64,000 nucleotides of DNA, from assembly GCA_965225625.1 (NCBI GenBank), contig CBDDBH010000026.1:3561-67560 (forward strand), given 5' to 3'. The translations under genes were made by a program, and so were the position numbers. Numbering within the stretch: position 1 is the stretch's first letter; every line of letters begins with the position of its first letter. The notes beneath the pieces are model-generated. The model made no database searches. It saw nothing but the letters and a program-made list of their open reading frames with translations, and was not told where the DNA came from. Of this stretch, positions 1-64,000 are shown piece after piece. This DNA is from Gammaproteobacteria bacterium. Its GTDB lineage: Bacteria > Pseudomonadota > Gammaproteobacteria > JADZEE01.

Positions 1-1
1 C

Positions 2-1168
2 GACGTCATTGCACCACCGTATGACGTGTTGACCAGCGCTGAAGCACGTACGGCTGCCAACGGCAAACTTTGGAGTTTTTTGCATATATCGAAAGCCGAG
101 ATTGATTTACCGCAATCGGTTAATCCCTACGCGCCTGAGGTTTATGCAAAAGCCGCCGAGAATTTGCGAACGATGTTGTCCAAGGGCGTGTTGGCACGCG
201 ATCCGAAATCCTGTTATTACCTTTATCGACTTCGTCGTAACGGCCACACCCAGACAGGCCTGGTCGCTACCGCCTCTGTAGCCGCGTATCGAACAAACCG
301 GATCCGCCGTCACGAACACACCATGCCTGCAAAAGAAGAAGATCGTATGCGGCAGATCGATGCGCTGAATGCACAGACCGGCCCGGTTCTGCTCGCGTAT
401 CCGCCTGCGCCGAAAATCGACGCCTTACTGGCCGAGCATGGTGGCTCGCAGCCGGAGTTTTCGGTTGTTGCCGATGACGTGGAACACGCATTCTGGATCG
501 TGTCGGAGGATAGCGCGATTGATCGGTTTACCACGGCATTTGATGATGTCACGGCGCTGTATATCGCCGACGGACACCACCGTACCGGTGCAGCCGCGCG
601 CATTGCCGATATGCGCGGCGCGGACCCAGAGGCGGCCCATCAGCAATTTCTCAGCGTAATTTTTCCGGCACACGAGATGCGGATCCTCGATTACAACCGG
701 GTCGTTGCGGATCTGAATGGCCTGAGCGCCGACGCGCTGCTCAAAAGACTTGCCGAGACGTTCGTTGTCGAATCGCAGAGCGGCGCGGCGCGGCCGGCAA
801 CAAAGCTGCAATTTGGAATGTACCTTGCCGGCCAATGGTACCGATTGGTAATAAAAGATCTTCCACCACCAGAGCGTCCAGCCGAGTTGCTGGATGCGAA
901 TTTGCTGACGTCGCGGCTGTTAAACCCTGTGTTGGGCGTGCAGGATATTCGCACCGATCCACGAGTCGAATTCGTCGGCGGCGGCCGTGGACTGATTGAA
1001 CTGGAGCGACGCGTTGACAACGGCGAGATGGCAGTGGCTTTCGCGCTGTATCCGCCCAGCATGGTCGAGCTTATGAGCATTGCCGACGCCGCCGATGTTA
1101 TGCCACCTAAATCCACGTGGTTCGAACCCAAACTCGCCGACGGCCTGGTGTCCCACGTATTGGACTAG
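2..1168 (+). CDS. DUF1015 family protein (5' end lies before the window)
   Basis: Frame is open from base 2 (DVIAPPYDVL...). Family motifs YIADGHHR and C-terminal MPPKSTWFEPKLADGL are present. Confidence 0.9.
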   Translation, partial: DVIAPPYDVLTSAEARTAANGKLWSFLHISKAEIDLPQSVNPYAPEVYAKAAENLRTMLSKGVLARDPKSCYYLYRLRRNGHTQTGLVATASVAAYRTNRIRRHEHTMPAKEEDRMRQIDALNAQTGPVLLAYPPAPKIDALLAEHGGSQPEFSVVADDVEHAFWIVSEDSAIDRFTTAFDDVTALYIADGHHRTGAAARIADMRGADPEAAHQQFLSVIFPAHEMRILDYNRVVADLNGLSADALLKRLAETFVVESQSGAARPATKLQFGMYLAGQWYRLVIKDLPPPERPAELLDANLLTSRLLNPVLGVQDIRTDPRVEFVGGGRGLIELERRVDNGEMAVAFALYPPSMVELMSIADAADVMPPKSTWFEPKLADGLVSHVLD

Positions 1169-1249
1169 CAGCTCAAATGACCGCGAGCAGGCGAAACTAC
1201 CGTGCTAAGCTTCGGCCCGCGTAGTGCGTGAATATGCAGGTTACCCCAC

Positions 1250-1717
1250 ATGCCGATAAGCAACACTCATATGGAACGGGCTATACGAGGCTACTTCGAC
1301 GCCTGCAACGCCGCGGACGTCAACGTGCTGATGTCGTTTTTTACAACCGACGCCGTGCATTACTTTCCGGCTGGCAGTCCCTTCGGCGCCTTGCGTGGGG
1401 CGAGAACGATCGCTGAAAATTGGGTGGAATGCGTCGATAAATTAGGATCCTGGTGGACGGTCGATCGCTACATTGGTGACGTCGACAAACGCGAAGCCGT
1501 GATCGAGTGGACTCATTTCAAATCCAAAGCTGGCGGCTATCTGCGCGGTGACGAATGGTACAAATTCGACAGCGCGGGGTTGATCACGGAAATCCGCGCT
1601 TATTATGCCTGCGCCGCCCACAACGGAGTCGAACAACACGAAATCGGGGAGTATCCCTACGACGAGCAGGCCTATCCTGTAGAGCTGCCGGAAGACGCCG
1701 TCCGCGCCGGGCGCTAA
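1250..1717 (+). CDS. NTF2/SnoaL-like fold protein
   Basis: 155 aa; pattern IRGYFDACNAAD...FTTDAVHY...AVIEWT...RGDEWYKF...ITEIRAYY. Confidence 0.8.
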   Translation: MPISNTHMERAIRGYFDACNAADVNVLMSFFTTDAVHYFPAGSPFGALRGARTIAENWVECVDKLGSWWTVDRYIGDVDKREAVIEWTHFKSKAGGYLRGDEWYKFDSAGLITEIRAYYACAAHNGVEQHEIGEYPYDEQAYPVELPEDAVRAGR

Positions 1718-1744
1718 GGTGAATTAGGCCCTAAACGGGATTGG

Positions 1745-2374
1745 CTAATATTGGTAGCCGATCCTCACGCTGAAAAAGTTCATCCCATCGTTATCGTCGT
1801 CGAGGCCGGCATTGGACATATGCGCGGCCACACCCGAGATAGACCAGTGGTCGTCCCAGCGGAACCCCAACTCGAAACCTTCCCGGAACATGACTCTCGT
1901 GCCTAGTGAAGGTTCGTCGTTATCTACTAACACCCTGTTGCCAGGCAACGAGCAGGTCTCGGTTGGCCCACATTGACGGGTCTCCGTGTGCAATTGGCCG
2001 CTGTGAACAACCCCACTAAGATTGATGTTAAAGAACACGTTGTCACTAAGATTCGCAACCCACGTCATCCCGAGGTAACCGGTGTGTGTGTCACCCTCGG
2101 TATTTATCGTGCCGCCCAGCATGGGGTGGGGCGAGAACAGGAAATCAACGAACGCATTGTCCGTATGAAACAGGTCCAATCGGGGGAAAAGAATTTCCAG
2201 ATTAACGTCGACAGAGTCGGACGCGCCGTTATCGCCGCCGACATCGTGCGCAAAAAAACCGATCTTCGCATCGAACATGCTAAAGGGGCCGCTTTCGCGA
2301 TTATCTGCGGCAAACACAGCAACCCCAGCGTTTGCGAGCGATACCGTCAAAATTAGATTCGACAACCAGCGCAT
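1745..2374 (-). CDS. Outer-membrane beta-barrel, lipid A 3-O-deacylase (PagL-like) / acyloxyacyl hydrolase family
   Basis: Signal peptide; C-terminal HMSNAGLDDDNDGMN (HxSNAG...NxGxN) motif; terminal aromatic GYQY. Confidence 0.8.
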   Translation of the reverse strand: MRWLSNLILTVSLANAGVAVFAADNRESGPFSMFDAKIGFFAHDVGGDNGASDSVDVNLEILFPRLDLFHTDNAFVDFLFSPHPMLGGTINTEGDTHTGYLGMTWVANLSDNVFFNINLSGVVHSGQLHTETRQCGPTETCSLPGNRVLVDNDEPSLGTRVMFREGFELGFRWDDHWSISGVAAHMSNAGLDDDNDGMNFFSVRIGYQY

Positions 2375-2479
2375 ACGATTAGATTTTATTGTTCAACCCC
2401 CGCGCTGGATGGTGCCAGCACCGACATCGAGTTTCAAGCGCCGGGCTTGCCGAAACACCCCTGCAATCACTGAACTGTC

Positions 2480-3508
2480 TTACTCGGACCTTATCTTTTT
2501 TGGATCGACTGTTCCCCGACCAGCCAGGCGGGCGAGCAAATCACTGAGCTTGAGGCCTGTATCAGCGTCGAACCAATGTTCAATCAATCGATAGGCGATC
2601 GAAATGTCGGGCGGGATCTTCAGGCTTCCTGCTTCCAACTCGGCGACAATTTGTGCGCGCGTTAACCAACGCGCATCCTCCAATTCCTGGTCGTTGCGGC
2701 GAATGTCGTCACTACTGGCCAGCGCATGAAAACCCAGCATAATCGAACCGGGAAATGGCCAAGGCTGTGAGGAATGGTAGTGCACCTCGGCCACTTCGAT
2801 ATTGGTCTCCTCGTGTACCTCGCGCAGCACCGCAGCTTCCAGCGTTTCACCTGGTTCCACAAAACCGGCTACCGTCGAATACATGCCTGGGGGCCAAATT
2901 GCCTGGCGAGCCAGCAGGCAACGTTCCCTGCGTTCGACCAGCACGATAATTGCCGGATCGGTTCTCGGATGGTGCTGGGTCGCGCAGGCTGCATCACTGC
3001 AAACCCGAGCGTGGCCGGCTTCGATGATCTGCGTACGCTGGCCACAGCGGCCGCAGAATTGGTGCTGCTGATGCCAATAAGCCAATGCCCGCGAGTACGC
3101 AAGCACGGCGGCGTCACCCGCGTCCAACTCACGGCTCAGATGGCGCAGATCGCTAAAGCGTCCGTGGTCGGCGAACCGTTCCGACATCGCATCATCCTGC
3201 GGCGGCAAGCCGACAACGAATAAGGTGTGTTCTCCGCGAGTTCCCAGTAACGCCAAGGTATCGGTTTCATTAATGAAATCTGCGACCGCATCCCGTGTCA
3301 GCCAAACGGGCGTCGTCGTAGCCAGGTTGGCGAACAAATTCTTAGTTCGCCATACCGCCACAAAACGCGTGTGTTGATCGGCCAACCGCTCGGCCACCCA
3401 ATCGTTATCGGTGCGGCGCAGACTGACCTTGTCCAGGTCCAGCATCGCGAACGCATTGCGGGTCGATCGAGCCAGGTTATCCATCGATTGAAGTTTGCTC
3501 CGACGCAT
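2480..3508 (-). CDS. nudC: NADH pyrophosphatase NudC (true start may be up to ~20 codons downstream)
   Basis: Zn ribbon FCGRCG...C...C, Nudix box GFVEPGETLEAAVLREVHEET, signature SQPWPFPGS. Confidence 0.95.
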   Translation of the reverse strand: MRRSKLQSMDNLARSTRNAFAMLDLDKVSLRRTDNDWVAERLADQHTRFVAVWRTKNLFANLATTTPVWLTRDAVADFINETDTLALLGTRGEHTLFVVGLPPQDDAMSERFADHGRFSDLRHLSRELDAGDAAVLAYSRALAYWHQQHQFCGRCGQRTQIIEAGHARVCSDAACATQHHPRTDPAIIVLVERRERCLLARQAIWPPGMYSTVAGFVEPGETLEAAVLREVHEETNIEVAEVHYHSSQPWPFPGSIMLGFHALASSDDIRRNDQELEDARWLTRAQIVAELEAGSLKIPPDISIAYRLIEHWFDADTGLKLSDLLARLAGRGTVDPKKIRSE

Positions 3509-3553
3509 GAAAAATGACGTATCCTAATAACGTCGATTGAAAGGCTAGCAAGT

Positions 3554-3893
3554 ATGCCCCGTTACGACTACCACTGCCGAAGACAATGAACAGACCCTCG
3601 AGGTCGAACATGCCGCGGGCATAGATCTCAAAACCTGGGGTGAATTGTGTTACGCCAAACAGCACCCGCTCGGTGACACGGACCCAATGGCAGCAGTGCG
3701 CAAGGTCTACACGGCGCCCAACATATCGGTTCCCATCGGTAACAGCCAAATAAAAAATGCCGGCTTCACGAAACTCGTCAAACGCGACAACGGCGTCTAC
3801 GAGAATGTAACCGCAACTGGCAACGAAAAGCGTTACATGCGAGCCGACGACCCGGACTCCGTTCCGGATCTCAGGAAGAAGATCGGTGATTAG
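3554..3893 (+). pseudogene. FmdB-like zinc-ribbon family small protein, frameshifted near 3578 (sequencing error or pseudogene)
   Basis: ATG at 3554 reads MPRYDYHC then stops at 3587. Removing one base at ~3578 gives EDNEQTLEVEH...TWGELC, continuous with ORF 3645..3893. Confidence 0.7.
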
Positions 3894-3918
3894 CCCGGCG
3901 CGTTAAACGCGCTCGACC

Positions 3919-4671
3919 ATGCTAGACAGCCCGTTTTTTTACGCAGTCGCAGTTCCCGCAGTGCTGATAACAGCGATCGCCAAAGGCGGCTTCGGTTCTG
4001 GCGTCGGCGGTCTGGGCGTACCGTTGATGTCGCTGGCCATCGCGCCGCCACAGGCGGCGGCAATCATGCTGCCGATACTCTGTCTCATGGACCTGTTCAG
4101 TTGTTGGGCCTATCGCGGTAAATGGGATCGCCGCAACATGCGGATTATGCTGCCGGCAGCTATGGTCGGAATGGCGCTGGGTACGCTTATGTTCGGCGTA
4201 TTGGAAGCTGATCACATCCGCCTGATGTTGGGTTTAATCGCTGTGAGCTTCTCCCTGGACTATTGGCTGCGTCCCAAACAGCTCGCGGCCAAGTCACCGA
4301 GTGCCCTCGCCGGCAGTTTCTGGAGTGCCGCAGCGGGATTTACGAGTTTTCTTGCACATTCCGGCGGTCCGCCGCTAAGCGTATATCTACTACCACAACG
4401 TTTAGATCGGACCGTATTTGTAGCGACCAGCGTGTTTTTCTTCTTTGTTATCAATTATGTCAAACTGCTCCCCTATGCTTGGCTGGGTTTGTTCGATTTC
4501 ACTAATCTCGCGACGTCCGCTGTGCTCGCACCGCTGGCGCCCATCGGCATATGGCTGGGCCTCGTTTTACACCAGCGTATTAGCGACCAGCTGTTCTATC
4601 GTATCTGCTATTGGGCACTGTTTCTGGTGGGCGTCAAACTGTTGTGGGACGGTGCCAGCGCGTACATTTGA
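3919..4671 (+). CDS. Sulfite exporter TauE/SafE family membrane protein
   Basis: Multi-TM 250 aa; AKGGFGSG and GFTSFLAHSGGPP motifs. Confidence 0.9.
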   Translation: MLDSPFFYAVAVPAVLITAIAKGGFGSGVGGLGVPLMSLAIAPPQAAAIMLPILCLMDLFSCWAYRGKWDRRNMRIMLPAAMVGMALGTLMFGVLEADHIRLMLGLIAVSFSLDYWLRPKQLAAKSPSALAGSFWSAAAGFTSFLAHSGGPPLSVYLLPQRLDRTVFVATSVFFFFVINYVKLLPYAWLGLFDFTNLATSAVLAPLAPIGIWLGLVLHQRISDQLFYRICYWALFLVGVKLLWDGASAYI

Positions 4672-4679
4672 GTACGGCT

Positions 4680-5330
4680 ATGCATATTGAACGCTTACTG
4701 GCAGCAGCGATCTTCTGTTCATTGTTGTGCTGTGGTAGCTCGCAAACGTTGACACCCGATGAAGTCGCGACCCAATTTTGGCGGGCGATCGAATCGGGTA
4801 ACGCGAAAGCGGCGCGCAAATACGTGTCCGCAGAAGCGCGCAGCAGTGAATCGCTTGGTAAAGATATTCTTGAATTAGAGGAAATCAGCTTCGGCAAAGT
4901 CATCATCGATGGAGAATCGGCAATCGTCGAGACCACTGTGGTAGTACTCAGCGATCGCCCACTGACCCTGCCGCTGAACACGGTGCTGGTTAAAGAAGGC
5001 GCTGAGTGGAAAGTCGACTACAACGCCACCGTTAGCTCGATTTCTCTGAACAGTGCACTTGCGAGAGTGCTGCAAAGTGTCAGGGAATACGGTGAACGTT
5101 TCGCATCCCAACTAAATCGCTCAATCGACGAGATGCGGGCCCAACTACCGGAAATCGAACGTGAGGTGCGACGTATCGAAGAGTCGTTAAAAGCGAATAT
5201 CCCGGAACTGCGCAAACGCATCGAAGAGTTCGCCAAATCTCTGAACGACGCTCTCAATGGGACGCCAGCCGAACAGGCACCGCTTCCGCAGGAAGCGTCG
5301 CCCAGCGAGCCTACGACGACGGCAATCTAG
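4680..5330 (+). CDS. Putative lipoprotein, NTF2-like N-domain plus coiled-coil C-terminus
   Basis: ATG at 4680; hydrophobic leader ending LLCCG; TPDEVATQFW...WKVDY domain; heptad-rich tail. Confidence 0.65.
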   Translation: MHIERLLAAAIFCSLLCCGSSQTLTPDEVATQFWRAIESGNAKAARKYVSAEARSSESLGKDILELEEISFGKVIIDGESAIVETTVVVLSDRPLTLPLNTVLVKEGAEWKVDYNATVSSISLNSALARVLQSVREYGERFASQLNRSIDEMRAQLPEIEREVRRIEESLKANIPELRKRIEEFAKSLNDALNGTPAEQAPLPQEASPSEPTTTAI

Positions 5331-5345
5331 AGCGCAATATCCGGC

Positions 5346-6329
5346 TTAGTGATGCCGCTGCACCGGCGCGGATGCTGGCAGTGCGTCACGGCCATGAGCT
5401 GCGTTAAAATCGACCAGTGGTCCCTTCGGGATCGTGCCGACCGGATTACGGTCACCCTGACGCCAATACCCGGCCTTTATATGATCCGGGTTGACGGTGC
5501 CCGCGACGCCATCAACCTGATACAACTCGCAGGTATAGCCCCATAGATTTGGATAGTCGATCAACCTGTGTTTGTTGCATTTGAAAACGCCGTTATACGC
5601 CAATTCAAAACGGACCAAGGTCGGAAACAATCGCCAATCCGCTTCTGTGATTTGCTCGCCGGCAACGTAACGTTGAGCGCTCAATCGCTGTTCCAGGGAA
5701 TCAAAAGCGCTAAACACCATGTTGTAGCCTTCTTCATAGGCTTGCTGCGATTTTGCAAACCCTGCGCGATAGACCCCATTGTTCACGTTCTGATAGACAA
5801 AGTCGTTTACCTCATCTATTGCCGGTCGCAAGTGTTGCGGATAGTAATCATTTCTATCCTCGGTAACGGCATCGAACGCGGAGTTGAACATCCGAATGAT
5901 CTCGGCAGATTCATTATTAACCACTACCTTGCGCTCTTTATCCCAAAGCACCGGCACTGTGAAGCGTCCGTCATAATCCGGATCCGTTGCGAAATAGGCC
6001 TCGCGCAGATATTTAAATCCATTCACCGTATCCGCAATGGCGCCGGGGTAGTCGCCGAAGGTCCAGCCTGCATCGGTACGTTGCGGCATCACGATCGACA
6101 TCGTGATCGCATCCTGCAAACCCTTGAGCGCACGGAAAATTACAGTGCGATGTGCCCACGGACAGTTCAACGCGACATACAGATGGTAGCGCCCTGCGGC
6201 GGCCGCAAATCCACCGATGCCGCTAGGGCCTGGCGCGCCGTCTGGGGTAACCCAGCTACGGATTTGTGAATCCGCACGAACGAAACGTCCGCTCGCGTCG
6301 GTAGTGGGTGAATTTTTTATGTCAGCCAT
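5346..6329 (-). CDS. Glutathionyl-hydroquinone reductase (YqjG/Xi-class GST), paralog 2
   Basis: GRYHLYV..CPWAHR, TVPVLWDK, NNESAEIIRM, NNGVYRAGFA. Confidence 0.92.
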   Translation of the reverse strand: MADIKNSPTTDASGRFVRADSQIRSWVTPDGAPGPSGIGGFAAAAGRYHLYVALNCPWAHRTVIFRALKGLQDAITMSIVMPQRTDAGWTFGDYPGAIADTVNGFKYLREAYFATDPDYDGRFTVPVLWDKERKVVVNNESAEIIRMFNSAFDAVTEDRNDYYPQHLRPAIDEVNDFVYQNVNNGVYRAGFAKSQQAYEEGYNMVFSAFDSLEQRLSAQRYVAGEQITEADWRLFPTLVRFELAYNGVFKCNKHRLIDYPNLWGYTCELYQVDGVAGTVNPDHIKAGYWRQGDRNPVGTIPKGPLVDFNAAHGRDALPASAPVQRHH

Positions 6330-6338
6330 ACAGATCCC

Positions 6339-7349
6339 TCATGCCGCAGCAGGCAGGCGTGCCCGATCATGCGGTCGACCAAGATCCTGATCGGGGCCGC
6401 TGGGGATAATCGAGGTGACGCCGTACCACACGTTCTCAAGTGAGTAATAAAAACGTTTTAGATCGCCCGGATCCACCAACACCGGCAGACCCGGGGTTTG
6501 ATGGAGTTCACACAGGTAATTGCTCAAATTGGGGTAGTCGGCAACGCGCCGCAGGTTACATTTAAATAATCCGTAGTAAACCCAATCGAAGCGTAACAAA
6601 GTCGGATACAAACACCAGTCGGCTGCTGTAATCCGCTCGCCGAGTAAATACCGGGATTCACCCAAACGGCTTTCCAGACGGTCAAGACTTGCAAACAGCG
6701 CGTCGAATGCCTCTTCATACGCCTGTTGAGTAGTCGCGAATCCACATTTATAGACACCGTTATTGATGTTGTCGTAGACATCAGCGTTGAGTGCGTCGAT
6801 CTGCGATTGCAATGCCTGTGGATAAAGGTCCAGCTCCGGGTTATTAGATATATCGTTAAACGCGGAATTGAACATGCGAATAATTTCAGAGGACTCGTTA
6901 TTGACCAATTGCGCGGTCTGCTTGTCCCACAGCACCGGCACAGTGGCGCGTGTAGTGCAGTGCGGGTCGGCTTGCAAATAGACCTCATACAGGTATCGCG
7001 AGCGAAACAGAGGATCAGGCTCCGCACGCGGTTCGCTGTGAGCGTCTGTCGGGAAATACCAGCCGTTTTCGCTCATTTCCGGAACCAGACGGGTAACGGA
7101 AATCGCATCGTCCAGTCCTTTCAGGTGTCTTACGATCAATGTCCGGTGAGCCCAGGGGCAACCAGTTTGAACGTACAAGTGATAGCGTCCTGCTTGCGCC
7201 TTGAAACCAGCCTCGCCGGTCGGACCCGCGCTGCCGTCAGCGGTGACCCAATTGCGAAAGCTGCTGGCGCGGCGCTCAAACCGCCCGCCAGTTTCATCCG
7301 TGTTGTGATGCATCCCTGGATGCCACACGCCCTCTATCAATAGTCCCAC
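6339..7349 (-). CDS. yqjG: Glutathionyl-hydroquinone reductase (YqjG/Xi-class GST), paralog 1
   Basis: MGLLIEGVW start, CPWAHR, TVPVLWDK, NNESSEIIRM, NNGVYKCGFA. Confidence 0.92.
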   Translation of the reverse strand: MGLLIEGVWHPGMHHNTDETGGRFERRASSFRNWVTADGSAGPTGEAGFKAQAGRYHLYVQTGCPWAHRTLIVRHLKGLDDAISVTRLVPEMSENGWYFPTDAHSEPRAEPDPLFRSRYLYEVYLQADPHCTTRATVPVLWDKQTAQLVNNESSEIIRMFNSAFNDISNNPELDLYPQALQSQIDALNADVYDNINNGVYKCGFATTQQAYEEAFDALFASLDRLESRLGESRYLLGERITAADWCLYPTLLRFDWVYYGLFKCNLRRVADYPNLSNYLCELHQTPGLPVLVDPGDLKRFYYSLENVWYGVTSIIPSGPDQDLGRPHDRARLPAAA

Positions 7350-7447
7350 GCGTATTACCTCTGTGCCGTCAGCAGCGGCATTCTAGACCGGATGGCAGTC
7401 CTCAACTACCGTATGCTGCTGAAAACATCTACAGATCCTGGATCGAC

Positions 7448-8146
7448 ATGCGCTTCGCCCTGCTAATAATCATTACGATGCTGGTCGTGGCGCCGCTGCT
7501 GAGCGGCTGGTTGCGGCGCACACCGTCGCCGATGGTTGCGCGGCGCATCCGCCAGACTTTGATCTGGTTCGGTGTGATAGCACTCGTATTGTTGGCGGCA
7601 ACCGGCCATCTGCACTGGCTGACTGCCGTGATCGGGGGGCTGATCGCCTTGATCGCCAGATCGCTGCCGTTGTTAAGGTATCTGCCACTGGTCGAACGGC
7701 TGTGGCGACAGACGAGGGGGCATGGCCAGTCGGTTGTACAGACGCGATTCTTACGGCTCTGGGTTGATCCGCGCAGTGGTAACATCGATGGTGAGATCCT
7801 CGAGGGCGCCCACCAGGGACAACGGCTACAACAACTAGAGCGTGGTGAACTCGAAGCCTTGTACGATGCTTGGCGCGAGAACGACCCGGAGTCCAGCGCG
7901 CTGTTGCAAACTTATCTCCAGCGCCGTTACGGCTCCACCCATGGCACAGGACACACAACGCCGGCGCGCACAACACTAACGCGCGAGGAAGCGCTAGCGG
8001 TGCTCGGACTGGATGCTGACGCAAGCAGGGAACACATTATCGAAGCACATCGCCGCCTCATCCAGAAACTCCATCCGGACCGGGGCGGCTCAAGCTATTT
8101 GGCGGCCAAAATAAATCAGGCCAAAGATCTGTTAGTTGGTAAGTAG
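7448..8146 (+). CDS. Membrane-anchored protein with C-terminal J domain (DnaJ class C)
   Basis: N-terminal TM helices; EALAVLGL...HRRLIQKLHPDRGGSSYLAAKINQAKD with HPD motif. Confidence 0.88.
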   Translation: MRFALLIIITMLVVAPLLSGWLRRTPSPMVARRIRQTLIWFGVIALVLLAATGHLHWLTAVIGGLIALIARSLPLLRYLPLVERLWRQTRGHGQSVVQTRFLRLWVDPRSGNIDGEILEGAHQGQRLQQLERGELEALYDAWRENDPESSALLQTYLQRRYGSTHGTGHTTPARTTLTREEALAVLGLDADASREHIIEAHRRLIQKLHPDRGGSSYLAAKINQAKDLLVGK

Positions 8147-8163
8147 TCTGTCGCTTGCGCCAG

Positions 8164-8952
8164 TCAGCGCGACACGACCCGATCGTGACCCATCTCTTGA
8201 GCGTCCAGTAGTGCTTCCTCAAGGCGATGAAACAAGGGTTCCAATCCAGCTTTCGGATCCGTGCACGTCGTCACGCCAATTGTCACGGTGAATTCCAAAA
8301 CCTCGCTACCGGCCAGTACTGGCGTACGCGAGAGAATTTCCCGGATCCGGTTGGCGAGAATCACTGCATCGGCTGATTTGGTTTGTGGCTGCAAAATTAC
8401 GAACTCGGCGCCGCCGAAGCGCGCGAATAAGTCGACTGGGCGGATCTGCTTGCGAACCGTACCGGTCATATTTTGCAACAGTTTGTCGCCGGCCAGACGC
8501 CCGTGGGCTTCGTTTACTTTGCGAAAATCGTCAACCGCCAACAGCATTAGAGAGAACTGGCTGCCGTATCGTTTTGCCCGCTCGATCTCATTTTGAGTCA
8601 TCGAAATAAGGTGTTTTCGATTAAAAACCTGGGTCAGATCATCGAGTGTGGAGAGTGAATGCAATCGTTCTTCGGTAAGTTCGAGTCGCATCAACAACTT
8701 GAAAATGAAATAGATGAGCAAGGGTGACAACACAGCCGGTATCACGATGGCGATCACCAGGGAATCCCGGCTCATACTGGTCTGCAGCAAAAACAATAGA
8801 CCGGCGGTCATGGCCAGCGACACGGCGATAGCAACGATGGTCAGACCCAGGGCGGCCCAAAACAGGCCGATAAGGCGCAATTCGCGTCGGATCGCAAGTG
8901 ATACTGGGTCGTCGCCTATCTGCATGTTCACGGCCAATGCGAGCCATCGCAC
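8164..8952 (-). CDS. Membrane-bound degenerate GGDEF-domain protein
   Basis: Two TM segments, DDLTQVFNR, A-site reads GGAEF, I-site RPVD intact. Confidence 0.88.
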   Translation of the reverse strand: MRWLALAVNMQIGDDPVSLAIRRELRLIGLFWAALGLTIVAIAVSLAMTAGLLFLLQTSMSRDSLVIAIVIPAVLSPLLIYFIFKLLMRLELTEERLHSLSTLDDLTQVFNRKHLISMTQNEIERAKRYGSQFSLMLLAVDDFRKVNEAHGRLAGDKLLQNMTGTVRKQIRPVDLFARFGGAEFVILQPQTKSADAVILANRIREILSRTPVLAGSEVLEFTVTIGVTTCTDPKAGLEPLFHRLEEALLDAQEMGHDRVVSR

Positions 8953-9016
8953 GGCAAAACGTGGATCAGTTTACCCTGCGGCTACGTCGCCCGCAGCCGG
9001 ATTTTGGCCGGCGACC

Positions 9017-11935
9017 TTACTGACGATTGCCAGTCAGGGTCGCGAGATCTTCGTGCGCATCCGCATAGCCTTGCTGCGCCGCCAGAGTGTACCAATGTAT
9101 CGCTTGATCGGTGTCTTGCGGCACGCCTTTACCGGACCGATACATATATCCCAGCGAGTATTGCGCCGCGGCATGCCCCTGATTGGCGGCGAGTAGATAC
9201 CAGTTTGCCGCCTCTACGTGGTCCCGCGCGACGCCTCTGCCGGACCGATACATGAAGCCCAGATTGTATTGCGCGGCCGCGTAGCCTTGCTCGCCCGCCA
9301 GCCGGTACCACTTAATGGCCTCGCTTTCATCTGGGGCGACGCCCTCTCCCATTGCATAGGAAATACCGAGACTAAATTGAGCGAGTTTGTGGCCGGCATT
9401 AGCGGCTCGCCGATACCAGTTTGCCGCTTCGAAGTCGTCCTGCGCTACGCCATCGCCAAACGCGTACGCAACCGCCAAGTTGTATTGTGCATCTCGGTTA
9501 CCCTGTATGGCGGACACTTTATACCAACGCACGGCTTCTTCTGAGTTGCGCTCGACGCCCTCTCCGGCGTTGTATAAGTATCCCAGGTGCGCCTGCGCGT
9601 CCGCATCGCCGTTCTCTGCGAGCAATGTGAAAATCTCGAAGGCAGTCGAATAGTCCTCTTGCGCAAGCGCCACCTTGGCAACTTCGATATCCACTATCGG
9701 CGCCGCGACCTCTGCTGCTATGGGTTCTTCCACCTCATATGGTTCGGTAGACTCCTCGTTTATCGCAACCATTGGTTGCGCTTCCGAATAGCCGTCCGTC
9801 ACCACTGAGGCTTCGGCAACAGGCTGCGGCTGCGCAATCTCAACCGGCGCCTCAGGTTCTACTGCCGCGACCGGCTCGCGCGCCTCTTCGTTTTCTTCGG
9901 ATTCGGCGTCGTCGCCGAATATCCCGCCGACCAATCGTTTCAGGCTCCATTTACTTGCAGTTTTCCCTGTGGCTGCTGCAGCTTGAGTGCTCGCTGCTGC
10001 AGTTGCGGCAACCGGCGCAGTATCCGCGACCGCCGTCACGGCATCCTCGACAATTTCTTCGACCTCGCTGGAATCATCCACATAGACTTCGGTTTCATCG
10101 ACCGCCGCGTAGCTCTGTGGTGGTTCCGGTTCAGCCATGGGCTGTGCTTCGGCAACCGTGATCGTGGGCCGTTCGATGCCTGCTTCTGCGTAAATCTCCA
10201 CCAGCCGAGAATTAGCCTCGGCGTGTCCCTGGGCAGCTGCCCGGCGATACCAGGTCACCGCCCAACTGTCATCCGCCGCCACACCAATGCCGCGCTCATA
10301 CATTGTGGCGAGTTTGAACTGGGCCTGTGCGTCACCCGCTTGTGCCAGGCGGGTATATTCCTCTAACGCGCTGGCATGATCGCCTCGCCCGTACGCCGCA
10401 TTTGCGGACGCCAGCGCCGACGATTCGTCGGCGGCTGGCATTGTCTTCGCGGCGACCGGCTCGCTCGCAGCCTCAACCACCGCAGCAACCGGTGCGATGA
10501 CGACTTCGCTCTCAGCGACAACGTCGGCTACTACCGCGGCAGAAGCTGGCGCCTGCGGACTCGGATCGTTGCGACGCGCACGAGCCTCGCTCAGTGACTC
10601 ATACTCGCGTGCCGGCATATCCGCTGGAAAGGCTTGCGCCGATGGGCCGACCTCATCGTCATCGCGATCGAGGCTGCTGAGATTGCGCTGGGCACCCGAA
10701 TGTCCCTGTGCCGCCGACTGGGCATACCAATATCGCGCACGTTCGTCATCAGGAACCACGCCCTCGCCGAGCAGAAACATGTTAGCGAGATTGAATTGTG
10801 CTTCTGCGTCACCGTCACGAGCCGCCGCGGTATACAGCGACGCAGCAATTGACAGGTTTTGTTCAACCCCCTGCCCTGTTTGATACAACGTGCCCAGCAG
10901 AGACTGCGCTTCACTGTTGCCCGCGCGAGCGATGGGTGTAAGTTGCCGTACCGCATCGGTGTAATTGCCTTCGATCAAAGCCGTTTTAGCCGCCTCTAGA
11001 TCACCGCCAGCGCGGCGCGGTGCAGTTTTTCCAAACGGGAAATCATCCTCATCAGCACCGTCGTTGTCAGCGTGAGCCGGCGAAGTTTGGGCTTCGCCAA
11101 TTTCAGCTTCCCGGGCTGCGGTATCGGAGACTATCGGCTCGGCTGGCGCATCGCGCTTGAACAGTTTACCGAACCAACCGCTAACCCCGCCGGGCTGCGC
11201 CGCAGCTTCCGCCGTGTCGCTCGCATCGGCGATCGCCTCAGTCGATTGGGGTTCCACGCTTTGCGCTATCTGCGCATCGCCCTCATCAACGACCGCTGCA
11301 GTGTCGATCGGTGCAACCTCATCTTGCGGCGCAGATTCGGCTTCTTCCACAGCACTGTATTCGACTTCAATGCCGTGACTTTTGGCAGCCTCGATCGCGG
11401 CCTGCTCGTCAGAAGGTGCTTGCGGGCCGGCTTCAGAGTCAATTTGCTGCCAGTCTTGGGGCGTCTGGACCTCAACTGTAGTGTTCCTTTCGGCCACCGT
11501 TTGCGACCAATCCGGTGGCGTCAATCCATTCTCGGAATATATTCGCGTGAGATCCTGTTGCGCTTGTGGATGCCCCTGTTGTGCCGCTTTGCGGTACCAA
11601 TTGATTGCCCAAACGTCGTCTTTGAACACACCTTCGCCGGTCAGGTGCATTGTTCCCAGCGCGTATTGAGCGTCCGCGTGACCCTGGTCTGCGGACTGAC
11701 GAAACCACTGCACCGCAGTTTCGGCATTACGATCCACGCCGGTACCCTCACGATAGAGTTTGCCAAGTTGGAACTGCGCTTCGGCGTCTCCGGCCTCTGC
11801 GAGTTCCACGAATTGGCGAACCGCGAGTTCGTAATCACCCCACGCGACAGCTTGTTGCGCGGACTCCAGATCGGCTGATGCCGACCATGCAACGGATAGC
11901 AGTAGCATGGCTAATGCAGTCAGACGTAGCTTCAT
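9017..11935 (-). CDS. Large exported Sel1-like repeat protein with acidic low-complexity linkers
   Basis: ATG 11935 (MKLRLTALAMLLLSVAWSASA signal peptide) after G/A-rich RBS; repeated AQFxLGxxYxxGxGVxxDxxxAxxWYxxAAxQG units in four clusters. Confidence 0.9.
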   Translation of the reverse strand: MKLRLTALAMLLLSVAWSASADLESAQQAVAWGDYELAVRQFVELAEAGDAEAQFQLGKLYREGTGVDRNAETAVQWFRQSADQGHADAQYALGTMHLTGEGVFKDDVWAINWYRKAAQQGHPQAQQDLTRIYSENGLTPPDWSQTVAERNTTVEVQTPQDWQQIDSEAGPQAPSDEQAAIEAAKSHGIEVEYSAVEEAESAPQDEVAPIDTAAVVDEGDAQIAQSVEPQSTEAIADASDTAEAAAQPGGVSGWFGKLFKRDAPAEPIVSDTAAREAEIGEAQTSPAHADNDGADEDDFPFGKTAPRRAGGDLEAAKTALIEGNYTDAVRQLTPIARAGNSEAQSLLGTLYQTGQGVEQNLSIAASLYTAAARDGDAEAQFNLANMFLLGEGVVPDDERARYWYAQSAAQGHSGAQRNLSSLDRDDDEVGPSAQAFPADMPAREYESLSEARARRNDPSPQAPASAAVVADVVAESEVVIAPVAAVVEAASEPVAAKTMPAADESSALASANAAYGRGDHASALEEYTRLAQAGDAQAQFKLATMYERGIGVAADDSWAVTWYRRAAAQGHAEANSRLVEIYAEAGIERPTITVAEAQPMAEPEPPQSYAAVDETEVYVDDSSEVEEIVEDAVTAVADTAPVAATAAASTQAAAATGKTASKWSLKRLVGGIFGDDAESEENEEAREPVAAVEPEAPVEIAQPQPVAEASVVTDGYSEAQPMVAINEESTEPYEVEEPIAAEVAAPIVDIEVAKVALAQEDYSTAFEIFTLLAENGDADAQAHLGYLYNAGEGVERNSEEAVRWYKVSAIQGNRDAQYNLAVAYAFGDGVAQDDFEAANWYRRAANAGHKLAQFSLGISYAMGEGVAPDESEAIKWYRLAGEQGYAAAQYNLGFMYRSGRGVARDHVEAANWYLLAANQGHAAAQYSLGYMYRSGKGVPQDTDQAIHWYTLAAQQGYADAHEDLATLTGNRQ

Positions 11936-12079
11936 GGTTGTCCCCCTCACACGAACGGACGGTACGAGCGTCACACCCTATATATAGAGTGTCATCGAAC
12001 GCATTATAGCAACATCTTGGATATTGCTGCGTAACTCGAGATTTTCAGCGGCACCCGACTCGCGGCAGGACCGGGCTGT

Positions 12080-12108
12080 TTGACAAGCACTGGTGCGCAG
12101 CTTATTTT
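12080..12108 (+). promoter_or_regulatory. Putative sigma70 promoter of the ArsR-SRPBCC operon
   Basis: TTGACA (12080-12085), 17-bp spacer, TATTTT (12103-12108). Confidence 0.6.
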
Positions 12109-12117
12109 ATGATTCTT

Positions 12118-12139
12118 TATTTAACAATATAGTTAAATA
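12118..12139. promoter_or_regulatory. Palindromic operator, probably for the adjacent ArsR-family repressor
   Basis: TATTTAAC-N6-GTTAAATA perfect 8-bp inverted repeat ending 3 bp before the ATG. Confidence 0.8.
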
Positions 12140-12142
12140 TCG

Positions 12143-12490
12143 ATGGACGCAGTACTGGATGACACATTCTCCGCGCTCGCAGATCCGACCCGCCGAGCCA
12201 TTTTGCAACGCCTGACCCGCGGACCTGCATCCGTGGGCGAACTCGCGGCACCGTTCGACATTTCCCTTCCGGCGATATCACGCCATCTGAAAGTTCTGGA
12301 GCGTGCGGCGCTGATCATTCGCCATAAAGACGCCCAGCGACGACGCATCGAACTCAATCCCAAGTCGCTGCAGGCTGCAACTGAATGGTTGGGCGAGTAC
12401 CGGACGTATTGGGAAGAAAGCCTCGACCGTCTCGCCGACTACCTGGAACTCGAGGAGGACCACGATGGCCACACGCACGCAAAGCGGTGA
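12143..12490 (+). CDS. ArsR/SmtB family transcriptional regulator
   Basis: FSALADPTRRAIL...SVGELAAPFDISLPAISRHLKVLERA wHTH. Confidence 0.95.
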   Translation: MDAVLDDTFSALADPTRRAILQRLTRGPASVGELAAPFDISLPAISRHLKVLERAALIIRHKDAQRRRIELNPKSLQAATEWLGEYRTYWEESLDRLADYLELEEDHDGHTHAKR

Positions 12491-12941
12491 CAGTGCCGTG
12501 AATACAGAGTGTGTGCTTGAACTGCGGCGCAGGTTTAATGCACCAGCGTCGGCCGTATTTCGCGCATGGACCAACCCCGAGGTGATGGCCCGTTGGTGGG
12601 GACCACGCAACTTCACGGCGCGGATCGTGGAACTCGACGTGCGCGACGGCGGCCGTTGGCGTATCTGTATGATTTCGCCTGAGGGAGTTGAACACTGGGC
12701 AAGCGGGCGCTACCGGGAGATATTGGACGACTATCGGCTCAAGTTTACCTGGGCATGGGAAACCGACGGCGTGCGCGGACATGAAACCCTCGTTACGATT
12801 GAATTAACCCCATGTCCCGACGGCACCGAGCTGACGCTCACTCACCAGGTATTTGAATCGCTAGATTCACGCGACGCGCATGGCGAAGGTTGGTCAAGCT
12901 GTTTCGATTCGTTGGCGGATTCATTAGCAGTCGCCGCATAA
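12465..12941 (+). CDS. SRPBCC/AHSA1 (CalC-like) ligand-binding protein
   Basis: VFRAWTNPEVMARWWGP...HGEGWSSCFDSL; overlaps the ArsR gene, a common pairing. Confidence 0.9.
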   Translation: MATRTQSGDSAVNTECVLELRRRFNAPASAVFRAWTNPEVMARWWGPRNFTARIVELDVRDGGRWRICMISPEGVEHWASGRYREILDDYRLKFTWAWETDGVRGHETLVTIELTPCPDGTELTLTHQVFESLDSRDAHGEGWSSCFDSLADSLAVAA

Positions 12942-12959
12942 GCGATGTTTGTTTCCGCG

Positions 12960-13790
12960 TTAATCGCCCGGTTTAACGAATCGAAGGGTCATGCGATCAC
13001 TCTCGCCAATCGCAACGTAAACATCACGATCCTGCTCGCCCAACCGTAGGCTCGGCGGTAAAGTCCAGACACCCTCAGGGTGATCGGTCACGTCCTTTGG
13101 ATTAGCGTTGACCTCGGATTTTCCGTCAAACTTAAATCCGGCGTTTTCGGCGTAAGCAATTACCTGTGCCTCGGTGACGTAGCCCGTTTTTTTCATTGCC
13201 TCCAGCGCTGTCCCTGGTCTCGCACGATGCTCGACTACGCCCAGTACACCGCCGGGCTTCAAGGCACGAAACATCGCGACAAACAATTCCTGCGCATAGT
13301 CGCCATTCATCCAGTTGTGTACGTTGCGAAACGTCAACACCAAATCAGCGCTGTCGGGCGGCGCAATCTCGGTGCGCTCGGGCACGGACAATTCCGTAAC
13401 GATGACCTGCTCGTATACGTCGGGGCGGGCCGCGAGTTTCTCTTGAAACTGCCGTTGCATGTTCTTGCGCCATTTCGGCGGCCGCTTCGCCGAAAGCGCA
13501 AAGCCGGCCGCGTAGAATTTGCCGTTAGCGCGTAGCACGGGTGCCAGGATCTCCGAATACCAGCCCGATCCAGGCCAGATCTCGACAACGCTCATCGACG
13601 GCTCAAGCCCAAAGAACTGTAACGTTTCCAGCGGGTGGCGATGTCGGTTTCGCACCCAGTTCCCATCTGCGCGGTGATCGCCCGTCAAGGCTGCCCCGAC
13701 CAGGGTCTCTAACTCATCGGCAAATGCCAAACTGGGACCGACGAGAAAAATTAGCGCGAGGCAGATTCGTTGTTGCAGGCGTCGTGACAT
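12960..13790 (-). CDS. Exported class I SAM-dependent methyltransferase
   Basis: Signal peptide; RHPLETLQFFG, VVEIWPGSGWY, DLVLTFRNVHNW, IGESDRMTLRF. Confidence 0.88.
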   Translation of the reverse strand: MSRRLQQRICLALIFLVGPSLAFADELETLVGAALTGDHRADGNWVRNRHRHPLETLQFFGLEPSMSVVEIWPGSGWYSEILAPVLRANGKFYAAGFALSAKRPPKWRKNMQRQFQEKLAARPDVYEQVIVTELSVPERTEIAPPDSADLVLTFRNVHNWMNGDYAQELFVAMFRALKPGGVLGVVEHRARPGTALEAMKKTGYVTEAQVIAYAENAGFKFDGKSEVNANPKDVTDHPEGVWTLPPSLRLGEQDRDVYVAIGESDRMTLRFVKPGD

Positions 13791-13964
13791 CGGTTAGCTC
13801 CTTTTGACCGATAGCTTACCCCAGGACAAATAGTTCACGTGAGCGTTGGTGTGCTGCCGCGGACTATTTATACCAGCACCGCCATCGCATTGCGCGGTGC
13901 GCTGGTGCAATATGCCGGTTACGATCGCTTTCATTCGATAATTCGACCCAATAGATCCACTAAC

Positions 13965-14246
13965 ATGAGCATAGATAAATCTCTCAACAAAACACTGCGC
14001 GGCCGAGCCCACGACCTGCAACCGGTGGTGCGCATCGGCCAGGGGGGACTGACTGAAAATGTCTTGCTCGAGATCGAACGCGCGCTTGGGGATCACGAAT
14101 TAATAAAGATCAGTGTAAAACTCGCAGATAAAGCGGCGCGCGATGCAGCCTTAGACACAATTTGCAAAGAATCCGGGGCCGACCGCGTCGATCGCATCGG
14201 TAACATAGCAGTGCTATATCGCCCCAGGCCGGAACAAAAGTCGTGA
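13965..14246 (+). CDS. yhbY: RNA-binding protein YhbY (CRM domain)
   Basis: ATG 13965; LRGRAHDLQPVVRIGQGGLT...HELIKI...IGNIAVLYR. Confidence 0.92.
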   Translation: MSIDKSLNKTLRGRAHDLQPVVRIGQGGLTENVLLEIERALGDHELIKISVKLADKAARDAALDTICKESGADRVDRIGNIAVLYRPRPEQKS

Positions 14247-14305
14247 AACTCAGCGCACCCGGCATGTTCTAAATTTAAAATCGTACTATTGCAGGTTTGT
14301 ACACT

Positions 14306-14758
14306 ATGCGGTGCATTTTGATTCTGACGAGCGTTCTCTCGCTCAGTGCGTGCAACAAAGCCACGCTGCGAAATGATTTGGAGCCCTATATTGATCCGGA
14401 TGTGATCCAGCGAATGCAAGTTACCGAGATCGTCGGCGCCAAGGATAGCCTCGAGGGGCGCATGATCGAAATCTCCGGCCTGGTTACTCATCTAGGCGCT
14501 ACCGGTTTGCGCTGGTGGGGCTTTCGCCTTGGCGATGCAAACGACGATATCCTGTGTTATGAAGTTCGCTGGCACTATGGCCAACGTGGACTGTTGCACC
14601 AGTTATTGCGTCACGCTGCCAGCGAGAAGCGCCCGGTCCGAGTTGCTGGTCGCCTCCACCCTGGTCTGCGGGTCGAACTTGATTGGGTAGAATTCGACGG
14701 CATCAAATACGACACCGATGCGCCGGGTTCGAATGTGAACGGCCCGCTTAGATTTTAG
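14306..14758 (+). CDS. Hypothetical lipoprotein, possible OB-fold
   Basis: Lipobox LSLSAC; GRMIEISGLV...VRVAGRL strand pattern. Confidence 0.6.
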   Translation: MRCILILTSVLSLSACNKATLRNDLEPYIDPDVIQRMQVTEIVGAKDSLEGRMIEISGLVTHLGATGLRWWGFRLGDANDDILCYEVRWHYGQRGLLHQLLRHAASEKRPVRVAGRLHPGLRVELDWVEFDGIKYDTDAPGSNVNGPLRF

Positions 14759-14776
14759 CCGGCATATGATCAAATC

Positions 14777-15349
14777 ATGATTAAGCCGCGAGCTGGCGAC
14801 GCACTCATTGTCGTTGATGTACAGAACGATTTCCTGCCGGGCGGCACGCTAGGGGTTGCGGGTGCCGATGAAATCATCGCGCGTTTGAATGTCTGCATCG
14901 CCGAGTTTGTGCGCGCGGGTTTGCCGGTTGTCGCAACGCGCTGTTGGCATCCTCCTGCTCACTGCTCGTTCCAAGCACAAGGGGGAACATGGCCCGTGCA
15001 TTGCGTGCAGAACACACCCGGCGCGGCATTCGCTGCCGGCCTGGCGCTACCCACTGAAGCCATCATTGTGTCCAAGGCGACAACTGCCGACACGGACGCC
15101 TATTCCGGGTTTCAAGATACCGATCTGGCAAACATGCTTCGACGCTTAGGCGTGCGGCGTGTATTCGTCGGTGGCCTGGCAACAGATTACTGCGTGTTGA
15201 ATACGGTAAAAGACAGCCTGCAGGAGGAATTTGCAGCACTATTGATCGAGGACACGGTACGGGCCGTCAACGTAAGGCAAGGTGACGGCGAACGCGCTAT
15301 CGGCGAGATGCGTGCGTTGGGTGTGGGTACTGTTCAAGCGGGCAAATGA
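14777..15349 (+). CDS. pncA: Nicotinamidase/pyrazinamidase (isochorismatase family)
   Basis: VVDVQNDF, WHPPAHCSF, WPVHCVQ, AYSGF, GLATDYCV. Confidence 0.92.
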   Translation: MIKPRAGDALIVVDVQNDFLPGGTLGVAGADEIIARLNVCIAEFVRAGLPVVATRCWHPPAHCSFQAQGGTWPVHCVQNTPGAAFAAGLALPTEAIIVSKATTADTDAYSGFQDTDLANMLRRLGVRRVFVGGLATDYCVLNTVKDSLQEEFAALLIEDTVRAVNVRQGDGERAIGEMRALGVGTVQAGK

Positions 15350-15352
15350 ATC

Positions 15353-16504
15353 ATGCGGTTTAAGTGGTTTGTAGTCATTGCCAGCGTCGGCGGCGCCGGC
15401 CTAGGCCTGTGGACGCTTACCCGGCCTGAGCCGGTCTCGGTGACGCTGTATTCAGTGAGTTCCGGCAATGTTGAGGCCACGGTCGCCAATACACGTGTCG
15501 GAACCGTCAAAGCATGTCGCCGCTCGCGTGTTGCGCCGGCCACAGGCGGTCAGGTCACTCGAGTAGCTGCCCGCGAAGGCAGCAAAGTAAAGGCGGGCGA
15601 TCTGCTGTTGGAAGTATGGAACGAAGATCTGAAGGCTGAAATACGCCTGGCCAGCAGCGAGGCAATCGCCGCACAAGCACGGCTCGTGCAAGCCTGTGCC
15701 CAAGCTGACGGCGCTGAGCGCGAAGCGCAGCGGCTGCGGCAGCTGAAGGATCGTAAACTCGTTTCCGAAGAAAATGTCGATGTCGCGATCACCGACTCCG
15801 ATGCTAAACGCGCCGGCTGTAATGCCGCACGCGCTTCCGTCGAGGTGAGCACAGCACGGGTGGCAGTGGTCAACGCAGCGCTGGAGAAAACGCGGGTGCG
15901 TGCACCGTTCGCCGGCATTGTCGCGGAATTGAATGCGGAACTGGGTGAGTACGTCACACCGTCGCCGCCTGGTATAGCCACGCTGCCGGCGCTGGACCTG
16001 GTTGAGAGCGGTTGCCTGTACATATCGGCACCCATCGACGAAGTCGACGCACCCGCCATCCAACCCGGCATGTCGGTGTGTGTCACCTTGGATGCATTCC
16101 CGGACAAACGTTGTAGCGGATATGTGCGGCGTATTGCGCCCTATGTATTGGATCTGGAAAAACAAGCCCGCACCGTCGAAGTCGAAGTTGAGTTGAACGA
16201 CCAGCAGGAATTGAGCGGTTTGTTACCGGGCTACAGCGCCGATATCGAGATTACACTGGCCGTGCGCGACAATGTTCTGCGGGTACCGACCGAAGCCGTG
16301 CTAGAAGGCAACCAGGTTCTGATTTTAGATCCACAGACCAGGCGTTTGCTGGCACGCAGCTTTCAACCCGGCATCAGCAACTGGAAGTTCACGGAGATCG
16401 AATCAGGCCTACAAGCTGGTGAGCAGATTGTAGTTTCGGTGGGGCGTGAAGGTGTTACTGCGGGTGCTATTGCGAAATCCGATGCGGGCGCCGCGGCACC
16501 GTGA
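15353..16504 (+). CDS. Periplasmic adaptor (MacA-like membrane fusion protein)
   Basis: N-terminal anchor, lipoyl half-motifs EGSKVKAGDLL and RAPFAGIV, coiled-coil hairpin. Confidence 0.9.
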   Translation: MRFKWFVVIASVGGAGLGLWTLTRPEPVSVTLYSVSSGNVEATVANTRVGTVKACRRSRVAPATGGQVTRVAAREGSKVKAGDLLLEVWNEDLKAEIRLASSEAIAAQARLVQACAQADGAEREAQRLRQLKDRKLVSEENVDVAITDSDAKRAGCNAARASVEVSTARVAVVNAALEKTRVRAPFAGIVAELNAELGEYVTPSPPGIATLPALDLVESGCLYISAPIDEVDAPAIQPGMSVCVTLDAFPDKRCSGYVRRIAPYVLDLEKQARTVEVEVELNDQQELSGLLPGYSADIEITLAVRDNVLRVPTEAVLEGNQVLILDPQTRRLLARSFQPGISNWKFTEIESGLQAGEQIVVSVGREGVTAGAIAKSDAGAAAP

Positions 16505-17175
16505 TACAGCTAGATTCCGTTTCGCGCACCTTTCGATTGGGTGGCGAAGACGTCCACGCACTCGCTAAGGTCGACATCAGCATCGATGCGGGCGAATACG
16601 TTTCTGTCATGGGGCCATCGGGCTCGGGTAAGTCAACCTTGCTTAACATGGTTGCGCTGCTGGATCAGCCCGACTCGGGCAAGATACTGATTGACAACAT
16701 CGACGTAAACAAGCTGGCTGATGATGATGTGGCGAAGCTGCGCGGCGAGAAGATAGGTTTTGTCTTTCAGTTCTTTCATTTAATCAATCGCCTTACCGCA
16801 GCACAGAACATCGAGATCCCGTTAGTGCTGGCTGGCATCGCGCCGGCCAAACGCGAAGCACGCGTCATGGACGCGATTCACGCCTACGGTTTAAGCGATC
16901 GCGCCGGGCATCGTCCGGATCAGCTCTCCGGTGGCCAACGCCAACGTGTCGCTGTCGCGCGGGCCACCATCATGCAACCGGCCATCCTGCTAGCGGACGA
17001 ACCAACCGGCAATCTCGATCAAGCCTCTGGACGGCAGATCGTGGAATTGCTGGAAGACTTGAACCATCAGGGCATGACTTTGTTGGTCGTCACTCATGAT
17101 TTGGCACTCGGCGCTCGGGCCCGGCGCTGTGTGCACATGGTAGATGGACGCATCGCGCAGGATCGGTCGGCATAG
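16501..17175 (+). CDS. ABC transporter ATP-binding protein (MacB/LolD type)
   Basis: Walker A GPSGSGKS, LSGGQRQR, LLADEPTGNLD. Confidence 0.95.
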   Translation: MIQLDSVSRTFRLGGEDVHALAKVDISIDAGEYVSVMGPSGSGKSTLLNMVALLDQPDSGKILIDNIDVNKLADDDVAKLRGEKIGFVFQFFHLINRLTAAQNIEIPLVLAGIAPAKREARVMDAIHAYGLSDRAGHRPDQLSGGQRQRVAVARATIMQPAILLADEPTGNLDQASGRQIVELLEDLNHQGMTLLVVTHDLALGARARRCVHMVDGRIAQDRSA

Positions 17176-17177
17176 AA

Positions 17178-18383
17178 ATGTACGCTGGCGACGACGTACG
17201 CTTTGCGCTTCGCGCTATCATTGGTTACCGCCTGCGCACCGCGCTGATTTTGGTCGCTATGGCCATTGGTGTGGCCTCGGTGATCGTGTTGAGTGCCTTG
17301 GGCGACGGCGCGAGACGCTATGTCACCGGCGAATTCAAGTCGCTTGGAACCAATCTGCTTATTGTGTTGCCTGGCCGCTCCGAAACCACCGGCGGTGCAC
17401 CACCGCTGCTGGGGGAAACACCTCGCGATCTCACTATCGACGATGCACTAGCATTACAGCGCGCTCGGAGCATCGGTCAGATTGCACCGATCGTCATAGG
17501 TTCTGCACCAGTTTCCTGGCAGGGGGCGGAGCGCGAGGTCACAATACTCGGCACCACAGCGGCAATGCGCCGTATCCGTCACCTCAAGTTGTCGCAAGGA
17601 CGATTTTTACCCGCAGGTGATCCACACAAAGCGCAACCCGTGGCGGTAATGGGCTATAAGCTCAAACAGGAATTGTTCGCTAATCGCTCAGCACTTGGGC
17701 AGTGGTTACGGGTTGGGGATCGCCGCTATCGCGTCATCGGGGTTCTCGAGCAAGGTGGCGTATCCATCGGACTGGATTTCGATGACATGGTTCTCATACC
17801 AGTTGCCTCTGCGCACACCCTGTTTGACTCACCGTCTTTATTCCGCATTTTCGCCGAAGCCAAAACCGCCGACGCTATGGACCATGCGGCGGATGCAATT
17901 CGGAGCATCATTCAACAACGGCACGAAGGAGAAGATGACGTCACAATAATCAGCCAAGACAACGTCATCGCGACCTTTGACCGAGTTTTAAGCGGACTGA
18001 CCTATGGCGTTGCCGGGATCGCAGCCATCAGTCTGGCAGTAGCCGGGATCCTGATCATGAACATCATGCTTGTCGCCGTCGCACAGCGCACCAGTGAGAT
18101 CGGTTTGCTAAAAGCACTTGGTGCATCGGCACACACAGTTCGACGTCTGTTCGTTGTTGAAGCAATGCTGTTGTCCGTCCTTGGTGCTGTCGTCGGGGTG
18201 GCACTTGGGGTTGGGGGCACGCTGCTTGTCGCACGGCTGTATCCCAGTATCCCGATAGCTCCGCCCTGGTGGTCGGTCGCGGCGGCATTTTTCGTCGCCT
18301 TAACAACTGGGCTCGTATTTGGGGTAGCACCTGCCATACGTGCCGCGAAACTCAATCCGGTTGTTGCGCTCAGCCGCAGGTGA
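17178..18383 (+). CDS. ABC transporter permease (MacB/FtsX type)
   Basis: AIGVASV, large periplasmic domain, RTSEIGLLKALGA, PAIRAAKLNPVVAL. Confidence 0.93.
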   Translation: MYAGDDVRFALRAIIGYRLRTALILVAMAIGVASVIVLSALGDGARRYVTGEFKSLGTNLLIVLPGRSETTGGAPPLLGETPRDLTIDDALALQRARSIGQIAPIVIGSAPVSWQGAEREVTILGTTAAMRRIRHLKLSQGRFLPAGDPHKAQPVAVMGYKLKQELFANRSALGQWLRVGDRRYRVIGVLEQGGVSIGLDFDDMVLIPVASAHTLFDSPSLFRIFAEAKTADAMDHAADAIRSIIQQRHEGEDDVTIISQDNVIATFDRVLSGLTYGVAGIAAISLAVAGILIMNIMLVAVAQRTSEIGLLKALGASAHTVRRLFVVEAMLLSVLGAVVGVALGVGGTLLVARLYPSIPIAPPWWSVAAAFFVALTTGLVFGVAPAIRAAKLNPVVALSRR

Positions 18384-18387
18384 CAAA

Positions 18388-19587
18388 GTGTTGGGCCGCG
18401 ACCTTGTAATGCTTTCATCGAGTTCACTGCTCGCCTATCGCCTGCGCTCGGCGCTTACCATTTTAGGTATCCTCGTCGGCATCGCCGCGGTCGTGCTTCT
18501 GACTTCCATCGGTGAAGGTGTGCGGGTATTTGTGCTCGACGAATTCACGCAGTTCGGCACCAACATTCTGGCGATTACTCCAGGCAAAACTGAAACCTTC
18601 GGCGCCCCTTCTGCCACCGTCAACACCGTGCGACCGCTGACGTTAGATGATGCCGCTGCATTGACAGCCGTCGAGGATGTGTTGGCCGTCGTTCCTGTAG
18701 TACAAGGCAACGCTGAAGTCGAATATGGCGCGCGCGCGCGCCGCAGCATGATAATCGGGGTGGGTGCGGAGGTACCCACTGTCTGGGGTCTACAGGTGCG
18801 TTCTGGACGGTTTCTGCCGGCCGATGATTTTCAGTCTGCGCGACCTTTTGCCGTACTGGGCTCGAAGATGCGCGAAGAACTATTTCGCGACAGAAACCCG
18901 CTTGGACAACGCATACGCATCGGCGGCGACCGCTACCGCATCATCGGCGTCATGGAACCCAAAGGTCAATTGCTTGGCTTTGATTTGGATGACACGGTTT
19001 ACGTGCCCGCAAGCAAAGCCATGGAGCTGTTCGATCGCGACAGCGTTATGGAGATCGATTTAGCCTATGCCGGGCACGCGAGCGTGGAACGCATCAGCAG
19101 TGCCGTATCTCGCTTGATGATCAGCCGTCACGGTCACGAAGACTTTACGCTGACGACGCAAGATCAGATGCTGGAGATCCTGGACGACGTGCTCAACGTG
19201 TTGACCTTGGGCGTGGCTGCGCTCGGCGGCATCTCACTAATGGTCGGTGCCGTAGGGATCCTCACCATAATGACAATCGCCGTAGCGGAACGAACGCCGG
19301 AAATCGGTTTACTCCGTGCATTAGGCGCAACCGGTCGGCAAGTGATGTCATTGTTTCTCACCGAGGCCGTGGTACTGGGCGCGGTGGGCGGGCTTGCCGG
19401 AATTGCCGTGGCGTTGTCGCTGGTTACTGTGGCCGGCTTATTCGTACCGGCGCTGCCGCTGGAGGCTGCGCCGCGCTATCTTGGCGCCGCTTTGTTGTTG
19501 TCGATCATGATTGGTTTACTCGCGGGGATCCTGCCGGCGCTGCGCGCTTCGGCGATGCAACCGCTCGATGCGTTGCGCACGGAATGA
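18388..19587 (+). CDS. ABC transporter permease (MacB/FtsX type), second subunit
   Basis: GTG 18388; RSALTILGILVGIAAV, ERTPEIGLLRALGA, PLDALRTE. Confidence 0.93.
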   Translation: MLGRDLVMLSSSSLLAYRLRSALTILGILVGIAAVVLLTSIGEGVRVFVLDEFTQFGTNILAITPGKTETFGAPSATVNTVRPLTLDDAAALTAVEDVLAVVPVVQGNAEVEYGARARRSMIIGVGAEVPTVWGLQVRSGRFLPADDFQSARPFAVLGSKMREELFRDRNPLGQRIRIGGDRYRIIGVMEPKGQLLGFDLDDTVYVPASKAMELFDRDSVMEIDLAYAGHASVERISSAVSRLMISRHGHEDFTLTTQDQMLEILDDVLNVLTLGVAALGGISLMVGAVGILTIMTIAVAERTPEIGLLRALGATGRQVMSLFLTEAVVLGAVGGLAGIAVALSLVTVAGLFVPALPLEAAPRYLGAALLLSIMIGLLAGILPALRASAMQPLDALRTE

Positions 19588-19843
19588 ACGACAACACGGC
19601 ATAAGTTTGCTGGTCGGCTGACAGTGATGTTCCATTGCTAACAGATGCTTTTCTGGGTACCGCGGATGACGGACTGGATCTCGGTTTTGCACGACACGAA
19701 GATGGTTACCAGGCGGTCTTGAAAGTCAATTTCTGAAACAGTAAGGTGTTCTATCAGCAGCCGCGCCCACTTGCGGCTGATGCGGAGCGCTCCCCATAAT
19801 TCAATTACGTGTCACCGAAGCACTGGTCAGCCTGACACTGGCT

Positions 19844-21442
19844 TTGATATTAGCAATCGCTTTGGTGCTGCCGGATCATCTGATCCAGGCGATCTCGGGT
19901 ATAAATCGAGCCGTGTACACCCCTGCGGTGTACGGAGCCATCTACGTTTTCGCATCGCTAATATTACTGATAAAACCGCTTCGATTTATTCTCGGGGCTC
20001 TGGCGCTACTCGGTGTTATGGAGTTGCTGCATTTTTGCTATTTGGTCTATTTCGGCGGCGTAATTGATGCCAACGTAATCATGTACGCGCTGGCCGAGCA
20101 TGCCGATGTGGCAGACGCGGGCATCGCCGTTTCACTGCATCTGTTTTACACACCCTTTCTTGTCTTGCTGCCATACGGCGCAGCTTGTTTTTGCATTGCC
20201 CGCTACGACTCGGACCGCCTCAAGATACCGCTGGTGGGGGTGCTGGTGATCTGCATCGTCGCGACCGTACCGTACAAGATAATAAGCAGCGGCAACCCGG
20301 TGAAATATTTCCCGATTGACGCGTACCCATCATTCGCGAACTCTTATCTGACCGCATCGATGCTCGTTGCCAACCACCTGCCGCATCTAGTCATGACGAG
20401 TATGTTTCAAAATTCCTCTGGTGCCTACGCGCGAGTCAGCGTCGCCGAGACGGGCATGGCCGATGAAATGACGATCGTGTTGGTCATGAGCGAGAGCCTC
20501 GCACCGCAGCGTATGTCCCTGTTCGGATTTGAACGACCGACAACGCCGATGCTCGAAACCTTGAGCTCCAACCCGATGTTCGTCGCGCACCAAGGTATCG
20601 CCGCGGGTGTGGGGACCCTCACCTCGTTTTATTCGTTCTGGAACGGTGTACGGGATCCGAAGAATCAAGACGAATTTGCCCGTCAGACGACGAACATTTT
20701 CCGACTGGCCAAGAACCATGGGTTCCACACTACCTTCATTTCCTCGCAGGGAAACAATCTATTGCGCGGGGCCGGCACCAGGTTCCTGGATGATCTGATA
20801 ACCCGGGATTCCGCCGAAAGCGACTACGCCCAGTTCCACGACGAAATGCTCCTCAAGCATGCAAAGCAGATCGCACTGGGGGACAGGAATTTGATTGTGC
20901 TGCACCAACGCAGTGCGCATGGTCCGTACGCACATAATTATCGATACCACGAAGAACTGGCAATCTTCCCTACCACCGGTCTCGGTTACGCCGATTATCA
21001 GAGGAATAGCTACGATAACGCCGTGCGCTACAGTGATTATATAATCTATCAGCTGCTGGATTTTTTCCGCAGCACCGTGCAAGGACCTCTATATTTTATC
21101 GTTACCTCGGACCATGGTCAGCTCCTGGGCGATAACGCGAAAGGACTGTTCGGCCACGGCAGACTGGAGTCGGACATTGCCCGCGTTCCCGTACTCTTTT
21201 TCATGCCGGGGGGCGATAGACGAATCGTGGAGCGGGTTAAACGCCTGCACAACCCCACGCATTTCGAACTGACAGAATTGATCAGCAACTTACTCGGCTA
21301 TGAAATCACCGATCCCAACGCTGAAGCTGGCGTGTATTACGTCAATGGGACGGGTTCTTACGGCCGGCACGGCTACATCAGGGTAATTAAAAGTCCTGAG
21401 CCGGGCGGGGCAACGGCTTACAACGTCGTCCCGGCGGGCTAA
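19844..21442 (+). CDS. Membrane-anchored sulfatase-superfamily enzyme, phosphoethanolamine-transferase-like (start uncertain; frame open back to 19781)
   Basis: N-terminal TM helices; LVMSESL, candidate Thr nucleophile GVGTLTS, LHQRSAHGPY, YDNAVRYSD, TSDHGQ. Confidence 0.8.
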   Translation: MILAIALVLPDHLIQAISGINRAVYTPAVYGAIYVFASLILLIKPLRFILGALALLGVMELLHFCYLVYFGGVIDANVIMYALAEHADVADAGIAVSLHLFYTPFLVLLPYGAACFCIARYDSDRLKIPLVGVLVICIVATVPYKIISSGNPVKYFPIDAYPSFANSYLTASMLVANHLPHLVMTSMFQNSSGAYARVSVAETGMADEMTIVLVMSESLAPQRMSLFGFERPTTPMLETLSSNPMFVAHQGIAAGVGTLTSFYSFWNGVRDPKNQDEFARQTTNIFRLAKNHGFHTTFISSQGNNLLRGAGTRFLDDLITRDSAESDYAQFHDEMLLKHAKQIALGDRNLIVLHQRSAHGPYAHNYRYHEELAIFPTTGLGYADYQRNSYDNAVRYSDYIIYQLLDFFRSTVQGPLYFIVTSDHGQLLGDNAKGLFGHGRLESDIARVPVLFFMPGGDRRIVERVKRLHNPTHFELTELISNLLGYEITDPNAEAGVYYVNGTGSYGRHGYIRVIKSPEPGGATAYNVVPAG

Positions 21443-22107
21443 GGCTGCAAACGTGTCACCGTCCATTCGCCACCCGCATAACCGTCGCCGGTTTCGGTTA
21501 GCGTTCGCGTCCACAATCCGCGGTCGTGAGCACGTCCCTCCGCGCCAACCCATAGTTCGATACGCTCACAATAGATCCGATAGCCTCCCCAGTTCGGCGG
21601 GCGCGGCACCGGTAGCTCGGATGCGTCTCCAAACCTATCCTCGCACTGCGCGAGCCTGTCGAGCAACGCACTGCGCGAACCAATGGCGGCACTTTGATCG
21701 CTCGCCCAGGCAGCGATTTGGGCCGGGCGCGGGCGCTTGGAAAAATACGCATCCGATTCCGTTTCCGGAGAGACGACCACCGGACCCTCAATGCGTACCT
21801 GGCGCTGCATCGAATCCCAGTGAAATACGGCTGCCGCATAAGGCTGCTGTGTTAGTTCGCGTCCTTTGCGACTTTGCCAGTTGGTGTAAAAAACTATATA
21901 GCCGGGCTCGGCCGCAAACCCGCGGCACAGCACCATACGCGCCGAAGGACGACCAGTAGCGTCCACTGTAGCAACACTCATGGCAAGTGGGTTTCTGCGA
22001 TCTGCGCGTTGTTCCGCTTCGGTGAACCAACGACCCAGAATGGCGAACGGCTCAGTCGGTAAAGGATCTGCGAGAGAAGGATCGGAAGGGATGTCTTGAT
22101 AAAGCAT
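21439..22107 (-). CDS. pdxH: Pyridoxine/pyridoxamine 5'-phosphate oxidase
   Basis: PSARMVL, FYTNWQSRKG, RQVRIEG, PRPPNWGGY, RAHDR, RLQP. Confidence 0.95.
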   Translation of the reverse strand: MLYQDIPSDPSLADPLPTEPFAILGRWFTEAEQRADRRNPLAMSVATVDATGRPSARMVLCRGFAAEPGYIVFYTNWQSRKGRELTQQPYAAAVFHWDSMQRQVRIEGPVVVSPETESDAYFSKRPRPAQIAAWASDQSAAIGSRSALLDRLAQCEDRFGDASELPVPRPPNWGGYRIYCERIELWVGAEGRAHDRGLWTRTLTETGDGYAGGEWTVTRLQP

Positions 22108-22186
22108 GATCTAGGGTTGGCGTTCAGCGGCGCCCTGCGATTTACTCAGTAGTCTGCGTAGCAGGCGTCGCGGGGTGAGCGGCTGC

Positions 22187-22834
22187 TCAGCCGGCTAACG
22201 CATCGGCCAGCTTAAACTCGGCTTCGGTTCGCGTGCGGATCTCGGTAACGCCGACATCCGGCGCTAATTCTACAAGAGTCAAACCAGTTTGATTAATCTC
22301 GAACACACCGAGATCGGTGATAAGGACGTCGACAACGTTGACGCCCGTCAACGGCAATGTACATTCCCTCAGCAACTTCGCCGAGCCGTCTTTAGCATTG
22401 TGATCCATCAGCACGACGACGCGTTTTACGCCTGCAACCAGATCCATAGCGCCGCCCATACCCTTGACCATTTTGCCGGGGATCATCCAGTTCGCGAGGT
22501 CGCCGTTTTGCGAAACTTGCATGGCGCCGAGTATCGACAGATCCATATGTCCGCCACGGATCATCGCGAAACTATCGGCACTGGAAAAATAACTGGTTTG
22601 CGCTAATTCTGTGATCGTTTGTTTACCCGCGTTAATGAGATCCGGATCGACCTCCTCTTCCAGTGGAAAAGGGCCCATACCCAACATGCCATTTTCGCTT
22701 TGTAAGGTAACGTGCATACCCTCGGGTATGTAGTTTGAAACCAAGGTCGGAATACCGATGCCCAGATTTACATAAAACCCGTCCTGCAACTCCAACGCCG
22801 CGCGTTGTGCGGTTTCCTGTCTCGTCCACGGCAT
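22187..22834 (-). CDS. scoB: 3-oxoacid CoA-transferase subunit B
   Basis: VNLGIGIPT, catalytic [13 protein letters not shown]; ATG 22834. Confidence 0.95.
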
Positions 22835-22848
22835 CGTTCGCTCCCCGC

Positions 22849-23550
22849 TCACGCGCTCTCGCGAACCGTGCGCTGTTCGATACGTTTTTCGAAATGTTCA
22901 CCCTTTATTATCCGGTTGACGTGGATCCCCGGGGTATGGATGTGGTCAGGATCGAGTTCGCCGATATCGACGACACCCTCAACTTCGGCGATGGTTACTT
23001 TGCCGGCAACCGCCATCATCGGATTGAAGTTGCGTGCCGTCTTGCGATAGATGAGATTCCCCTCCCGGTCCGCGCGCCAGGCTTTGACGATCGAAAGATC
23101 AGCCGTAAGGCCCGTTTCCAAAACATATGTTTCACCGTCAAATTCTTTATGTTCTTTGCCTTCCGCAATTAGCGTGCCCACACCGGTCTTGGTGTAAAAA
23201 CCAGGAATTCCCGCCCCGCCGGCGCGGATACGCTCCGCCAGCGTTCCTTGTGGATTGAATTCGAGTTCCAACTCGCCGGCAAGATACTGCTGCTCAAATG
23301 TCTTGTTCTCGCCGACGTAGGAGGAAAGCATTTTTTTAACTTGGCGTGTTTGCAACAGGATCCCGAGCCCAAAGTCATCGATGCCCGCGTTGTTGCTGAT
23401 TACGGTCAGATCTTTGGCACCCGAATCGTGGATCGCACGGATCAGGTGCTCGGGGATCCCGCATAAGCCGAAGCCACCGGCCATGATGGTTATGCCGTCG
23501 GCAATCACTCCGTCGAGAGCCGCGTTAGCGTTCGCGAATTCTTTGTTCAT
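22849..23550 (-). CDS. scoA: 3-oxoacid CoA-transferase subunit A
   Basis: [38 protein letters not shown]. Confidence 0.95.
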
Positions 23551-23587
23551 TGTTTACAGTCCTGGGGTATCTCGCTCTACATTACCG

Positions 23588-24622
23588 CTAATGCTGCAAC
23601 GCTTCGCCTGCCGGACCCTCTCCTGGCATTATCTCGATGGGCTCGTCGCTGCCTGGCTCGAAACATCGCAACCACTCGTCTAAGCCTGCGCGTTGCGTGT
23701 TCAGATACGCGGCCTGGCGTAGCGCGATTCGAGTAGCATTGCGATGCCATTTACTGGGTCCCGCGACAAACGCAGCCGGATCGTCACCCGCGAGAAGTGC
23801 GGCATTCGTGCGCGCCTTTGCCGTTACGAAGTCCTGGTGACCGTGTTCGTTCAGCAGTTCTTGAAATTCATCAAACGCCGCCTGGTCAAACGGCTTGCCT
23901 CGACCGAGCTTATCGTAGGTTGGATGGTCTGGATAAAGCGTCAGACAGGGAACCAGCCCTTCGGGGATGGGACTGGTTGCGGCGTGGGTGCGCTTGCTCT
24001 TCAATAATTTGGGCAATACATGGGTATGCGGTCCCAGCGGAGTCTGACCCGATCCGTCAGCCGCCGGTATCGGTTGATATACCTCGACCCGTCCCATACG
24101 TGAAAGTGCGACCCGATTTGGCGAGGAGGCGACGATGTTGGCCATTGCTGAATTATGTGGGTCAAACAATGAGCGGCCTTGCTCAGCTCTGAGTGTCTTA
24201 ATCAATTCTGGCTCCGCGGTGCGGATGCAAAATTGTAGATAAGCCGTACCCATACCCATGTCGAATAGCAAATCCCCGTCGGCGCCATCGCGTAGCGCCT
24301 GTGTATCGGGTCCAAGTTCTGTCAGCGTGTCGCGTGCGGGCATGGCGGCGTCTGCCTCGAGAAGACAAAACGCGACGCTTTGCGACCAATCATGAGTACA
24401 CGTTGCCAGGGTCTCAAATGCGATTGGCTTAGCCGCCGCGGAATCGGCAATTGCGATGGCACCGCGCTCGGTGACAATTGCGGACTTTGCAGAAGCGTCG
24501 TGAAACTGCAACGGCTCGTCGGCGTCGTAAACGAACTCGGCTATCGCGCCGAAAATGCCAATGCTCCAACCACTGCTGGCACGCCGCAAGTGCTGCTCGA
24601 TCATCCGCTTGCCGGAATTCAT
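23588..24622 (-). CDS. Uncharacterised protein, translationally coupled to the nitrile hydratase genes
   Basis: 344 aa; WSIGIFGAIAEF and GPHTHVLPKLL blocks; 4-bp ATGA overlap with the accessory gene. Confidence 0.75.
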   Translation of the reverse strand: MNSGKRMIEQHLRRASSGWSIGIFGAIAEFVYDADEPLQFHDASAKSAIVTERGAIAIADSAAAKPIAFETLATCTHDWSQSVAFCLLEADAAMPARDTLTELGPDTQALRDGADGDLLFDMGMGTAYLQFCIRTAEPELIKTLRAEQGRSLFDPHNSAMANIVASSPNRVALSRMGRVEVYQPIPAADGSGQTPLGPHTHVLPKLLKSKRTHAATSPIPEGLVPCLTLYPDHPTYDKLGRGKPFDQAAFDEFQELLNEHGHQDFVTAKARTNAALLAGDDPAAFVAGPSKWHRNATRIALRQAAYLNTQRAGLDEWLRCFEPGSDEPIEIMPGEGPAGEALQH

Positions 24623-24996
24623 CGTTGTGCCTCCGTCGCGCGTTTTTGTAATTCTATCGGTTCACCATGCGGTGTCGCGGCTGCCGCCTCGGCCCAGGCC
24701 GCCTTCCGGTCCAACAACTCCTCAGCAACTACCAGACCTTTGGCGGACACCAGTTTCTCCAACGCACGCAGCCAATGCTGGTAATAGGTGTCTCCGAGAT
24801 CTGGATCGCCCGCCGCCTGGGCCGCTTTGATTTCAACGCCCAGTTGATCCGCCCATTCACTCCAGTCGAAATGGCCCTGTTCGACCAGACTTACCACCAT
24901 GCCGAATGCCTGTGCCTGCCACGGTTCTCGAAAGATCGGTCCGTCTTCGTCTTTACGCAACAGCGGCAAATCAGGTATTTCAGTCACGTTGGTCAA
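24619..24996 (-). CDS. Nitrile hydratase accessory/activator protein (P14K-like)
   Basis: PIFREPWQAQAFG, YYQHWLRALE, ATPHGEPIEL; follows nthB. Confidence 0.92.
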   Translation of the reverse strand: MTNVTEIPDLPLLRKDEDGPIFREPWQAQAFGMVVSLVEQGHFDWSEWADQLGVEIKAAQAAGDPDLGDTYYQHWLRALEKLVSAKGLVVAEELLDRKAAWAEAAAATPHGEPIELQKRATEAQR

Positions 24997-25649
24997 ACCG
25001 GATCGAGGTAGTCATCGAAAAGATCGAAATATATCGCCTCGCCATCATTGCCCTGCTCACCCCAAAGCTCCTTGGAGCTGAAGCGCGCCGCATAACAATG
25101 CTGGAGATGCTCGCCCTGGCCATGTGCGGCCGTATCAGGCAAATAGTAGACCCCATGATCACGGGCGATAGTACCCAGCTTGCCGCGCACATAGGCTGCG
25201 ACACGAGTATGCGTCGGCGGATTCAAATTACGCACCAACACTTCATCGCCAACGGCGAAATGTGCCCCAACCTCCACTTCCTGCGGGGGCGGCACCATCT
25301 TCAGGATGGCGGGAACCATCTCCGGAGGAATTGCCTGCACCGGTTCGGCAAGCGGCACGGCTGCAGTGCTGCCATCCAGTTCGCCGGCGGTTACCAAGCC
25401 CCGCTCCTGCAGCAAGGTGGTAAATCCGACCAGCCATTTCTCGTAGTAGCTCAAACTTAGGTAACTAGCCGGGGCCATGCGTTCGATGGAATGGCGAACC
25501 TGATCGACGATGAAAAAACCCAATCCTAGGGTGAGATTCATCATGCCAAAAATCCGACCCTCCCATGGCGCATGAAAAATCGGTTCGTTTTCTTCCGGAA
25601 CCACCGGACCGTAGCAATGCATACCACCCATATCGTGAACACCATTCAT
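24993..25649 (-). CDS. nthB: Nitrile hydratase beta subunit
   Basis: MNGVHDMGG, FHAPWE, RHSIERM, SYYEKW, HTR..YVRGKLG. Confidence 0.96.
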   Translation of the reverse strand: MNGVHDMGGMHCYGPVVPEENEPIFHAPWEGRIFGMMNLTLGLGFFIVDQVRHSIERMAPASYLSLSYYEKWLVGFTTLLQERGLVTAGELDGSTAAVPLAEPVQAIPPEMVPAILKMVPPPQEVEVGAHFAVGDEVLVRNLNPPTHTRVAAYVRGKLGTIARDHGVYYLPDTAAHGQGEHLQHCYAARFSSKELWGEQGNDGEAIYFDLFDDYLDPV

Positions 25650-25663
25650 CGTGTCAACCTCAT

Positions 25664-26263
25664 TTAGGTTACTGCGTCGACCTGACGCGTGCCGACCATG
25701 GCATCGCGGGATACCAGCTCGGCGAGTTGTTCCTCAGCGAAATTTTCGGTCCCGGCCGGCCGTTGCGGGATCACCAGATAACGTACTTCGGCGCTGCTGT
25801 CCCAAATACGGATCTCGACATCGTCAGCCAACTCGGTGCCGAAGTCTCGTAAAACACCGCGCGGTTCGCGTACCGCGCGCGCTCGATACGGCGCGGATTT
25901 GTACCAGGTAGGCGGCAATCCCAACAGCGCCCACGGATAGCAGGAACACAGCGTGCATACGATGAGGTTGTGGACTTGTGGGGTATTTTCGACCGCCACA
26001 ACGTGGCCCGCTTCCATGCCCGCCAGGCCCAACTCCGCGACGGCCGCGGATCCATCCTCTAGCAGCCGCTTTTTATAGTCCGCGTCGACCCAGGCCCGAG
26101 CGACAATTTTCGCGCCGTTATGCGGACCCACTTGGGTTTCATAAGCATCGACGAGCGCATCGACCGTGGCCGGATTGATGATGCCTTTTTCGCTCAACAG
26201 AGATTCCAGCGCTTTGACGCGCAATACAACATCGGGCAACGGTGCATCGTGATCATGTGCCAT
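25664..26263 (-). CDS. nthA: Cobalt-type nitrile hydratase alpha subunit
   Basis: [10 protein letters not shown] (Thr/Tyr = Co-type); ATG 26263 after GGAGG. Confidence 0.97.
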
Positions 26264-26416
26264 GGATTCATCCTCCGTTCCGGTATTGTCGCGCCCGCAC
26301 AATCGCAGGGCAACTAGCCAGCTAAGTTGCTTGCGTCCGTTGGACTCCAGGCCGACCCTCCCACTATAACTTTCCTGCTGTAAGATGAGGCGCTGCAACC
26401 GTGGAGGAATTGCAAG

Positions 26417-26866
26417 TTGGATATTACCGGCGAATATAAAATTGCGGCGCCACCGGAGCGCGTCTGGGAAGCCCTCAACGACCCGGACGTCCTGCGCCAG
26501 GCCATCCCGGGCTGTGAGGCGATGACCGCACTGTCCGACACTGAAATTGAAGCAGTCATCGTTAACAAAATCGGTCCAGTGAAAGCCAAGTTCAAAACAG
26601 TGCTGAGCATTACAAATCTGAACCCGCCCAATAGCTACACCTTGAGTGGGGAGGGCAAAGGCGGTTTGGCTGGCTTTGGACGCGGCAGCGCCAACGTTAC
26701 GTTATCGCAAGACGGTAGCAACACGGTTTTGAGCTATACCGCTGATTTTGCGGTCGGCGGCAAGCTCGCGCAAATTGGCTCACGCCTGATCGTGGCGGCA
26801 ACACGCAAAATCGCCGACGATTTCTTTGCACGCTTCTCCGAGCTACTTAACGCCCAGGCTACTTAG
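26417..26866 (+). CDS. coxG: CoxG-like SRPBCC protein
   Basis: [36 protein letters not shown]. Confidence 0.88.
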
Positions 26867-27374
26867 CCGGATTAACATGCCCGCAAGATGGGCATGTGCG
26901 TTTCTGCTCGTCGCCAACGTACTCGGCGGTCGCATCATTGATAAACCCGACCAGATTGCCGTGTATTTCCCCTTCGACGCCGCGCACGAGTTCATCGCAT
27001 TGCTGGCAATACCATTGCAATTGATCAGCCTGTCCAGCCCCGCGGTAGCGTTCGATGACCAGTCCTTTCGTTCCCGCCGGCCGCTGCGGGGAATGCGGGA
27101 CATTTGGCGGCAACAAGAACACCTCGCCGGCGCGTATCGGCAGATCTCGGGAGCGGCCGTCTTCACGGATTTTTAGGGTGATGTCGCCCTCGATCTGATA
27201 AAAAAATTCCTCCGTCGGGTTGACGTGCCAATCAGTGCGATCGTTACCGCCGAGCATCACCACGATGAAGTCGCCAGTGTCCGTCCAGACCGGTTTACCG
27301 CCGACAGGGGGTTGCAGAGATTCGGCATTGTCGGCAATGAATTTTTGGATATTGATTGGGGTGGGAACGCTCAT
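26859..27374 (-). CDS. nbaC: 3-hydroxyanthranilate 3,4-dioxygenase
   Basis: LQPPVG, RTDWHVNPTEEFFYQ, VPHSPQR, rubredoxin-like CQQC and CPSC; ATG 27374. Confidence 0.92.
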   Translation of the reverse strand: MSVPTPINIQKFIADNAESLQPPVGGKPVWTDTGDFIVVMLGGNDRTDWHVNPTEEFFYQIEGDITLKIREDGRSRDLPIRAGEVFLLPPNVPHSPQRPAGTKGLVIERYRGAGQADQLQWYCQQCDELVRGVEGEIHGNLVGFINDATAEYVGDEQKRTCPSCGHVNPAK

Positions 27375-27405
27375 GGGGCACACCTGCGGTGAATTGGATC
27401 CTGTT

Positions 27406-27804
27406 TCAATCGGCCAATGCGATCGCTTCGACTTCAATATCGAAATTAGCCGGCCAAGAGCCTACTGCGACAAAGGTTCGAGCCGGCGGGGCCTCAGGAA
27501 AGTACTCCCGATAAACCTTGTTAATAGAGTTGAAATGACCCGCGTTCGCAGCATACACGTTCACCTTGAGTATCTGCTCTAGCGAGGAGCCAGCCGCCTC
27601 TACGGCCGCTTTGATGTTCTCCATGCAGTGCCGTGTCTGAGTGACGATGTCGGCATCTACCAGCAGTTCGCCGGTGTCTTTGTCGATCGGCGGCGTACCC
27701 GAAACAAACACCAGACCGCCACCCTTGACGGCTGCTGATAGCGGAACATCCAAGCGCTCCAGAGCTTCCGTGATTTTTCCGACCCGGACAATTTCTTTCG
27801 GCAT
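27406..27804 (-). CDS. RidA/YjgF family imine deaminase (2-aminomuconate deaminase candidate)
   Basis: FVSG, NKVYREYF, PPART (conserved Arg), IEVEAIA; ATG 27804 after GGAGG. Confidence 0.88.
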   Translation of the reverse strand: MPKEIVRVGKITEALERLDVPLSAAVKGGGLVFVSGTPPIDKDTGELLVDADIVTQTRHCMENIKAAVEAAGSSLEQILKVNVYAANAGHFNSINKVYREYFPEAPPARTFVAVGSWPANFDIEVEAIALAD

Positions 27805-27890
27805 CGACAGCCTCCGCGTTAACGTCGGTTCATCCAGTGCACATATTGCACCAACGCGACGCACCCACGCCAGAGGTATTACCAGCGAAC

Positions 27891-27916
27891 AAAAAAAGGG
27901 GCGCTAGGCCCCTTTT
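27891..27916 (-). terminator. Rho-independent terminator (possibly bidirectional)
   Basis: AAAAGGGGC-GCTAG-GCCCCTTTT hairpin; A7 run gives the U-tract on the minus strand; lies just after ORF 27937..28200. Confidence 0.85.
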
Positions 27917-27936
27917 CTTGCTTCCGGCGATTAGTC

Positions 27937-28200
27937 TCAATCGCCGTCAGTAATCGGCGCCGTAATAATCTGTGCGGCACCTTCGATCACTTGCCCGGCG
28001 GCCTTTACCGCACCCTCAACCGGACCGGTAATGATGCCGATAGCACCTTGCTCTTCAATGTTATCAGCCGTTTCCGTTATCACTTTGGCCGGCGCCGTTA
28101 TCATCTTGCCCGCGCCTTCCGGTACATCTTCAGCGTCTGCGAATACTGGCTGTATCGCGAACAACCCTGCAAATAAGAACGTGACTAATAGCTTTTTCAC
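27937..28200 (-). CDS. Small exported hypothetical protein
   Basis: GTG 28200 after GGAGAG; signal peptide KKLLVTFLFAGLFAIQPVFA; followed by a terminator. Confidence 0.75.
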   Translation of the reverse strand: MKKLLVTFLFAGLFAIQPVFADAEDVPEGAGKMITAPAKVITETADNIEEQGAIGIITGPVEGAVKAAGQVIEGAAQIITAPITDGD

Positions 28201-28315
28201 CGATTTCTCTCCTTCTCTCAAATACTGGTTCACAATCACCATTCTACCTAGCTACGGATTCCGTTGCGAATCCGTGAGTTAGCACTCAATTAAGGGTACA
28301 GCTTGACCGCCACTA

Positions 28316-28333
28316 CCTGAACGTCGCCTGAAC
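28316..28333 (-). promoter_or_regulatory. Direct-repeat binding site for an OmpR/PhoP-family regulator
   Basis: GTTCAGG-N4-GTTCAGG on the minus strand (11-bp period) upstream of the small exported gene. Confidence 0.55.
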
Positions 28334-28402
28334 CGAAACCCCCGACCTCAACCGCGTACCGCGCGACTAATACTACAGGTCCAAACGCCGCGCGTGAACA
28401 CA

Positions 28403-28729
28403 TCAATTCCCGCTGTTGGCATGCAGATATATTACGAGTTCATCAAGCTGGCTGTCAGATATCTCTACCGGTCGAAAGGATGGCATCTCTTTGAAGCCGA
28501 GTCGTACCACGGTCTTAATGTATGCGGGCTGTAGGTCCGTGCGGCCCTGCAACAGGGCTTTATCTTCACCTCGCACCAGCGCCAACTTCTGGGTTCCCGG
28601 ATTACCACGGCCGGCATCGTGACAATGGATGCACCATTTCGCGAACACCCGCTCGCCCTCGGATCCGGCCCAAACGCCGCTGCTGGTTAGGAATAAGCTG
28701 ATCACGGCTACCGCTTGCCACAGTTTCAT
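28403..28729 (-). CDS. Monohaem cytochrome c subunit (PchC-like)
   Basis: Signal peptide, CIHCH, GNPGT, VRLGFKEMPSF (axial Met); ATGA overlap with the flavoprotein gene. Confidence 0.9.
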   Translation of the reverse strand: MKLWQAVAVISLFLTSSGVWAGSEGERVFAKWCIHCHDAGRGNPGTQKLALVRGEDKALLQGRTDLQPAYIKTVVRLGFKEMPSFRPVEISDSQLDELVIYLHANSGN

Positions 28730-30297
28730 AAATTTTTGCCCCGCAAATGCTTTGGCCAAATCCCTGATTTCCCAGCCGCCAGTATGCCATTGGGATCCAA
28801 CGCGTCCTTAATCCGCTCGTTCAGGCGCAGCAGCGAGCTGTTGTTGTAATTGTAGGTCTTTGCGATCTTATCCATGAACGCCAGATGCGTTCGATATTCC
28901 CCATATCCTTCCGCGGCCGCCTCATCGATGAGAAGAGTGACCAATTCGTGCGCGCGCTTCGTTTCTTCTGTGTTTTGCGGGTTGAATACCGTCACCGCGA
29001 TGTGGTGCAGTTCGCGCCAACCAACGATCATCGCGCCGAAATAATCAAACCCGTATTCGTGCGTGCGGTCGCGGATCATCGCGTATTGCTTGAGTGCTTC
29101 AGAGCCGGTTGTCGGCGACACGGGCGAAAAGTCGACATGGGCGCCGCCGTCGATCCAGTTCATGTAAGCGAACTCACTCATGCTCGGCACACCGGACATC
29201 GACTGGGCGCGGTATTCCATGGTTATGTCACCTGGCCGATCTTCCTTGGAATAGAATTTCGCGCCGGGGATCGCCGAGAATGCATCGTGGATCACTTCCC
29301 ACTGCGCATCCATGATCGCATCAGGCCCATACAAAGCGGCATAGAAATTCCACATACCGATGCGTTGATCCGCCATGAGTTTGCGCGCCGCACTGTCTGG
29401 CAGCGGGCCCTTACCTGAGTAGTATTGCTTTTTGGTCGCCTTAACTGCGCCTTCGAACAACAGGCTGATCATCACCGCCGCATTCGGGATCACCATGTTG
29501 ATCTTGAGCGGTCTTATCGCCTCGACCAACGGCTCCAGATCCTCCTCACGCTGGAATGTGACCATGAACGGCCGGTAACCAGGCGGTTCCGGCATCAGCC
29601 AAATGCCCAGTTTGGTTACAACGCCGAAATTCGATTGCGTAAATATACCGTCGTGATACGGGCCGAATCCGTATTTGAACAACTGCCAGGTGTTGTTGTT
29701 GGGCAATGCTCCCATGCCAGTGCGAACGACGTCGCCGTCGGCGAGCACGACCTCCATGCCACACTGCATTTGAAAATGATCGCCATAGGGCGTGTAACCG
29801 ACGCCGCGATCGACCGCGTTGCCCAAAACGCTACCCCACCCGGGCGCTGGCACATCCAGCCACAACTTGATATTGCGTTCCTGCAGGTATTGATACAGGT
29901 CGAAATAACTGACGCCGGGCTCGACCAGGGCGTAACCGAATTTCTCGTTGACTTCGAGTATGCGGTTCATGCGCTTCAGATCCAGCACAACGCTGCCCGG
30001 CAAGCGCGGGGCCGCGCCGCCGTAGCCATGATTCTTGCCGCCTGAAATCGGCCACAGTGGAATACCGTGTTCGTTCGCAATTTTCACCACCGCCTGAACC
30101 TGCTCGACGTTCTCTGGAGCGACGGCCGCCGACGCGACGAAATGGTCCATATCAACAATGGCATAAGGGTCGCGATAGCTCGCCAGACCTGGGCCCTGTT
30201 CGCGGAATACCCACTGCTTGCCGACGACCTCGGCAAACGCGTCGAGTGACGTATCGAGCGTCTTGTCGGACACGCCAGGCGGTAAGGTTCTATTCAT
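28726..30297 (-). CDS. VAO/PCMH-family 4-alkylphenol oxidoreductase flavoprotein
   Basis: GKNHGYGG, EPGVSYFDL, RGVGYTPYGDH, QSNFGVVTK, GEYRTHL, DPNGILAAGKSG. Confidence 0.93.
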   Translation of the reverse strand: MNRTLPPGVSDKTLDTSLDAFAEVVGKQWVFREQGPGLASYRDPYAIVDMDHFVASAAVAPENVEQVQAVVKIANEHGIPLWPISGGKNHGYGGAAPRLPGSVVLDLKRMNRILEVNEKFGYALVEPGVSYFDLYQYLQERNIKLWLDVPAPGWGSVLGNAVDRGVGYTPYGDHFQMQCGMEVVLADGDVVRTGMGALPNNNTWQLFKYGFGPYHDGIFTQSNFGVVTKLGIWLMPEPPGYRPFMVTFQREEDLEPLVEAIRPLKINMVIPNAAVMISLLFEGAVKATKKQYYSGKGPLPDSAARKLMADQRIGMWNFYAALYGPDAIMDAQWEVIHDAFSAIPGAKFYSKEDRPGDITMEYRAQSMSGVPSMSEFAYMNWIDGGAHVDFSPVSPTTGSEALKQYAMIRDRTHEYGFDYFGAMIVGWRELHHIAVTVFNPQNTEETKRAHELVTLLIDEAAAEGYGEYRTHLAFMDKIAKTYNYNNSSLLRLNERIKDALDPNGILAAGKSGIWPKHLRGKNL

Positions 30298-30476
30298 CGC
30301 AAAATTGTTCTTGTCCCAAATACGCCGCGCTATATTAGTCGGCCTGAACCGGGCGATCGAGCAATTGCGGGCAACCCTCTCGTAAACAACGTTCTGAGCA
30401 TTCCGGCAGTTGTGATCCAGCTCCGCTATTTACGCTATTATTGGAATGGACGTCTCTCGTGGACGAGGTAGTTCAC

Positions 30477-31016
30477 ATGGCAGTCGCCAGCGACGAAATC
30501 ACAAAGAAAGTCTCCACATACTGTTATCAGTGCGTGAACGGGCCGGACATACTCAACGTCGAGGTCGTCAACGGCGTTGCGACAAAAATCGAGCGCAATT
30601 ACGACGTCAAAGCCGAGGACTATCCATTCTGGGTTCTGACCGCGCGCAGCATGCAGTACGCATGGGGCGGCAACGTCTCCTTGCAGGTAATCAAAGAACT
30701 TGCAGACAACGTCGCCGGGCATGATGGCATAATGATTAATGCCAAACGCGCACAGGACTTGGGCATCGCCGAGGGCGACATGCTCGAAGCACGCTCTGCT
30801 GTCGGAGCGACCCAAGGCAAGGCTATACTGCGCCAGGGAGTACATCCGGAAGTGTTAATAATGCTGGCCCAGTTCGGACACTGGAAAACACCGATGGCCA
30901 AAGAAATGAAGCGCCCCAGTTTAAATAAAATAGTGCCTATGGCTATGGATTTCATCGACGGCAGCGGCTCCAGTGTCGATGCGGCGAAAGTCCAGATCCG
31001 GCGCGTGGAGGCTTAA
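30477..31016 (+). pseudogene. Internally deleted DMSO-reductase-family molybdoenzyme large subunit (PadB-like); reading frame intact
   Basis: N-terminal TYCYQCVNGPD...VATKIERN joined directly to the C-terminal dinucleotide-binding domain (YPFWVLTARSMQY...QFGHW); only 179 aa. Confidence 0.8.
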
Positions 31017-31019
31017 ATA

Positions 31020-31706
31020 ATGACCCGCTATGTGATGACTGCAGATTTGAATCGTTGTGTCGGATGTCAAACCTGCACGGCTGCCTGTCGGCACACCAAC
31101 GCCACACCACCAGGTGTGCAGTGGCGCAAAGTTTTAGACGTGGAAATGGGTGAATACCCGAATGTGGAGCGGGTGTTCATGCCGGTCGGCTGTCAGCACT
31201 GCGCCGATCCGCCGTGCATGCACGTCTGCCCGAGCACCGCGACGGGTCAACGCGACGACGGCATCGTCACGATTGATTACGACGTGTGCATTGGCTGCTC
31301 TTACTGTTCCGTAGCGTGTCCCTACCAGGCGCGTTACAAGGTCGATGCCGGCGAATTGGAGTTCGCCTACGGCGACGAGCCAATGGCATCGGAATCAGAG
31401 CGCTTAGATACGCGTACTCTCGGCGTGGCACAGAAATGCACGTTCTGCTCCGACCGCATTGATTCTGGTTTGGAAAAGGGCCTTACGCCGGGTGTCGATC
31501 CGGAGGCAACACCGGCATGTGTGAACTCCTGCATTGCCGATGCGCTGCAATTCGGTGATATAGAAGATCCTGACAGCAACGTGTCGGAATTGCTGGCCGA
31601 AAACTCCTGGTTCCAGATGCACGCCGAACTTGGCACCGATCCTGGCTTCTACTATTTGTGGGACGAAGAGAAAGCCAAGAAAGTGCGTAATGCGATGGGG
31701 GACTAA
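31020..31706 (+). CDS. 4Fe-4S dicluster electron-transfer subunit (DmsB/NrfC/PadC-like)
   Basis: CVGCQTCTAAC, CQHCADPPCMHVCP, CIGCSYCSVACP, KCTFC...PACVNSC. Confidence 0.93.
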   Translation: MTRYVMTADLNRCVGCQTCTAACRHTNATPPGVQWRKVLDVEMGEYPNVERVFMPVGCQHCADPPCMHVCPSTATGQRDDGIVTIDYDVCIGCSYCSVACPYQARYKVDAGELEFAYGDEPMASESERLDTRTLGVAQKCTFCSDRIDSGLEKGLTPGVDPEATPACVNSCIADALQFGDIEDPDSNVSELLAENSWFQMHAELGTDPGFYYLWDEEKAKKVRNAMGD

Positions 31707-32464
31707 AAAATCCCGCTCAACCCACCGGCGTCGAGCTTTAATACGCCGCCGTGCATGATGTCGGCTTCCGGGTCCAGCAGCATTGTCACCGCCCAGGCGA
31801 TCCCCTGCGGCGTTGGTAAGCGGCCCAGTGAATTTCGATTGATATATTCCTGCCATACCTCGTCAAACGGCAGCCCGCGTTCTTCCGCAACCTGAGTGGC
31901 GATACGTCGCAGACGCGGCGTATCCGCGGGCCCGGAACAGATGGTGTGGGTCGTAACCCCCTGCGGCCCATAAAGCATGCTGATCTGTCGCATAAGATTA
32001 AACAGTCCGGCATTAATGGCACCGGGACCTGCCTCATGCGCTGTGGGTTCAACCCCGTGCGAGCCCGCAAACACAACGAAGCGTGCGTGTTCCTGCTGAA
32101 AACTTTCTTTAACGGCCCGCAGCAAGCGTACAACACCGCCCAATTTAATATTGCTGCCGAGGGCAAGAATGTCGGGATCCATCGTTTCGACTGAGCCACG
32201 TACCGGCAACCCGGCGGCGAATATCGCCATGCGCACTGGAGCGTTAATCTGCATTGCAATTTGATCCATGGCCGCGTTATCCCCAATGTCTGCCACACAG
32301 GTAGTTATCAGTTCGCTGCTGGTCGCCAACTCGGCAAGTTTATCCGCGCTTCGTGCAACCGCGAGGATCGGGATCTCTCGTTCGATTAACTTACCGACCA
32401 CCGCGCTACCCATCGTACCGGTAGCGCCGACAATGACCGCCTGACCTGATTTTTCGCTATTCAT
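31703..32464 (-). CDS. Atypical SDR family oxidoreductase
   Basis: VGATGTMG Rossmann motif, DAGG C-terminus; the usual YxxxK position reads PGAIN. Confidence 0.85.
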   Translation of the reverse strand: MNSEKSGQAVIVGATGTMGSAVVGKLIEREIPILAVARSADKLAELATSSELITTCVADIGDNAAMDQIAMQINAPVRMAIFAAGLPVRGSVETMDPDILALGSNIKLGGVVRLLRAVKESFQQEHARFVVFAGSHGVEPTAHEAGPGAINAGLFNLMRQISMLYGPQGVTTHTICSGPADTPRLRRIATQVAEERGLPFDEVWQEYINRNSLGRLPTPQGIAWAVTMLLDPEADIMHGGVLKLDAGGLSGIF

Positions 32465-32927
32465 TTACCGCTTCCGATTTATTCAATGGGGTCGCGCTGC
32501 AGCTTGGATGTTCCGCTGGATCTGCGCGTGTCAGGCGGTAGGATTTGCCAAACATTGGCAAACCGACATAACCACGTAGTTCGAGTTGGTCGTTATTCAC
32601 CGCATTGAGTCGACCTGAAAAAACATCGCCCTCGTCCGCCCGGTAAATCTTTCCGCCCTTCCATAGATTGGCGTCGCGAGTACTTTGCTCGAATCCCCAC
32701 AGCACTTTCGTATTGCACAGTGGTTCTCCCTCTGGGGTAACCTGTTCTACGTCCGCGCGCAGCCATTCGATATACCCACACAGAGTGTCGCCGCATTGTT
32801 GGATGCGAACGGCGGTATCCTTTTTCTTGGGAAGCCACAGCCCAAGGGGACTCAGTTCAGGATTCTGACTCGCGGCAAACACCGACGCCGCCGTCAGAAC
32901 TGCCACGAGGTAAAGAGTTAAACGCAT
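32457..32927 (-). CDS. DUF2147 family exported protein
   Basis: Signal peptide; PLGLW...VRIQQCGDTLCGYI...WKGGKIY...LELRGYVG. Confidence 0.85.
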   Translation of the reverse strand: MRLTLYLVAVLTAASVFAASQNPELSPLGLWLPKKKDTAVRIQQCGDTLCGYIEWLRADVEQVTPEGEPLCNTKVLWGFEQSTRDANLWKGGKIYRADEGDVFSGRLNAVNNDQLELRGYVGLPMFGKSYRLTRADPAEHPSCSATPLNKSEAVNE

Positions 32928-32971
32928 CTGATTACTGCGGTAGGGGAAGACTCATTTATACCTGCCGAACT

Positions 32972-33850
32972 TTAGTCGGGACCTGTTTCCATTGGCAAAC
33001 TCGGATCCATCGCCCATTCAGACATGGAAGCGTCGTAGACGTTCACTGCACCATGTCCCAGCAGGTCCAATGCGAACGCATCAACGGTCGCCGAAATACC
33101 GCCGCCGCAGTAAGCGATTACCTGCTTGCCGTCCAGGGCTTGCTGCAGTTGCTCACGCAGTCGCGCCGGATCCAGGAAAACTCCGGTCTCCTCATCGAGT
33201 AGCCGCTGATAGCAAATATTGATACTGCCCGGGATCCGTCCGGGCCGCCCATAGTTTGTTTCGGCTTCGCCACGATACATTTGCGGCGGCAAAGCGTTGA
33301 GCCGTACCGTATCGGCATCATCCAAGCTGGCCACCACTCGGGCTTTGTCGACGAAAAACTCCTTATGTAAACTGCCGACAAACTCTGCGGACGAATAAGT
33401 GCACGGAAGCGTACTCACAGGACGGTTCTCGCGTAGCCATTTCTGGAAACCTCCGTCTAGAACCGCAACCCGGTCGAAGCCACAGGCGCGCAACATCCAC
33501 CACACACGAGTCGCCCACATCGGTTGGGTCGTACTATACAAAACGACGCTGCTACCCTCTCCTATTCCGCGCGCAGCGACTGCAGCGACAAATGCATCAA
33601 ATCCGGGCATCATGAAATTCAATGTTTCATGGCTAGCCGATAACTCGTCGATCAAATCCAGAAAACCCGCACCCGGAATATGGCCGGCATGATAGTCGTC
33701 GCGGCCACTGACGAGTCGATAGACCCGCGGCGGATCAGGCTGCAGATGGACAGTACAGTCGAACACGCGCAAATCCGTCGCATCAAGATGATCCTCCAAC
33801 CATCCGGTTTGAACCAGATGCGACGGCATGACGTCCGACAGTTTGTTCAT
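32972..33850 (-). CDS. Tandem-domain rhodanese / sulfurtransferase (SseA-like)
   Basis: GHIPGA, ATRVWWML, LDGGFQKW, active loop YCGGGISA, YDASMSEW. Confidence 0.93.
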   Translation of the reverse strand: MNKLSDVMPSHLVQTGWLEDHLDATDLRVFDCTVHLQPDPPRVYRLVSGRDDYHAGHIPGAGFLDLIDELSASHETLNFMMPGFDAFVAAVAARGIGEGSSVVLYSTTQPMWATRVWWMLRACGFDRVAVLDGGFQKWLRENRPVSTLPCTYSSAEFVGSLHKEFFVDKARVVASLDDADTVRLNALPPQMYRGEAETNYGRPGRIPGSINICYQRLLDEETGVFLDPARLREQLQQALDGKQVIAYCGGGISATVDAFALDLLGHGAVNVYDASMSEWAMDPSLPMETGPD

Positions 33851-34563
33851 CACTGTACTTTTCCGAGCCACTCGTCGATCAATTGGGTTATCTCCTCATG
33901 GCTCATCGGCGGCCCCGTGCTGGCAAACCACAACGGCGCCTTGCGCTCGACGAGACCGGCGATACGCCCCGCGTCTGCTCGCCCGTGCCCATCGCGGCAT
34001 TCCTCCGGCCATGCCGCGAGCGCAGCTAGCGCCGCGCCCAATACCGCGTGCTCTTCGGTTGTTCTGGTCATGCTCGGGGTATTTTGTTCGACCTCTTCAT
34101 GCTTGACCACGGTGGCGATAAATTGCATCAGCTGCTCAAACGGCTCAGGTAACGCGATTTGCGTGAGCCTTGCCCACCGATAGAGATCCTCAGCGCGTAC
34201 CTTCCACAAATCTTCCGGGGCATTACGATTTGTAACCGTCGGTTGTTGTGAGTCACGAACGCTAGCCTGAATCGCTTCCCAGGCAACCGCTTCGCACGAT
34301 CGTATCGGCTCGCGATCGCGCAGTTCGGGCCAGTCCTCAGGGTCAACACCCAATACCAACGGAATGGCATCCTCGCGTAGATACCATTCATCCTGCTTCA
34401 ACCAATGCTCGTAAAGACGTTGCTGTGTGACGATGCCGCTTTGCATGGGTTGTGATTCGGCAAAGATCTCTCCACCCAACTCCGCGCCGACAGATCGGAT
34501 CTGCTTATGCAGTGCGCGCATGGCGTCGCGTATTGGATTTTCGCTTAGTCCCCCAATTGGCAT
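33850..34563 (-). CDS. Hypothetical protein
   Basis: 237-aa ORF in operon geometry (14-bp gap upstream, TGATG overlap downstream). Confidence 0.65.
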   Translation of the reverse strand: MPIGGLSENPIRDAMRALHKQIRSVGAELGGEIFAESQPMQSGIVTQQRLYEHWLKQDEWYLREDAIPLVLGVDPEDWPELRDREPIRSCEAVAWEAIQASVRDSQQPTVTNRNAPEDLWKVRAEDLYRWARLTQIALPEPFEQLMQFIATVVKHEEVEQNTPSMTRTTEEHAVLGAALAALAAWPEECRDGHGRADAGRIAGLVERKAPLWFASTGPPMSHEEITQLIDEWLGKVQ

Positions 34564-34577
34564 AACAGCACCACCCG

Positions 34578-35228
34578 TTAGCGGCTTGTCACCATCGAAT
34601 CCAGTTCCGCGACCGTAGTGACGATCTTCTGATATAGCTCGGCGACCACCACCGGAAGCTGCTTTTCCGCGCGTCTGGATATCATGGTTATTGGAAATAT
34701 GAAGTTTTTATCCTGTCCATATTGCAACGCCCTGCTCGTTCCGTACTCGTCATCGACTATTACCCAGCGCAGATTCAGCCGCTTGGCCATAACATCGCCC
34801 AGGGCCACCCCCAAAGCCTGCAATTCATATGTCTGATCCGGACGCAAGACTTTTTGATCGAGCAGCGATTGCAGGATACGCAAATCATTAAGTGATTCAC
34901 CCGACAAAGGCGAACCCACGTGTCGACGTGCCAACGAACTTGCAACTTCACGCTGCCGTTCGAGGCTCGATTTATCACTGCCCGCAAGCGTAATTACATT
35001 ATCGTTTAAACGAACGCCACTGCCGGCTCCATCCAGCACCCCCGGCACGCTGGCGCCAGGGAAGAGCGGTAAATCCGCGAGCGAGCCGTAGTCGACGTTC
35101 GTGAAATAAGCCCAGGCGACAATGGTCGCAGCCAATCCCAGTACAAGTGTCAGCAGGTAGCGCCACCAAGATTTGCCTTTGCGACGGCGCACCGCGTCTA
35201 AGGAACTGATGTTGTCGGGTTCACCCAT
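34578..35228 (-). CDS. Membrane-anchored DUF3806-like protein
   Basis: One TM; LQALGVALGD...WVIVDDEYG..RAL...IFPITMISRR. Confidence 0.75.
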   Translation of the reverse strand: MGEPDNISSLDAVRRRKGKSWWRYLLTLVLGLAATIVAWAYFTNVDYGSLADLPLFPGASVPGVLDGAGSGVRLNDNVITLAGSDKSSLERQREVASSLARRHVGSPLSGESLNDLRILQSLLDQKVLRPDQTYELQALGVALGDVMAKRLNLRWVIVDDEYGTSRALQYGQDKNFIFPITMISRRAEKQLPVVVAELYQKIVTTVAELDSMVTSR

Positions 35229-35238
35229 GCTACTGCGA

Positions 35239-35673
35239 TCAGCGCGCTAGTGTAGGTAATACATCGGGACGTATCTGGTAACCATCCGCGATTGCATTAG
35301 TGCTGTTGAACAGACCAACGACGGCCATCACCTCTCCTAAACTTTCGTCATCCACACCCAACTTCTGTAACGCGGTCGTGTGCGAGTTGATGCAGTAGGC
35401 GCAGCCATTCGTAGCGGAAACGGACAACGCGATAATCTCGCGGGTAACCGGATCCAGCCTTGCCTTCCGGCCGACCGCTTCGGGGTGCATAAGTGTTTTC
35501 AGACGCGTCCACACCAACTCCAGATGATCGGGATTGGTCGCGAGCACCCGCCAGAAGTTGGGTACAAAATTGATGTTCTTGGTCTGTTTGATGTCGGCGT
35601 AAATTTCCGCAACCTTGCCGGTCGCGGTCTCAGCGTCCACCGGCGGGACGGTGGCATCACGGATGTCGGGCAT
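35239..35673 (-). CDS. Carboxymuconolactone decarboxylase/AhpD family protein
   Basis: REIIALSVSATNGCAYCINSH (CxxC..H). Confidence 0.92.
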   Translation of the reverse strand: MPDIRDATVPPVDAETATGKVAEIYADIKQTKNINFVPNFWRVLATNPDHLELVWTRLKTLMHPEAVGRKARLDPVTREIIALSVSATNGCAYCINSHTTALQKLGVDDESLGEVMAVVGLFNSTNAIADGYQIRPDVLPTLAR

Positions 35674-35752
35674 CGGTAGAACTCCCTTGCTAGGCCTTAA
35701 CTAGTTTACCGCAAAGACATATCGGGATTTGGCACCTGCGGCGGGTACCAAC

Positions 35753-36649
35753 TCAGCCGCGACCCTCCTCTAGATCCTCCAGCGTTTTCGGCCAGTTAGC
35801 CTTGAGTAACCGGGATAAAGCGCGGTCCGCCAGCATTTTTCCGTCGGTCTGGCAGCGCGCGCAATAGTTGCACTCGTTCTGTGCGTAGACGATACGCTGT
35901 ACCGGCGAACCACAGTCAGGGCAGGGCTCACGGTAACGTCCGTGCACTGCCATCCCTTCACGAAAAGCTGTGACTTTTTCCGGGAAACCCTCACCGACCT
36001 CGTCCCGTAAACGCGTTATCCATTCCGATAACGTCGATTGAGTTGCCACGAAGAGGCGAGCCAGTTCCTCTGCGGTCATCTTTTGCGTTTGCTTGAACGG
36101 CGACAATCGGGCTCGATGCAGGATTTCGTCCGAATAGGCATTACCGACGCCGCTGAGGATACGCGGGTCAGTCAACGCCCGCTTCAAGGTGTGGTTATCG
36201 CGCTGCAGTGCCGCGCAGAATTCGCGTTCATTGGCATCGAGCACTTCTAAACCTGCGCGATCGAATTCGCCGAGATTCTCACTTCCCAGAACAAGGTGCA
36301 GCGATGCCCGGCGTTTCTTACTGGCTTCGGTAAATAACACAGAGCCGTTCGGGAAATCGAATGCGACAAGACCGTTGCGCTTCGGTAGCGCCGTTCCGGA
36401 TTTGCGCCAACGCAGGCGGCCGGCAATCATCAAATGCAGAACGCAGAAGTAATCTTCTTCAAGTTGGAATACGATACGTTTGCCCATGCGTCGTACGCCC
36501 TGGACCACACGCCCGATCAGCTGCTCCTTGGCTGGATCGACGCTGCGCAGAACGAATGGACTGACGATGCGCATATCATTCAACGGTTGCCCACTGATGA
36601 GCGCGCCTAGCCGCTCGAGGTATATCGTAATGTCAGGTAGCTCGGGCAT
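35753..36649 (-). CDS. Fpg/Nei family DNA glycosylase
   Basis: N-terminal MPELP, HLMIAG, GVGNAYSDEIL (H2TH), C4 zinc finger CPDC...CARCQ. Confidence 0.93.
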   Translation of the reverse strand: MPELPDITIYLERLGALISGQPLNDMRIVSPFVLRSVDPAKEQLIGRVVQGVRRMGKRIVFQLEEDYFCVLHLMIAGRLRWRKSGTALPKRNGLVAFDFPNGSVLFTEASKKRRASLHLVLGSENLGEFDRAGLEVLDANEREFCAALQRDNHTLKRALTDPRILSGVGNAYSDEILHRARLSPFKQTQKMTAEELARLFVATQSTLSEWITRLRDEVGEGFPEKVTAFREGMAVHGRYREPCPDCGSPVQRIVYAQNECNYCARCQTDGKMLADRALSRLLKANWPKTLEDLEEGRG

Positions 36650-36737
36650 ACGTTAGATTAAAGAACGGTAAGGTTGAGGCGGCAACTTTCGTCCGCCGAC
36701 CCGGTCGTAGCACGTATAAGAACTTGGAGATATTGAA

Positions 36738-37346
36738 ATGTGTTCTAAGTATACGGCGCTGTTAATCGCAGGGGTATTGACCGGGATCATGTCACTCTCG
36801 GCCACCGCGGACACGGAGATCGCTACCTTCGCCGGCGGTTGTTTCTGGTGCATGGAACCACCATTCGACGAACTCGACGGAGTAAAATCGACGACCTCCG
36901 GTTACATCGGCGGCACCAAGCGAAACCCCACATATCAGGAGGTTTCCGCCGGGCGCACCGGTCATACGGAAGCGGTAAAAATTGTTTATGACCCCGTCAA
37001 AATAAGCTATGGCGACCTGCTAAAAGTATTCTGGCGCAATATCGACCCACTGACACCGAACCGGCAATTCTGCGACGGTGGTAGTCAGTACCGCAGCGGT
37101 ATCTTTTACCAAAACTCCGAGCAACAACGGCTGGCGGAAGCATCGCGAACGGCCCTGAGCGACTCCGGCCGATTCAATCAGCCGATTGTGACCGAGGTCA
37201 CCGAAGCATCGAAGTTTTATCCAGCCGAGGATTACCACCAGAATTATTATAAGAAGAACCCGGTCCGATATAAGTTTTATAGATTCAATTGCGGACGGGA
37301 TAAGCGGCTGGCGCAGGTCTGGGGCGAGGACGTGGCTGAGAATTAA
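36738..37346 (+). CDS. msrA: Peptide-methionine (S)-S-oxide reductase with signal peptide
   Basis: FAGGCFWCME, TGHTEAV, AEDYHQNYY. Confidence 0.96.
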   Translation: MCSKYTALLIAGVLTGIMSLSATADTEIATFAGGCFWCMEPPFDELDGVKSTTSGYIGGTKRNPTYQEVSAGRTGHTEAVKIVYDPVKISYGDLLKVFWRNIDPLTPNRQFCDGGSQYRSGIFYQNSEQQRLAEASRTALSDSGRFNQPIVTEVTEASKFYPAEDYHQNYYKKNPVRYKFYRFNCGRDKRLAQVWGEDVAEN

Positions 37347-37348
37347 AC

Positions 37349-38827
37349 TTAAGCTCGCAATAACCGCCGTGATTCCACCACAACTTCATTGTCATCATCG
37401 CTCGCGCCATTCAACCACATCGCGGAAACCGCCAACAAGCGCGAACGCCAACGCGGCGACACCCAGCCGCTTTGTTCGAGCATCGCTTCGGTAAACTTGT
37501 AATCATGCACCCCGGCGGTCTTGTAGACGGTGTAATGGCGCGCGGCCGTCTGTACAAGCATTGGGTCTCCACCTCGCTGCAAGTAACCCAGGATCCGACG
37601 CACGGCCGCAAGCCGGTCCGCTTTGAGATCCGCAAAGATTGCCTCGACTGCAGTGTCTCCCATGCCACCTTGCAACTCCGCTTCAAATGTAGCGATGCGC
37701 AAGTCGCGTGATGAACCGCGTTCGATGAGTCGTCGAAACGAGACCAGTAGGGCGGCTGCCTGGAGTATCAACAAGACACGCGTTTGCCGATCGCGTGACG
37801 CGCGGAACCCGTAATGTAATGCGTTTGTCATGGTATTGGCGTGCAGCGCCAGGATCCCTGGTCGACGCAACATCAGCTCAGCCGCCATCAGCGCCAACGC
37901 ATCCCAAACTGTTTGAACATTCGCGCCGTCCTGCAAATGTTTTAACACTAGACGTGCCGCTTCCACGTCGCCGGCAGTACGCAATACGTCCAGCAGTTCA
38001 TGCGTCGCAGACTTCACGGCCAGTCCCGTTCGCAACTCGCCCGAGTCGCTGCTAGCAACCAATTCGCGGTTCGCCCGCCAGGCCCTGTCCGCGGCCAAGT
38101 CATTCTTGTTTGGCGCCGGATCCCCTTCGTGGTTTTGCAATGCGTAAGACAATGATCGGATCACCGGCAAACGGCAATCCGATGCCAACACACCAAGAAC
38201 GCGATGACAGTTTTGTACAAAGACCGCCTTGTGACCGATATCGCGGAAATCACGTGCGCCGTAACGGAAATACAACTCAAACAGCCGTTGAGGATCCGTG
38301 CTCGCGGCGAGCAATGTGGTTGCAACGTCCGCCCGTTCGGGGTCCCAGGTTTCAAACGCGTCCAGCAGCTCTTTTTCTGCGCGCACCTCATTCCAGGCGG
38401 GCAAGGTCGGCGCCACCGGCTGCGACCAGTCTCCCGCGCGCACGTCCGTTGCCTGCGCGCGTTTGAAGCTGTCGACCGACCACATTAAGGGCAGCCAGTA
38501 GTCACGAGCTGGTCCGCGCAATGCGGCGGCATAAACTGATTGCATAACCAACACGGCGTGAAATTGGAAACCAACGGATGGATAAGGTTTTATCTCGCGC
38601 ACGCCCGCCAACGACACTGCCCCAAGCAGTTCATGCAAGGTCAAACCCGTGCGTATGTGGCGCGCAACCATCTCTAGCACCTGGTCGCGCGGCGTATCGG
38701 TGATACGTTGAGCAAGCGCGCCGATTGATCCCTGAATCGGCCGCCCGCCTACAGAACGTGAGCTCACCAGCATAAAGCTCAACGCAGCCGCGGTGCTGAC
38801 CTCGAGAAATTGGCGGCGACGCATCAT
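37349..38827 (-). CDS. Tat-exported hypothetical alpha-helical protein
   Basis: MMRRRQFL twin-arginine leader; 492 aa; ATGA overlap with fieF. Confidence 0.75.
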   Translation of the reverse strand: MMRRRQFLEVSTAAALSFMLVSSRSVGGRPIQGSIGALAQRITDTPRDQVLEMVARHIRTGLTLHELLGAVSLAGVREIKPYPSVGFQFHAVLVMQSVYAAALRGPARDYWLPLMWSVDSFKRAQATDVRAGDWSQPVAPTLPAWNEVRAEKELLDAFETWDPERADVATTLLAASTDPQRLFELYFRYGARDFRDIGHKAVFVQNCHRVLGVLASDCRLPVIRSLSYALQNHEGDPAPNKNDLAADRAWRANRELVASSDSGELRTGLAVKSATHELLDVLRTAGDVEAARLVLKHLQDGANVQTVWDALALMAAELMLRRPGILALHANTMTNALHYGFRASRDRQTRVLLILQAAALLVSFRRLIERGSSRDLRIATFEAELQGGMGDTAVEAIFADLKADRLAAVRRILGYLQRGGDPMLVQTAARHYTVYKTAGVHDYKFTEAMLEQSGWVSPRWRSRLLAVSAMWLNGASDDDNEVVVESRRLLRA

Positions 38828-39726
38828 TGGTCGGCCCGATCGTCACCAGGATCCTGGTGAATGATAATTTCCGCGTCCGGGAATTCGGCTAGTAATTTCG
38901 TGTTTACCGCCTCGCCGATCGCGTGCGCGCGCGCCAGCGATAAATGCCCATCCAGCTCCAGATGAAGTTGGATGAATGCGGTCTTGCCTGATTGGCGGGT
39001 TCGCAGATCGTGCAGCGCGCGAACTTCCGGGTGGGCAACACAAATCGATTTAATAAGGGTACGCTGCGCGTCGTCGAGTTCCCTGTCCATCAATTGCCCG
39101 AGCGACGGTGTAATGATGCTCCACGCACTGTGGAGCATCCACGCTGCGACCATCAATGCGATCAGCGGATCCGCGAATGCCCAGCCGGCCGTTGTGGTGA
39201 GAACTAAGCCGACAATGATGCCGAGATTGACGACGACATCGCTCAGATAATGCAGCCGATCCGCACTGATAGCGGTAGACCCGGTGTGCTGGACGACGTA
39301 GCGTTGAAAGGTGATGAGTGTAAGCGTGATCGCAACAGACAGTGCCATCACTCCTATCCCCAACATTGCATGTGCAACGGGCATGGGGTTAAGCAATCGA
39401 TTGATACCTTCAATTGCGAGAAACAACGCCGAGCCGGCAACAAAAGCTGCGAGCGCAAGTGCTGCCAGCGGCTCCGCCTTGCCGTGGCCGAAGCGGTGTT
39501 CGCGATCCGGCGGCGTCAGCGCGTGACGAACGGCGAAGAACAACACCATAGAGGACGCGGCATCCGCACATGAATCGATCAAACTCGACAGGATGGCCAC
39601 GGAGTTGGTGTTGAGGAAGGCGGCAAACTTGAGGACAATCAGCAACAACGCGACCGCCACCGACGCGTTCGTCGCGTTTTTGACCAGCTGCTCGTAACTG
39701 CTCAAGCTAGCCGGCCCGCGATCCAA
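38824..39726 (-). CDS. fieF: Cation diffusion facilitator FieF/YiiP
   Basis: SSLIDSCAD, DREHRFGHGKAE, ADRLHYLSD, HDLRTRQSG, IIIHQDP. Confidence 0.93.
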   Translation of the reverse strand: MDRGPASLSSYEQLVKNATNASVAVALLLIVLKFAAFLNTNSVAILSSLIDSCADAASSMVLFFAVRHALTPPDREHRFGHGKAEPLAALALAAFVAGSALFLAIEGINRLLNPMPVAHAMLGIGVMALSVAITLTLITFQRYVVQHTGSTAISADRLHYLSDVVVNLGIIVGLVLTTTAGWAFADPLIALMVAAWMLHSAWSIITPSLGQLMDRELDDAQRTLIKSICVAHPEVRALHDLRTRQSGKTAFIQLHLELDGHLSLARAHAIGEAVNTKLLAEFPDAEIIIHQDPGDDRADQ

Positions 39727-40376
39727 TTGGCTGCAAAGCGCGCGATGCGCATGAGTACCTCTGTGTTACTTATGCCGCTGCGCTTCAGCATCTCAAACGA
39801 GTGATCGCCACCTTCTATCTGCTCCAAAGTCGCCCGAGCGCCTAGTGATTTACAGATCGGCTCCAGCAAAGTCAGATCCGCAAGTTTGTCGCGGGTACCC
39901 TGCAAGAACAGCATGGGTAGCTGAACATCGCTGAGATGCGCACCGCGCTCGCTCGCTGCTTTCCCGGCCTGGTGCAGCGGAAACCCGAAAAACACGAGTC
40001 CCCGCGCTAACGGCAACAAGCCTTGCGCCGCGGCGAGCGACGCCATTCGTCCCCCCATGGATTTGCCGCCCACGAACATCGGTAAATCCGGGAGCTGCGC
40101 TCCAGCATGATGCGCAGCTGCTGCAACGGTCGGGAGCAGTATCTTTGGGCGATCGGGGGCGCGGCGCGCTCGCTCCATATACGGGAATTGATATCGAAAA
40201 CAGGCGACATTGTGAGAATTCAACTCAAGCGTTAATGCCTGCATGAATCGATGACGCATACCTGCGCCAGCGCCATGGCCCAGTACCAACAGGGATCGGG
40301 CTTGCGGCGGACAGTCGATTAGCGCGGATACCTCTATGCCGGCAACATCCACGCCAAATGTGGTTTCGATCATCAC
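39702..40376 (-). CDS. Alpha/beta hydrolase
   Basis: HGAGAGM, nucleophile GGKSMGGR, QGTRD, GGDHSF. Confidence 0.9.
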   Translation of the reverse strand: MMIETTFGVDVAGIEVSALIDCPPQARSLLVLGHGAGAGMRHRFMQALTLELNSHNVACFRYQFPYMERARRAPDRPKILLPTVAAAAHHAGAQLPDLPMFVGGKSMGGRMASLAAAQGLLPLARGLVFFGFPLHQAGKAASERGAHLSDVQLPMLFLQGTRDKLADLTLLEPICKSLGARATLEQIEGGDHSFEMLKRSGISNTEVLMRIARFAANWIAGRLA

Positions 40377-40403
40377 CAGTGACTACATTGTGGCTATGTT
40401 AAG

Positions 40404-42362
40404 GTGAAAAGCATGAAGCTGGATGACCCAGTAATCAACCGCTCAGACGCAACCCCGATAGGCGAGATCATCAACCAGCGCTGGTCTCGACGTAGCGTGC
40501 TGCGCGGCGCCTTGAGCAGTGCCGCATTAAGCATAACCGGTTGTACCTTACCGCGTGCGATGAGCCAGACGCACCAACGCGAACCCGCGCCGGAACCTGG
40601 TTTCCTCGCGCTGTCTCACGGCGTTGATGCGACCCACCATGTACCCGCTGGCTACACCGCCGATGTGTTGATCCGTTGGGGCGATGCTGTGCTGAAAGAC
40701 GCACCACCGTTCGCTCCGCAACGCCACACGGCGGCCGCGCAAGCCCGCCAGTTTGGGTACAACAATGATTACCTCGGCTATCTGCCTTTGTCCTCGGGCA
40801 CCACAATGTCTGGCCACGGTCTGCTGTTCGTGAACCACGAGTTCACCTTTGGCCCGCTGATGTTCCCGGATATGAAGCAGGACAAAACGTCGCCGTTGCT
40901 CGGCGCATCCGCGCCGGAACATGTTGATATAGAGATGACTGCGCACGGTTGTTCCGTCATCGAAGTACGACAAAACGCCGACCGATGGAAGGTGGTACAG
41001 GGTAGCCGTTGGGCTCGGCGCATTAGCGCAAGCGAAACAGCAATGCGGTTATCGGGACCCGCAGCCGGACACCCGCGTCTGCGTACGAATTCCGATCCGC
41101 ATGGAACTCGGGTAATCGGCACAGTAAACAATTGTGCCGGCGGCAAGACGCCGTGGGGTACGTTCCTCAGCGCCGAGGAAAACTTTCACGGCTATTTCTG
41201 GGGTCGCCTGAACGCCGATCATCCGGAACAGCAGAACTACGCGCGCTACGGCATCCCAGCGCACTGGTTCGCCTGGGGCCGATATCACGATCGTTGGCAT
41301 ATCAACAAGGAACCCCGGGAAGCCAACCGGTTTGGCTGGGTTGTGGAAGTCGACCCACTGGATCCTGAATCAACCCCGATCAAGCGCACCGCTCTTGGCC
41401 GCTTCAAACACGAAGGCGCCGAATCTATCGTCAATCGGGACGGTCGACTGGTGATTTACATGGGCGACGACGAAGTATTCGAATATCTCTACCGGTTCGT
41501 ATCGCGCGACGTTGTCGATGCAGACGACCGAGCTGCCAATGCCGCGCTTCTGGACCATGGAACCCTGTCGGTTGCCAGGTTCCATCCCGACGGCAGTCTC
41601 GAATGGCTACCGCTGGTATTCGGGCAGGGTGGCTTAACGTCCGCCAATGGGTTCGCCAGTCAGGCCGACGTGCTCATCGAAGCTCGGCGTGCCGCCGACC
41701 TGCTTGGTGCAACGCCTCTGGACCGGCCCGAGGACGTAGAACCGAACCCATTGACCGGTCGCGTCTACGTCTTGCTGACGAACAATTCCAAGCGCAGGGA
41801 CACTGATACAGCAAACCAAAGGGGACCCAATTTATGGGGACAGATCCTTGAGCTGAACGCGCCTGAAGGCGACCATGCGGCTAGAAACTTCCAGTGGGAA
41901 GTCCTGGTTCAATGCGGTGATCCAAATGAGCAAGCGGTTGCGGCGCGCTGGAATCCAGCGATCACGGACAGCGGTTGGTTCGCTATGCCTGACAACTGCG
42001 CCGTGGACCCCAGCGGCCGGCTCTGGGTATCAACGGATCAAGGACCTTTCTGGGCCGATCTGACCGGCTCCGCCGATGGCTTGTGGTTGCTTCACACCGC
42101 CGGCGCCGAGCGCGGCGCCGGACATATGTTTTTTCGTGGACCAGTGGGCTGCGAGATATGCGGACCTGTTTTTACACCGGACTGCCGGACGTTGTTTTTA
42201 TCCGTGCAACATCCAGGCTCCGACGGTACTCGCAGCTACCCAGGTTTCGAACGCGAGTCGACTTTCAAGGATCCAGCCACACGTTGGCCGGACTTCGACC
42301 CGGCGACACCACCGCGCCCCGCGGTGGTCGCCATTACCAAGGCGGATGGCGGCATAATTTAA
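40404..42362 (+). CDS. phoX: PhoX family alkaline phosphatase (Tat-exported, probable lipoprotein)
   Basis: SRRSVL Tat motif then ITGC; GYNND, VNHE, NCAGGKTPWGT, EEN, GRFKHE, DRPED, PDN, VQHPG. Confidence 0.95.
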   Translation: MKSMKLDDPVINRSDATPIGEIINQRWSRRSVLRGALSSAALSITGCTLPRAMSQTHQREPAPEPGFLALSHGVDATHHVPAGYTADVLIRWGDAVLKDAPPFAPQRHTAAAQARQFGYNNDYLGYLPLSSGTTMSGHGLLFVNHEFTFGPLMFPDMKQDKTSPLLGASAPEHVDIEMTAHGCSVIEVRQNADRWKVVQGSRWARRISASETAMRLSGPAAGHPRLRTNSDPHGTRVIGTVNNCAGGKTPWGTFLSAEENFHGYFWGRLNADHPEQQNYARYGIPAHWFAWGRYHDRWHINKEPREANRFGWVVEVDPLDPESTPIKRTALGRFKHEGAESIVNRDGRLVIYMGDDEVFEYLYRFVSRDVVDADDRAANAALLDHGTLSVARFHPDGSLEWLPLVFGQGGLTSANGFASQADVLIEARRAADLLGATPLDRPEDVEPNPLTGRVYVLLTNNSKRRDTDTANQRGPNLWGQILELNAPEGDHAARNFQWEVLVQCGDPNEQAVAARWNPAITDSGWFAMPDNCAVDPSGRLWVSTDQGPFWADLTGSADGLWLLHTAGAERGAGHMFFRGPVGCEICGPVFTPDCRTLFLSVQHPGSDGTRSYPGFERESTFKDPATRWPDFDPATPPRPAVVAITKADGGII

Positions 42363-42433
42363 GCGGGCCTAACCCGCGTGTTAAGCGGCCCCGTTGCTCG
42401 GCAACCCAAACAAATTCCGCAAATTCCTGCACC

Positions 42434-43783
42434 TCAATTACCCAGCCGCAGCGTCACCTTCAGTCCCGGATGGTTATCACCAAGTTCCAGCTCGGTATCG
42501 TGTAGCCGCGCCACAGCCGCGACCAGGCTCAACCCCAGACCACTACCGGGTGAGTTGCGGCTGGACTCGAGCCGGTAAAAGCGCTCCAGAACCTTCGTCC
42601 GCTCTGCCTGCGGTATGCCAGGCCCATCATCGGCAACGCTCAGCACCACCCCCGCGCTGTTCGGGGTCAAACGCACATCGACTTTGCTGCGTGCGTACTT
42701 GATGGCGTTATCCAACAAATTACTGACTGCTTGGAAAATGAGATCGCGATCACCTGTCACGCGCAGCTGCGGTTCGATCCACGGCCGCAAGCGACATTGC
42801 TGTTGTTCGGCGACTGCTTCGTAAAGATCACTGGCATCCTCAACGACCTTACTGATATCAACATCGATCTTAGGGCGTTGTAGTGCGCCGGACTCAATGC
42901 GTGAAATACGTAATAAGGCGTTGAAGGTCGCCAATAGATGGTCGGCCTCCTCGGTACACGCTGAGAGTTCCTGCGCCAACTCGTCGTCGCCTGCCGCCGA
43001 AGTGTGCAGCGTCTCAAGGCGGTTTCTCAATCGCGCCAGCGGGGTACGCAGATCATGCGCGATGTTGTCGGAGACATGCTGAACGCCGGTCATGAGCTGT
43101 TCGATTTGATTGAGCATCAGATTTAGATTCTCGGCGAGCTGATCAAAATCATCGCCACTGCCGCGCGTGGGGATCCGTTGCGACAGATCACCCCCCATGA
43201 TTTCCCGACTTGTCTGGTTGATCGCCTCGATGCGTCGCAGCGTACTGCCGGTCAGCATCAAACCACCGGCTATGCCCAGCGCCAGTGTGATCGCCAGACC
43301 CCAGATCAGCGAACGGCGGATCATCGATTGGATCTCGATGAGATCCTGAACATCACGGCCCACCAACAGGGCAAGATTGCCGCGCAGCCGAAATGGCCTG
43401 GCGCGCGCCGCATGCGCCTGTTCACCCGCGTCGCCCTCTAACTGAAAATCCATCCAGCCATCAGCAGACACCGGGACGTCGGGCCAGCCGTTGAGATTTC
43501 CGACGATGGGTTTGTAGCTGGGTGAAGTCAGCAGATAAATAGACGATCGATTCGGGTCCCGAGCGACCCGGTCACGAATCACAGTGACCAGCGCGTCCAA
43601 TCCCTGTCGCCGATACTGTTCGGCGAGACCCTCGATCTCGGCCTGCACAGTCTCATCGCTCTGCCGAGCCATATAGCCGGCCGTGGTCCAATAGATAAAC
43701 CCGACCAGAACCAGCACCGATCCGCTGAACACTGCCAGATAGAGCAAAGCAAGCTGGAAGCCCGACGAACGCAGCAGATTCAA
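42434..43783 (-). CDS. HAMP-containing sensor histidine kinase
   Basis: Two TMs; AHDLRTPL H-box, NLLDNAIKY, DDGPG, GSGLGL. Confidence 0.95.
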   Translation of the reverse strand: MNLLRSSGFQLALLYLAVFSGSVLVLVGFIYWTTAGYMARQSDETVQAEIEGLAEQYRRQGLDALVTVIRDRVARDPNRSSIYLLTSPSYKPIVGNLNGWPDVPVSADGWMDFQLEGDAGEQAHAARARPFRLRGNLALLVGRDVQDLIEIQSMIRRSLIWGLAITLALGIAGGLMLTGSTLRRIEAINQTSREIMGGDLSQRIPTRGSGDDFDQLAENLNLMLNQIEQLMTGVQHVSDNIAHDLRTPLARLRNRLETLHTSAAGDDELAQELSACTEEADHLLATFNALLRISRIESGALQRPKIDVDISKVVEDASDLYEAVAEQQQCRLRPWIEPQLRVTGDRDLIFQAVSNLLDNAIKYARSKVDVRLTPNSAGVVLSVADDGPGIPQAERTKVLERFYRLESSRNSPGSGLGLSLVAAVARLHDTELELGDNHPGLKVTLRLGN

Positions 43784-44463
43784 TCGGGCTCGCGTAGCAT
43801 GTAACCGGCGCCTCGCACTGTGTGTAACAGAGGCGGCGTGAAGTCTTTGTCGATTTTCCCCCGCAGCCGGCTGATATGAACGTCAATGACATTGGTTTGC
43901 GGGTCAAAGTGATAGTCCCAGACGCTTTCGAGCAGCATGGTCCTTGTCACCACATGCCCGGCATTACGCATCAAATATTCGAGCAGCCGAAATTCCCGAG
44001 GTTGCAGGGTGATTGCTTGACTGGATCGGCGAACCTCGCGTGCAAGCAAATCCATTTCGAGATCAGCTACGCAAAGGCTGGTTTGAGTTTCGCTAGCGAC
44101 AGCAGTGCGCCGGTGCAATGCCTCGATGCGCGCGAGCAATTCGCTGAAGGCAAACGGCTTGGTTAAATAATCATCGCCGCCAGCGTTGAGACCGTGCACC
44201 CGGTCACTGACGTCGCCAAGGGCGCTGAGCACGAGTGCAGGTGTGGTATTGCCAGCCGCACGCACGGTTTGGATGATCGACAGGCCATCGAGTTCGGGCA
44301 GCATGCGGTCAACGACCATTACGTCGTAAGTTTCGGTCGTGGCCAGAAGCAGGCCCTGTTTGCCCGCGTAAGCGTTATCAACCGTGTGCCCGGCTTCGTT
44401 CAGTCCCTTGACAACGAATGCGCTGACTTGCGGGTCGTCTTCTATCAACAGTATGCGCATCAT
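43780..44463 (-). CDS. OmpR-family response regulator
   Basis: LIEDD, VDRMLP, DDYLTKPF, wHTH NVIDVHISRLR...TVRGAGY. Confidence 0.96.
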   Translation of the reverse strand: MMRILLIEDDPQVSAFVVKGLNEAGHTVDNAYAGKQGLLLATTETYDVMVVDRMLPELDGLSIIQTVRAAGNTTPALVLSALGDVSDRVHGLNAGGDDYLTKPFAFSELLARIEALHRRTAVASETQTSLCVADLEMDLLAREVRRSSQAITLQPREFRLLEYLMRNAGHVVTRTMLLESVWDYHFDPQTNVIDVHISRLRGKIDKDFTPPLLHTVRGAGYMLREPD

Positions 44464-44543
44464 TGCCTGAATCGGATTGTGCTGGTTAGCTTCGGAACAT
44501 AGTCACCCATCTGCAAGAACTTGGCCACCAGCAGACATGAACA

Positions 44544-44573
44544 TTTGGTAATGATCCCGTCATCTTTTGGTAA
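44544..44573. promoter_or_regulatory. Tandem direct repeats, putative site for the adjacent response regulator
   Basis: TTTGGTAA at 44544-44551 and 44566-44573 (22-bp period) in the divergent RR/HtrA intergenic region. Confidence 0.55.
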
Positions 44574-44625
44574 CCGGAGGGAGTGGATAATTACCCGAAG
44601 TTCAATGCTTACGGAGGCAGTACAA

Positions 44626-46011
44626 ATGCAAACCCGAACCTGCATGTTTCTCGTTGCGAGCTTTGCCTTGTTGTCATTCGCCAACGCCGGCCCGGCGGCG
44701 GCCTTGCCGGATTTCGAGCATTTAATTGAGCAGCAAGCCAACGCAGTGGTCAGTATTCGCACCACACACCGCGGCGCTGCGCGAACCATGGGGCGAGGCG
44801 TCCCGCGCGAAGACATGCCGGAATTTTTCCGTCGCTTCTTCGAACAAATGCCACAACAACGCCGGCCACAACCGCAGGCTCACGGGCTTGGTTCAGGCTT
44901 TGTAGTGTCTGCCGACGGTTATATAGTCACCAATGCGCGCGTTGTGCAGGACGCCGCTGAAATAAAGGTGGGTTTACACGATCAGCGTGAACTCACGGCC
45001 GAACTCGTCGGCACCGATCCTCGCACGGACATCGCGCTGCTCAAGGTCGATGCGAAAGGATTGCCGTCTGTCGTTCTAGGCGATTCCGATGCAGTTAAAG
45101 TCGGTCAATGGGTGCTCGCAATCGGTGCACCGTTTGGTTTCGAACATACTGCCACCCAAGGTATTGTCAGTGCCGTATCGCGCAGCCTGCCCAGCGACTC
45201 TTATGTTCCGTTTATCCAAACCGATGTTGCTGTAAATCCCGGTAATTCCGGCGGTCCGTTATTTGCGCTTGATGGTCGCGTCATTGGCATAAACTCGCAG
45301 ATCTACAGTCGCACCGGCGGTTACATGGGTGTGTCTTTCGCCATTCCGGTCAATCTGGCCATGGACGTCATTGAGCAACTGAAAACCAATGGGCATGTCA
45401 GCCGCGGCTGGTTGGGTGTCAGCATTCAGCGCCTCAACCAGGAGCTTGCCGACGGTTTCAAACTGCAACGTCCACACGGCGCATTGGTTGCCGGCGTTGC
45501 TCCTGACAGTCCGGCGGAGGCCGCGGGTTTACGCGCCGGCGATGTCATCTTGCGCTATGACGACAAGGCGTTAGACGATTCTAACGAGTTACCGCCGCTG
45601 GTTGCTGCAACCCCTATAGGCGACAAAATCCAGTTAGAAATTCTGCGCAACGGGAAAAAACGTCGGCTGGATGTGACGATTGCCAAGTTGGACGAGCCCG
45701 ACCAACCACAACAACTCGCCGCAGCACCAAGCACGCGCCTGGGCGTTGCCGTGAGTGCGCTAGATAAAGAGCAGCGCGCGACCTTGGGGCTAGTCGGTGC
45801 CGGTGTGGTGGTTACGCAGGTCGAGCAAGATAGTCCCGCCGCCCGCGCCGGGATCCGCCAAGGAGACATCATCGTATCGTTAGCCCACGAGCAAGTGGCT
45901 GATCCAGTGCAGTTAACAGCGATCGTGCGGCGTCTGCCCGCCGGCAAGTCGGTGCCTGTGCTGCTGGTTCGCGGTGACACTCAATTGTTCATTGCGATAA
46001 AGCTGGTGTAA
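44626..46011 (+). CDS. HtrA/DegP-DegQ family protease with two PDZ domains; catalytic His replaced by Arg
   Basis: ATG 44626 after GGAGG; GSGFVV, TNARVV, TDIALLK, GNSGGPL, RGWLGV. Confidence 0.93.
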   Translation: MQTRTCMFLVASFALLSFANAGPAAALPDFEHLIEQQANAVVSIRTTHRGAARTMGRGVPREDMPEFFRRFFEQMPQQRRPQPQAHGLGSGFVVSADGYIVTNARVVQDAAEIKVGLHDQRELTAELVGTDPRTDIALLKVDAKGLPSVVLGDSDAVKVGQWVLAIGAPFGFEHTATQGIVSAVSRSLPSDSYVPFIQTDVAVNPGNSGGPLFALDGRVIGINSQIYSRTGGYMGVSFAIPVNLAMDVIEQLKTNGHVSRGWLGVSIQRLNQELADGFKLQRPHGALVAGVAPDSPAEAAGLRAGDVILRYDDKALDDSNELPPLVAATPIGDKIQLEILRNGKKRRLDVTIAKLDEPDQPQQLAAAPSTRLGVAVSALDKEQRATLGLVGAGVVVTQVEQDSPAARAGIRQGDIIVSLAHEQVADPVQLTAIVRRLPAGKSVPVLLVRGDTQLFIAIKLV

Positions 46012-46114
46012 GCGGTGCTCCTACACGCCGCCGCCTTGCGCGGGTCCGCTTTGCGCCCTAAAGTCCCAGCGTAGACATGACGTTAGATGTCAATCAGGCG
46101 CAGAGGGCACTCGC

Positions 46115-46468
46115 ATGGCACTGGACAGCTTTCAGGAAACTACGAGCCGCTCATGGTTCGCACGTATCAGCGATTCCATTAAGGGGATCTTATTTGGTCT
46201 GATCCTGTTCGTCGCTGCCTTTCCCCTTCTGTTCTGGAACGAGGGGCGTGCCGTCAAGACCTACAAGACGCTCAAAGAGGGAAGTGGCACGGTCATGTCG
46301 GTCGGCACCGACCGGATCGATGCCGCCAACGCTGGGATGCTGGTGCATGTGACCGCTAAGGCCGTCACCGACGATGAACTCGTCGATCCCGAGTTTGGCA
46401 TGGCGGTAACAGCGATCATCGGCATCAAGCGCGTCAAAGGCGTGCGCTCTGCGAGCGCCGCCGCTTAG
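46115..46468 (+). pseudogene. Shortened TMEM43/DUF1625-family protein (probable internal deletion)
   Basis: SWFARISDSIKGILFG...LLFWNEGRAV...DPEFG is the family N-terminus; ORF ends after 117 aa versus roughly 400 aa usual for the family. Confidence 0.7.
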
Positions 46469-46522
46469 GTATTTTTGAATGACCTTGCAAACTGTCCCTT
46501 CAATTTAAGCGGAGCCCATCAG

Positions 46523-46777
46523 ATGAGTCGCGATGAACTGCATGCGCAGCTTCAGCAACTGAGGCAGGAAGTCGACAAGCTCGCAAAAGATGACAACACC
46601 ACACGCGCACGTCTGGATACGCTCATCAATGAGATTGAAGCCGACATCGATACCACTGAGCAAGACCGGCTCGGCGCCAAGATCCAGCAGGCGATAGAGC
46701 AATTCGAGGTGGAACACCCCCGTGCAACAGCGATCCTCAACGATGTGATGGTGACCTTGAGTAATATGGGTATCTGA
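46523..46777 (+). CDS. DUF4404 family small helical protein
   Basis: ATG 46523 after GGAG; FEVEHP...LSNMGI C-terminus. Confidence 0.85.
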   Translation: MSRDELHAQLQQLRQEVDKLAKDDNTTRARLDTLINEIEADIDTTEQDRLGAKIQQAIEQFEVEHPRATAILNDVMVTLSNMGI

Positions 46778-46828
46778 CCCAGATTTCGAGCAGGTATATA
46801 CTGCCGTTACCAATTGAGAGGATGTCCC

Positions 46829-47719
46829 ATGAAAGCGTATTTTGTTGCCGCGTTTTTCGCGCTCGTCTTCAGTGCCAGTGTAGCCGCACAAGACTTCGAC
46901 AAGGTCGAAATAAAGTCTGAAAAAGTTGCAGACGGGATCTACGTATTGTTTGGCGCCGGCGGCAACATCGGCGTGTCCATCGGCGATGACGGCGTTCTGG
47001 TCATCGACGATCAGTTTGCACCGCTAACTGACAAGATTAAGGCCGCTATTGCTAAGCTCTCCGACAAGCCCGTGGCTTTCGTGCTAAATACGCACTGGCA
47101 CGGCGATCACACCGGCGGCAACGAAAATATGGCCAGTGCCGGCGCAGTTATCGTTGCACACGACAACGTGCGTGCCCGCATGAGCATTGATCAAAACGCT
47201 TTTGGTCGGGAAGTTCCTGCCAGTCCCGCCGCCGCGTTACCCGTTGTCACATTTAGCCGCGATGTCACCTTCCATTTCAACGGCGAAGAAATCGCTGCCA
47301 GGCACGTCAGCAGCGCGCATACGGACGGTGATTCCGTTGTCGAGTTTCGCAACAGCAACGTGGTACATACGGGGGACGTGTTTTTCAACAGTGAATATCC
47401 ATTTATCGACACCGCTAGCGGCGGATCTGTCGACGGCGTTTTAGCGGCGGTCGACGAACTGCTGAGCACGCTGGGCGATGACACTCGAATCATCCCTGGG
47501 CATGGTCCGCTATCGAACAAAAAGGAACTTGTCGCCTATCGCGCAATGTTGGTTGCCATCAGCAGCGCGATTGGCGAGCTGATTGCCGCGGGAAAATCAG
47601 TGGATGAAGTTGTCGCAGCGAAACCGACCAAAGCCTACGACGCGGAGTGGGGCGACGGATATTTTTCGGCCGACAAATTTGTGCAGATGTTGTACAGCGC
47701 ACTAGCCGCGAAGCGTTAA
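46829..47719 (+). CDS. Exported MBL-fold metallo-hydrolase (cyclase-like group)
   Basis: Signal peptide; NTHWHGDHTGGN, AHTDGD, HTGD, IPGHG. Confidence 0.92.
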   Translation: MKAYFVAAFFALVFSASVAAQDFDKVEIKSEKVADGIYVLFGAGGNIGVSIGDDGVLVIDDQFAPLTDKIKAAIAKLSDKPVAFVLNTHWHGDHTGGNENMASAGAVIVAHDNVRARMSIDQNAFGREVPASPAAALPVVTFSRDVTFHFNGEEIAARHVSSAHTDGDSVVEFRNSNVVHTGDVFFNSEYPFIDTASGGSVDGVLAAVDELLSTLGDDTRIIPGHGPLSNKKELVAYRAMLVAISSAIGELIAAGKSVDEVVAAKPTKAYDAEWGDGYFSADKFVQMLYSALAAKR

Positions 47720-47754
47720 GCGGACTGTAGCGGCGCTCCGGAGACCGGCGTTTT

Positions 47755-48963
47755 TTGATGATGCGCCGAGCAACCGGGACGGGCGCCTTCGCGCTCATCC
47801 TTTTACTTGTTCCGATAGTAACGTTTAGCGCGTCTTTCGACGGCCCGTTCCTATTGCTGGATGCAAGTGATGGCACCGTGCTGAAGCACGATCGCGCGAC
47901 CGTCCCCTGGTATCCGGCGTCGCTTACCAAGTTAATGACGCTCTACCTGACGTTCGCGGCCATCGAAGCGGGTGAACTTGCGCTCGATCAACAGCTATCC
48001 ACATCGTCTGTTGCAGCCGCTCAACCCGCGACCCGATTGGGGCTGAGCAAAGGCGCCAAAATAACGGTCGAACAAGCAATACTTGCCGCAGTCACAGTAT
48101 CGGCCAACGACGCCGCTGTCGTCTTAGCTGAAAACATTGCCGGCAGCGAAGCTGCTTTTGCGCAGCGCATGACCGATACCGCGCACAAGCTCGGCATGAG
48201 GCAGACACAGTTTCGCAATGCCAGCGGCTTGCCCGATGAAGAGCAGGTATCAACCGCCCGTGATCTGGCGTTACTGGCGCGACATCTACTGCTGGACTTT
48301 CCGCATCGCTATCATTACTTCCAGGCACGCCACGTTTCTTATCGCGGCCGCTATCGACCGACAACCAACAGCATGCTGGGTAGCTACTCCGGTGCCGACG
48401 GGATCAAGACCGGATTCACCTGCAGTTCCGGTTACAACGTAATCGCATCCGCGCAGCGAGACGGCCGTAGACTTATCGGCGTAGTACTCGGCGGCAAAAC
48501 CCCTTCTGAGCGAAATCGCCAAATGTTTCAGCTTCTGAACCTGGGATTCGGTAGCAACCCTGAAGCCTCAGCACCAGATTTAGCTACCCTGGCCGTTTGG
48601 GGAGAAACAAACGAGCTGGCACCGACGCGATTGTCGGTATCTGAATGCTTTCGTGTTGCTACATCAAAATCGAAACCCGGAAAGCTTCGCGGTTGGGGTT
48701 TGGTGTTTGGCAATTACCGCCATAAACGCGAAGCCCATACCGTGCTCCGCAACGCGAAATCCAGTCTCAAAGGCGTCGCCAAAGTGGGCCGATCAACTAT
48801 TTTGAAGCGCAAGCTCGAACGCGGCACAAGTTGGAAAGCACTGCTGGTGGGGTATAAAAAGGACGACGCCGGCCTCGCCTGTAAGGCGTTACGAGCGGTC
48901 GAGATTATGTGCGTCGTTGTTACCCCGAACGCCATGAATGCGAAAGGGTTTTTGTTGAAGTAG
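47755..48963 (+). CDS. D-alanyl-D-alanine carboxypeptidase (S11) with SPOR-like C-terminal domain
   Basis: PASLTK (SxxK), SAND (SxN), GIKTG; basic C-terminal domain ending ACKAL...MCVVV. Confidence 0.92.
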   Translation: MMMRRATGTGAFALILLLVPIVTFSASFDGPFLLLDASDGTVLKHDRATVPWYPASLTKLMTLYLTFAAIEAGELALDQQLSTSSVAAAQPATRLGLSKGAKITVEQAILAAVTVSANDAAVVLAENIAGSEAAFAQRMTDTAHKLGMRQTQFRNASGLPDEEQVSTARDLALLARHLLLDFPHRYHYFQARHVSYRGRYRPTTNSMLGSYSGADGIKTGFTCSSGYNVIASAQRDGRRLIGVVLGGKTPSERNRQMFQLLNLGFGSNPEASAPDLATLAVWGETNELAPTRLSVSECFRVATSKSKPGKLRGWGLVFGNYRHKREAHTVLRNAKSSLKGVAKVGRSTILKRKLERGTSWKALLVGYKKDDAGLACKALRAVEIMCVVVTPNAMNAKGFLLK

Positions 48964-49040
48964 CCGCAAACAATAACCTTAACTAGACCTAAACCACGTT
49001 AGCGCTTACGCTCCGCAGTCCACATTGAGGGACATGCACT

Positions 49041-50150
49041 ATGCGGGTCGCGGCTGTTGTTCTGCTGTCATTATTGACGTTCACGGCGCTGGCGACGGAG
49101 CGAAAATTCTATCTGGCCGTCGAAGAAATCGAATGGGACTACGCGCCGTCGGGGAAGAACCTGCTTACCGGAAAGCCGTTCAACCAGGAAGAAAGTGTGT
49201 TCACCGCCAACAGCGACCGCTTCATCGGCCACCATTACCGCAAGGCGATTTATCGACAGTACACGGACGCCAGCTTCAAGCGGATAAAACCACGAGCCTC
49301 GCGATGGTTGCATCTCGGGCTTCTGGGCCCGGTGATGCACGCTGAAGTTGGCGACACCATCATTGTGCATTTAAAAAACAATGCCAGCCGTCCTTATTCG
49401 CTGCACCCGCACGGCGTGTTTTATGAAAAGGACTCCGAAGGAGCGCCTTACGCAGACGGCACAAGTGGTAAAGACAAAGCCGACGACGCCGTGCCAGCTG
49501 GCGAACAGCATACCTATGTTTGGGAAGTCCCGCCGCGCGCCGGCCCGGGACCCAGTGACCCCAGTTCAATTGCCTGGCTGTATCATTCTCATGTGTTGTC
49601 GCGGCGCGATGCCAACACTGGCCTGGTAGGCGCGATCATCGTCACCCGCCAGGGTTCAGCGAAGAGCGATGGCTCACCCAAAGATGTCGACCGCGAGTTT
49701 GTCACTTTGTTTACAGTAATGGACGAAAACAAGAGCTGGTATTTGCAAGACAATATCGCCTCTCATACCGTTGCCGGCGCAGTTGATGTGGACAACGAGG
49801 AATTCGTAGAAAGCAACCTCATGCATGTGATCAATGGATATGTCTATGGCAACATGCCCGGCCTGGAAATGCGCCAGTGCGAACAGGTCCGCTGGTACAC
49901 ACTGGCGCTGGGCACCGAAGTGGATATCCACACCCCGCACTGGCATGGCAACACCGGCCTGAGTAGCGGCCGTCGCGTCGATGTTGTTGAATTGCTGCCC
50001 GCATCGTCGGTGGCGGTGCATATGCAGGCCGATGCGCCGGGAAAGTGGATGTATCATTGTCATGTAGATGATCACATGCAGGCTGGGATGTCCGCCCTGT
50101 ATACGGTCATCCCAGTTGACAACCCGGCCTGCACGGTACGCACACGATAA
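49041..50150 (+). CDS. Two-domain multicopper oxidase, ceruloplasmin/hephaestin-like
   Basis: Signal peptide; HPH and YHSH in domain 1; HTPHWH and YHCHVDDHMQAGM in domain 2. Confidence 0.92.
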   Translation: MRVAAVVLLSLLTFTALATERKFYLAVEEIEWDYAPSGKNLLTGKPFNQEESVFTANSDRFIGHHYRKAIYRQYTDASFKRIKPRASRWLHLGLLGPVMHAEVGDTIIVHLKNNASRPYSLHPHGVFYEKDSEGAPYADGTSGKDKADDAVPAGEQHTYVWEVPPRAGPGPSDPSSIAWLYHSHVLSRRDANTGLVGAIIVTRQGSAKSDGSPKDVDREFVTLFTVMDENKSWYLQDNIASHTVAGAVDVDNEEFVESNLMHVINGYVYGNMPGLEMRQCEQVRWYTLALGTEVDIHTPHWHGNTGLSSGRRVDVVELLPASSVAVHMQADAPGKWMYHCHVDDHMQAGMSALYTVIPVDNPACTVRTR

Positions 50151-50173
50151 CTCGAACAAGAGGTCTAGTCGGC

Positions 50174-50911
50174 ATGAGCGAACCCCAACAGCAATCTACG
50201 TGGAGCACCATTCTCGTGTGGGTAGCATTTCTGGTAGCCGTAACTTTGCTCGCCGCGCCGATAGGAACCCGCTTGGGACTGTGGCCATGGAGCGTCGGCC
50301 TGCAATCGTTGCTTGCGGTGGCGATTGGTGGAAGCGTAGTCGCGATAATTGCCGTTATTACTTTCTTCGTTGCGAGGAAACCGGGTGGCGGCGCAAACCA
50401 GCGCCGGGCAGCGATAGCTTTCGTTGTCGCCTTATTACCGGCAGCATTTATGTGGGCGCAGATCCTGCACGCGCGCACGCTTCCCATGATCCACGACATA
50501 TCGACTGATACTACCAACCCTCCGATATTCGCCTCCGCACATGTGCTTGGCGTCGAGCGCATGAATACCCTCGTTTACGGGCCTGAAGGTATCGCCGATG
50601 TGCAACGCGAGGCATATCCCGATGTGCGGCCCATCGAGGCATCAACGTCGCCACACGAAACGTTTAACCGGGCAATAGACGTGGCGCAGGAACTCGGTTG
50701 GGAAGTGGTGAGCGAAGACCGTGACAACCGTCAGATCGAGGCTGTAGACACAAGCTTCTGGTTTGGATTCAAGGACGACATCGCGATACGTATCGCGCCG
50801 CGGCAAACCGGCAGCCTGGTGGATCTGCGATCTATTTCCCGCGTGGGTCTGAGCGACGTTGGGGTAAATGCTTCGCGAATTATTGCTTTCACCGAACGCT
50901 TTGGCGATTGA
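50174..50911 (+). CDS. DUF1499 family membrane protein
   Basis: Three TMs; IHDISTD, FGFKDDIAIR, DLRSISRVGLSDVGVNASRI. Confidence 0.9.
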   Translation: MSEPQQQSTWSTILVWVAFLVAVTLLAAPIGTRLGLWPWSVGLQSLLAVAIGGSVVAIIAVITFFVARKPGGGANQRRAAIAFVVALLPAAFMWAQILHARTLPMIHDISTDTTNPPIFASAHVLGVERMNTLVYGPEGIADVQREAYPDVRPIEASTSPHETFNRAIDVAQELGWEVVSEDRDNRQIEAVDTSFWFGFKDDIAIRIAPRQTGSLVDLRSISRVGLSDVGVNASRIIAFTERFGD

Positions 50912-50917
50912 TCCATT

Positions 50918-51556
50918 GTGGAGCAACTTGCACGCAACTCGCAGGAGAGGCTAAACACCGCGGCCTCGCAGCAATTCAAACAGTGGATTCCGTTGCTCCT
51001 CGTGTTGTGTCTCATTCACGCTAACGCGTATGCGGATTTCAATGCTGGTAAATCAGCTTACATAGTTGGCGACTACCAGCGCGCACTCAAGGAATTCGAA
51101 CCGCTGGCGCAGGCGGGCGATCCCAAAGCTCAACTTGCACTGGCCTTGATGTATGAAACTGGACGCGGTATTCAACAAAGTCCAACGAATGCGGAGCTCT
51201 GGTATCGTAGCGCTGCTGTGCAAGGAGATGCGACGGCACAGGCGCATCTCGCACGCATGTACTTCCGCGGCTCGGGCGTGGCTCAAGATTATCTGGAAGC
51301 CCGCAAGTGGTATCAAAAAAGCGCCGAGCAAGGCCGCGCCGACAGCCAATTCAATCTGGGCGGCATGTACGAACAAGGTCTGGGCGTTGACCGTGACTAC
51401 GTGCAAGCTTACGCCTGGCTGGCAATGGCGGCGCGCGGTGGAGCAAAGGATGCAGGGATCTATCTTCAGCAGATGTCACTGCAGATGAGTGATGACGCCA
51501 TTGTCGCAGCCCAGGGCATGGCCGTGGAGTTGCTTGATAAGTACGGAACACATTAA
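50918..51556 (+). CDS. Exported Sel1-repeat protein (start uncertain)
   Basis: Hydrophobic leader ending ANAYA; three full Sel1 repeats plus AYAWL capping helix. Confidence 0.9.
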   Translation: MEQLARNSQERLNTAASQQFKQWIPLLLVLCLIHANAYADFNAGKSAYIVGDYQRALKEFEPLAQAGDPKAQLALALMYETGRGIQQSPTNAELWYRSAAVQGDATAQAHLARMYFRGSGVAQDYLEARKWYQKSAEQGRADSQFNLGGMYEQGLGVDRDYVQAYAWLAMAARGGAKDAGIYLQQMSLQMSDDAIVAAQGMAVELLDKYGTH

Positions 51557-51562
51557 TGGGGA

Positions 51563-52042
51563 ATGGCATTGGACATTGACAAGCAAGTACTGACCTTAAC
51601 CATCAACGGCGAGACCAGGGACGCGGTGATCGACGGTAGCGAGACCTTACTTGAGGTCGTGCGTGAGCGTTTACGATTAACCGGCTCCAAGCGCGGCTGC
51701 AATCAAGGTGTCTGCGGCGCCTGCACGATGCTGGTCGACGACCAACCCATGCGCGGCTGTCTGCTACTGGCTGCAGCCTGTAAAGAGCGCGAAATCACCA
51801 CAATTGAAGGCATCGCCCAGGGCCTGGAGTTGGCGCCGATCCAACAGGCACTGGTGGATGCAGGCGGTCTGCAGTGCGGCTTTTGCACATCGGGGATGGT
51901 ACTGACTTTGAGCGCACTACTGGCCCAGAACGCAAGCCCGACGCGCGAAGACGTTCGTCAGGCCTTGTCCGGCAACCTGTGTCGCTGCACCGGTTATACC
52001 AAAATTGTTGATGCGGCCATGCTGGTCGCAAACGGAGCATGA
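51563..52042 (+). CDS. 2x[2Fe-2S] small subunit of a xanthine-oxidase-family enzyme
   Basis: GCNQGVCGAC, QCGFCT, GNLCRCTGY. Confidence 0.96.
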   Translation: MALDIDKQVLTLTINGETRDAVIDGSETLLEVVRERLRLTGSKRGCNQGVCGACTMLVDDQPMRGCLLLAAACKEREITTIEGIAQGLELAPIQQALVDAGGLQCGFCTSGMVLTLSALLAQNASPTREDVRQALSGNLCRCTGYTKIVDAAMLVANGA

Positions 52043-52046
52043 ATTC

Positions 52047-54356
52047 ATGAGCGCAGCTAACACCGCAGTCGGCATCAGCGTGCCACGCTTGGACGGTCGA
52101 CAGAAATCCACCGGCGCCGCCGAATATATCGACGACATGCAGCGGCCGGGTATGCTGTATGGGGCCATCGCCGTCAGCCCGCATGCCCATGCGCATATTC
52201 TGAGCTACAACACCAGTGCCGCGCTCGAACTACCCGGCGTCAAAGCCGTCATCACGGGAGAGGATTTCGAGCTTGTTCGCGGTGGCGTATTTCTCAAGGA
52301 CGAGCCGGCCATCGCCAAAGGGCGGGTGCGCTATCTTGGCGAGCCAGTTGCCGCTGTTGCCGCAATAGATCTGAAAACCGCGCGGCACGCCGCACAGCTC
52401 ATCGACATCGAGTATGAGCCGCTACCCGCCATCCTATCCGTAGACGATGCATTGGATCCGGACAAACCGGCGATACACCCGGATCTTACCGATTACTTTC
52501 GCATTGCCCCAAGTGGCCACGGGCACAACTCTCTGTGGGAGGCGGATCTGACTGCCGGCGACGTAGACAAGGCCTGGGACGAATGCGACGTCATCGTCGA
52601 GGGTGAATTCCAGACGCAGGCACAGCATCACGTTTATATGGAGCCCTGCGGAGCTGTCGCTGAATCCGATCAAGATGGACGGCTCACCGTGTGGTCAAGT
52701 TGCCAATCGGTTCACATCGTGCAACAGAAGGTCGCTGACTATCTGCGCATTCCCATGGCAAAAGTGCGTGCACTTGTGCCGCACGTTGGTGGTGGTTTCG
52801 GCGGCAAAGGCGGACTGCACGTGCAGACGCTCGCGGCCAAATTGGCATTAGTCACCGGCCGGCCGGTAAAGATCACGTTAACACGTACCGAAGATTTTGA
52901 AATGGTGCGTTCGCGCCATCCGATCCGGATCCGCATCAAGACGGGCGCGAAAAAAGACGGCACGCTAATCGCTCGCGAAATTCACTCGGATCTCGATGGT
53001 GGCGCTTACGCCGACGAGAGTCCCGCCGTGTTGTCACTGGTAGTATTTCTAGGCCGCGGGCCTTATAACATTCCAAACGTCCGCTCGACCGGCAGAGTGT
53101 TGTACACCAACAAACTGCGAGCGGGACCTTACCGCGGCTTCGGCAACCCACAGGTCAACTTCGCAGGGGAAATGCAGATCGACGAGATTGCCGCGAAGCT
53201 CGGCATGGATCCCCTGGAGCTGCGTCTTAAGAACGGTATCAAAGCCGGCGACACGTGGATTGTAGGCCACCCGATTGATTCGTGCGGCCTGGATGAATGC
53301 CTGACGGAAATCCAGAAGGCCACCCGTGCGGCCCGCAAAGATCGCGGTGCTAGTGCCCCCGGGAAACGTCACGGTATCGGCTGCTCCGCGCACGTGCATT
53401 TGTGCGGGCTGCAATCCACAGGCGCAAACGTGCACCTGCGCGCCGATGGTTCGGTATCCGTGGTCACCGGAGTCGTCGATATCGGTCAGGGTTCGAGCAC
53501 CATCCTCGCGCAGATCGCCGCCGACGCGCTAGCGCTGCCGATGGAGCGCATTTCGTTCTCTAATCCGGACACCGACGTGTCTCCTTACAATTGGAAAACC
53601 GCCGCCAGCCGTACCACCTATATGAGCGGCCGCGCGGTGCTCGCGGCAACAGTCAAAGTGCGAGACCAAATTCTGCGGCAGGCAGCGGAGATGATGGAAT
53701 GCGCGGAGCAGGATCTTGAGTTGCGTTCCGGCGGTTTTGTCGGCATGAAAGGTATGCCGGACGCACAGGTTGCCTACGCACAAATCGCGGGACGCGCCAT
53801 GAACCGGGCGGGCGGCCCGATTACCGGTACTGAATCTTATTTGTATGACGGACCGCCGCTGGACCCCAAACGCGCTATTGTTCAAGGCTTCGCATTTTCC
53901 AACATTGGCATTTACACGTTTGGCGTCCAAGCCGTGGAAGTTGAAGTCGACGAGGACACCGGCCAGGTCGAAGTGCTGCAAGTGTGGTCGGCGCATGATG
54001 TGGGTCGCGCGATCAACCCAAATATGGTCGAGGGTCAAGTGCAGGGCGGTGTTGTTCAGGGCCTCGGTCTCGCATTGACCGAGGAGATGGTCTGGGAAGA
54101 CGACGGCCGCCTCGCCAATCCAACGATGATGGATTACAAGATCCCCGGCATTCTCGACAGTCCCGATCGCATCACGTCGATTATTCTTGAAACCCCAGAG
54201 CCGACCGGTCCTTACGGCGCAAAAGGCGTCGGTGAAAACAGCCTGATCGGTGTCCCCGCCGCGGTCGGCAACGCGATTGCCGACGCCACCGGCAAATGTA
54301 TGCGTCAAATCCCGTTCACGCCTGAACGTGTTCTTGCAGAACTATTAGATAACTAG
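52047..54356 (+). CDS. Xanthine dehydrogenase family molybdopterin-binding large subunit
   Basis: ATG 52047; QHHVYMEP, VGGGFGGK, YRGFG, IGQG, AASR, GQVQGG, AKGVGE (catalytic Glu). Confidence 0.95.
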   Translation: MSAANTAVGISVPRLDGRQKSTGAAEYIDDMQRPGMLYGAIAVSPHAHAHILSYNTSAALELPGVKAVITGEDFELVRGGVFLKDEPAIAKGRVRYLGEPVAAVAAIDLKTARHAAQLIDIEYEPLPAILSVDDALDPDKPAIHPDLTDYFRIAPSGHGHNSLWEADLTAGDVDKAWDECDVIVEGEFQTQAQHHVYMEPCGAVAESDQDGRLTVWSSCQSVHIVQQKVADYLRIPMAKVRALVPHVGGGFGGKGGLHVQTLAAKLALVTGRPVKITLTRTEDFEMVRSRHPIRIRIKTGAKKDGTLIAREIHSDLDGGAYADESPAVLSLVVFLGRGPYNIPNVRSTGRVLYTNKLRAGPYRGFGNPQVNFAGEMQIDEIAAKLGMDPLELRLKNGIKAGDTWIVGHPIDSCGLDECLTEIQKATRAARKDRGASAPGKRHGIGCSAHVHLCGLQSTGANVHLRADGSVSVVTGVVDIGQGSSTILAQIAADALALPMERISFSNPDTDVSPYNWKTAASRTTYMSGRAVLAATVKVRDQILRQAAEMMECAEQDLELRSGGFVGMKGMPDAQVAYAQIAGRAMNRAGGPITGTESYLYDGPPLDPKRAIVQGFAFSNIGIYTFGVQAVEVEVDEDTGQVEVLQVWSAHDVGRAINPNMVEGQVQGGVVQGLGLALTEEMVWEDDGRLANPTMMDYKIPGILDSPDRITSIILETPEPTGPYGAKGVGENSLIGVPAAVGNAIADATGKCMRQIPFTPERVLAELLDN

Positions 54357-54368
54357 GAGTAATCCGTA

Positions 54369-55733
54369 ATGAATTTCCTTGGCATCAAGCACCCGGCACT
54401 TGGCATTTCACTGCTTGTAATCATCGTGACCACCAGCAGCAGACCAGTGTCCGCGGCTGCACTGGAATTCGAGGTATTCAGCGGCACCAAAAGCGGCATA
54501 TCCGAGTCGTCTGTTTTAGTAAAGGGCCGCAAGGATGCTGTACTAATCGATTCCCAGTGGGCATTGTCCGACGGCGAAAGAGTCGCCGAGCAGATCGCCA
54601 AATCGGGCCGCCGCCTGACCCACATCCTCATTACGCACGGACACCCCGATCACTATTGGGGTCTGGCGCCCATCATCAAACGTTTCCCGGACGCCAAGAT
54701 CCTCGCACGCGAAGCCATCAGGTTAGAAATAGCGACGCAGTTCTATTCGAAGTGGGTTCACTGGCAGCCGTTGTTCCCAGATGACATACCAAACACACCG
54801 GTCGTGCCCACCGCCTTCGACGGTGATTCCATAACGCTGGAAGGCCACGAAATACGCTTTATCGATATGCCACCGGCGGAGACTATGGACGCGACCGTGT
54901 TCTACATTCCCTCGGCGAAGGCCATCGTCGCTGGCGATCTCGTTTTCTCAAAAATGCACAGCTATTTCGCCGATCTCAATTACCCGAAAGGGTGGGTCGA
55001 GGCACTTGAGCTGATCAAAAGTGTCGGTCCCATTGAAACCGTTTATCCGGGCCATGGCCCCGTCGGTGGTCCGGAGCTCATCGACGAAGCCATTCAATAT
55101 ATGCAGACCTACATGACCATTGCAAAGCCGGGTGTGCCGCTGCAGGAAATCGTGAAAGGCATGAAAGCGAGCTACCCCGACCACGGCGGTGAGCTGATCC
55201 TGTGGTGGACCAGAGGCCCGGGTTTCGGGATCTTTGGCCCGCGTTCTCTGGGTGTCCCCGAAGACCTGCTCGCACAACTGCCACCGCACCTGGTTGGGGA
55301 TGCGCCTGGCTGCCGTGTCGATCGGCAAGCGCTGGTCGAAAAACTATTTTTCGAGGGCTTCTCCGGCGGCCATATGAACGTGCTCGACGAAGTCATGCAT
55401 GCCGATATTGCGTTCAGCGATCCAGCATTTCCCCCTGGGCTGGAAGGCATAAAAGCGCTGGTAGGCAAAAACAACACGAGCTTCGAGGACTGGGGCTTCA
55501 AGATGCTCGATGTATTATGCGACGGCGCCAAAGTCGTCGTGCGTTGGCAGGGTACCGGCAAACACGTCGCTTCTTTCATGGGTGAAAAGCCGACCAACAA
55601 GCGGATCGAATTGAACGGCATTTCGATATATCTGATCGAGAACAACAAGATCACCGCCGATTGGGTCGTGCCGGACAACCTAGGCTTCCTGATGCAAATC
55701 GGCGTCGTAGCACCAATCGACATGACTGAATAG
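54369..55733 (+). CDS. MBL-fold hydrolase fused to a SnoaL-like ester-cyclase domain
   Basis: THGHPDHYWG, AGDL, YPGHG, followed by KVVVRWQGTGKH...FMGEKPTNKRIELNGISIY. Confidence 0.85.
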   Translation: MNFLGIKHPALGISLLVIIVTTSSRPVSAAALEFEVFSGTKSGISESSVLVKGRKDAVLIDSQWALSDGERVAEQIAKSGRRLTHILITHGHPDHYWGLAPIIKRFPDAKILAREAIRLEIATQFYSKWVHWQPLFPDDIPNTPVVPTAFDGDSITLEGHEIRFIDMPPAETMDATVFYIPSAKAIVAGDLVFSKMHSYFADLNYPKGWVEALELIKSVGPIETVYPGHGPVGGPELIDEAIQYMQTYMTIAKPGVPLQEIVKGMKASYPDHGGELILWWTRGPGFGIFGPRSLGVPEDLLAQLPPHLVGDAPGCRVDRQALVEKLFFEGFSGGHMNVLDEVMHADIAFSDPAFPPGLEGIKALVGKNNTSFEDWGFKMLDVLCDGAKVVVRWQGTGKHVASFMGEKPTNKRIELNGISIYLIENNKITADWVVPDNLGFLMQIGVVAPIDMTE

Positions 55734-55755
55734 TTTGTCTTTGCCGTAATAGCTC

Positions 55756-56163
55756 ATGCAGCAGTATCTAGCCCAAACCGCAGTCATCGTTCGTGACTAC
55801 GACGAAGCCATCGACTTTTACGTCAATACTTTGGGTTTCGACCTGATCGAAGACACGCCCGCTCCCCCGCCGCATATTCCGGAAGAGGAAAAACGCTGGG
55901 TTATCGTTGCACCGCCAGGATCCCACTCAAGACTACTGCTTTCTCGCGCCGTGGGACCGGAACAGGAATCGCGGATCGGCAATCAAACCGGCGGACGCGT
56001 TTTCCTGTATCTATTCACAGACGATTTTTGGCGTGACTATGAAGCCTACAAAACAAGAGGCGTTAAGTTCGTGCGCGCAGAGCCACGGGAAGAACGCTAC
56101 GGAACGGTGGCGGTGTTTCGCGATATTTACGGCAATCTGTGGGATCTGATTCAACCGAAGTAA
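55756..56163 (+). CDS. VOC/glyoxalase family protein
   Basis: VRDYDEAIDFY, GNQTGGRV, YGTVAVFRDIYGNLWDLIQ. Confidence 0.93.
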   Translation: MQQYLAQTAVIVRDYDEAIDFYVNTLGFDLIEDTPAPPPHIPEEEKRWVIVAPPGSHSRLLLSRAVGPEQESRIGNQTGGRVFLYLFTDDFWRDYEAYKTRGVKFVRAEPREERYGTVAVFRDIYGNLWDLIQPK

Positions 56164-56202
56164 GACGTTTTGACGCTATCGCGTACCTTTGGTATCTGCG
56201 AG

Positions 56203-59200
56203 TTACTCCAGCAACAGCTGTAACCACGGCATTGAGGTGTTGCGCGGTGTGGACAAGGGGTCTCGGGGATCGGTTCCGGCTGCAAACTCTTCCAGCGTTG
56301 TAAATCCGTCATTGTCCGCATCGAGCGACGCGTCACTTGGATCGCGTGGCCGAAAGCCGTTTGCTACTTCATAGCCGTCGGGCAATCCGTCCGCATCCGT
56401 ATCAGCGGTAAGCGGCAATGTTCCGTTCGTGAGTTCTCCGGCGTTGTTTAAGCCATCGCCATCAACATCCCCAATCGCGGTGGCGTTCAAGTTACCAAAG
56501 TGCTCCTGTTCCCAAATGTCAGCCAGCCCGTCCGCATCGGCATCCACCGCCGTGAGCGGAATAGTCACATCCACCTGCTGACCGGCTATGACTTGGATGC
56601 CCGATTTCTGTGCCGGTTGATACCCACCTAAGGTCACGCTGATGTTGAGCGTGCCCTTTTGCACCCGCATTTCGAAACTACCATCACCGAGAGTCAACGC
56701 CGAACTCACGCCTGCCAGGATTGATGCCCCTGCCAGGTTTGCAAAGAGCACGTCGCTCTTGAGAAGCCCGACCACGGTCCCTAAGTCCGGTGCGACCGGC
56801 CGATCTACCCGTAAGTCATAGCTCGTCCCAATGCCGCCGCTACCCATAAACTGCGATACACGGATGTAATACACCCCCGCCGATGCCACGGTGAATGTCA
56901 GCAACTCACTTCCGCCGGCGAACGCGTCATCTCGTGTCGGACCTATCTGCGTTGTACGGTCACTGCCAAAGAGTTGCAGGGCGAGGTCCGCATTCGCCCC
57001 CACATTCTCAGCCTTCACTTCATACGGCTGTCCTGCAATCCCGTAGAACTGCACCCAGTCCTCATCAGCCGCGGAGTGCACGGTGTGCGCCTGGGCCTCG
57101 ACGGCATTTGAGACGATGACCGACGCGTCACTCGCCTGGTTATCCGGTTCATAGACATCGGCCCCCACTTTCTGGATCACCTGCGTGACCGCCGGCAGTG
57201 ACACTACGCCCTCGTCGTCTTCGGCAAAGATAGCTACTTGATACACGCCGGAGGTAACACCAAAACCCCCATAACTAGCTTCATAACGGTTATTTCCTAC
57301 GGCATTAAGGGCCACCGTAGGTAACGGTAGCGACGGACTCTCCCCGGCGGCCGTTGGAGGCGTGATAACCGCAAACACGCGGGCAATAATGCCCGTGGTC
57401 GTCACATCCTCTGCAAAGAGGGCGGCAGTAGTACCCCCATCGGTGAGTGTGACCGGGTCATTCACCTTGCCAATCAGCGGAGCATCCCCGGCAAGCAAAA
57501 TCCCCGGTCCAAGAGAGAAGTTCTGCACTGCCGCCAGGTCGAACTTGTCACTATCCCCATCACCATCAGCATCGAGGCGCGCCCGTTGTGCGAATCCACT
57601 CGTCAACTCCATCGCGTTGCGACCCTGGATAAAGGCAGCACGCAAGCGGGCGCCATTCGACACCTGTTGCCAGAACTGCCGTGAAAAGGACACCGCGCCG
57701 CCCTGTTCGAATAGCGCCGGTCCTGCCCCCGTCGTACCGGCAATCCGATAGCGGCTTTCTTCACCGCCGGCCGGCGCAGCCAGCGCATCGACGTAGCTGC
57801 CCGCACCTGCAGCATCCACCACCACCGTCAGCTTTCCGGGCAACACTCCCTGTAGCGCATCTAATAAGGTATCGAGCGCCGATGCAGTAACGGACTGCGT
57901 GCCATTGAGCTGAAACGCGCCAACCTTGATGGTCCCGATCAGCACTACGACGACGTCCTGGGAATCTCCGTGTTGACCCGGAGATAACGCAAACTCCAGG
58001 TTTAAGAGGGTGTTGAGTTGTGCGACCGCATTCACTGTCGTCGCGCTGTAGAAGGCTATCTCCGTGTCCTGATAACCCTGGAGGCGCAGCGACTGATAGG
58101 TTGATGTGCCCGCCAGTTCATACGCAGGCCACGTCGGATCCGACGCCTGCCCCCCAACACCACCACCGCACGGCGCGTCAGCGGATTGCCCACCGATACC
58201 GATGTCAGTTTCGGTAGCGAAGTGTTGGTTAATCCATCGAGGGCATAAATCGCCAGCTGATAGGCCCCGGGGGTAGTGAATCCCGTGAAGGTGCCCGCGT
58301 AATTGCCACTGCCGGGCGAAACCTCGACCATCTCCACCTCCGGCATCGCCGTCACCGGGTTGTCGGTGGAACCGCCAGTGAAATTCGGTGGCCGCAACAC
58401 CGCCCATACCCGGCCTATCCCGTCCGCATCACTTACCCCGGATGCCGTAATCGTCGCCGTGCTGGTTGCATTGATAACTTGTGGCGCAGAGACCGACGTG
58501 ATTGTCGGCGCATCGAGAAAATTATTCACCCCGCCGCCGACAAATTGATTGGCTACCAGGTCCAAGTCCGCCTGCTCATTCCCCACTCCATTCCCATCGG
58601 CATCGAGCAATGGAAACTGCGGGGTCGAAGCACCCTCCACCGAGGTTCGCGCCTGCGCGTACGCCTCACCGACGCTCTTACCGTTCAAGATCTGCATCCA
58701 GAAGAAGTTCGAGAACGACAGCGCACCCTGTCCTGTGAAATAGGCCAATTGGTTGGGGGAACTGGATGTAATGATCACCCGATTCTTCCCCGTCGGCGGT
58801 TGAAAGGAGCCGACGAAGCTGCCTGATTCACACGCATCGTAAATGACCGTCACTTTGCCGTTAATACTTGTCTGCAGTTGATCCAGCCAGGCATCCATCT
58901 GTACCGCCGAAATCGTGTCTGTGGCAGAGATCCGGAAGCGCCCGTCGCCACCATGGTCGGTCAGATAAACGACGACATCGTCGGCGTCCGCGGCCCAGTT
59001 GACGATGGCGTTCTCCAGATTTGTTTCGCTCGCCTCCGCATCCACGTCGTCGGCCACACCGTTACCGTCAAGATCAAGATCCGTGTCATCCGAGAGATAG
59101 AAAATGTTCTGCTTTACGAAGCCCTGGAAGGTGAGCGTACGGAAGGCGAAGTTCGCCATTGCCTGGCTGGCGTCCCACAGCGCGTTCCCGGGAAACGGCC

Positions 59201-61040
59201 CGCCGCCAGCCACGACGATCGCCTTGGAGTTGGCTTCGCCGGCCGCGATTGGACGAAAGACCTGAAGACGATCATTACCGGCGTCGCTAACGTATAATTT
59301 ACCGCCAGGACCGAATTCCAGATCTTCCACTCCGAGGTATTTACCCGCATCCGAGCCGGCCCCGCCGATGGTCTCGACCAACATGCCGGCCGAGGAGAAT
59401 TTCTGGATCCGTTCGGTGCAGTCGAACGTCGGGCTGATAAGGGGGCTCGCGTTGTATACATAAACGAACCCATCGGAATCCACCGCCACCTCCTCGGGAG
59501 CAGGAAGACAGGCGCTTGCTATGTCGCCCGTGGCAATCCAGCTGAGTAAGAACTGGCCGTCGGACGTAAACTTCTGGATCCGTTCGTTTCCGCTATCGGC
59601 AACGTAAACGAATCCACTGGCGTCGACGGTGACGTCGCGGGGATTCATGAACTGACCATTCTGCGATCCCTGTCCACCCCACTGCCTCACGAAAACACCG
59701 TCGGAAGCGAAAGCCTGGATGCGGTGATTGTTACCATCAGCAACATAGACGGTGCCATCCTGAGCGACGGTCAGGCTCTTTGATTGCGTTGAACTGACCG
59801 TTGCCGCTGCCCGCGCTTCCCCAGGAGGTAACGAATTGCCCGTCGGCGGTGTATTTCCGTATGAGATTATCGGCAGTGTCAGCCGCGTAAACGAAACCGG
59901 CCGGGCCGACGGCCATGCTGGTCGTACCTTGGCTCGCCCAGGCGGCGACAAACTGTCCGCTCGCCGTAAATCTCTGGATCCGTTGGTTGCCGGCGTCGGC
60001 AACGTACACTGCACCGCTGGGTGCCACCCCGACGCCCGCGGGATCCGCAAATCGGCCATTGTCGATGCCTCGCGCCGTCCACTTGGTCACGAACTCACCG
60101 TCGACAGTTAGCTTTTGAACGCGCTGGTTCTTCGTATCCGTAACGTAAACCAACCCTTCGTCGTCGGTGGTAATTCCTGTCGGCGTATCGAAATCGCCAT
60201 CCGCCCGACTGCCGAGCGACTCAGTGCCGCCCCACTTAGCAATCAGCTGGCCGCTAGAGTTGAATTTCTGGACAGAATGGCCAAACGAGCCGTCCACGAC
60301 ATAAACGAATCCATCGCCGTCGACCGCGATTCCGGCGGGGTTGTGAAATCGGCCGCTGCCGCCCCACTCGAGCACGAATTGACCCGCCGCGGTGAATTTC
60401 TGCACACGGTTCAGGTCGGTATTGTTCTGATCGTCAGTGACGTAAATGAACCCGTCGTCGGCTGCCGCGAGATGGGACGGTGATTCGAACTGCCCAGGCT
60501 CGCTACCCTGACTCCCGAATGCCGCGATGAAATCGCCGTCGTCCGTGAATTTCTGGATACGGTGGTTATCGGTGTCGGCGACATAAACGAATCCACCGGC
60601 ATCGACCGCAACCCCGAGCGGCCTGTTCATCTGACCGTTTCCTGCACCGCTGCTGCCCCATGCGGTCACAAAATCGCCTTCGCTGGTAAATTTCTGCACA
60701 CGGTCATTGCCGTCGTCGGCGACATAGACGAAACCGTTGGCGTCGACTGCCGTACCGCGGGCCACCGAAAACTGACCTGGCGCGGTGCCGATCCCGTTTC
60801 CGAACCGCACGACGAGGTGACCGTCGCGTGAAAATTTCCGCACTTCTCCCAGATCGCTTACGTAAATAAAGCCGTTCGCGTCAAAAGCAATTCCCGAAGG
60901 GAATGCGAAATACCAGGGCTGCTGCAGCGTCGGCCACATGCGCTCAAACTTGAAACTGTCCGCCGCATTAACAGCGCAAGGAGCAACTGCATTGCTCGCA
61001 TAGCAACAACCAGTATCTGCGAAATGGCGGCTTTGACCAT
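56203..61040 (-). pseudogene. Single large exported protein (NHL repeats, two C13/clan-CD peptidase domains, PPC-like and carboxypeptidase-regulatory-like beta domains, Ca-binding DxDxDG repeats) split by three frameshifts
   Basis: ORFs 59737..60939, 58056..60059 and 56203..58407 join at ~59780 and 58150-58155; the signal-peptide frame from ATG 61040 joins at ~60965-61000. Confidence 0.8.
59260..60905 (-). repeat. NHL repeat array (coding repeats, about a dozen units)
   Basis: Recurrent GQFxxPxGxAVDxxGFVYVADxxNxRIQKFTxxG units. Confidence 0.85.
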
Positions 61041-61083
61041 ACCAGCCTCTGTGGCAGCCCTTTCGACAGGGCTAACTTCTAAT

Positions 61084-61716
61084 TCACTGTCGCTGAAACT
61101 CAGCGTGAATTTCCAACTCCACTTCATCGCCAACTGCAGGCACGTGCGCAGCGATGCCGTGCTCGGAACGTCTGACGGTTGCCGTCGCCGAGAAACCGAT
61201 CACATAACGGCCGGTGATGGGATTCGTCGCGCCAGCGATAAAAGTAATATCCAGATCCAGCGGTATGGTGACGCCGTGCAAGGTGAAGTCACCGCGAAAG
61301 CGCGTGGTGGTCTCATTCAGTTTTTCGGCACTGGTGGTACGCAATACAGCCTGCGGATAGCTCGTCGAGTCAAACCAACCCGGGCCTCGCAAAGTTTCTT
61401 CGAAATCCGGGTCGTTGACATCCACGCTTGCGGTTTGCACGACCGCCTCGAGTCTTGCCGCCATAAAATTTTGCGGATCGAAATCGAGCGTTGCGTCCAG
61501 CTCGTTAAACCTGCCGATGTATTTTGAAAACCCAAGGTGACTCACTTTGAACAGGACCGTGGCATGCGATTTATCGAGCTTGTACTGACCTGCGCGCAGG
61601 GTGGTGTAGTCCGTGTTTAATTTGGGCGTGATCAAACTTGTACAAGCTGCCAGCAATAACAGCCCGGCGAGGGCTGAGACTTTGAAAATCGGGCCAGAGA
61701 TTCTTTGCATACTCAT
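61084..61716 (-). CDS. YceI-family lipoprotein
   Basis: Lipobox LLLAAC; YKLDKSHA, SHLGFS..GRF, GDFTLHGVT, VGDEVELEIHAE. Confidence 0.9.
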   Translation of the reverse strand: MSMQRISGPIFKVSALAGLLLLAACTSLITPKLNTDYTTLRAGQYKLDKSHATVLFKVSHLGFSKYIGRFNELDATLDFDPQNFMAARLEAVVQTASVDVNDPDFEETLRGPGWFDSTSYPQAVLRTTSAEKLNETTTRFRGDFTLHGVTIPLDLDITFIAGATNPITGRYVIGFSATATVRRSEHGIAAHVPAVGDEVELEIHAEFQRQ

Positions 61717-61732
61717 TCGATTTTGCTTGAAC

Positions 61733-63892
61733 TTATTTGGCAAGCTCGATCAGTTCATCGTATTTGGCCTTCGCTTGCTCGATTCGCGGCTTGAGAAGAT
61801 CAAGTTGCCGTGACCAGTCCGCGCTCCAATCGGGATCGGCCTGCCAGCGTTCGGGAGTTTGGGCATTTGCGGCCGGGGTCTCCGCGAGCGCATCAAGCTG
61901 AACTTTTCGCTGGCTGGCCAAAGCTGCGACCTCCGATTTTTTCCAGGTTCGCTGTCCGTCTACGGTTACGTAGAACGGCGCGCTCATCGCCACAACCGTT
62001 CCCATCGCGTCCGGACCAAAAATGGGTGTCGGGCTGCTGGTATATCCGGTCGCCTTGACCACGAACCACGTGCCGTGCGCCGCGGGTTGCGTATAGGAAA
62101 GTTCGAGGGTTTCCGAACCATCCTTTGAGATCGACTTGGCGACCACGTCCCCCTGTTCAATCAATTCAAGTCGCGCGAGTAGGTCGACGTCAGGATTGAT
62201 CGAGGCCTGCGCGGAAATCGAAATGGGCTCTCCGGCAGAAAGCGCCAACTCAGTGTCGGTCGCCGACCCGTTCAACTGAATATTCAATATGGGTCCGTTG
62301 CTCACAAACACGCGACCACGTGCGAGATTGTCAAACCAGGCATCGGGCGCATAACCGTTCGGCAAATTCACGTATGTGCGAACCTCGCCAACGTGTCCGA
62401 TGTAGGGATAGTCAGACCCGGCGGCGGGTTGGATCCGGTATCCCAGATTCAAGAAATCAAACCAGACCTTGGTACCGAGATCACCGCCCTGCAGCACCTC
62501 GACGAAATCAACGAGACCGAACGGCACCTCTAGCGCCAAACCCGTGTTACCGAATAGCGAGCCACCGAGCCTGAGGTTTATATGTGCGTATCCGGAGATC
62601 CCGCCCAACTCGGAGACCCGCTCGAACCATTCGTGATAGAGAAGGTAGCGGGACGGATCCCGCACAGGTTCCGGGATGTTCAAATGTATCGTGTGACCGC
62701 GCACATTAGTTCGCGGATCCTCCTGTCCAGGAACTACGGTGTAGCTTTTCTCGCCGAACCAACCGTTCTTGCCCCAGGACCGGTGCGGAAAGTGAATAGC
62801 GCGTCGGTTACCCATGCGCAGAGTGTTGGCGACATGTAGGTCCTCGGCGCGCGCATTCGTCAGTATCGCCCGGCTGTCCGCGAGGTCGCGCTGCGCCATG
62901 TGGATATGGATGTCACCCGAATACCAGCCCTGGCTGGGCAGATCAGCCCATCGCGCCAGATCAATCTTCAGTTGATGGGTTTGGGCAGCTTCAATACGGA
63001 TCGATTGTTTACGGGTGTGATACTCAATGCCTTTAGCGACGATTAACGTGTACGTGCCCACAGGAAGCCGAGCCCGATAGTATCCGTCGGTATAAAAAAC
63101 CCAGCGGTTGGCGGCTGGCCATTTCGCGGTTCCCGGTTCCTGTCTGAGCAGGACCATGCGTGTGCGATCGTCGAATTCTTCGACTTCCACCGCTGCGGTC
63201 GACGGCAGCGGTGTCCTTCCAGAGCCATCGTAAAGTCCGAGTCGAGCCGGTGTGATCTGTCCCTGCTCATCATGAACCGACAGTTCCAACCAACCGTAGG
63301 CTGTCGCTACCGCCGTCGCAAAACTAGGCACAATTTTGATCGAGCAAATCGTCATTGTTGCGGGAAAGAACGTTAACGGATCCGGAACATCGGCAATCAT
63401 CAAGTCCGTATTAAAATCGCCGCGCCCGGCAAAGCGGGCACGCGGCAGCGAGATTTTTTCCACATGGAATCGCTCTGCCGTACGCTCTGGCAGGTCTACA
63501 TTGATAATGCCCGCCGCACTACCACTCTTGTCATAGGCTACGGTGAGCTGTTTGTCGGTATTGTGCGTGTCAAATTCGATCTCGAGTTGCACCGTCTCAT
63601 CAACATCAAATGCAAGTTCATCGCGTACGTCGATGTTGAGCACGGCGCCGCGCATACAACGCCTTCCCTCGATCTCCACGACCTCCCCCGCCTCGCCTAG
63701 CACCGTAAGTCCGAGATTTCCAAACGAAGATGCGGGAGCAACCACCCGCGCGACCGCGTCGGTGTGCCAGTCGAGGGTATGCATACCCAGCGAGCCCACG
63801 CCGTGGGATGACGCGAAAGACGGGGAAAGCATCAGTAGCGCAAACCACAACCGCACCGTACTAGTCGCCAGACTACGGCTAGTTGTTAGCAC
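61733..63892 (-). CDS. CehA/McbA-family (PHP-fold) metallohydrolase, exported
   Basis: Signal-like leader; WYSGDIHIH, GQE, GHTIHL, YAH, AAGSDYP, RVFVSNGP. Confidence 0.82.
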   Translation of the reverse strand: MLTTSRSLATSTVRLWFALLMLSPSFASSHGVGSLGMHTLDWHTDAVARVVAPASSFGNLGLTVLGEAGEVVEIEGRRCMRGAVLNIDVRDELAFDVDETVQLEIEFDTHNTDKQLTVAYDKSGSAAGIINVDLPERTAERFHVEKISLPRARFAGRGDFNTDLMIADVPDPLTFFPATMTICSIKIVPSFATAVATAYGWLELSVHDEQGQITPARLGLYDGSGRTPLPSTAAVEVEEFDDRTRMVLLRQEPGTAKWPAANRWVFYTDGYYRARLPVGTYTLIVAKGIEYHTRKQSIRIEAAQTHQLKIDLARWADLPSQGWYSGDIHIHMAQRDLADSRAILTNARAEDLHVANTLRMGNRRAIHFPHRSWGKNGWFGEKSYTVVPGQEDPRTNVRGHTIHLNIPEPVRDPSRYLLYHEWFERVSELGGISGYAHINLRLGGSLFGNTGLALEVPFGLVDFVEVLQGGDLGTKVWFDFLNLGYRIQPAAGSDYPYIGHVGEVRTYVNLPNGYAPDAWFDNLARGRVFVSNGPILNIQLNGSATDTELALSAGEPISISAQASINPDVDLLARLELIEQGDVVAKSISKDGSETLELSYTQPAAHGTWFVVKATGYTSSPTPIFGPDAMGTVVAMSAPFYVTVDGQRTWKKSEVAALASQRKVQLDALAETPAANAQTPERWQADPDWSADWSRQLDLLKPRIEQAKAKYDELIELAK

Positions 63893-64000
63893 GCTGTTCC
63901 TTCTTTTTCAGCATCTTCTGCACCAGATTCGGCGCTACCCCCGGGCGCGCCCATGGACATATGGACAAACAGATCCCGCAGCCGTCGTGATCGTTGAAAT
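63879..64000 (-). CDS. C-terminal fragment of a 4Fe-4S protein, reductive-dehalogenase/QueG-like (continues beyond the window)
   Basis: Hand translation 63998->63879: FNDHDGCGICLSICPWARPGVAPNLVQKMLKKKEQRANN*; CxxCxxxCPW motif; absent from the ORF track. Confidence 0.7.
   Translation of the reverse strand, partial: FNDHDGCGICLSICPWARPGVAPNLVQKMLKKKEQRANN

Follow-up and report, generated by a model that had tools for sequence, protein, structure and literature searches.

A predicted His-linked 4-phenol dehydrogenase missing both known catalytic acids and encoded with a PchC-like cytochrome c in a gammaproteobacterium

The window, a 64,000-nucleotide stretch of contig CBDDBH010000026.1 from a Gammaproteobacteria bacterium, carries a flavoprotein gene (product P0001) followed on the same strand by a small cytochrome c gene (product P0002). 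The features on which the analysis draws are as follows.

28403..28729, minus strand: cytochrome c gene, PchC-like, 108 amino acids plus stop (ORF, Pfam and 1DII_C match)
28484-28486, minus strand: codon of the axial Met82 of the cytochrome (alignment)
28619..28633, minus strand: CIHCH heme-binding motif, cytochrome residues 33-37 (translation, alignment)
28726..28729, minus strand: ATGA overlap of flavoprotein stop and cytochrome start (sequence; translational coupling)
28726..30297, minus strand: flavoprotein gene including stop, 4-phenol oxidoreductase of the VAO/PCMH family (ORF, translation, Pfam and 8S7P match)
29032..29034, minus strand: Ala422 codon, aligned with PCMH Glu427, VAO Thr457 and EUGO Gln425
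29131..29133, minus strand: Asp389 codon, first-shell "H-cluster" position, aligned with EUGO Gly392 and VAO Phe424 (as described in PMC5089669 and PMC11148156)
29137..29139, minus strand: His387 codon, predicted 8-alpha-N3-histidyl-FAD attachment site, aligned with VAD His387, EUGO His390 and VAO His422
29161..29166, minus strand: Tyr378-Met379 codons, Met379 lying in the PCMH Tyr384 column
29467..29469, minus strand: Ile277 codon, aligned with EUGO Arg278 and VAO Arg312
29842..29847, minus strand: Ala151-Pro152 codons, the pair contacting flavin N5, aligned with VAD Asp150-Pro151, VAO Asp170-Leu171 and PCMH Ala154-Pro155

The flavoprotein reading frame (28729..30297, minus strand; stop at 28726-28728) encodes 523 amino acids that match the Pfam domains FAD_binding_4 (E 4e-33) and FAD-oxidase_C (E 3.6e-13), and a signal peptide is absent. 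Its top solved relative is vanillyl-alcohol dehydrogenase (VAD) from Marinicaulis flavus (PDB 8S7P), which is collinear with it over residues 4-519 (E 1.6e-226), and the other solved matches are EUGO (~1e-185, the third group), VAO (~1e-172) and PCMH (2.8e-150). The AlphaFold model has a mean pLDDT of 84.6. All four flavoprotein motifs listed in a preliminary description of this DNA are present in the translation, with DVPAPGWG starting at residue 148, EFAYMNW at 375, GGAHVDFSP at 384 and DYFGAMIVG at 418, and the His codon that it placed at 29137-29139 corresponds exactly to His387. With both domains and the Tyr-Tyr-Arg triad present, P0001 is a member of the 4-phenol oxidoreductase subgroup of the VAO/PCMH family.

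The ATG of the cytochrome gene, at 28729, overlaps the flavoprotein TGA, as first described, and its stop lies at 28403-28405. The product matches Cytochrome_CBB3 (E 1.4e-14), its top solved match is the cytochrome subunit of PCMH (PchC, 1DII_C; E 5.4e-6), and Met82-Pro83 is invariant in its alignment with 14 neighbors of homologous flavoprotein genes; the N-terminus, over about residues 1-21, looks signal-peptide-like as judged by eye. Of 16 related loci that were inspected, 14 have a start codon at the overlap position (11 ATG, 3 GTG). Gene decay was considered and rejected, since both frames are intact and, relative to the 75%-identical L001 genes, the flavoprotein has a dN of 0.174 with saturated dS; the cytochrome dN/dS in the same comparison is ~0.2. 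Both are complete genes of known families whose motifs did not arise by chance.

The surroundings offer no hint of the substrate, since genes for aromatic catabolism are absent from the flanks of the operon. Promoter and terminator matches at the operon are no commoner than in shuffled sequence, and a short molybdopterin-type ORF has no PDB match. Elsewhere, the same genome encodes three more intact flavoprotein paralogs and one frameshifted copy, three PchC-like cytochromes, PobA, and 21 VanA_C matches (20 above the Pfam cut-off). An in-frame TAG suspected in the paralog L031 proved to be the normal stop of that gene.

The flavin-linking His is kept in 120 of 121 aligned rows, and P0073 is the exception among the lineages without Asp at 151. 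The alignment bears out the oxidase-type assignment of this His, which occupies the flavin-linking position of VAO, EUGO and VAD, and Table 1 of PMC7617285 gives His387 as the linking residue of VAD, with Pro151 also present. Other residue claims hold equally well: Met379 stands at the PCMH Tyr384 position, Ala151 and Ala422 occupy the Asp170 and Glu427/Thr457 positions, and the phenolate-binding triad is retained as Tyr92, Tyr468 and Arg469 (EUGO Tyr91, Tyr471 and Arg472), which is invariant in the 24 rows compared. P0001 thus has neither VAO Asp170 (whose partner is Arg312) nor PCMH Glu427, the two known catalytic acids, but it keeps Glu375 (VAO Glu410). In the labeled tree rows, Arg occurs in the EUGO-278 column solely where Asp151 is present. 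Tyr378 falls in the column of a substrate-pocket residue (PCMH Leu383, EUGO Leu381, VAO Trp413).

The tree conclusions rest on a careful IQ-TREE analysis of 44 rows, from which eight long rows had been dropped beforehand (P0127, P0124, P0134, L020_flav, P0140, P0125, P0132 and P0123); a FastTree of 212 rows gave many long-branch warnings. P0001 falls in a polytomy of Ser/Ala151 lineages inside a 33-row clade (support 99/99), and lies outside the VAD-type clade (99/86), which is represented by P0069 (1021 bits to 8S7P). It belongs, in a clade of four rows, to a grade that lies apart from the clades of VAD and of the oxidases; the members of this grade are predicted to be His-linked, lack both catalytic acids and keep Glu375 along with the widespread His-x-Asp motif. 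With BpfA of Sphingobium yanoikuyae added, P0001 and BpfA lie inside one 34-row clade (SH-aLRT 99) on separate branches. The preliminary description named a place inside an already characterized clade with the same residues as an outcome that would count against it; this applies in part, because BpfA, a characterized enzyme, has both the same residues and a cytochrome, though on its separate branch. A tblastn search of plasmids with P0001 for the named P. putida PchF found none, and the PCMH-like representative P0128, checked against 1DII, was used instead.

The cytochrome gene is kept beside the non-oxidase relatives. In an HMM scan of 104 loci, with models built from cytochrome alignment A1 and from nine Tat-signal ORFs (a hand-written PchC-like regular expression had matched 0 of 104 loci and was replaced; L025, whose flavoprotein is split across frames, was excluded from the counts), 93 non-oxidase loci had the cytochrome gene just downstream in 79 cases and elsewhere in one, that is, in 80 of the 85 with room for it, versus 0 of 11 Asp-Leu oxidase loci. 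It is just downstream in all 42 VAD-type loci with room (five more have no room); loci with a non-acid residue at 151 and Glu422 have it downstream in 33 cases, elsewhere in one, not at all in five and without room in three, and non-acid loci without Glu422 have it in 4 of 4. Presence of the cytochrome therefore tracks a non-Leu residue at N5. Two loci, those of the same-genome paralog L027 and of the relative L141, lack a cytochrome gene over ~1.5 kb. A Tat-signal gene accompanies 75 of the 93 non-oxidase loci, but it is absent from positions 20001-38000 of the window, and the one copy in the genome sits elsewhere (contig C34, 498047-498619).

The earlier proposal of a cytochrome partner also finds support in a model of the P0001-P0002 complex, which scored 0.93 versus 0.01 for the best of three controls, a mark that 58 of 80 solved complexes and 2 of 110 mismatched pairs attained, although the score may reflect prior exposure of the predictor to the solved PCMH complex (1DII). 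Contacts agree between runs to 98% or more, the pLDDT of the partner is 89 or higher, and the interface joins flavoprotein residues 372-386 to cytochrome residues 31-36 and 72-89.

We consider it probable (roughly 0.78) that this two-gene operon encodes a flavocytochrome-type 4-phenol dehydrogenase. In the reaction that we propose, the 523-residue subunit would bind FAD, most likely covalently through His387, and the Tyr92, Tyr468 and Arg469 triad would hold the phenolate of a para-substituted phenol while flavin N5 accepts a hydride from the benzylic carbon; the resulting quinone methide would then undergo hydration or rearrangement. Pro152 beside N5 predicts poor O2 reactivity, so that the reduced flavin would be re-oxidized by the co-translated PchC-like cytochrome c, which is modeled as docking on the flavoprotein loop 372-386 near the dimethylbenzene edge of the flavin and which would pass electrons to the respiratory chain. 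We infer that the enzyme acts in the periplasm, as a dehydrogenase rather than an oxidase, and probably on 4-hydroxybenzyl alcohols of the lignin type, on 4-alkylphenols or 4-allylphenols, or on bis-phenols. Counting against this scheme is the finding that the signal-peptide-like segment is on the cytochrome and not on the flavoprotein, with the Tat-signal gene not nearby.

A close comparator is VAD (structures PDB 8S7N-8S7W), which shares with P0001 the flavin-linking His387, the N5 proline (Pro151; Pro152 in P0001) and, in VAD-type genes elsewhere, the same downstream cytochrome gene, but which has Asp150, Arg at the EUGO-278 position and Gly389 where P0001 has Ala151, Ile277 and Asp389. In the account of Guerriere et al. 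(ACS Catal 2025, PMC7617285), VAD turns over with DCPIP and not with O2, and an endogenous cytochrome c is proposed to be needed. His-bearing dehydrogenases with an N5 proline are thus already described there, and Alvigini et al. 2021 had remarked on His-bearing homologs with Ala in the place of the Asp. Eugenol oxidase shares the His linkage with P0001, and AoEUGO has Asp at His+2, but the oxidases have an Asp-Leu pair, Arg278 and no cytochrome neighbor at any of the 11 Asp-Leu loci, in contrast to the Ala-Pro pair, Ile277 and cytochrome of P0001. VAO/EUGO-type oxidases in general are marked by Asp or Glu followed by Leu at flavin N5 and by the lack of a cytochrome partner, and P0001 shows neither trait.

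A further comparator is BpfAB of S. yanoikuyae DN12/SJTF8, which according to a 2025 preprint (bioRxiv 10.1101/2025.09.08.674859) hydroxylates bisphenol F, is active with PMS equally with or without air, takes its oxygen from water and contains ~0.4 FAD per protein, for which non-covalent binding is argued. BpfA, which we identified by strain, gene lengths and gene order rather than from a sequence in that paper, has the N5 Ala-Pro pair, His-x-Asp and Ala at the Glu427/Thr457 position, all as in P0001, and its cytochrome gene likewise overlaps the end of the flavoprotein gene by four bases. The precedent shows that the Ala-Pro, His-x-Asp and Ala set supports water-dependent hydroxylation with PMS as acceptor. 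BpfA differs in being only 55% identical to P0001, in lying on a long branch beside P0073 and in having Tyr at the EUGO-278 position, and its locus also includes a complete bpf catabolic cluster and a third gene, whose product has a Tat-like signal; the window has neither. The "hybrid" character first attributed to P0001 is real as a residue pattern, but the pattern already occurs in a published family and in the characterized BpfAB.

PCMH genes are ordered pchC-pchX-pchF, whereas in the window the flavoprotein gene precedes the cytochrome gene. Like the window genes, p-cresol methylhydroxylase (PCMH; PchCF of Pseudomonas putida, 1DII/1WVE) pairs a flavoprotein with a small cytochrome that alone carries a signal peptide, and Table 1 of PMC7617285 gives it an Ala-Pro pair at N5, as in P0001. 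A dedicated class-I cytochrome c subunit is a trait that the window operon shares with the PCMH/EUGH flavocytochromes. PCMH differs in its 8-alpha-O-tyrosyl FAD link at Tyr384, Glu427 and Trp, which are replaced by Met379, Ala422 and Asp389, respectively, in P0001; identity between P0001 and P0128, which stands for the PCMH-like proteins, is 44%.

The absence of the Asp raises the question of how the flavin is held. Work by van den Heuvel in 2000, cited in PMC12507022, reportedly found that VAO Asp170 helps to attach FAD covalently and to keep the redox potential high, so Ala151 could mean partial or no covalent linkage in P0001. An enzyme with non-covalent or partly covalent FAD, or even a Tyr378 link, is an unlikely alternative to the His-linked dehydrogenase, though nsVAO does work with non-covalent FAD, two His-bearing Ala150 homologs were insoluble in E. 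coli (PMC9293466), and the low FAD content of BpfAB, with its same signature, points the same way. Set against these are the retention of the His in all non-Asp lineages but P0073, and the preprint's account of flavin binding in BpfAB, in which only an equivalent of Tyr384 was sought although BpfA has the His. The Tyr378 link we rejected, as P0003 is the only other row with this Tyr, which aligns with EUGO Leu381, off the PCMH Tyr384 column. It is very unlikely that P0001 is instead an oxidase, or uses another acceptor, with the cytochrome gene a mere neighbor, for example because a cytoplasmic flavoprotein never meets an exported cytochrome. The lack of a signal peptide and of a nearby Tat-signal escort gene would fit this, as would L027 and L141 with no cytochrome gene close by, and single substitutions at the N5 position do switch oxygen use; but Pro152 is kept, the ATGA coupling is conserved, the cytochrome gene largely separates non-oxidase from oxidase loci, the modeled interface passes its controls, and, according to the BpfAB preprint (10.1101/2025.09.08.674859), PchF of the periplasmic PCMH also has no signal peptide.

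The remaining alternative concerns Asp389, which the preliminary description took to be new or relocated, and which might act as a relocated catalytic base replacing Asp170/Glu427 and giving new stereochemistry or substrate range. Asp389 is fixed in a 12-row alignment of the nearest relatives, and by raw counts, which are phylogenetically confounded, it occurs among the 121 aligned rows in 13 of the 19 without an acid at 151 versus 14 of the 102 with Asp151; moreover, EUGO position 392 strongly shapes substrate orientation, and AoEUGO, a characterized oxidase with Asp392 and an altered substrate scope, is described by Eggerichs et al. (Commun Chem 2024, PMC11148156). We nevertheless regard this role as quite improbable. 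In the 212-row set His-x-Asp accompanies Asp151 in 23 of the 144 His-bearing rows that keep it, as well as being present in 24 of the 41 rows without an acid there, and in the trees it turns up near the base of every His-linked group, basal oxidases and basal VAD-type rows included, a distribution that looks ancestral rather than compensatory. A phylogenetically independent test of 151/389 covariation had four usable pairs (median p 0.5) and no power. As described in PMC5089669 and PMC11148156, the equivalent EUGO Gly392/VAO Phe424 position touches the ortho-methoxy group of the substrate and not C-alpha, at the opposite end of the ring. The Asp is thus neither new nor relocated, and it lies by the ortho-substituent of the substrate.

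Returning to the dehydrogenase reading, we tentatively entertain the possibility that P0001 and a few relatives (P0003-P0008 and L001) are survivors of a transitional grade between Glu427-bearing His-linked dehydrogenases and the Asp170-Arg312 clade. The group before the transition would be PCMH-like and Glu427-bearing, and the clade after it would later have split into the VAD-type dehydrogenases and the VAO/EUGO oxidases. Such enzymes might carry out an acid-less phenol oxidation, perhaps with hydration of the quinone methide, that is base-independent or proceeds via Glu375 and leads to other products or stereochemistry, and they might need the cytochrome, possibly with the Tat-signal escort acting in trans, to fold and flavinylate, a need that could explain the insoluble His-bearing Ala150 homologs in E. 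coli.

The gain is incremental, since the literature already contains the concept of the clade, the Ala variants and one enzyme that bears this signature. With a His link and a dehydrogenase Pro, neither textbook acid and an adjoining cytochrome gene, P0001 is a natural test case for oxygen reactivity and catalysis in this family. It bears on whether flavinylation, redox tuning and the addition of water really require Asp170 or Glu427, on the physiological electron acceptor that is missing from the VAD study, and on the peroxide-free conversion of lignin-derived phenols by such dehydrogenases.

The flavoprotein (P0001, hereafter the query) and its cytochrome c (P0002) are encoded by two genes in which the cytochrome ATG overlaps the flavoprotein TGA as ATGA:

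28729 to 30297 (stop codon 28726 to 28728), minus strand: flavoprotein ORF, 523 aa, Pfam FAD_binding_4 and FAD-oxidase_C
28406 to 28729 (stop codon 28403 to 28405), minus strand: cytochrome ORF, 108 aa, Pfam Cytochrome_CBB3

All four motifs that the preliminary description had read in the flavoprotein are present, at residues 148, 375, 384, and 418, and the His codon lies, as it had placed it, at 29137 to 29139. The N-terminus of P0002 is signal-peptide-like by eye and is followed by a CIHCH motif, and an invariant Met-Pro pair in the alignment is compatible with an axial ligand. Downstream of the cytochrome gene, at a distance of 163 bases, is a 101-aa ORF (27940 to 28242, minus strand) that has no Pfam family and whose start resembles a signal peptide.

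Among solved structures, the query matches the seven chains of the 8S7N-8S7W series best (E about 1e-226; the alignment is collinear from residue 4 to 519), followed by 4-allylsyringol oxidase and eugenol oxidase (EUGO) at about 1e-185, vanillyl-alcohol oxidase (VAO) at about 1e-172, and p-cresol methylhydroxylase (PCMH) at 2.8e-150. The 8S7x entries are those of Guerriere et al. 2025 (PMC7617285), who describe a previously unexplored clade that has the flavin-linking His and the Asp of oxidases, yet the N5 Pro of dehydrogenases. Its representative, the vanillyl-alcohol dehydrogenase (VAD) of Marinicaulis flavus, has His387, Asp150, and Pro151 and is reported to accept DCPIP but neither O2 nor bovine cytochrome c; an endogenous cytochrome c was proposed as acceptor, and no neighbouring cytochrome gene is mentioned in the main text (PMC7617285). 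Ala in place of this Asp had been noted in His-bearing homologues, of which two Ala150 proteins were reported as insoluble in E. coli and then dropped (Alvigini et al. 2021, PMC9293466).

Aligned with VAD, the query has Ala151 in place of Asp150, Pro152 for Pro151, His387 for His387, and Asp389 for Gly389. A PCMH-like representative, with numbering checked on 1DII, equates Met379 with PCMH Tyr384, Tyr378 with Leu383, and Ala422 with Glu427. By alignment of an EUGO-like homologue with EUGO chains, and by reference to Nguyen et al. 2016 (PMC5089669), Ile277 corresponds to EUGO Arg278 and VAO Arg312, Glu375 to Glu378 and Glu410, Tyr378 to Leu381 and Trp413, Asp389 to Gly392 and Phe424, and Ala422 to Gln425 and Thr457. 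The phenolate triad is Tyr92, Tyr468, and Arg469. These alignments to VAD, PCMH-like, and EUGO-like sequences therefore bear out the residue mapping of the preliminary description. A placement of the Tyr of EFAYM at the flavin C8-alpha position is ruled out, since Met379, and not Tyr378, aligns with PCMH Tyr384.

The relation of the query to the VAD clade was addressed with an IQ-TREE analysis of 44 rows (LG+C20 PMSF, eight long rows dropped), rooted on four PCMH/EUGH-like rows. The His-linked clade has support of 100/99, and its basal lineages have Ala-Pro or Ala-Asn at N5 plus Glu at 422. Within it lies a 33-row clade (99/99), in which Ser/Ala151 lineages with His-x-Asp branch as a polytomy; among these lineages is a four-row clade (100/100) made up of the query and the homologue P0003, both with Ala-Pro and Ala422, and the homologues P0004 and P0005, both with Ala-Ala and Leu422. 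A clade nested within, of moderate support (89/60), is marked by the joint appearance of Asp151 and of an Arg at the EUGO-278 position; it divides into Asp-Leu oxidases (100/100) and an Asp-Pro, VAD-type group (99/86). VAD itself belongs to the latter, because the homologue P0069 scores 1021 bits to 8S7P. By this topology the query is not part of the VAD clade proper; the deeper branching order hinges on where the outgroup places the root and on nodes of moderate support. The Arg at EUGO-278/VAO-312 is found in all Asp151 rows and in no row without Asp151, both in a 24-row comparison and in the 44- and 46-row trees (the columns of EUGO Asp151 and Arg278 are query 151 and 277), suggesting that the Asp151-Arg pair arose together in the ancestor of the VAD-type dehydrogenases and oxidases.

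The Asp two residues after the His had been proposed as a new, relocated acid, a proposal that is not supported. In an alignment of the query and its 120 best homologues, His occupies the flavin-linking column in 120 of 121 rows, and Asp151 is present in 102 (followed at 152 by Pro in 91, Ala in 6, Leu in 3, and Thr in 2). Of the 19 rows without an acid at 151, 13 carry Asp at His+2, compared with 14 of the 102 Asp151 rows; in a 212-row set that adds 50%-cluster representatives and locus translations, the counts are 24/41 non-acid rows and 23/144 His-bearing Asp151 rows, with just four phylogenetically independent contrasts available (median p 0.5). Position 392 (EUGO numbering) is reported to vary remarkably and to touch the ortho-substituent, and AoEUGO, which has Asp392, was inactive on chavicol and most active on 4-hydroxybenzyl alcohol (PMC11148156). 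Because His-x-Asp is frequent, position 392 meets the ortho-substituent, and AoEUGO provides a precedent, Asp389 is neither new nor sited for action at C-alpha.

The best solved match of P0002 is PchC, the cytochrome of PCMH (E 5.4e-6). HMM scans covered 104 related loci (24 species-genome, 80 metagenome), with the exclusion of L025, whose flavoprotein spans more than one frame:

Cytochrome and Tat-signal genes at related loci, by flavoprotein type
VAD type (Asp151 with Pro/Thr/Ala), 47 loci: cytochrome downstream 42, no room 5; Tat-signal ORF 36
Non-acid 151 with Glu422, 42 loci: cytochrome downstream 33, elsewhere 1, none 5, no room 3; Tat-signal ORF 36
Non-acid 151 without Glu422, 4 loci: cytochrome downstream 4; Tat-signal ORF 3
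Asp-Leu (oxidase type), 11 loci: cytochrome 0; Tat-signal ORF 0

A start codon is found at the overlap position in 14 of 16 loci inspected (11 ATG, 3 GTG). A model of the complex, built from the flavoprotein alignment and the mature cytochrome (residues 22-108, with its own alignment), with FAD and haem as riders, scored 0.93, compared with 0.01 for the best of three controls; 58 of 80 solved complexes reach the mark applied, as do 2 of 110 mismatched pairs. At least 98% of contacts are shared between runs, partner pLDDT is at least 89, and the modelled interface includes flavoprotein residues 372-386 and cytochrome residues 31-36, 41-48, and 72-89. The model supports binding of the flavoprotein to the cytochrome without demonstrating it, and because PCMH with its cytochrome is a solved structure, the pass may reflect likeness to that complex rather than binding by this pair itself.

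The Tat-signal ORF (about 150-230 aa, no Pfam family) lies directly beside the flavoprotein-cytochrome pair at 75 of 93 non-oxidase loci, compared with none of 11 oxidase loci, for example at L002:5898-6449, L010:3568-4005, L029:929-1501, and L144:5482-6051. HMM searches found none within window positions 20001-38000, and it is also missing at the closest locus, L001/L135; the single copy in the genome (94.9% complete) is at C34:498047-498619, beside another paralogue. A clear twin-arginine signal (MMRRRQFL...) is also carried by a 492-aa ORF in the window (37352 to 38827, minus strand), for which Pfam gives no family.

An enzyme with the same signature has been described in a preprint (10.1101/2025.09.08.674859). 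BpfAB of Sphingobium yanoikuyae DN12, whose genes for flavoprotein and cytochrome c are 1569 bp and 426 bp long, is reported to convert bisphenol F to the carbinol and on to dihydroxybenzophenone with PMS as acceptor, with equal activity with and without air and with the incorporated oxygen coming from water; BpfA is reported as 100% identical to a strain SJTF8 protein. Plasmid pF1 of SJTF8 carries two divergent copies of exactly this gene pair, followed by a Tat-signal-like ORF, a hydrolase, and a flavin monooxygenase. The protein that we took as BpfA (L144:3495-5063) has SVPAPGWG, His-Met-Asp-Phe-Ser-Pro, and DYFGAF, with His at the VAO/VAD flavin-linking position. It resembles the query in Ala-Pro, His-x-Asp, and Ala at 422 (55% identity). 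In a quick tree it joins the homologue P0073 on a long branch, basal in a 34-row clade that also holds the query (SH-aLRT 99). Non-covalent FAD was inferred for BpfA from the absence of Tyr384, with no comment on the His in the preprint text consulted, and given this His that inference may need re-examination.

The initial observation is correct, and a His-linked flavocytochrome dehydrogenase, as first suggested, is the best-supported reading of the query. The concept is already known: the VAD clade and BpfAB, which shares the signature of the query, both appeared in 2025, Asp392 in 2024, and the Ala variants in 2021. Beyond this, the query represents an uncharacterised lineage that has neither of the classical acids nor the Arg partner, with Tyr378 predicted in the pocket and with a minimal two-gene operon lacking the usual Tat-signal gene. 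A literature search of limited coverage returned no study of this lineage.

The operon lies outside any aromatic-catabolic cluster, among genes for a small secreted protein, RidA, 3-hydroxyanthranilate dioxygenase, CoxG, nitrile hydratase, a short molybdopterin-type ORF with a 4Fe-4S protein, and an SDR:

23591 to 26398, minus strand: nitrile hydratase cluster (alpha subunit, beta subunit, small beta-N-like accessory protein), followed by a DUF6925 protein (E 1.3e-112)
30441 to 31013, plus strand: 191-aa ORF with only the C-terminal molybdopterin dinucleotide-binding domain (Pfam E 1.4e-9) and no PDB match
31020 to 31703, plus strand: intact 4Fe-4S dicluster protein, directly after the 191-aa ORF

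The last two look like the remnant of a molybdoenzyme operon, divergent from the flavoprotein gene.

Three more paralogues elsewhere in the 5.5-Mb genome are intact and His-linked, and all lack Asp at the N5 site. L027, 69% identical, has Ser-Pro, His-x-Asp, and Val and no cytochrome nearby. L028 and L029, each 61% identical, both have Ala-Pro, Glu, and a cytochrome; L028 has His-x-Gly, and L029 has His-x-Asp and the Tat-signal ORF. With the frameshifted copy L030, these account for C22:128138-129697, C23:117819-119360, C34:498619-500175, and C20:22630-24181; L031 is a distant non-His homologue. Of six further genomes from the family of this organism, five carry homologues (one to five each), compared with one of 24 from other families of the class. 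The genome encodes PobA; of its 21 VanA_C matches, 20 exceed the Pfam cut-off, and no protocatechuate 3,4-dioxygenase beta subunit exceeds its own. These findings agree with specialisation of the lineage on lignin-type methoxylated phenols, though the substrate of this enzyme is not thereby identified, and the paralogues and the 20 VanA_C matches point to an organism specialised on methoxylated phenolics.
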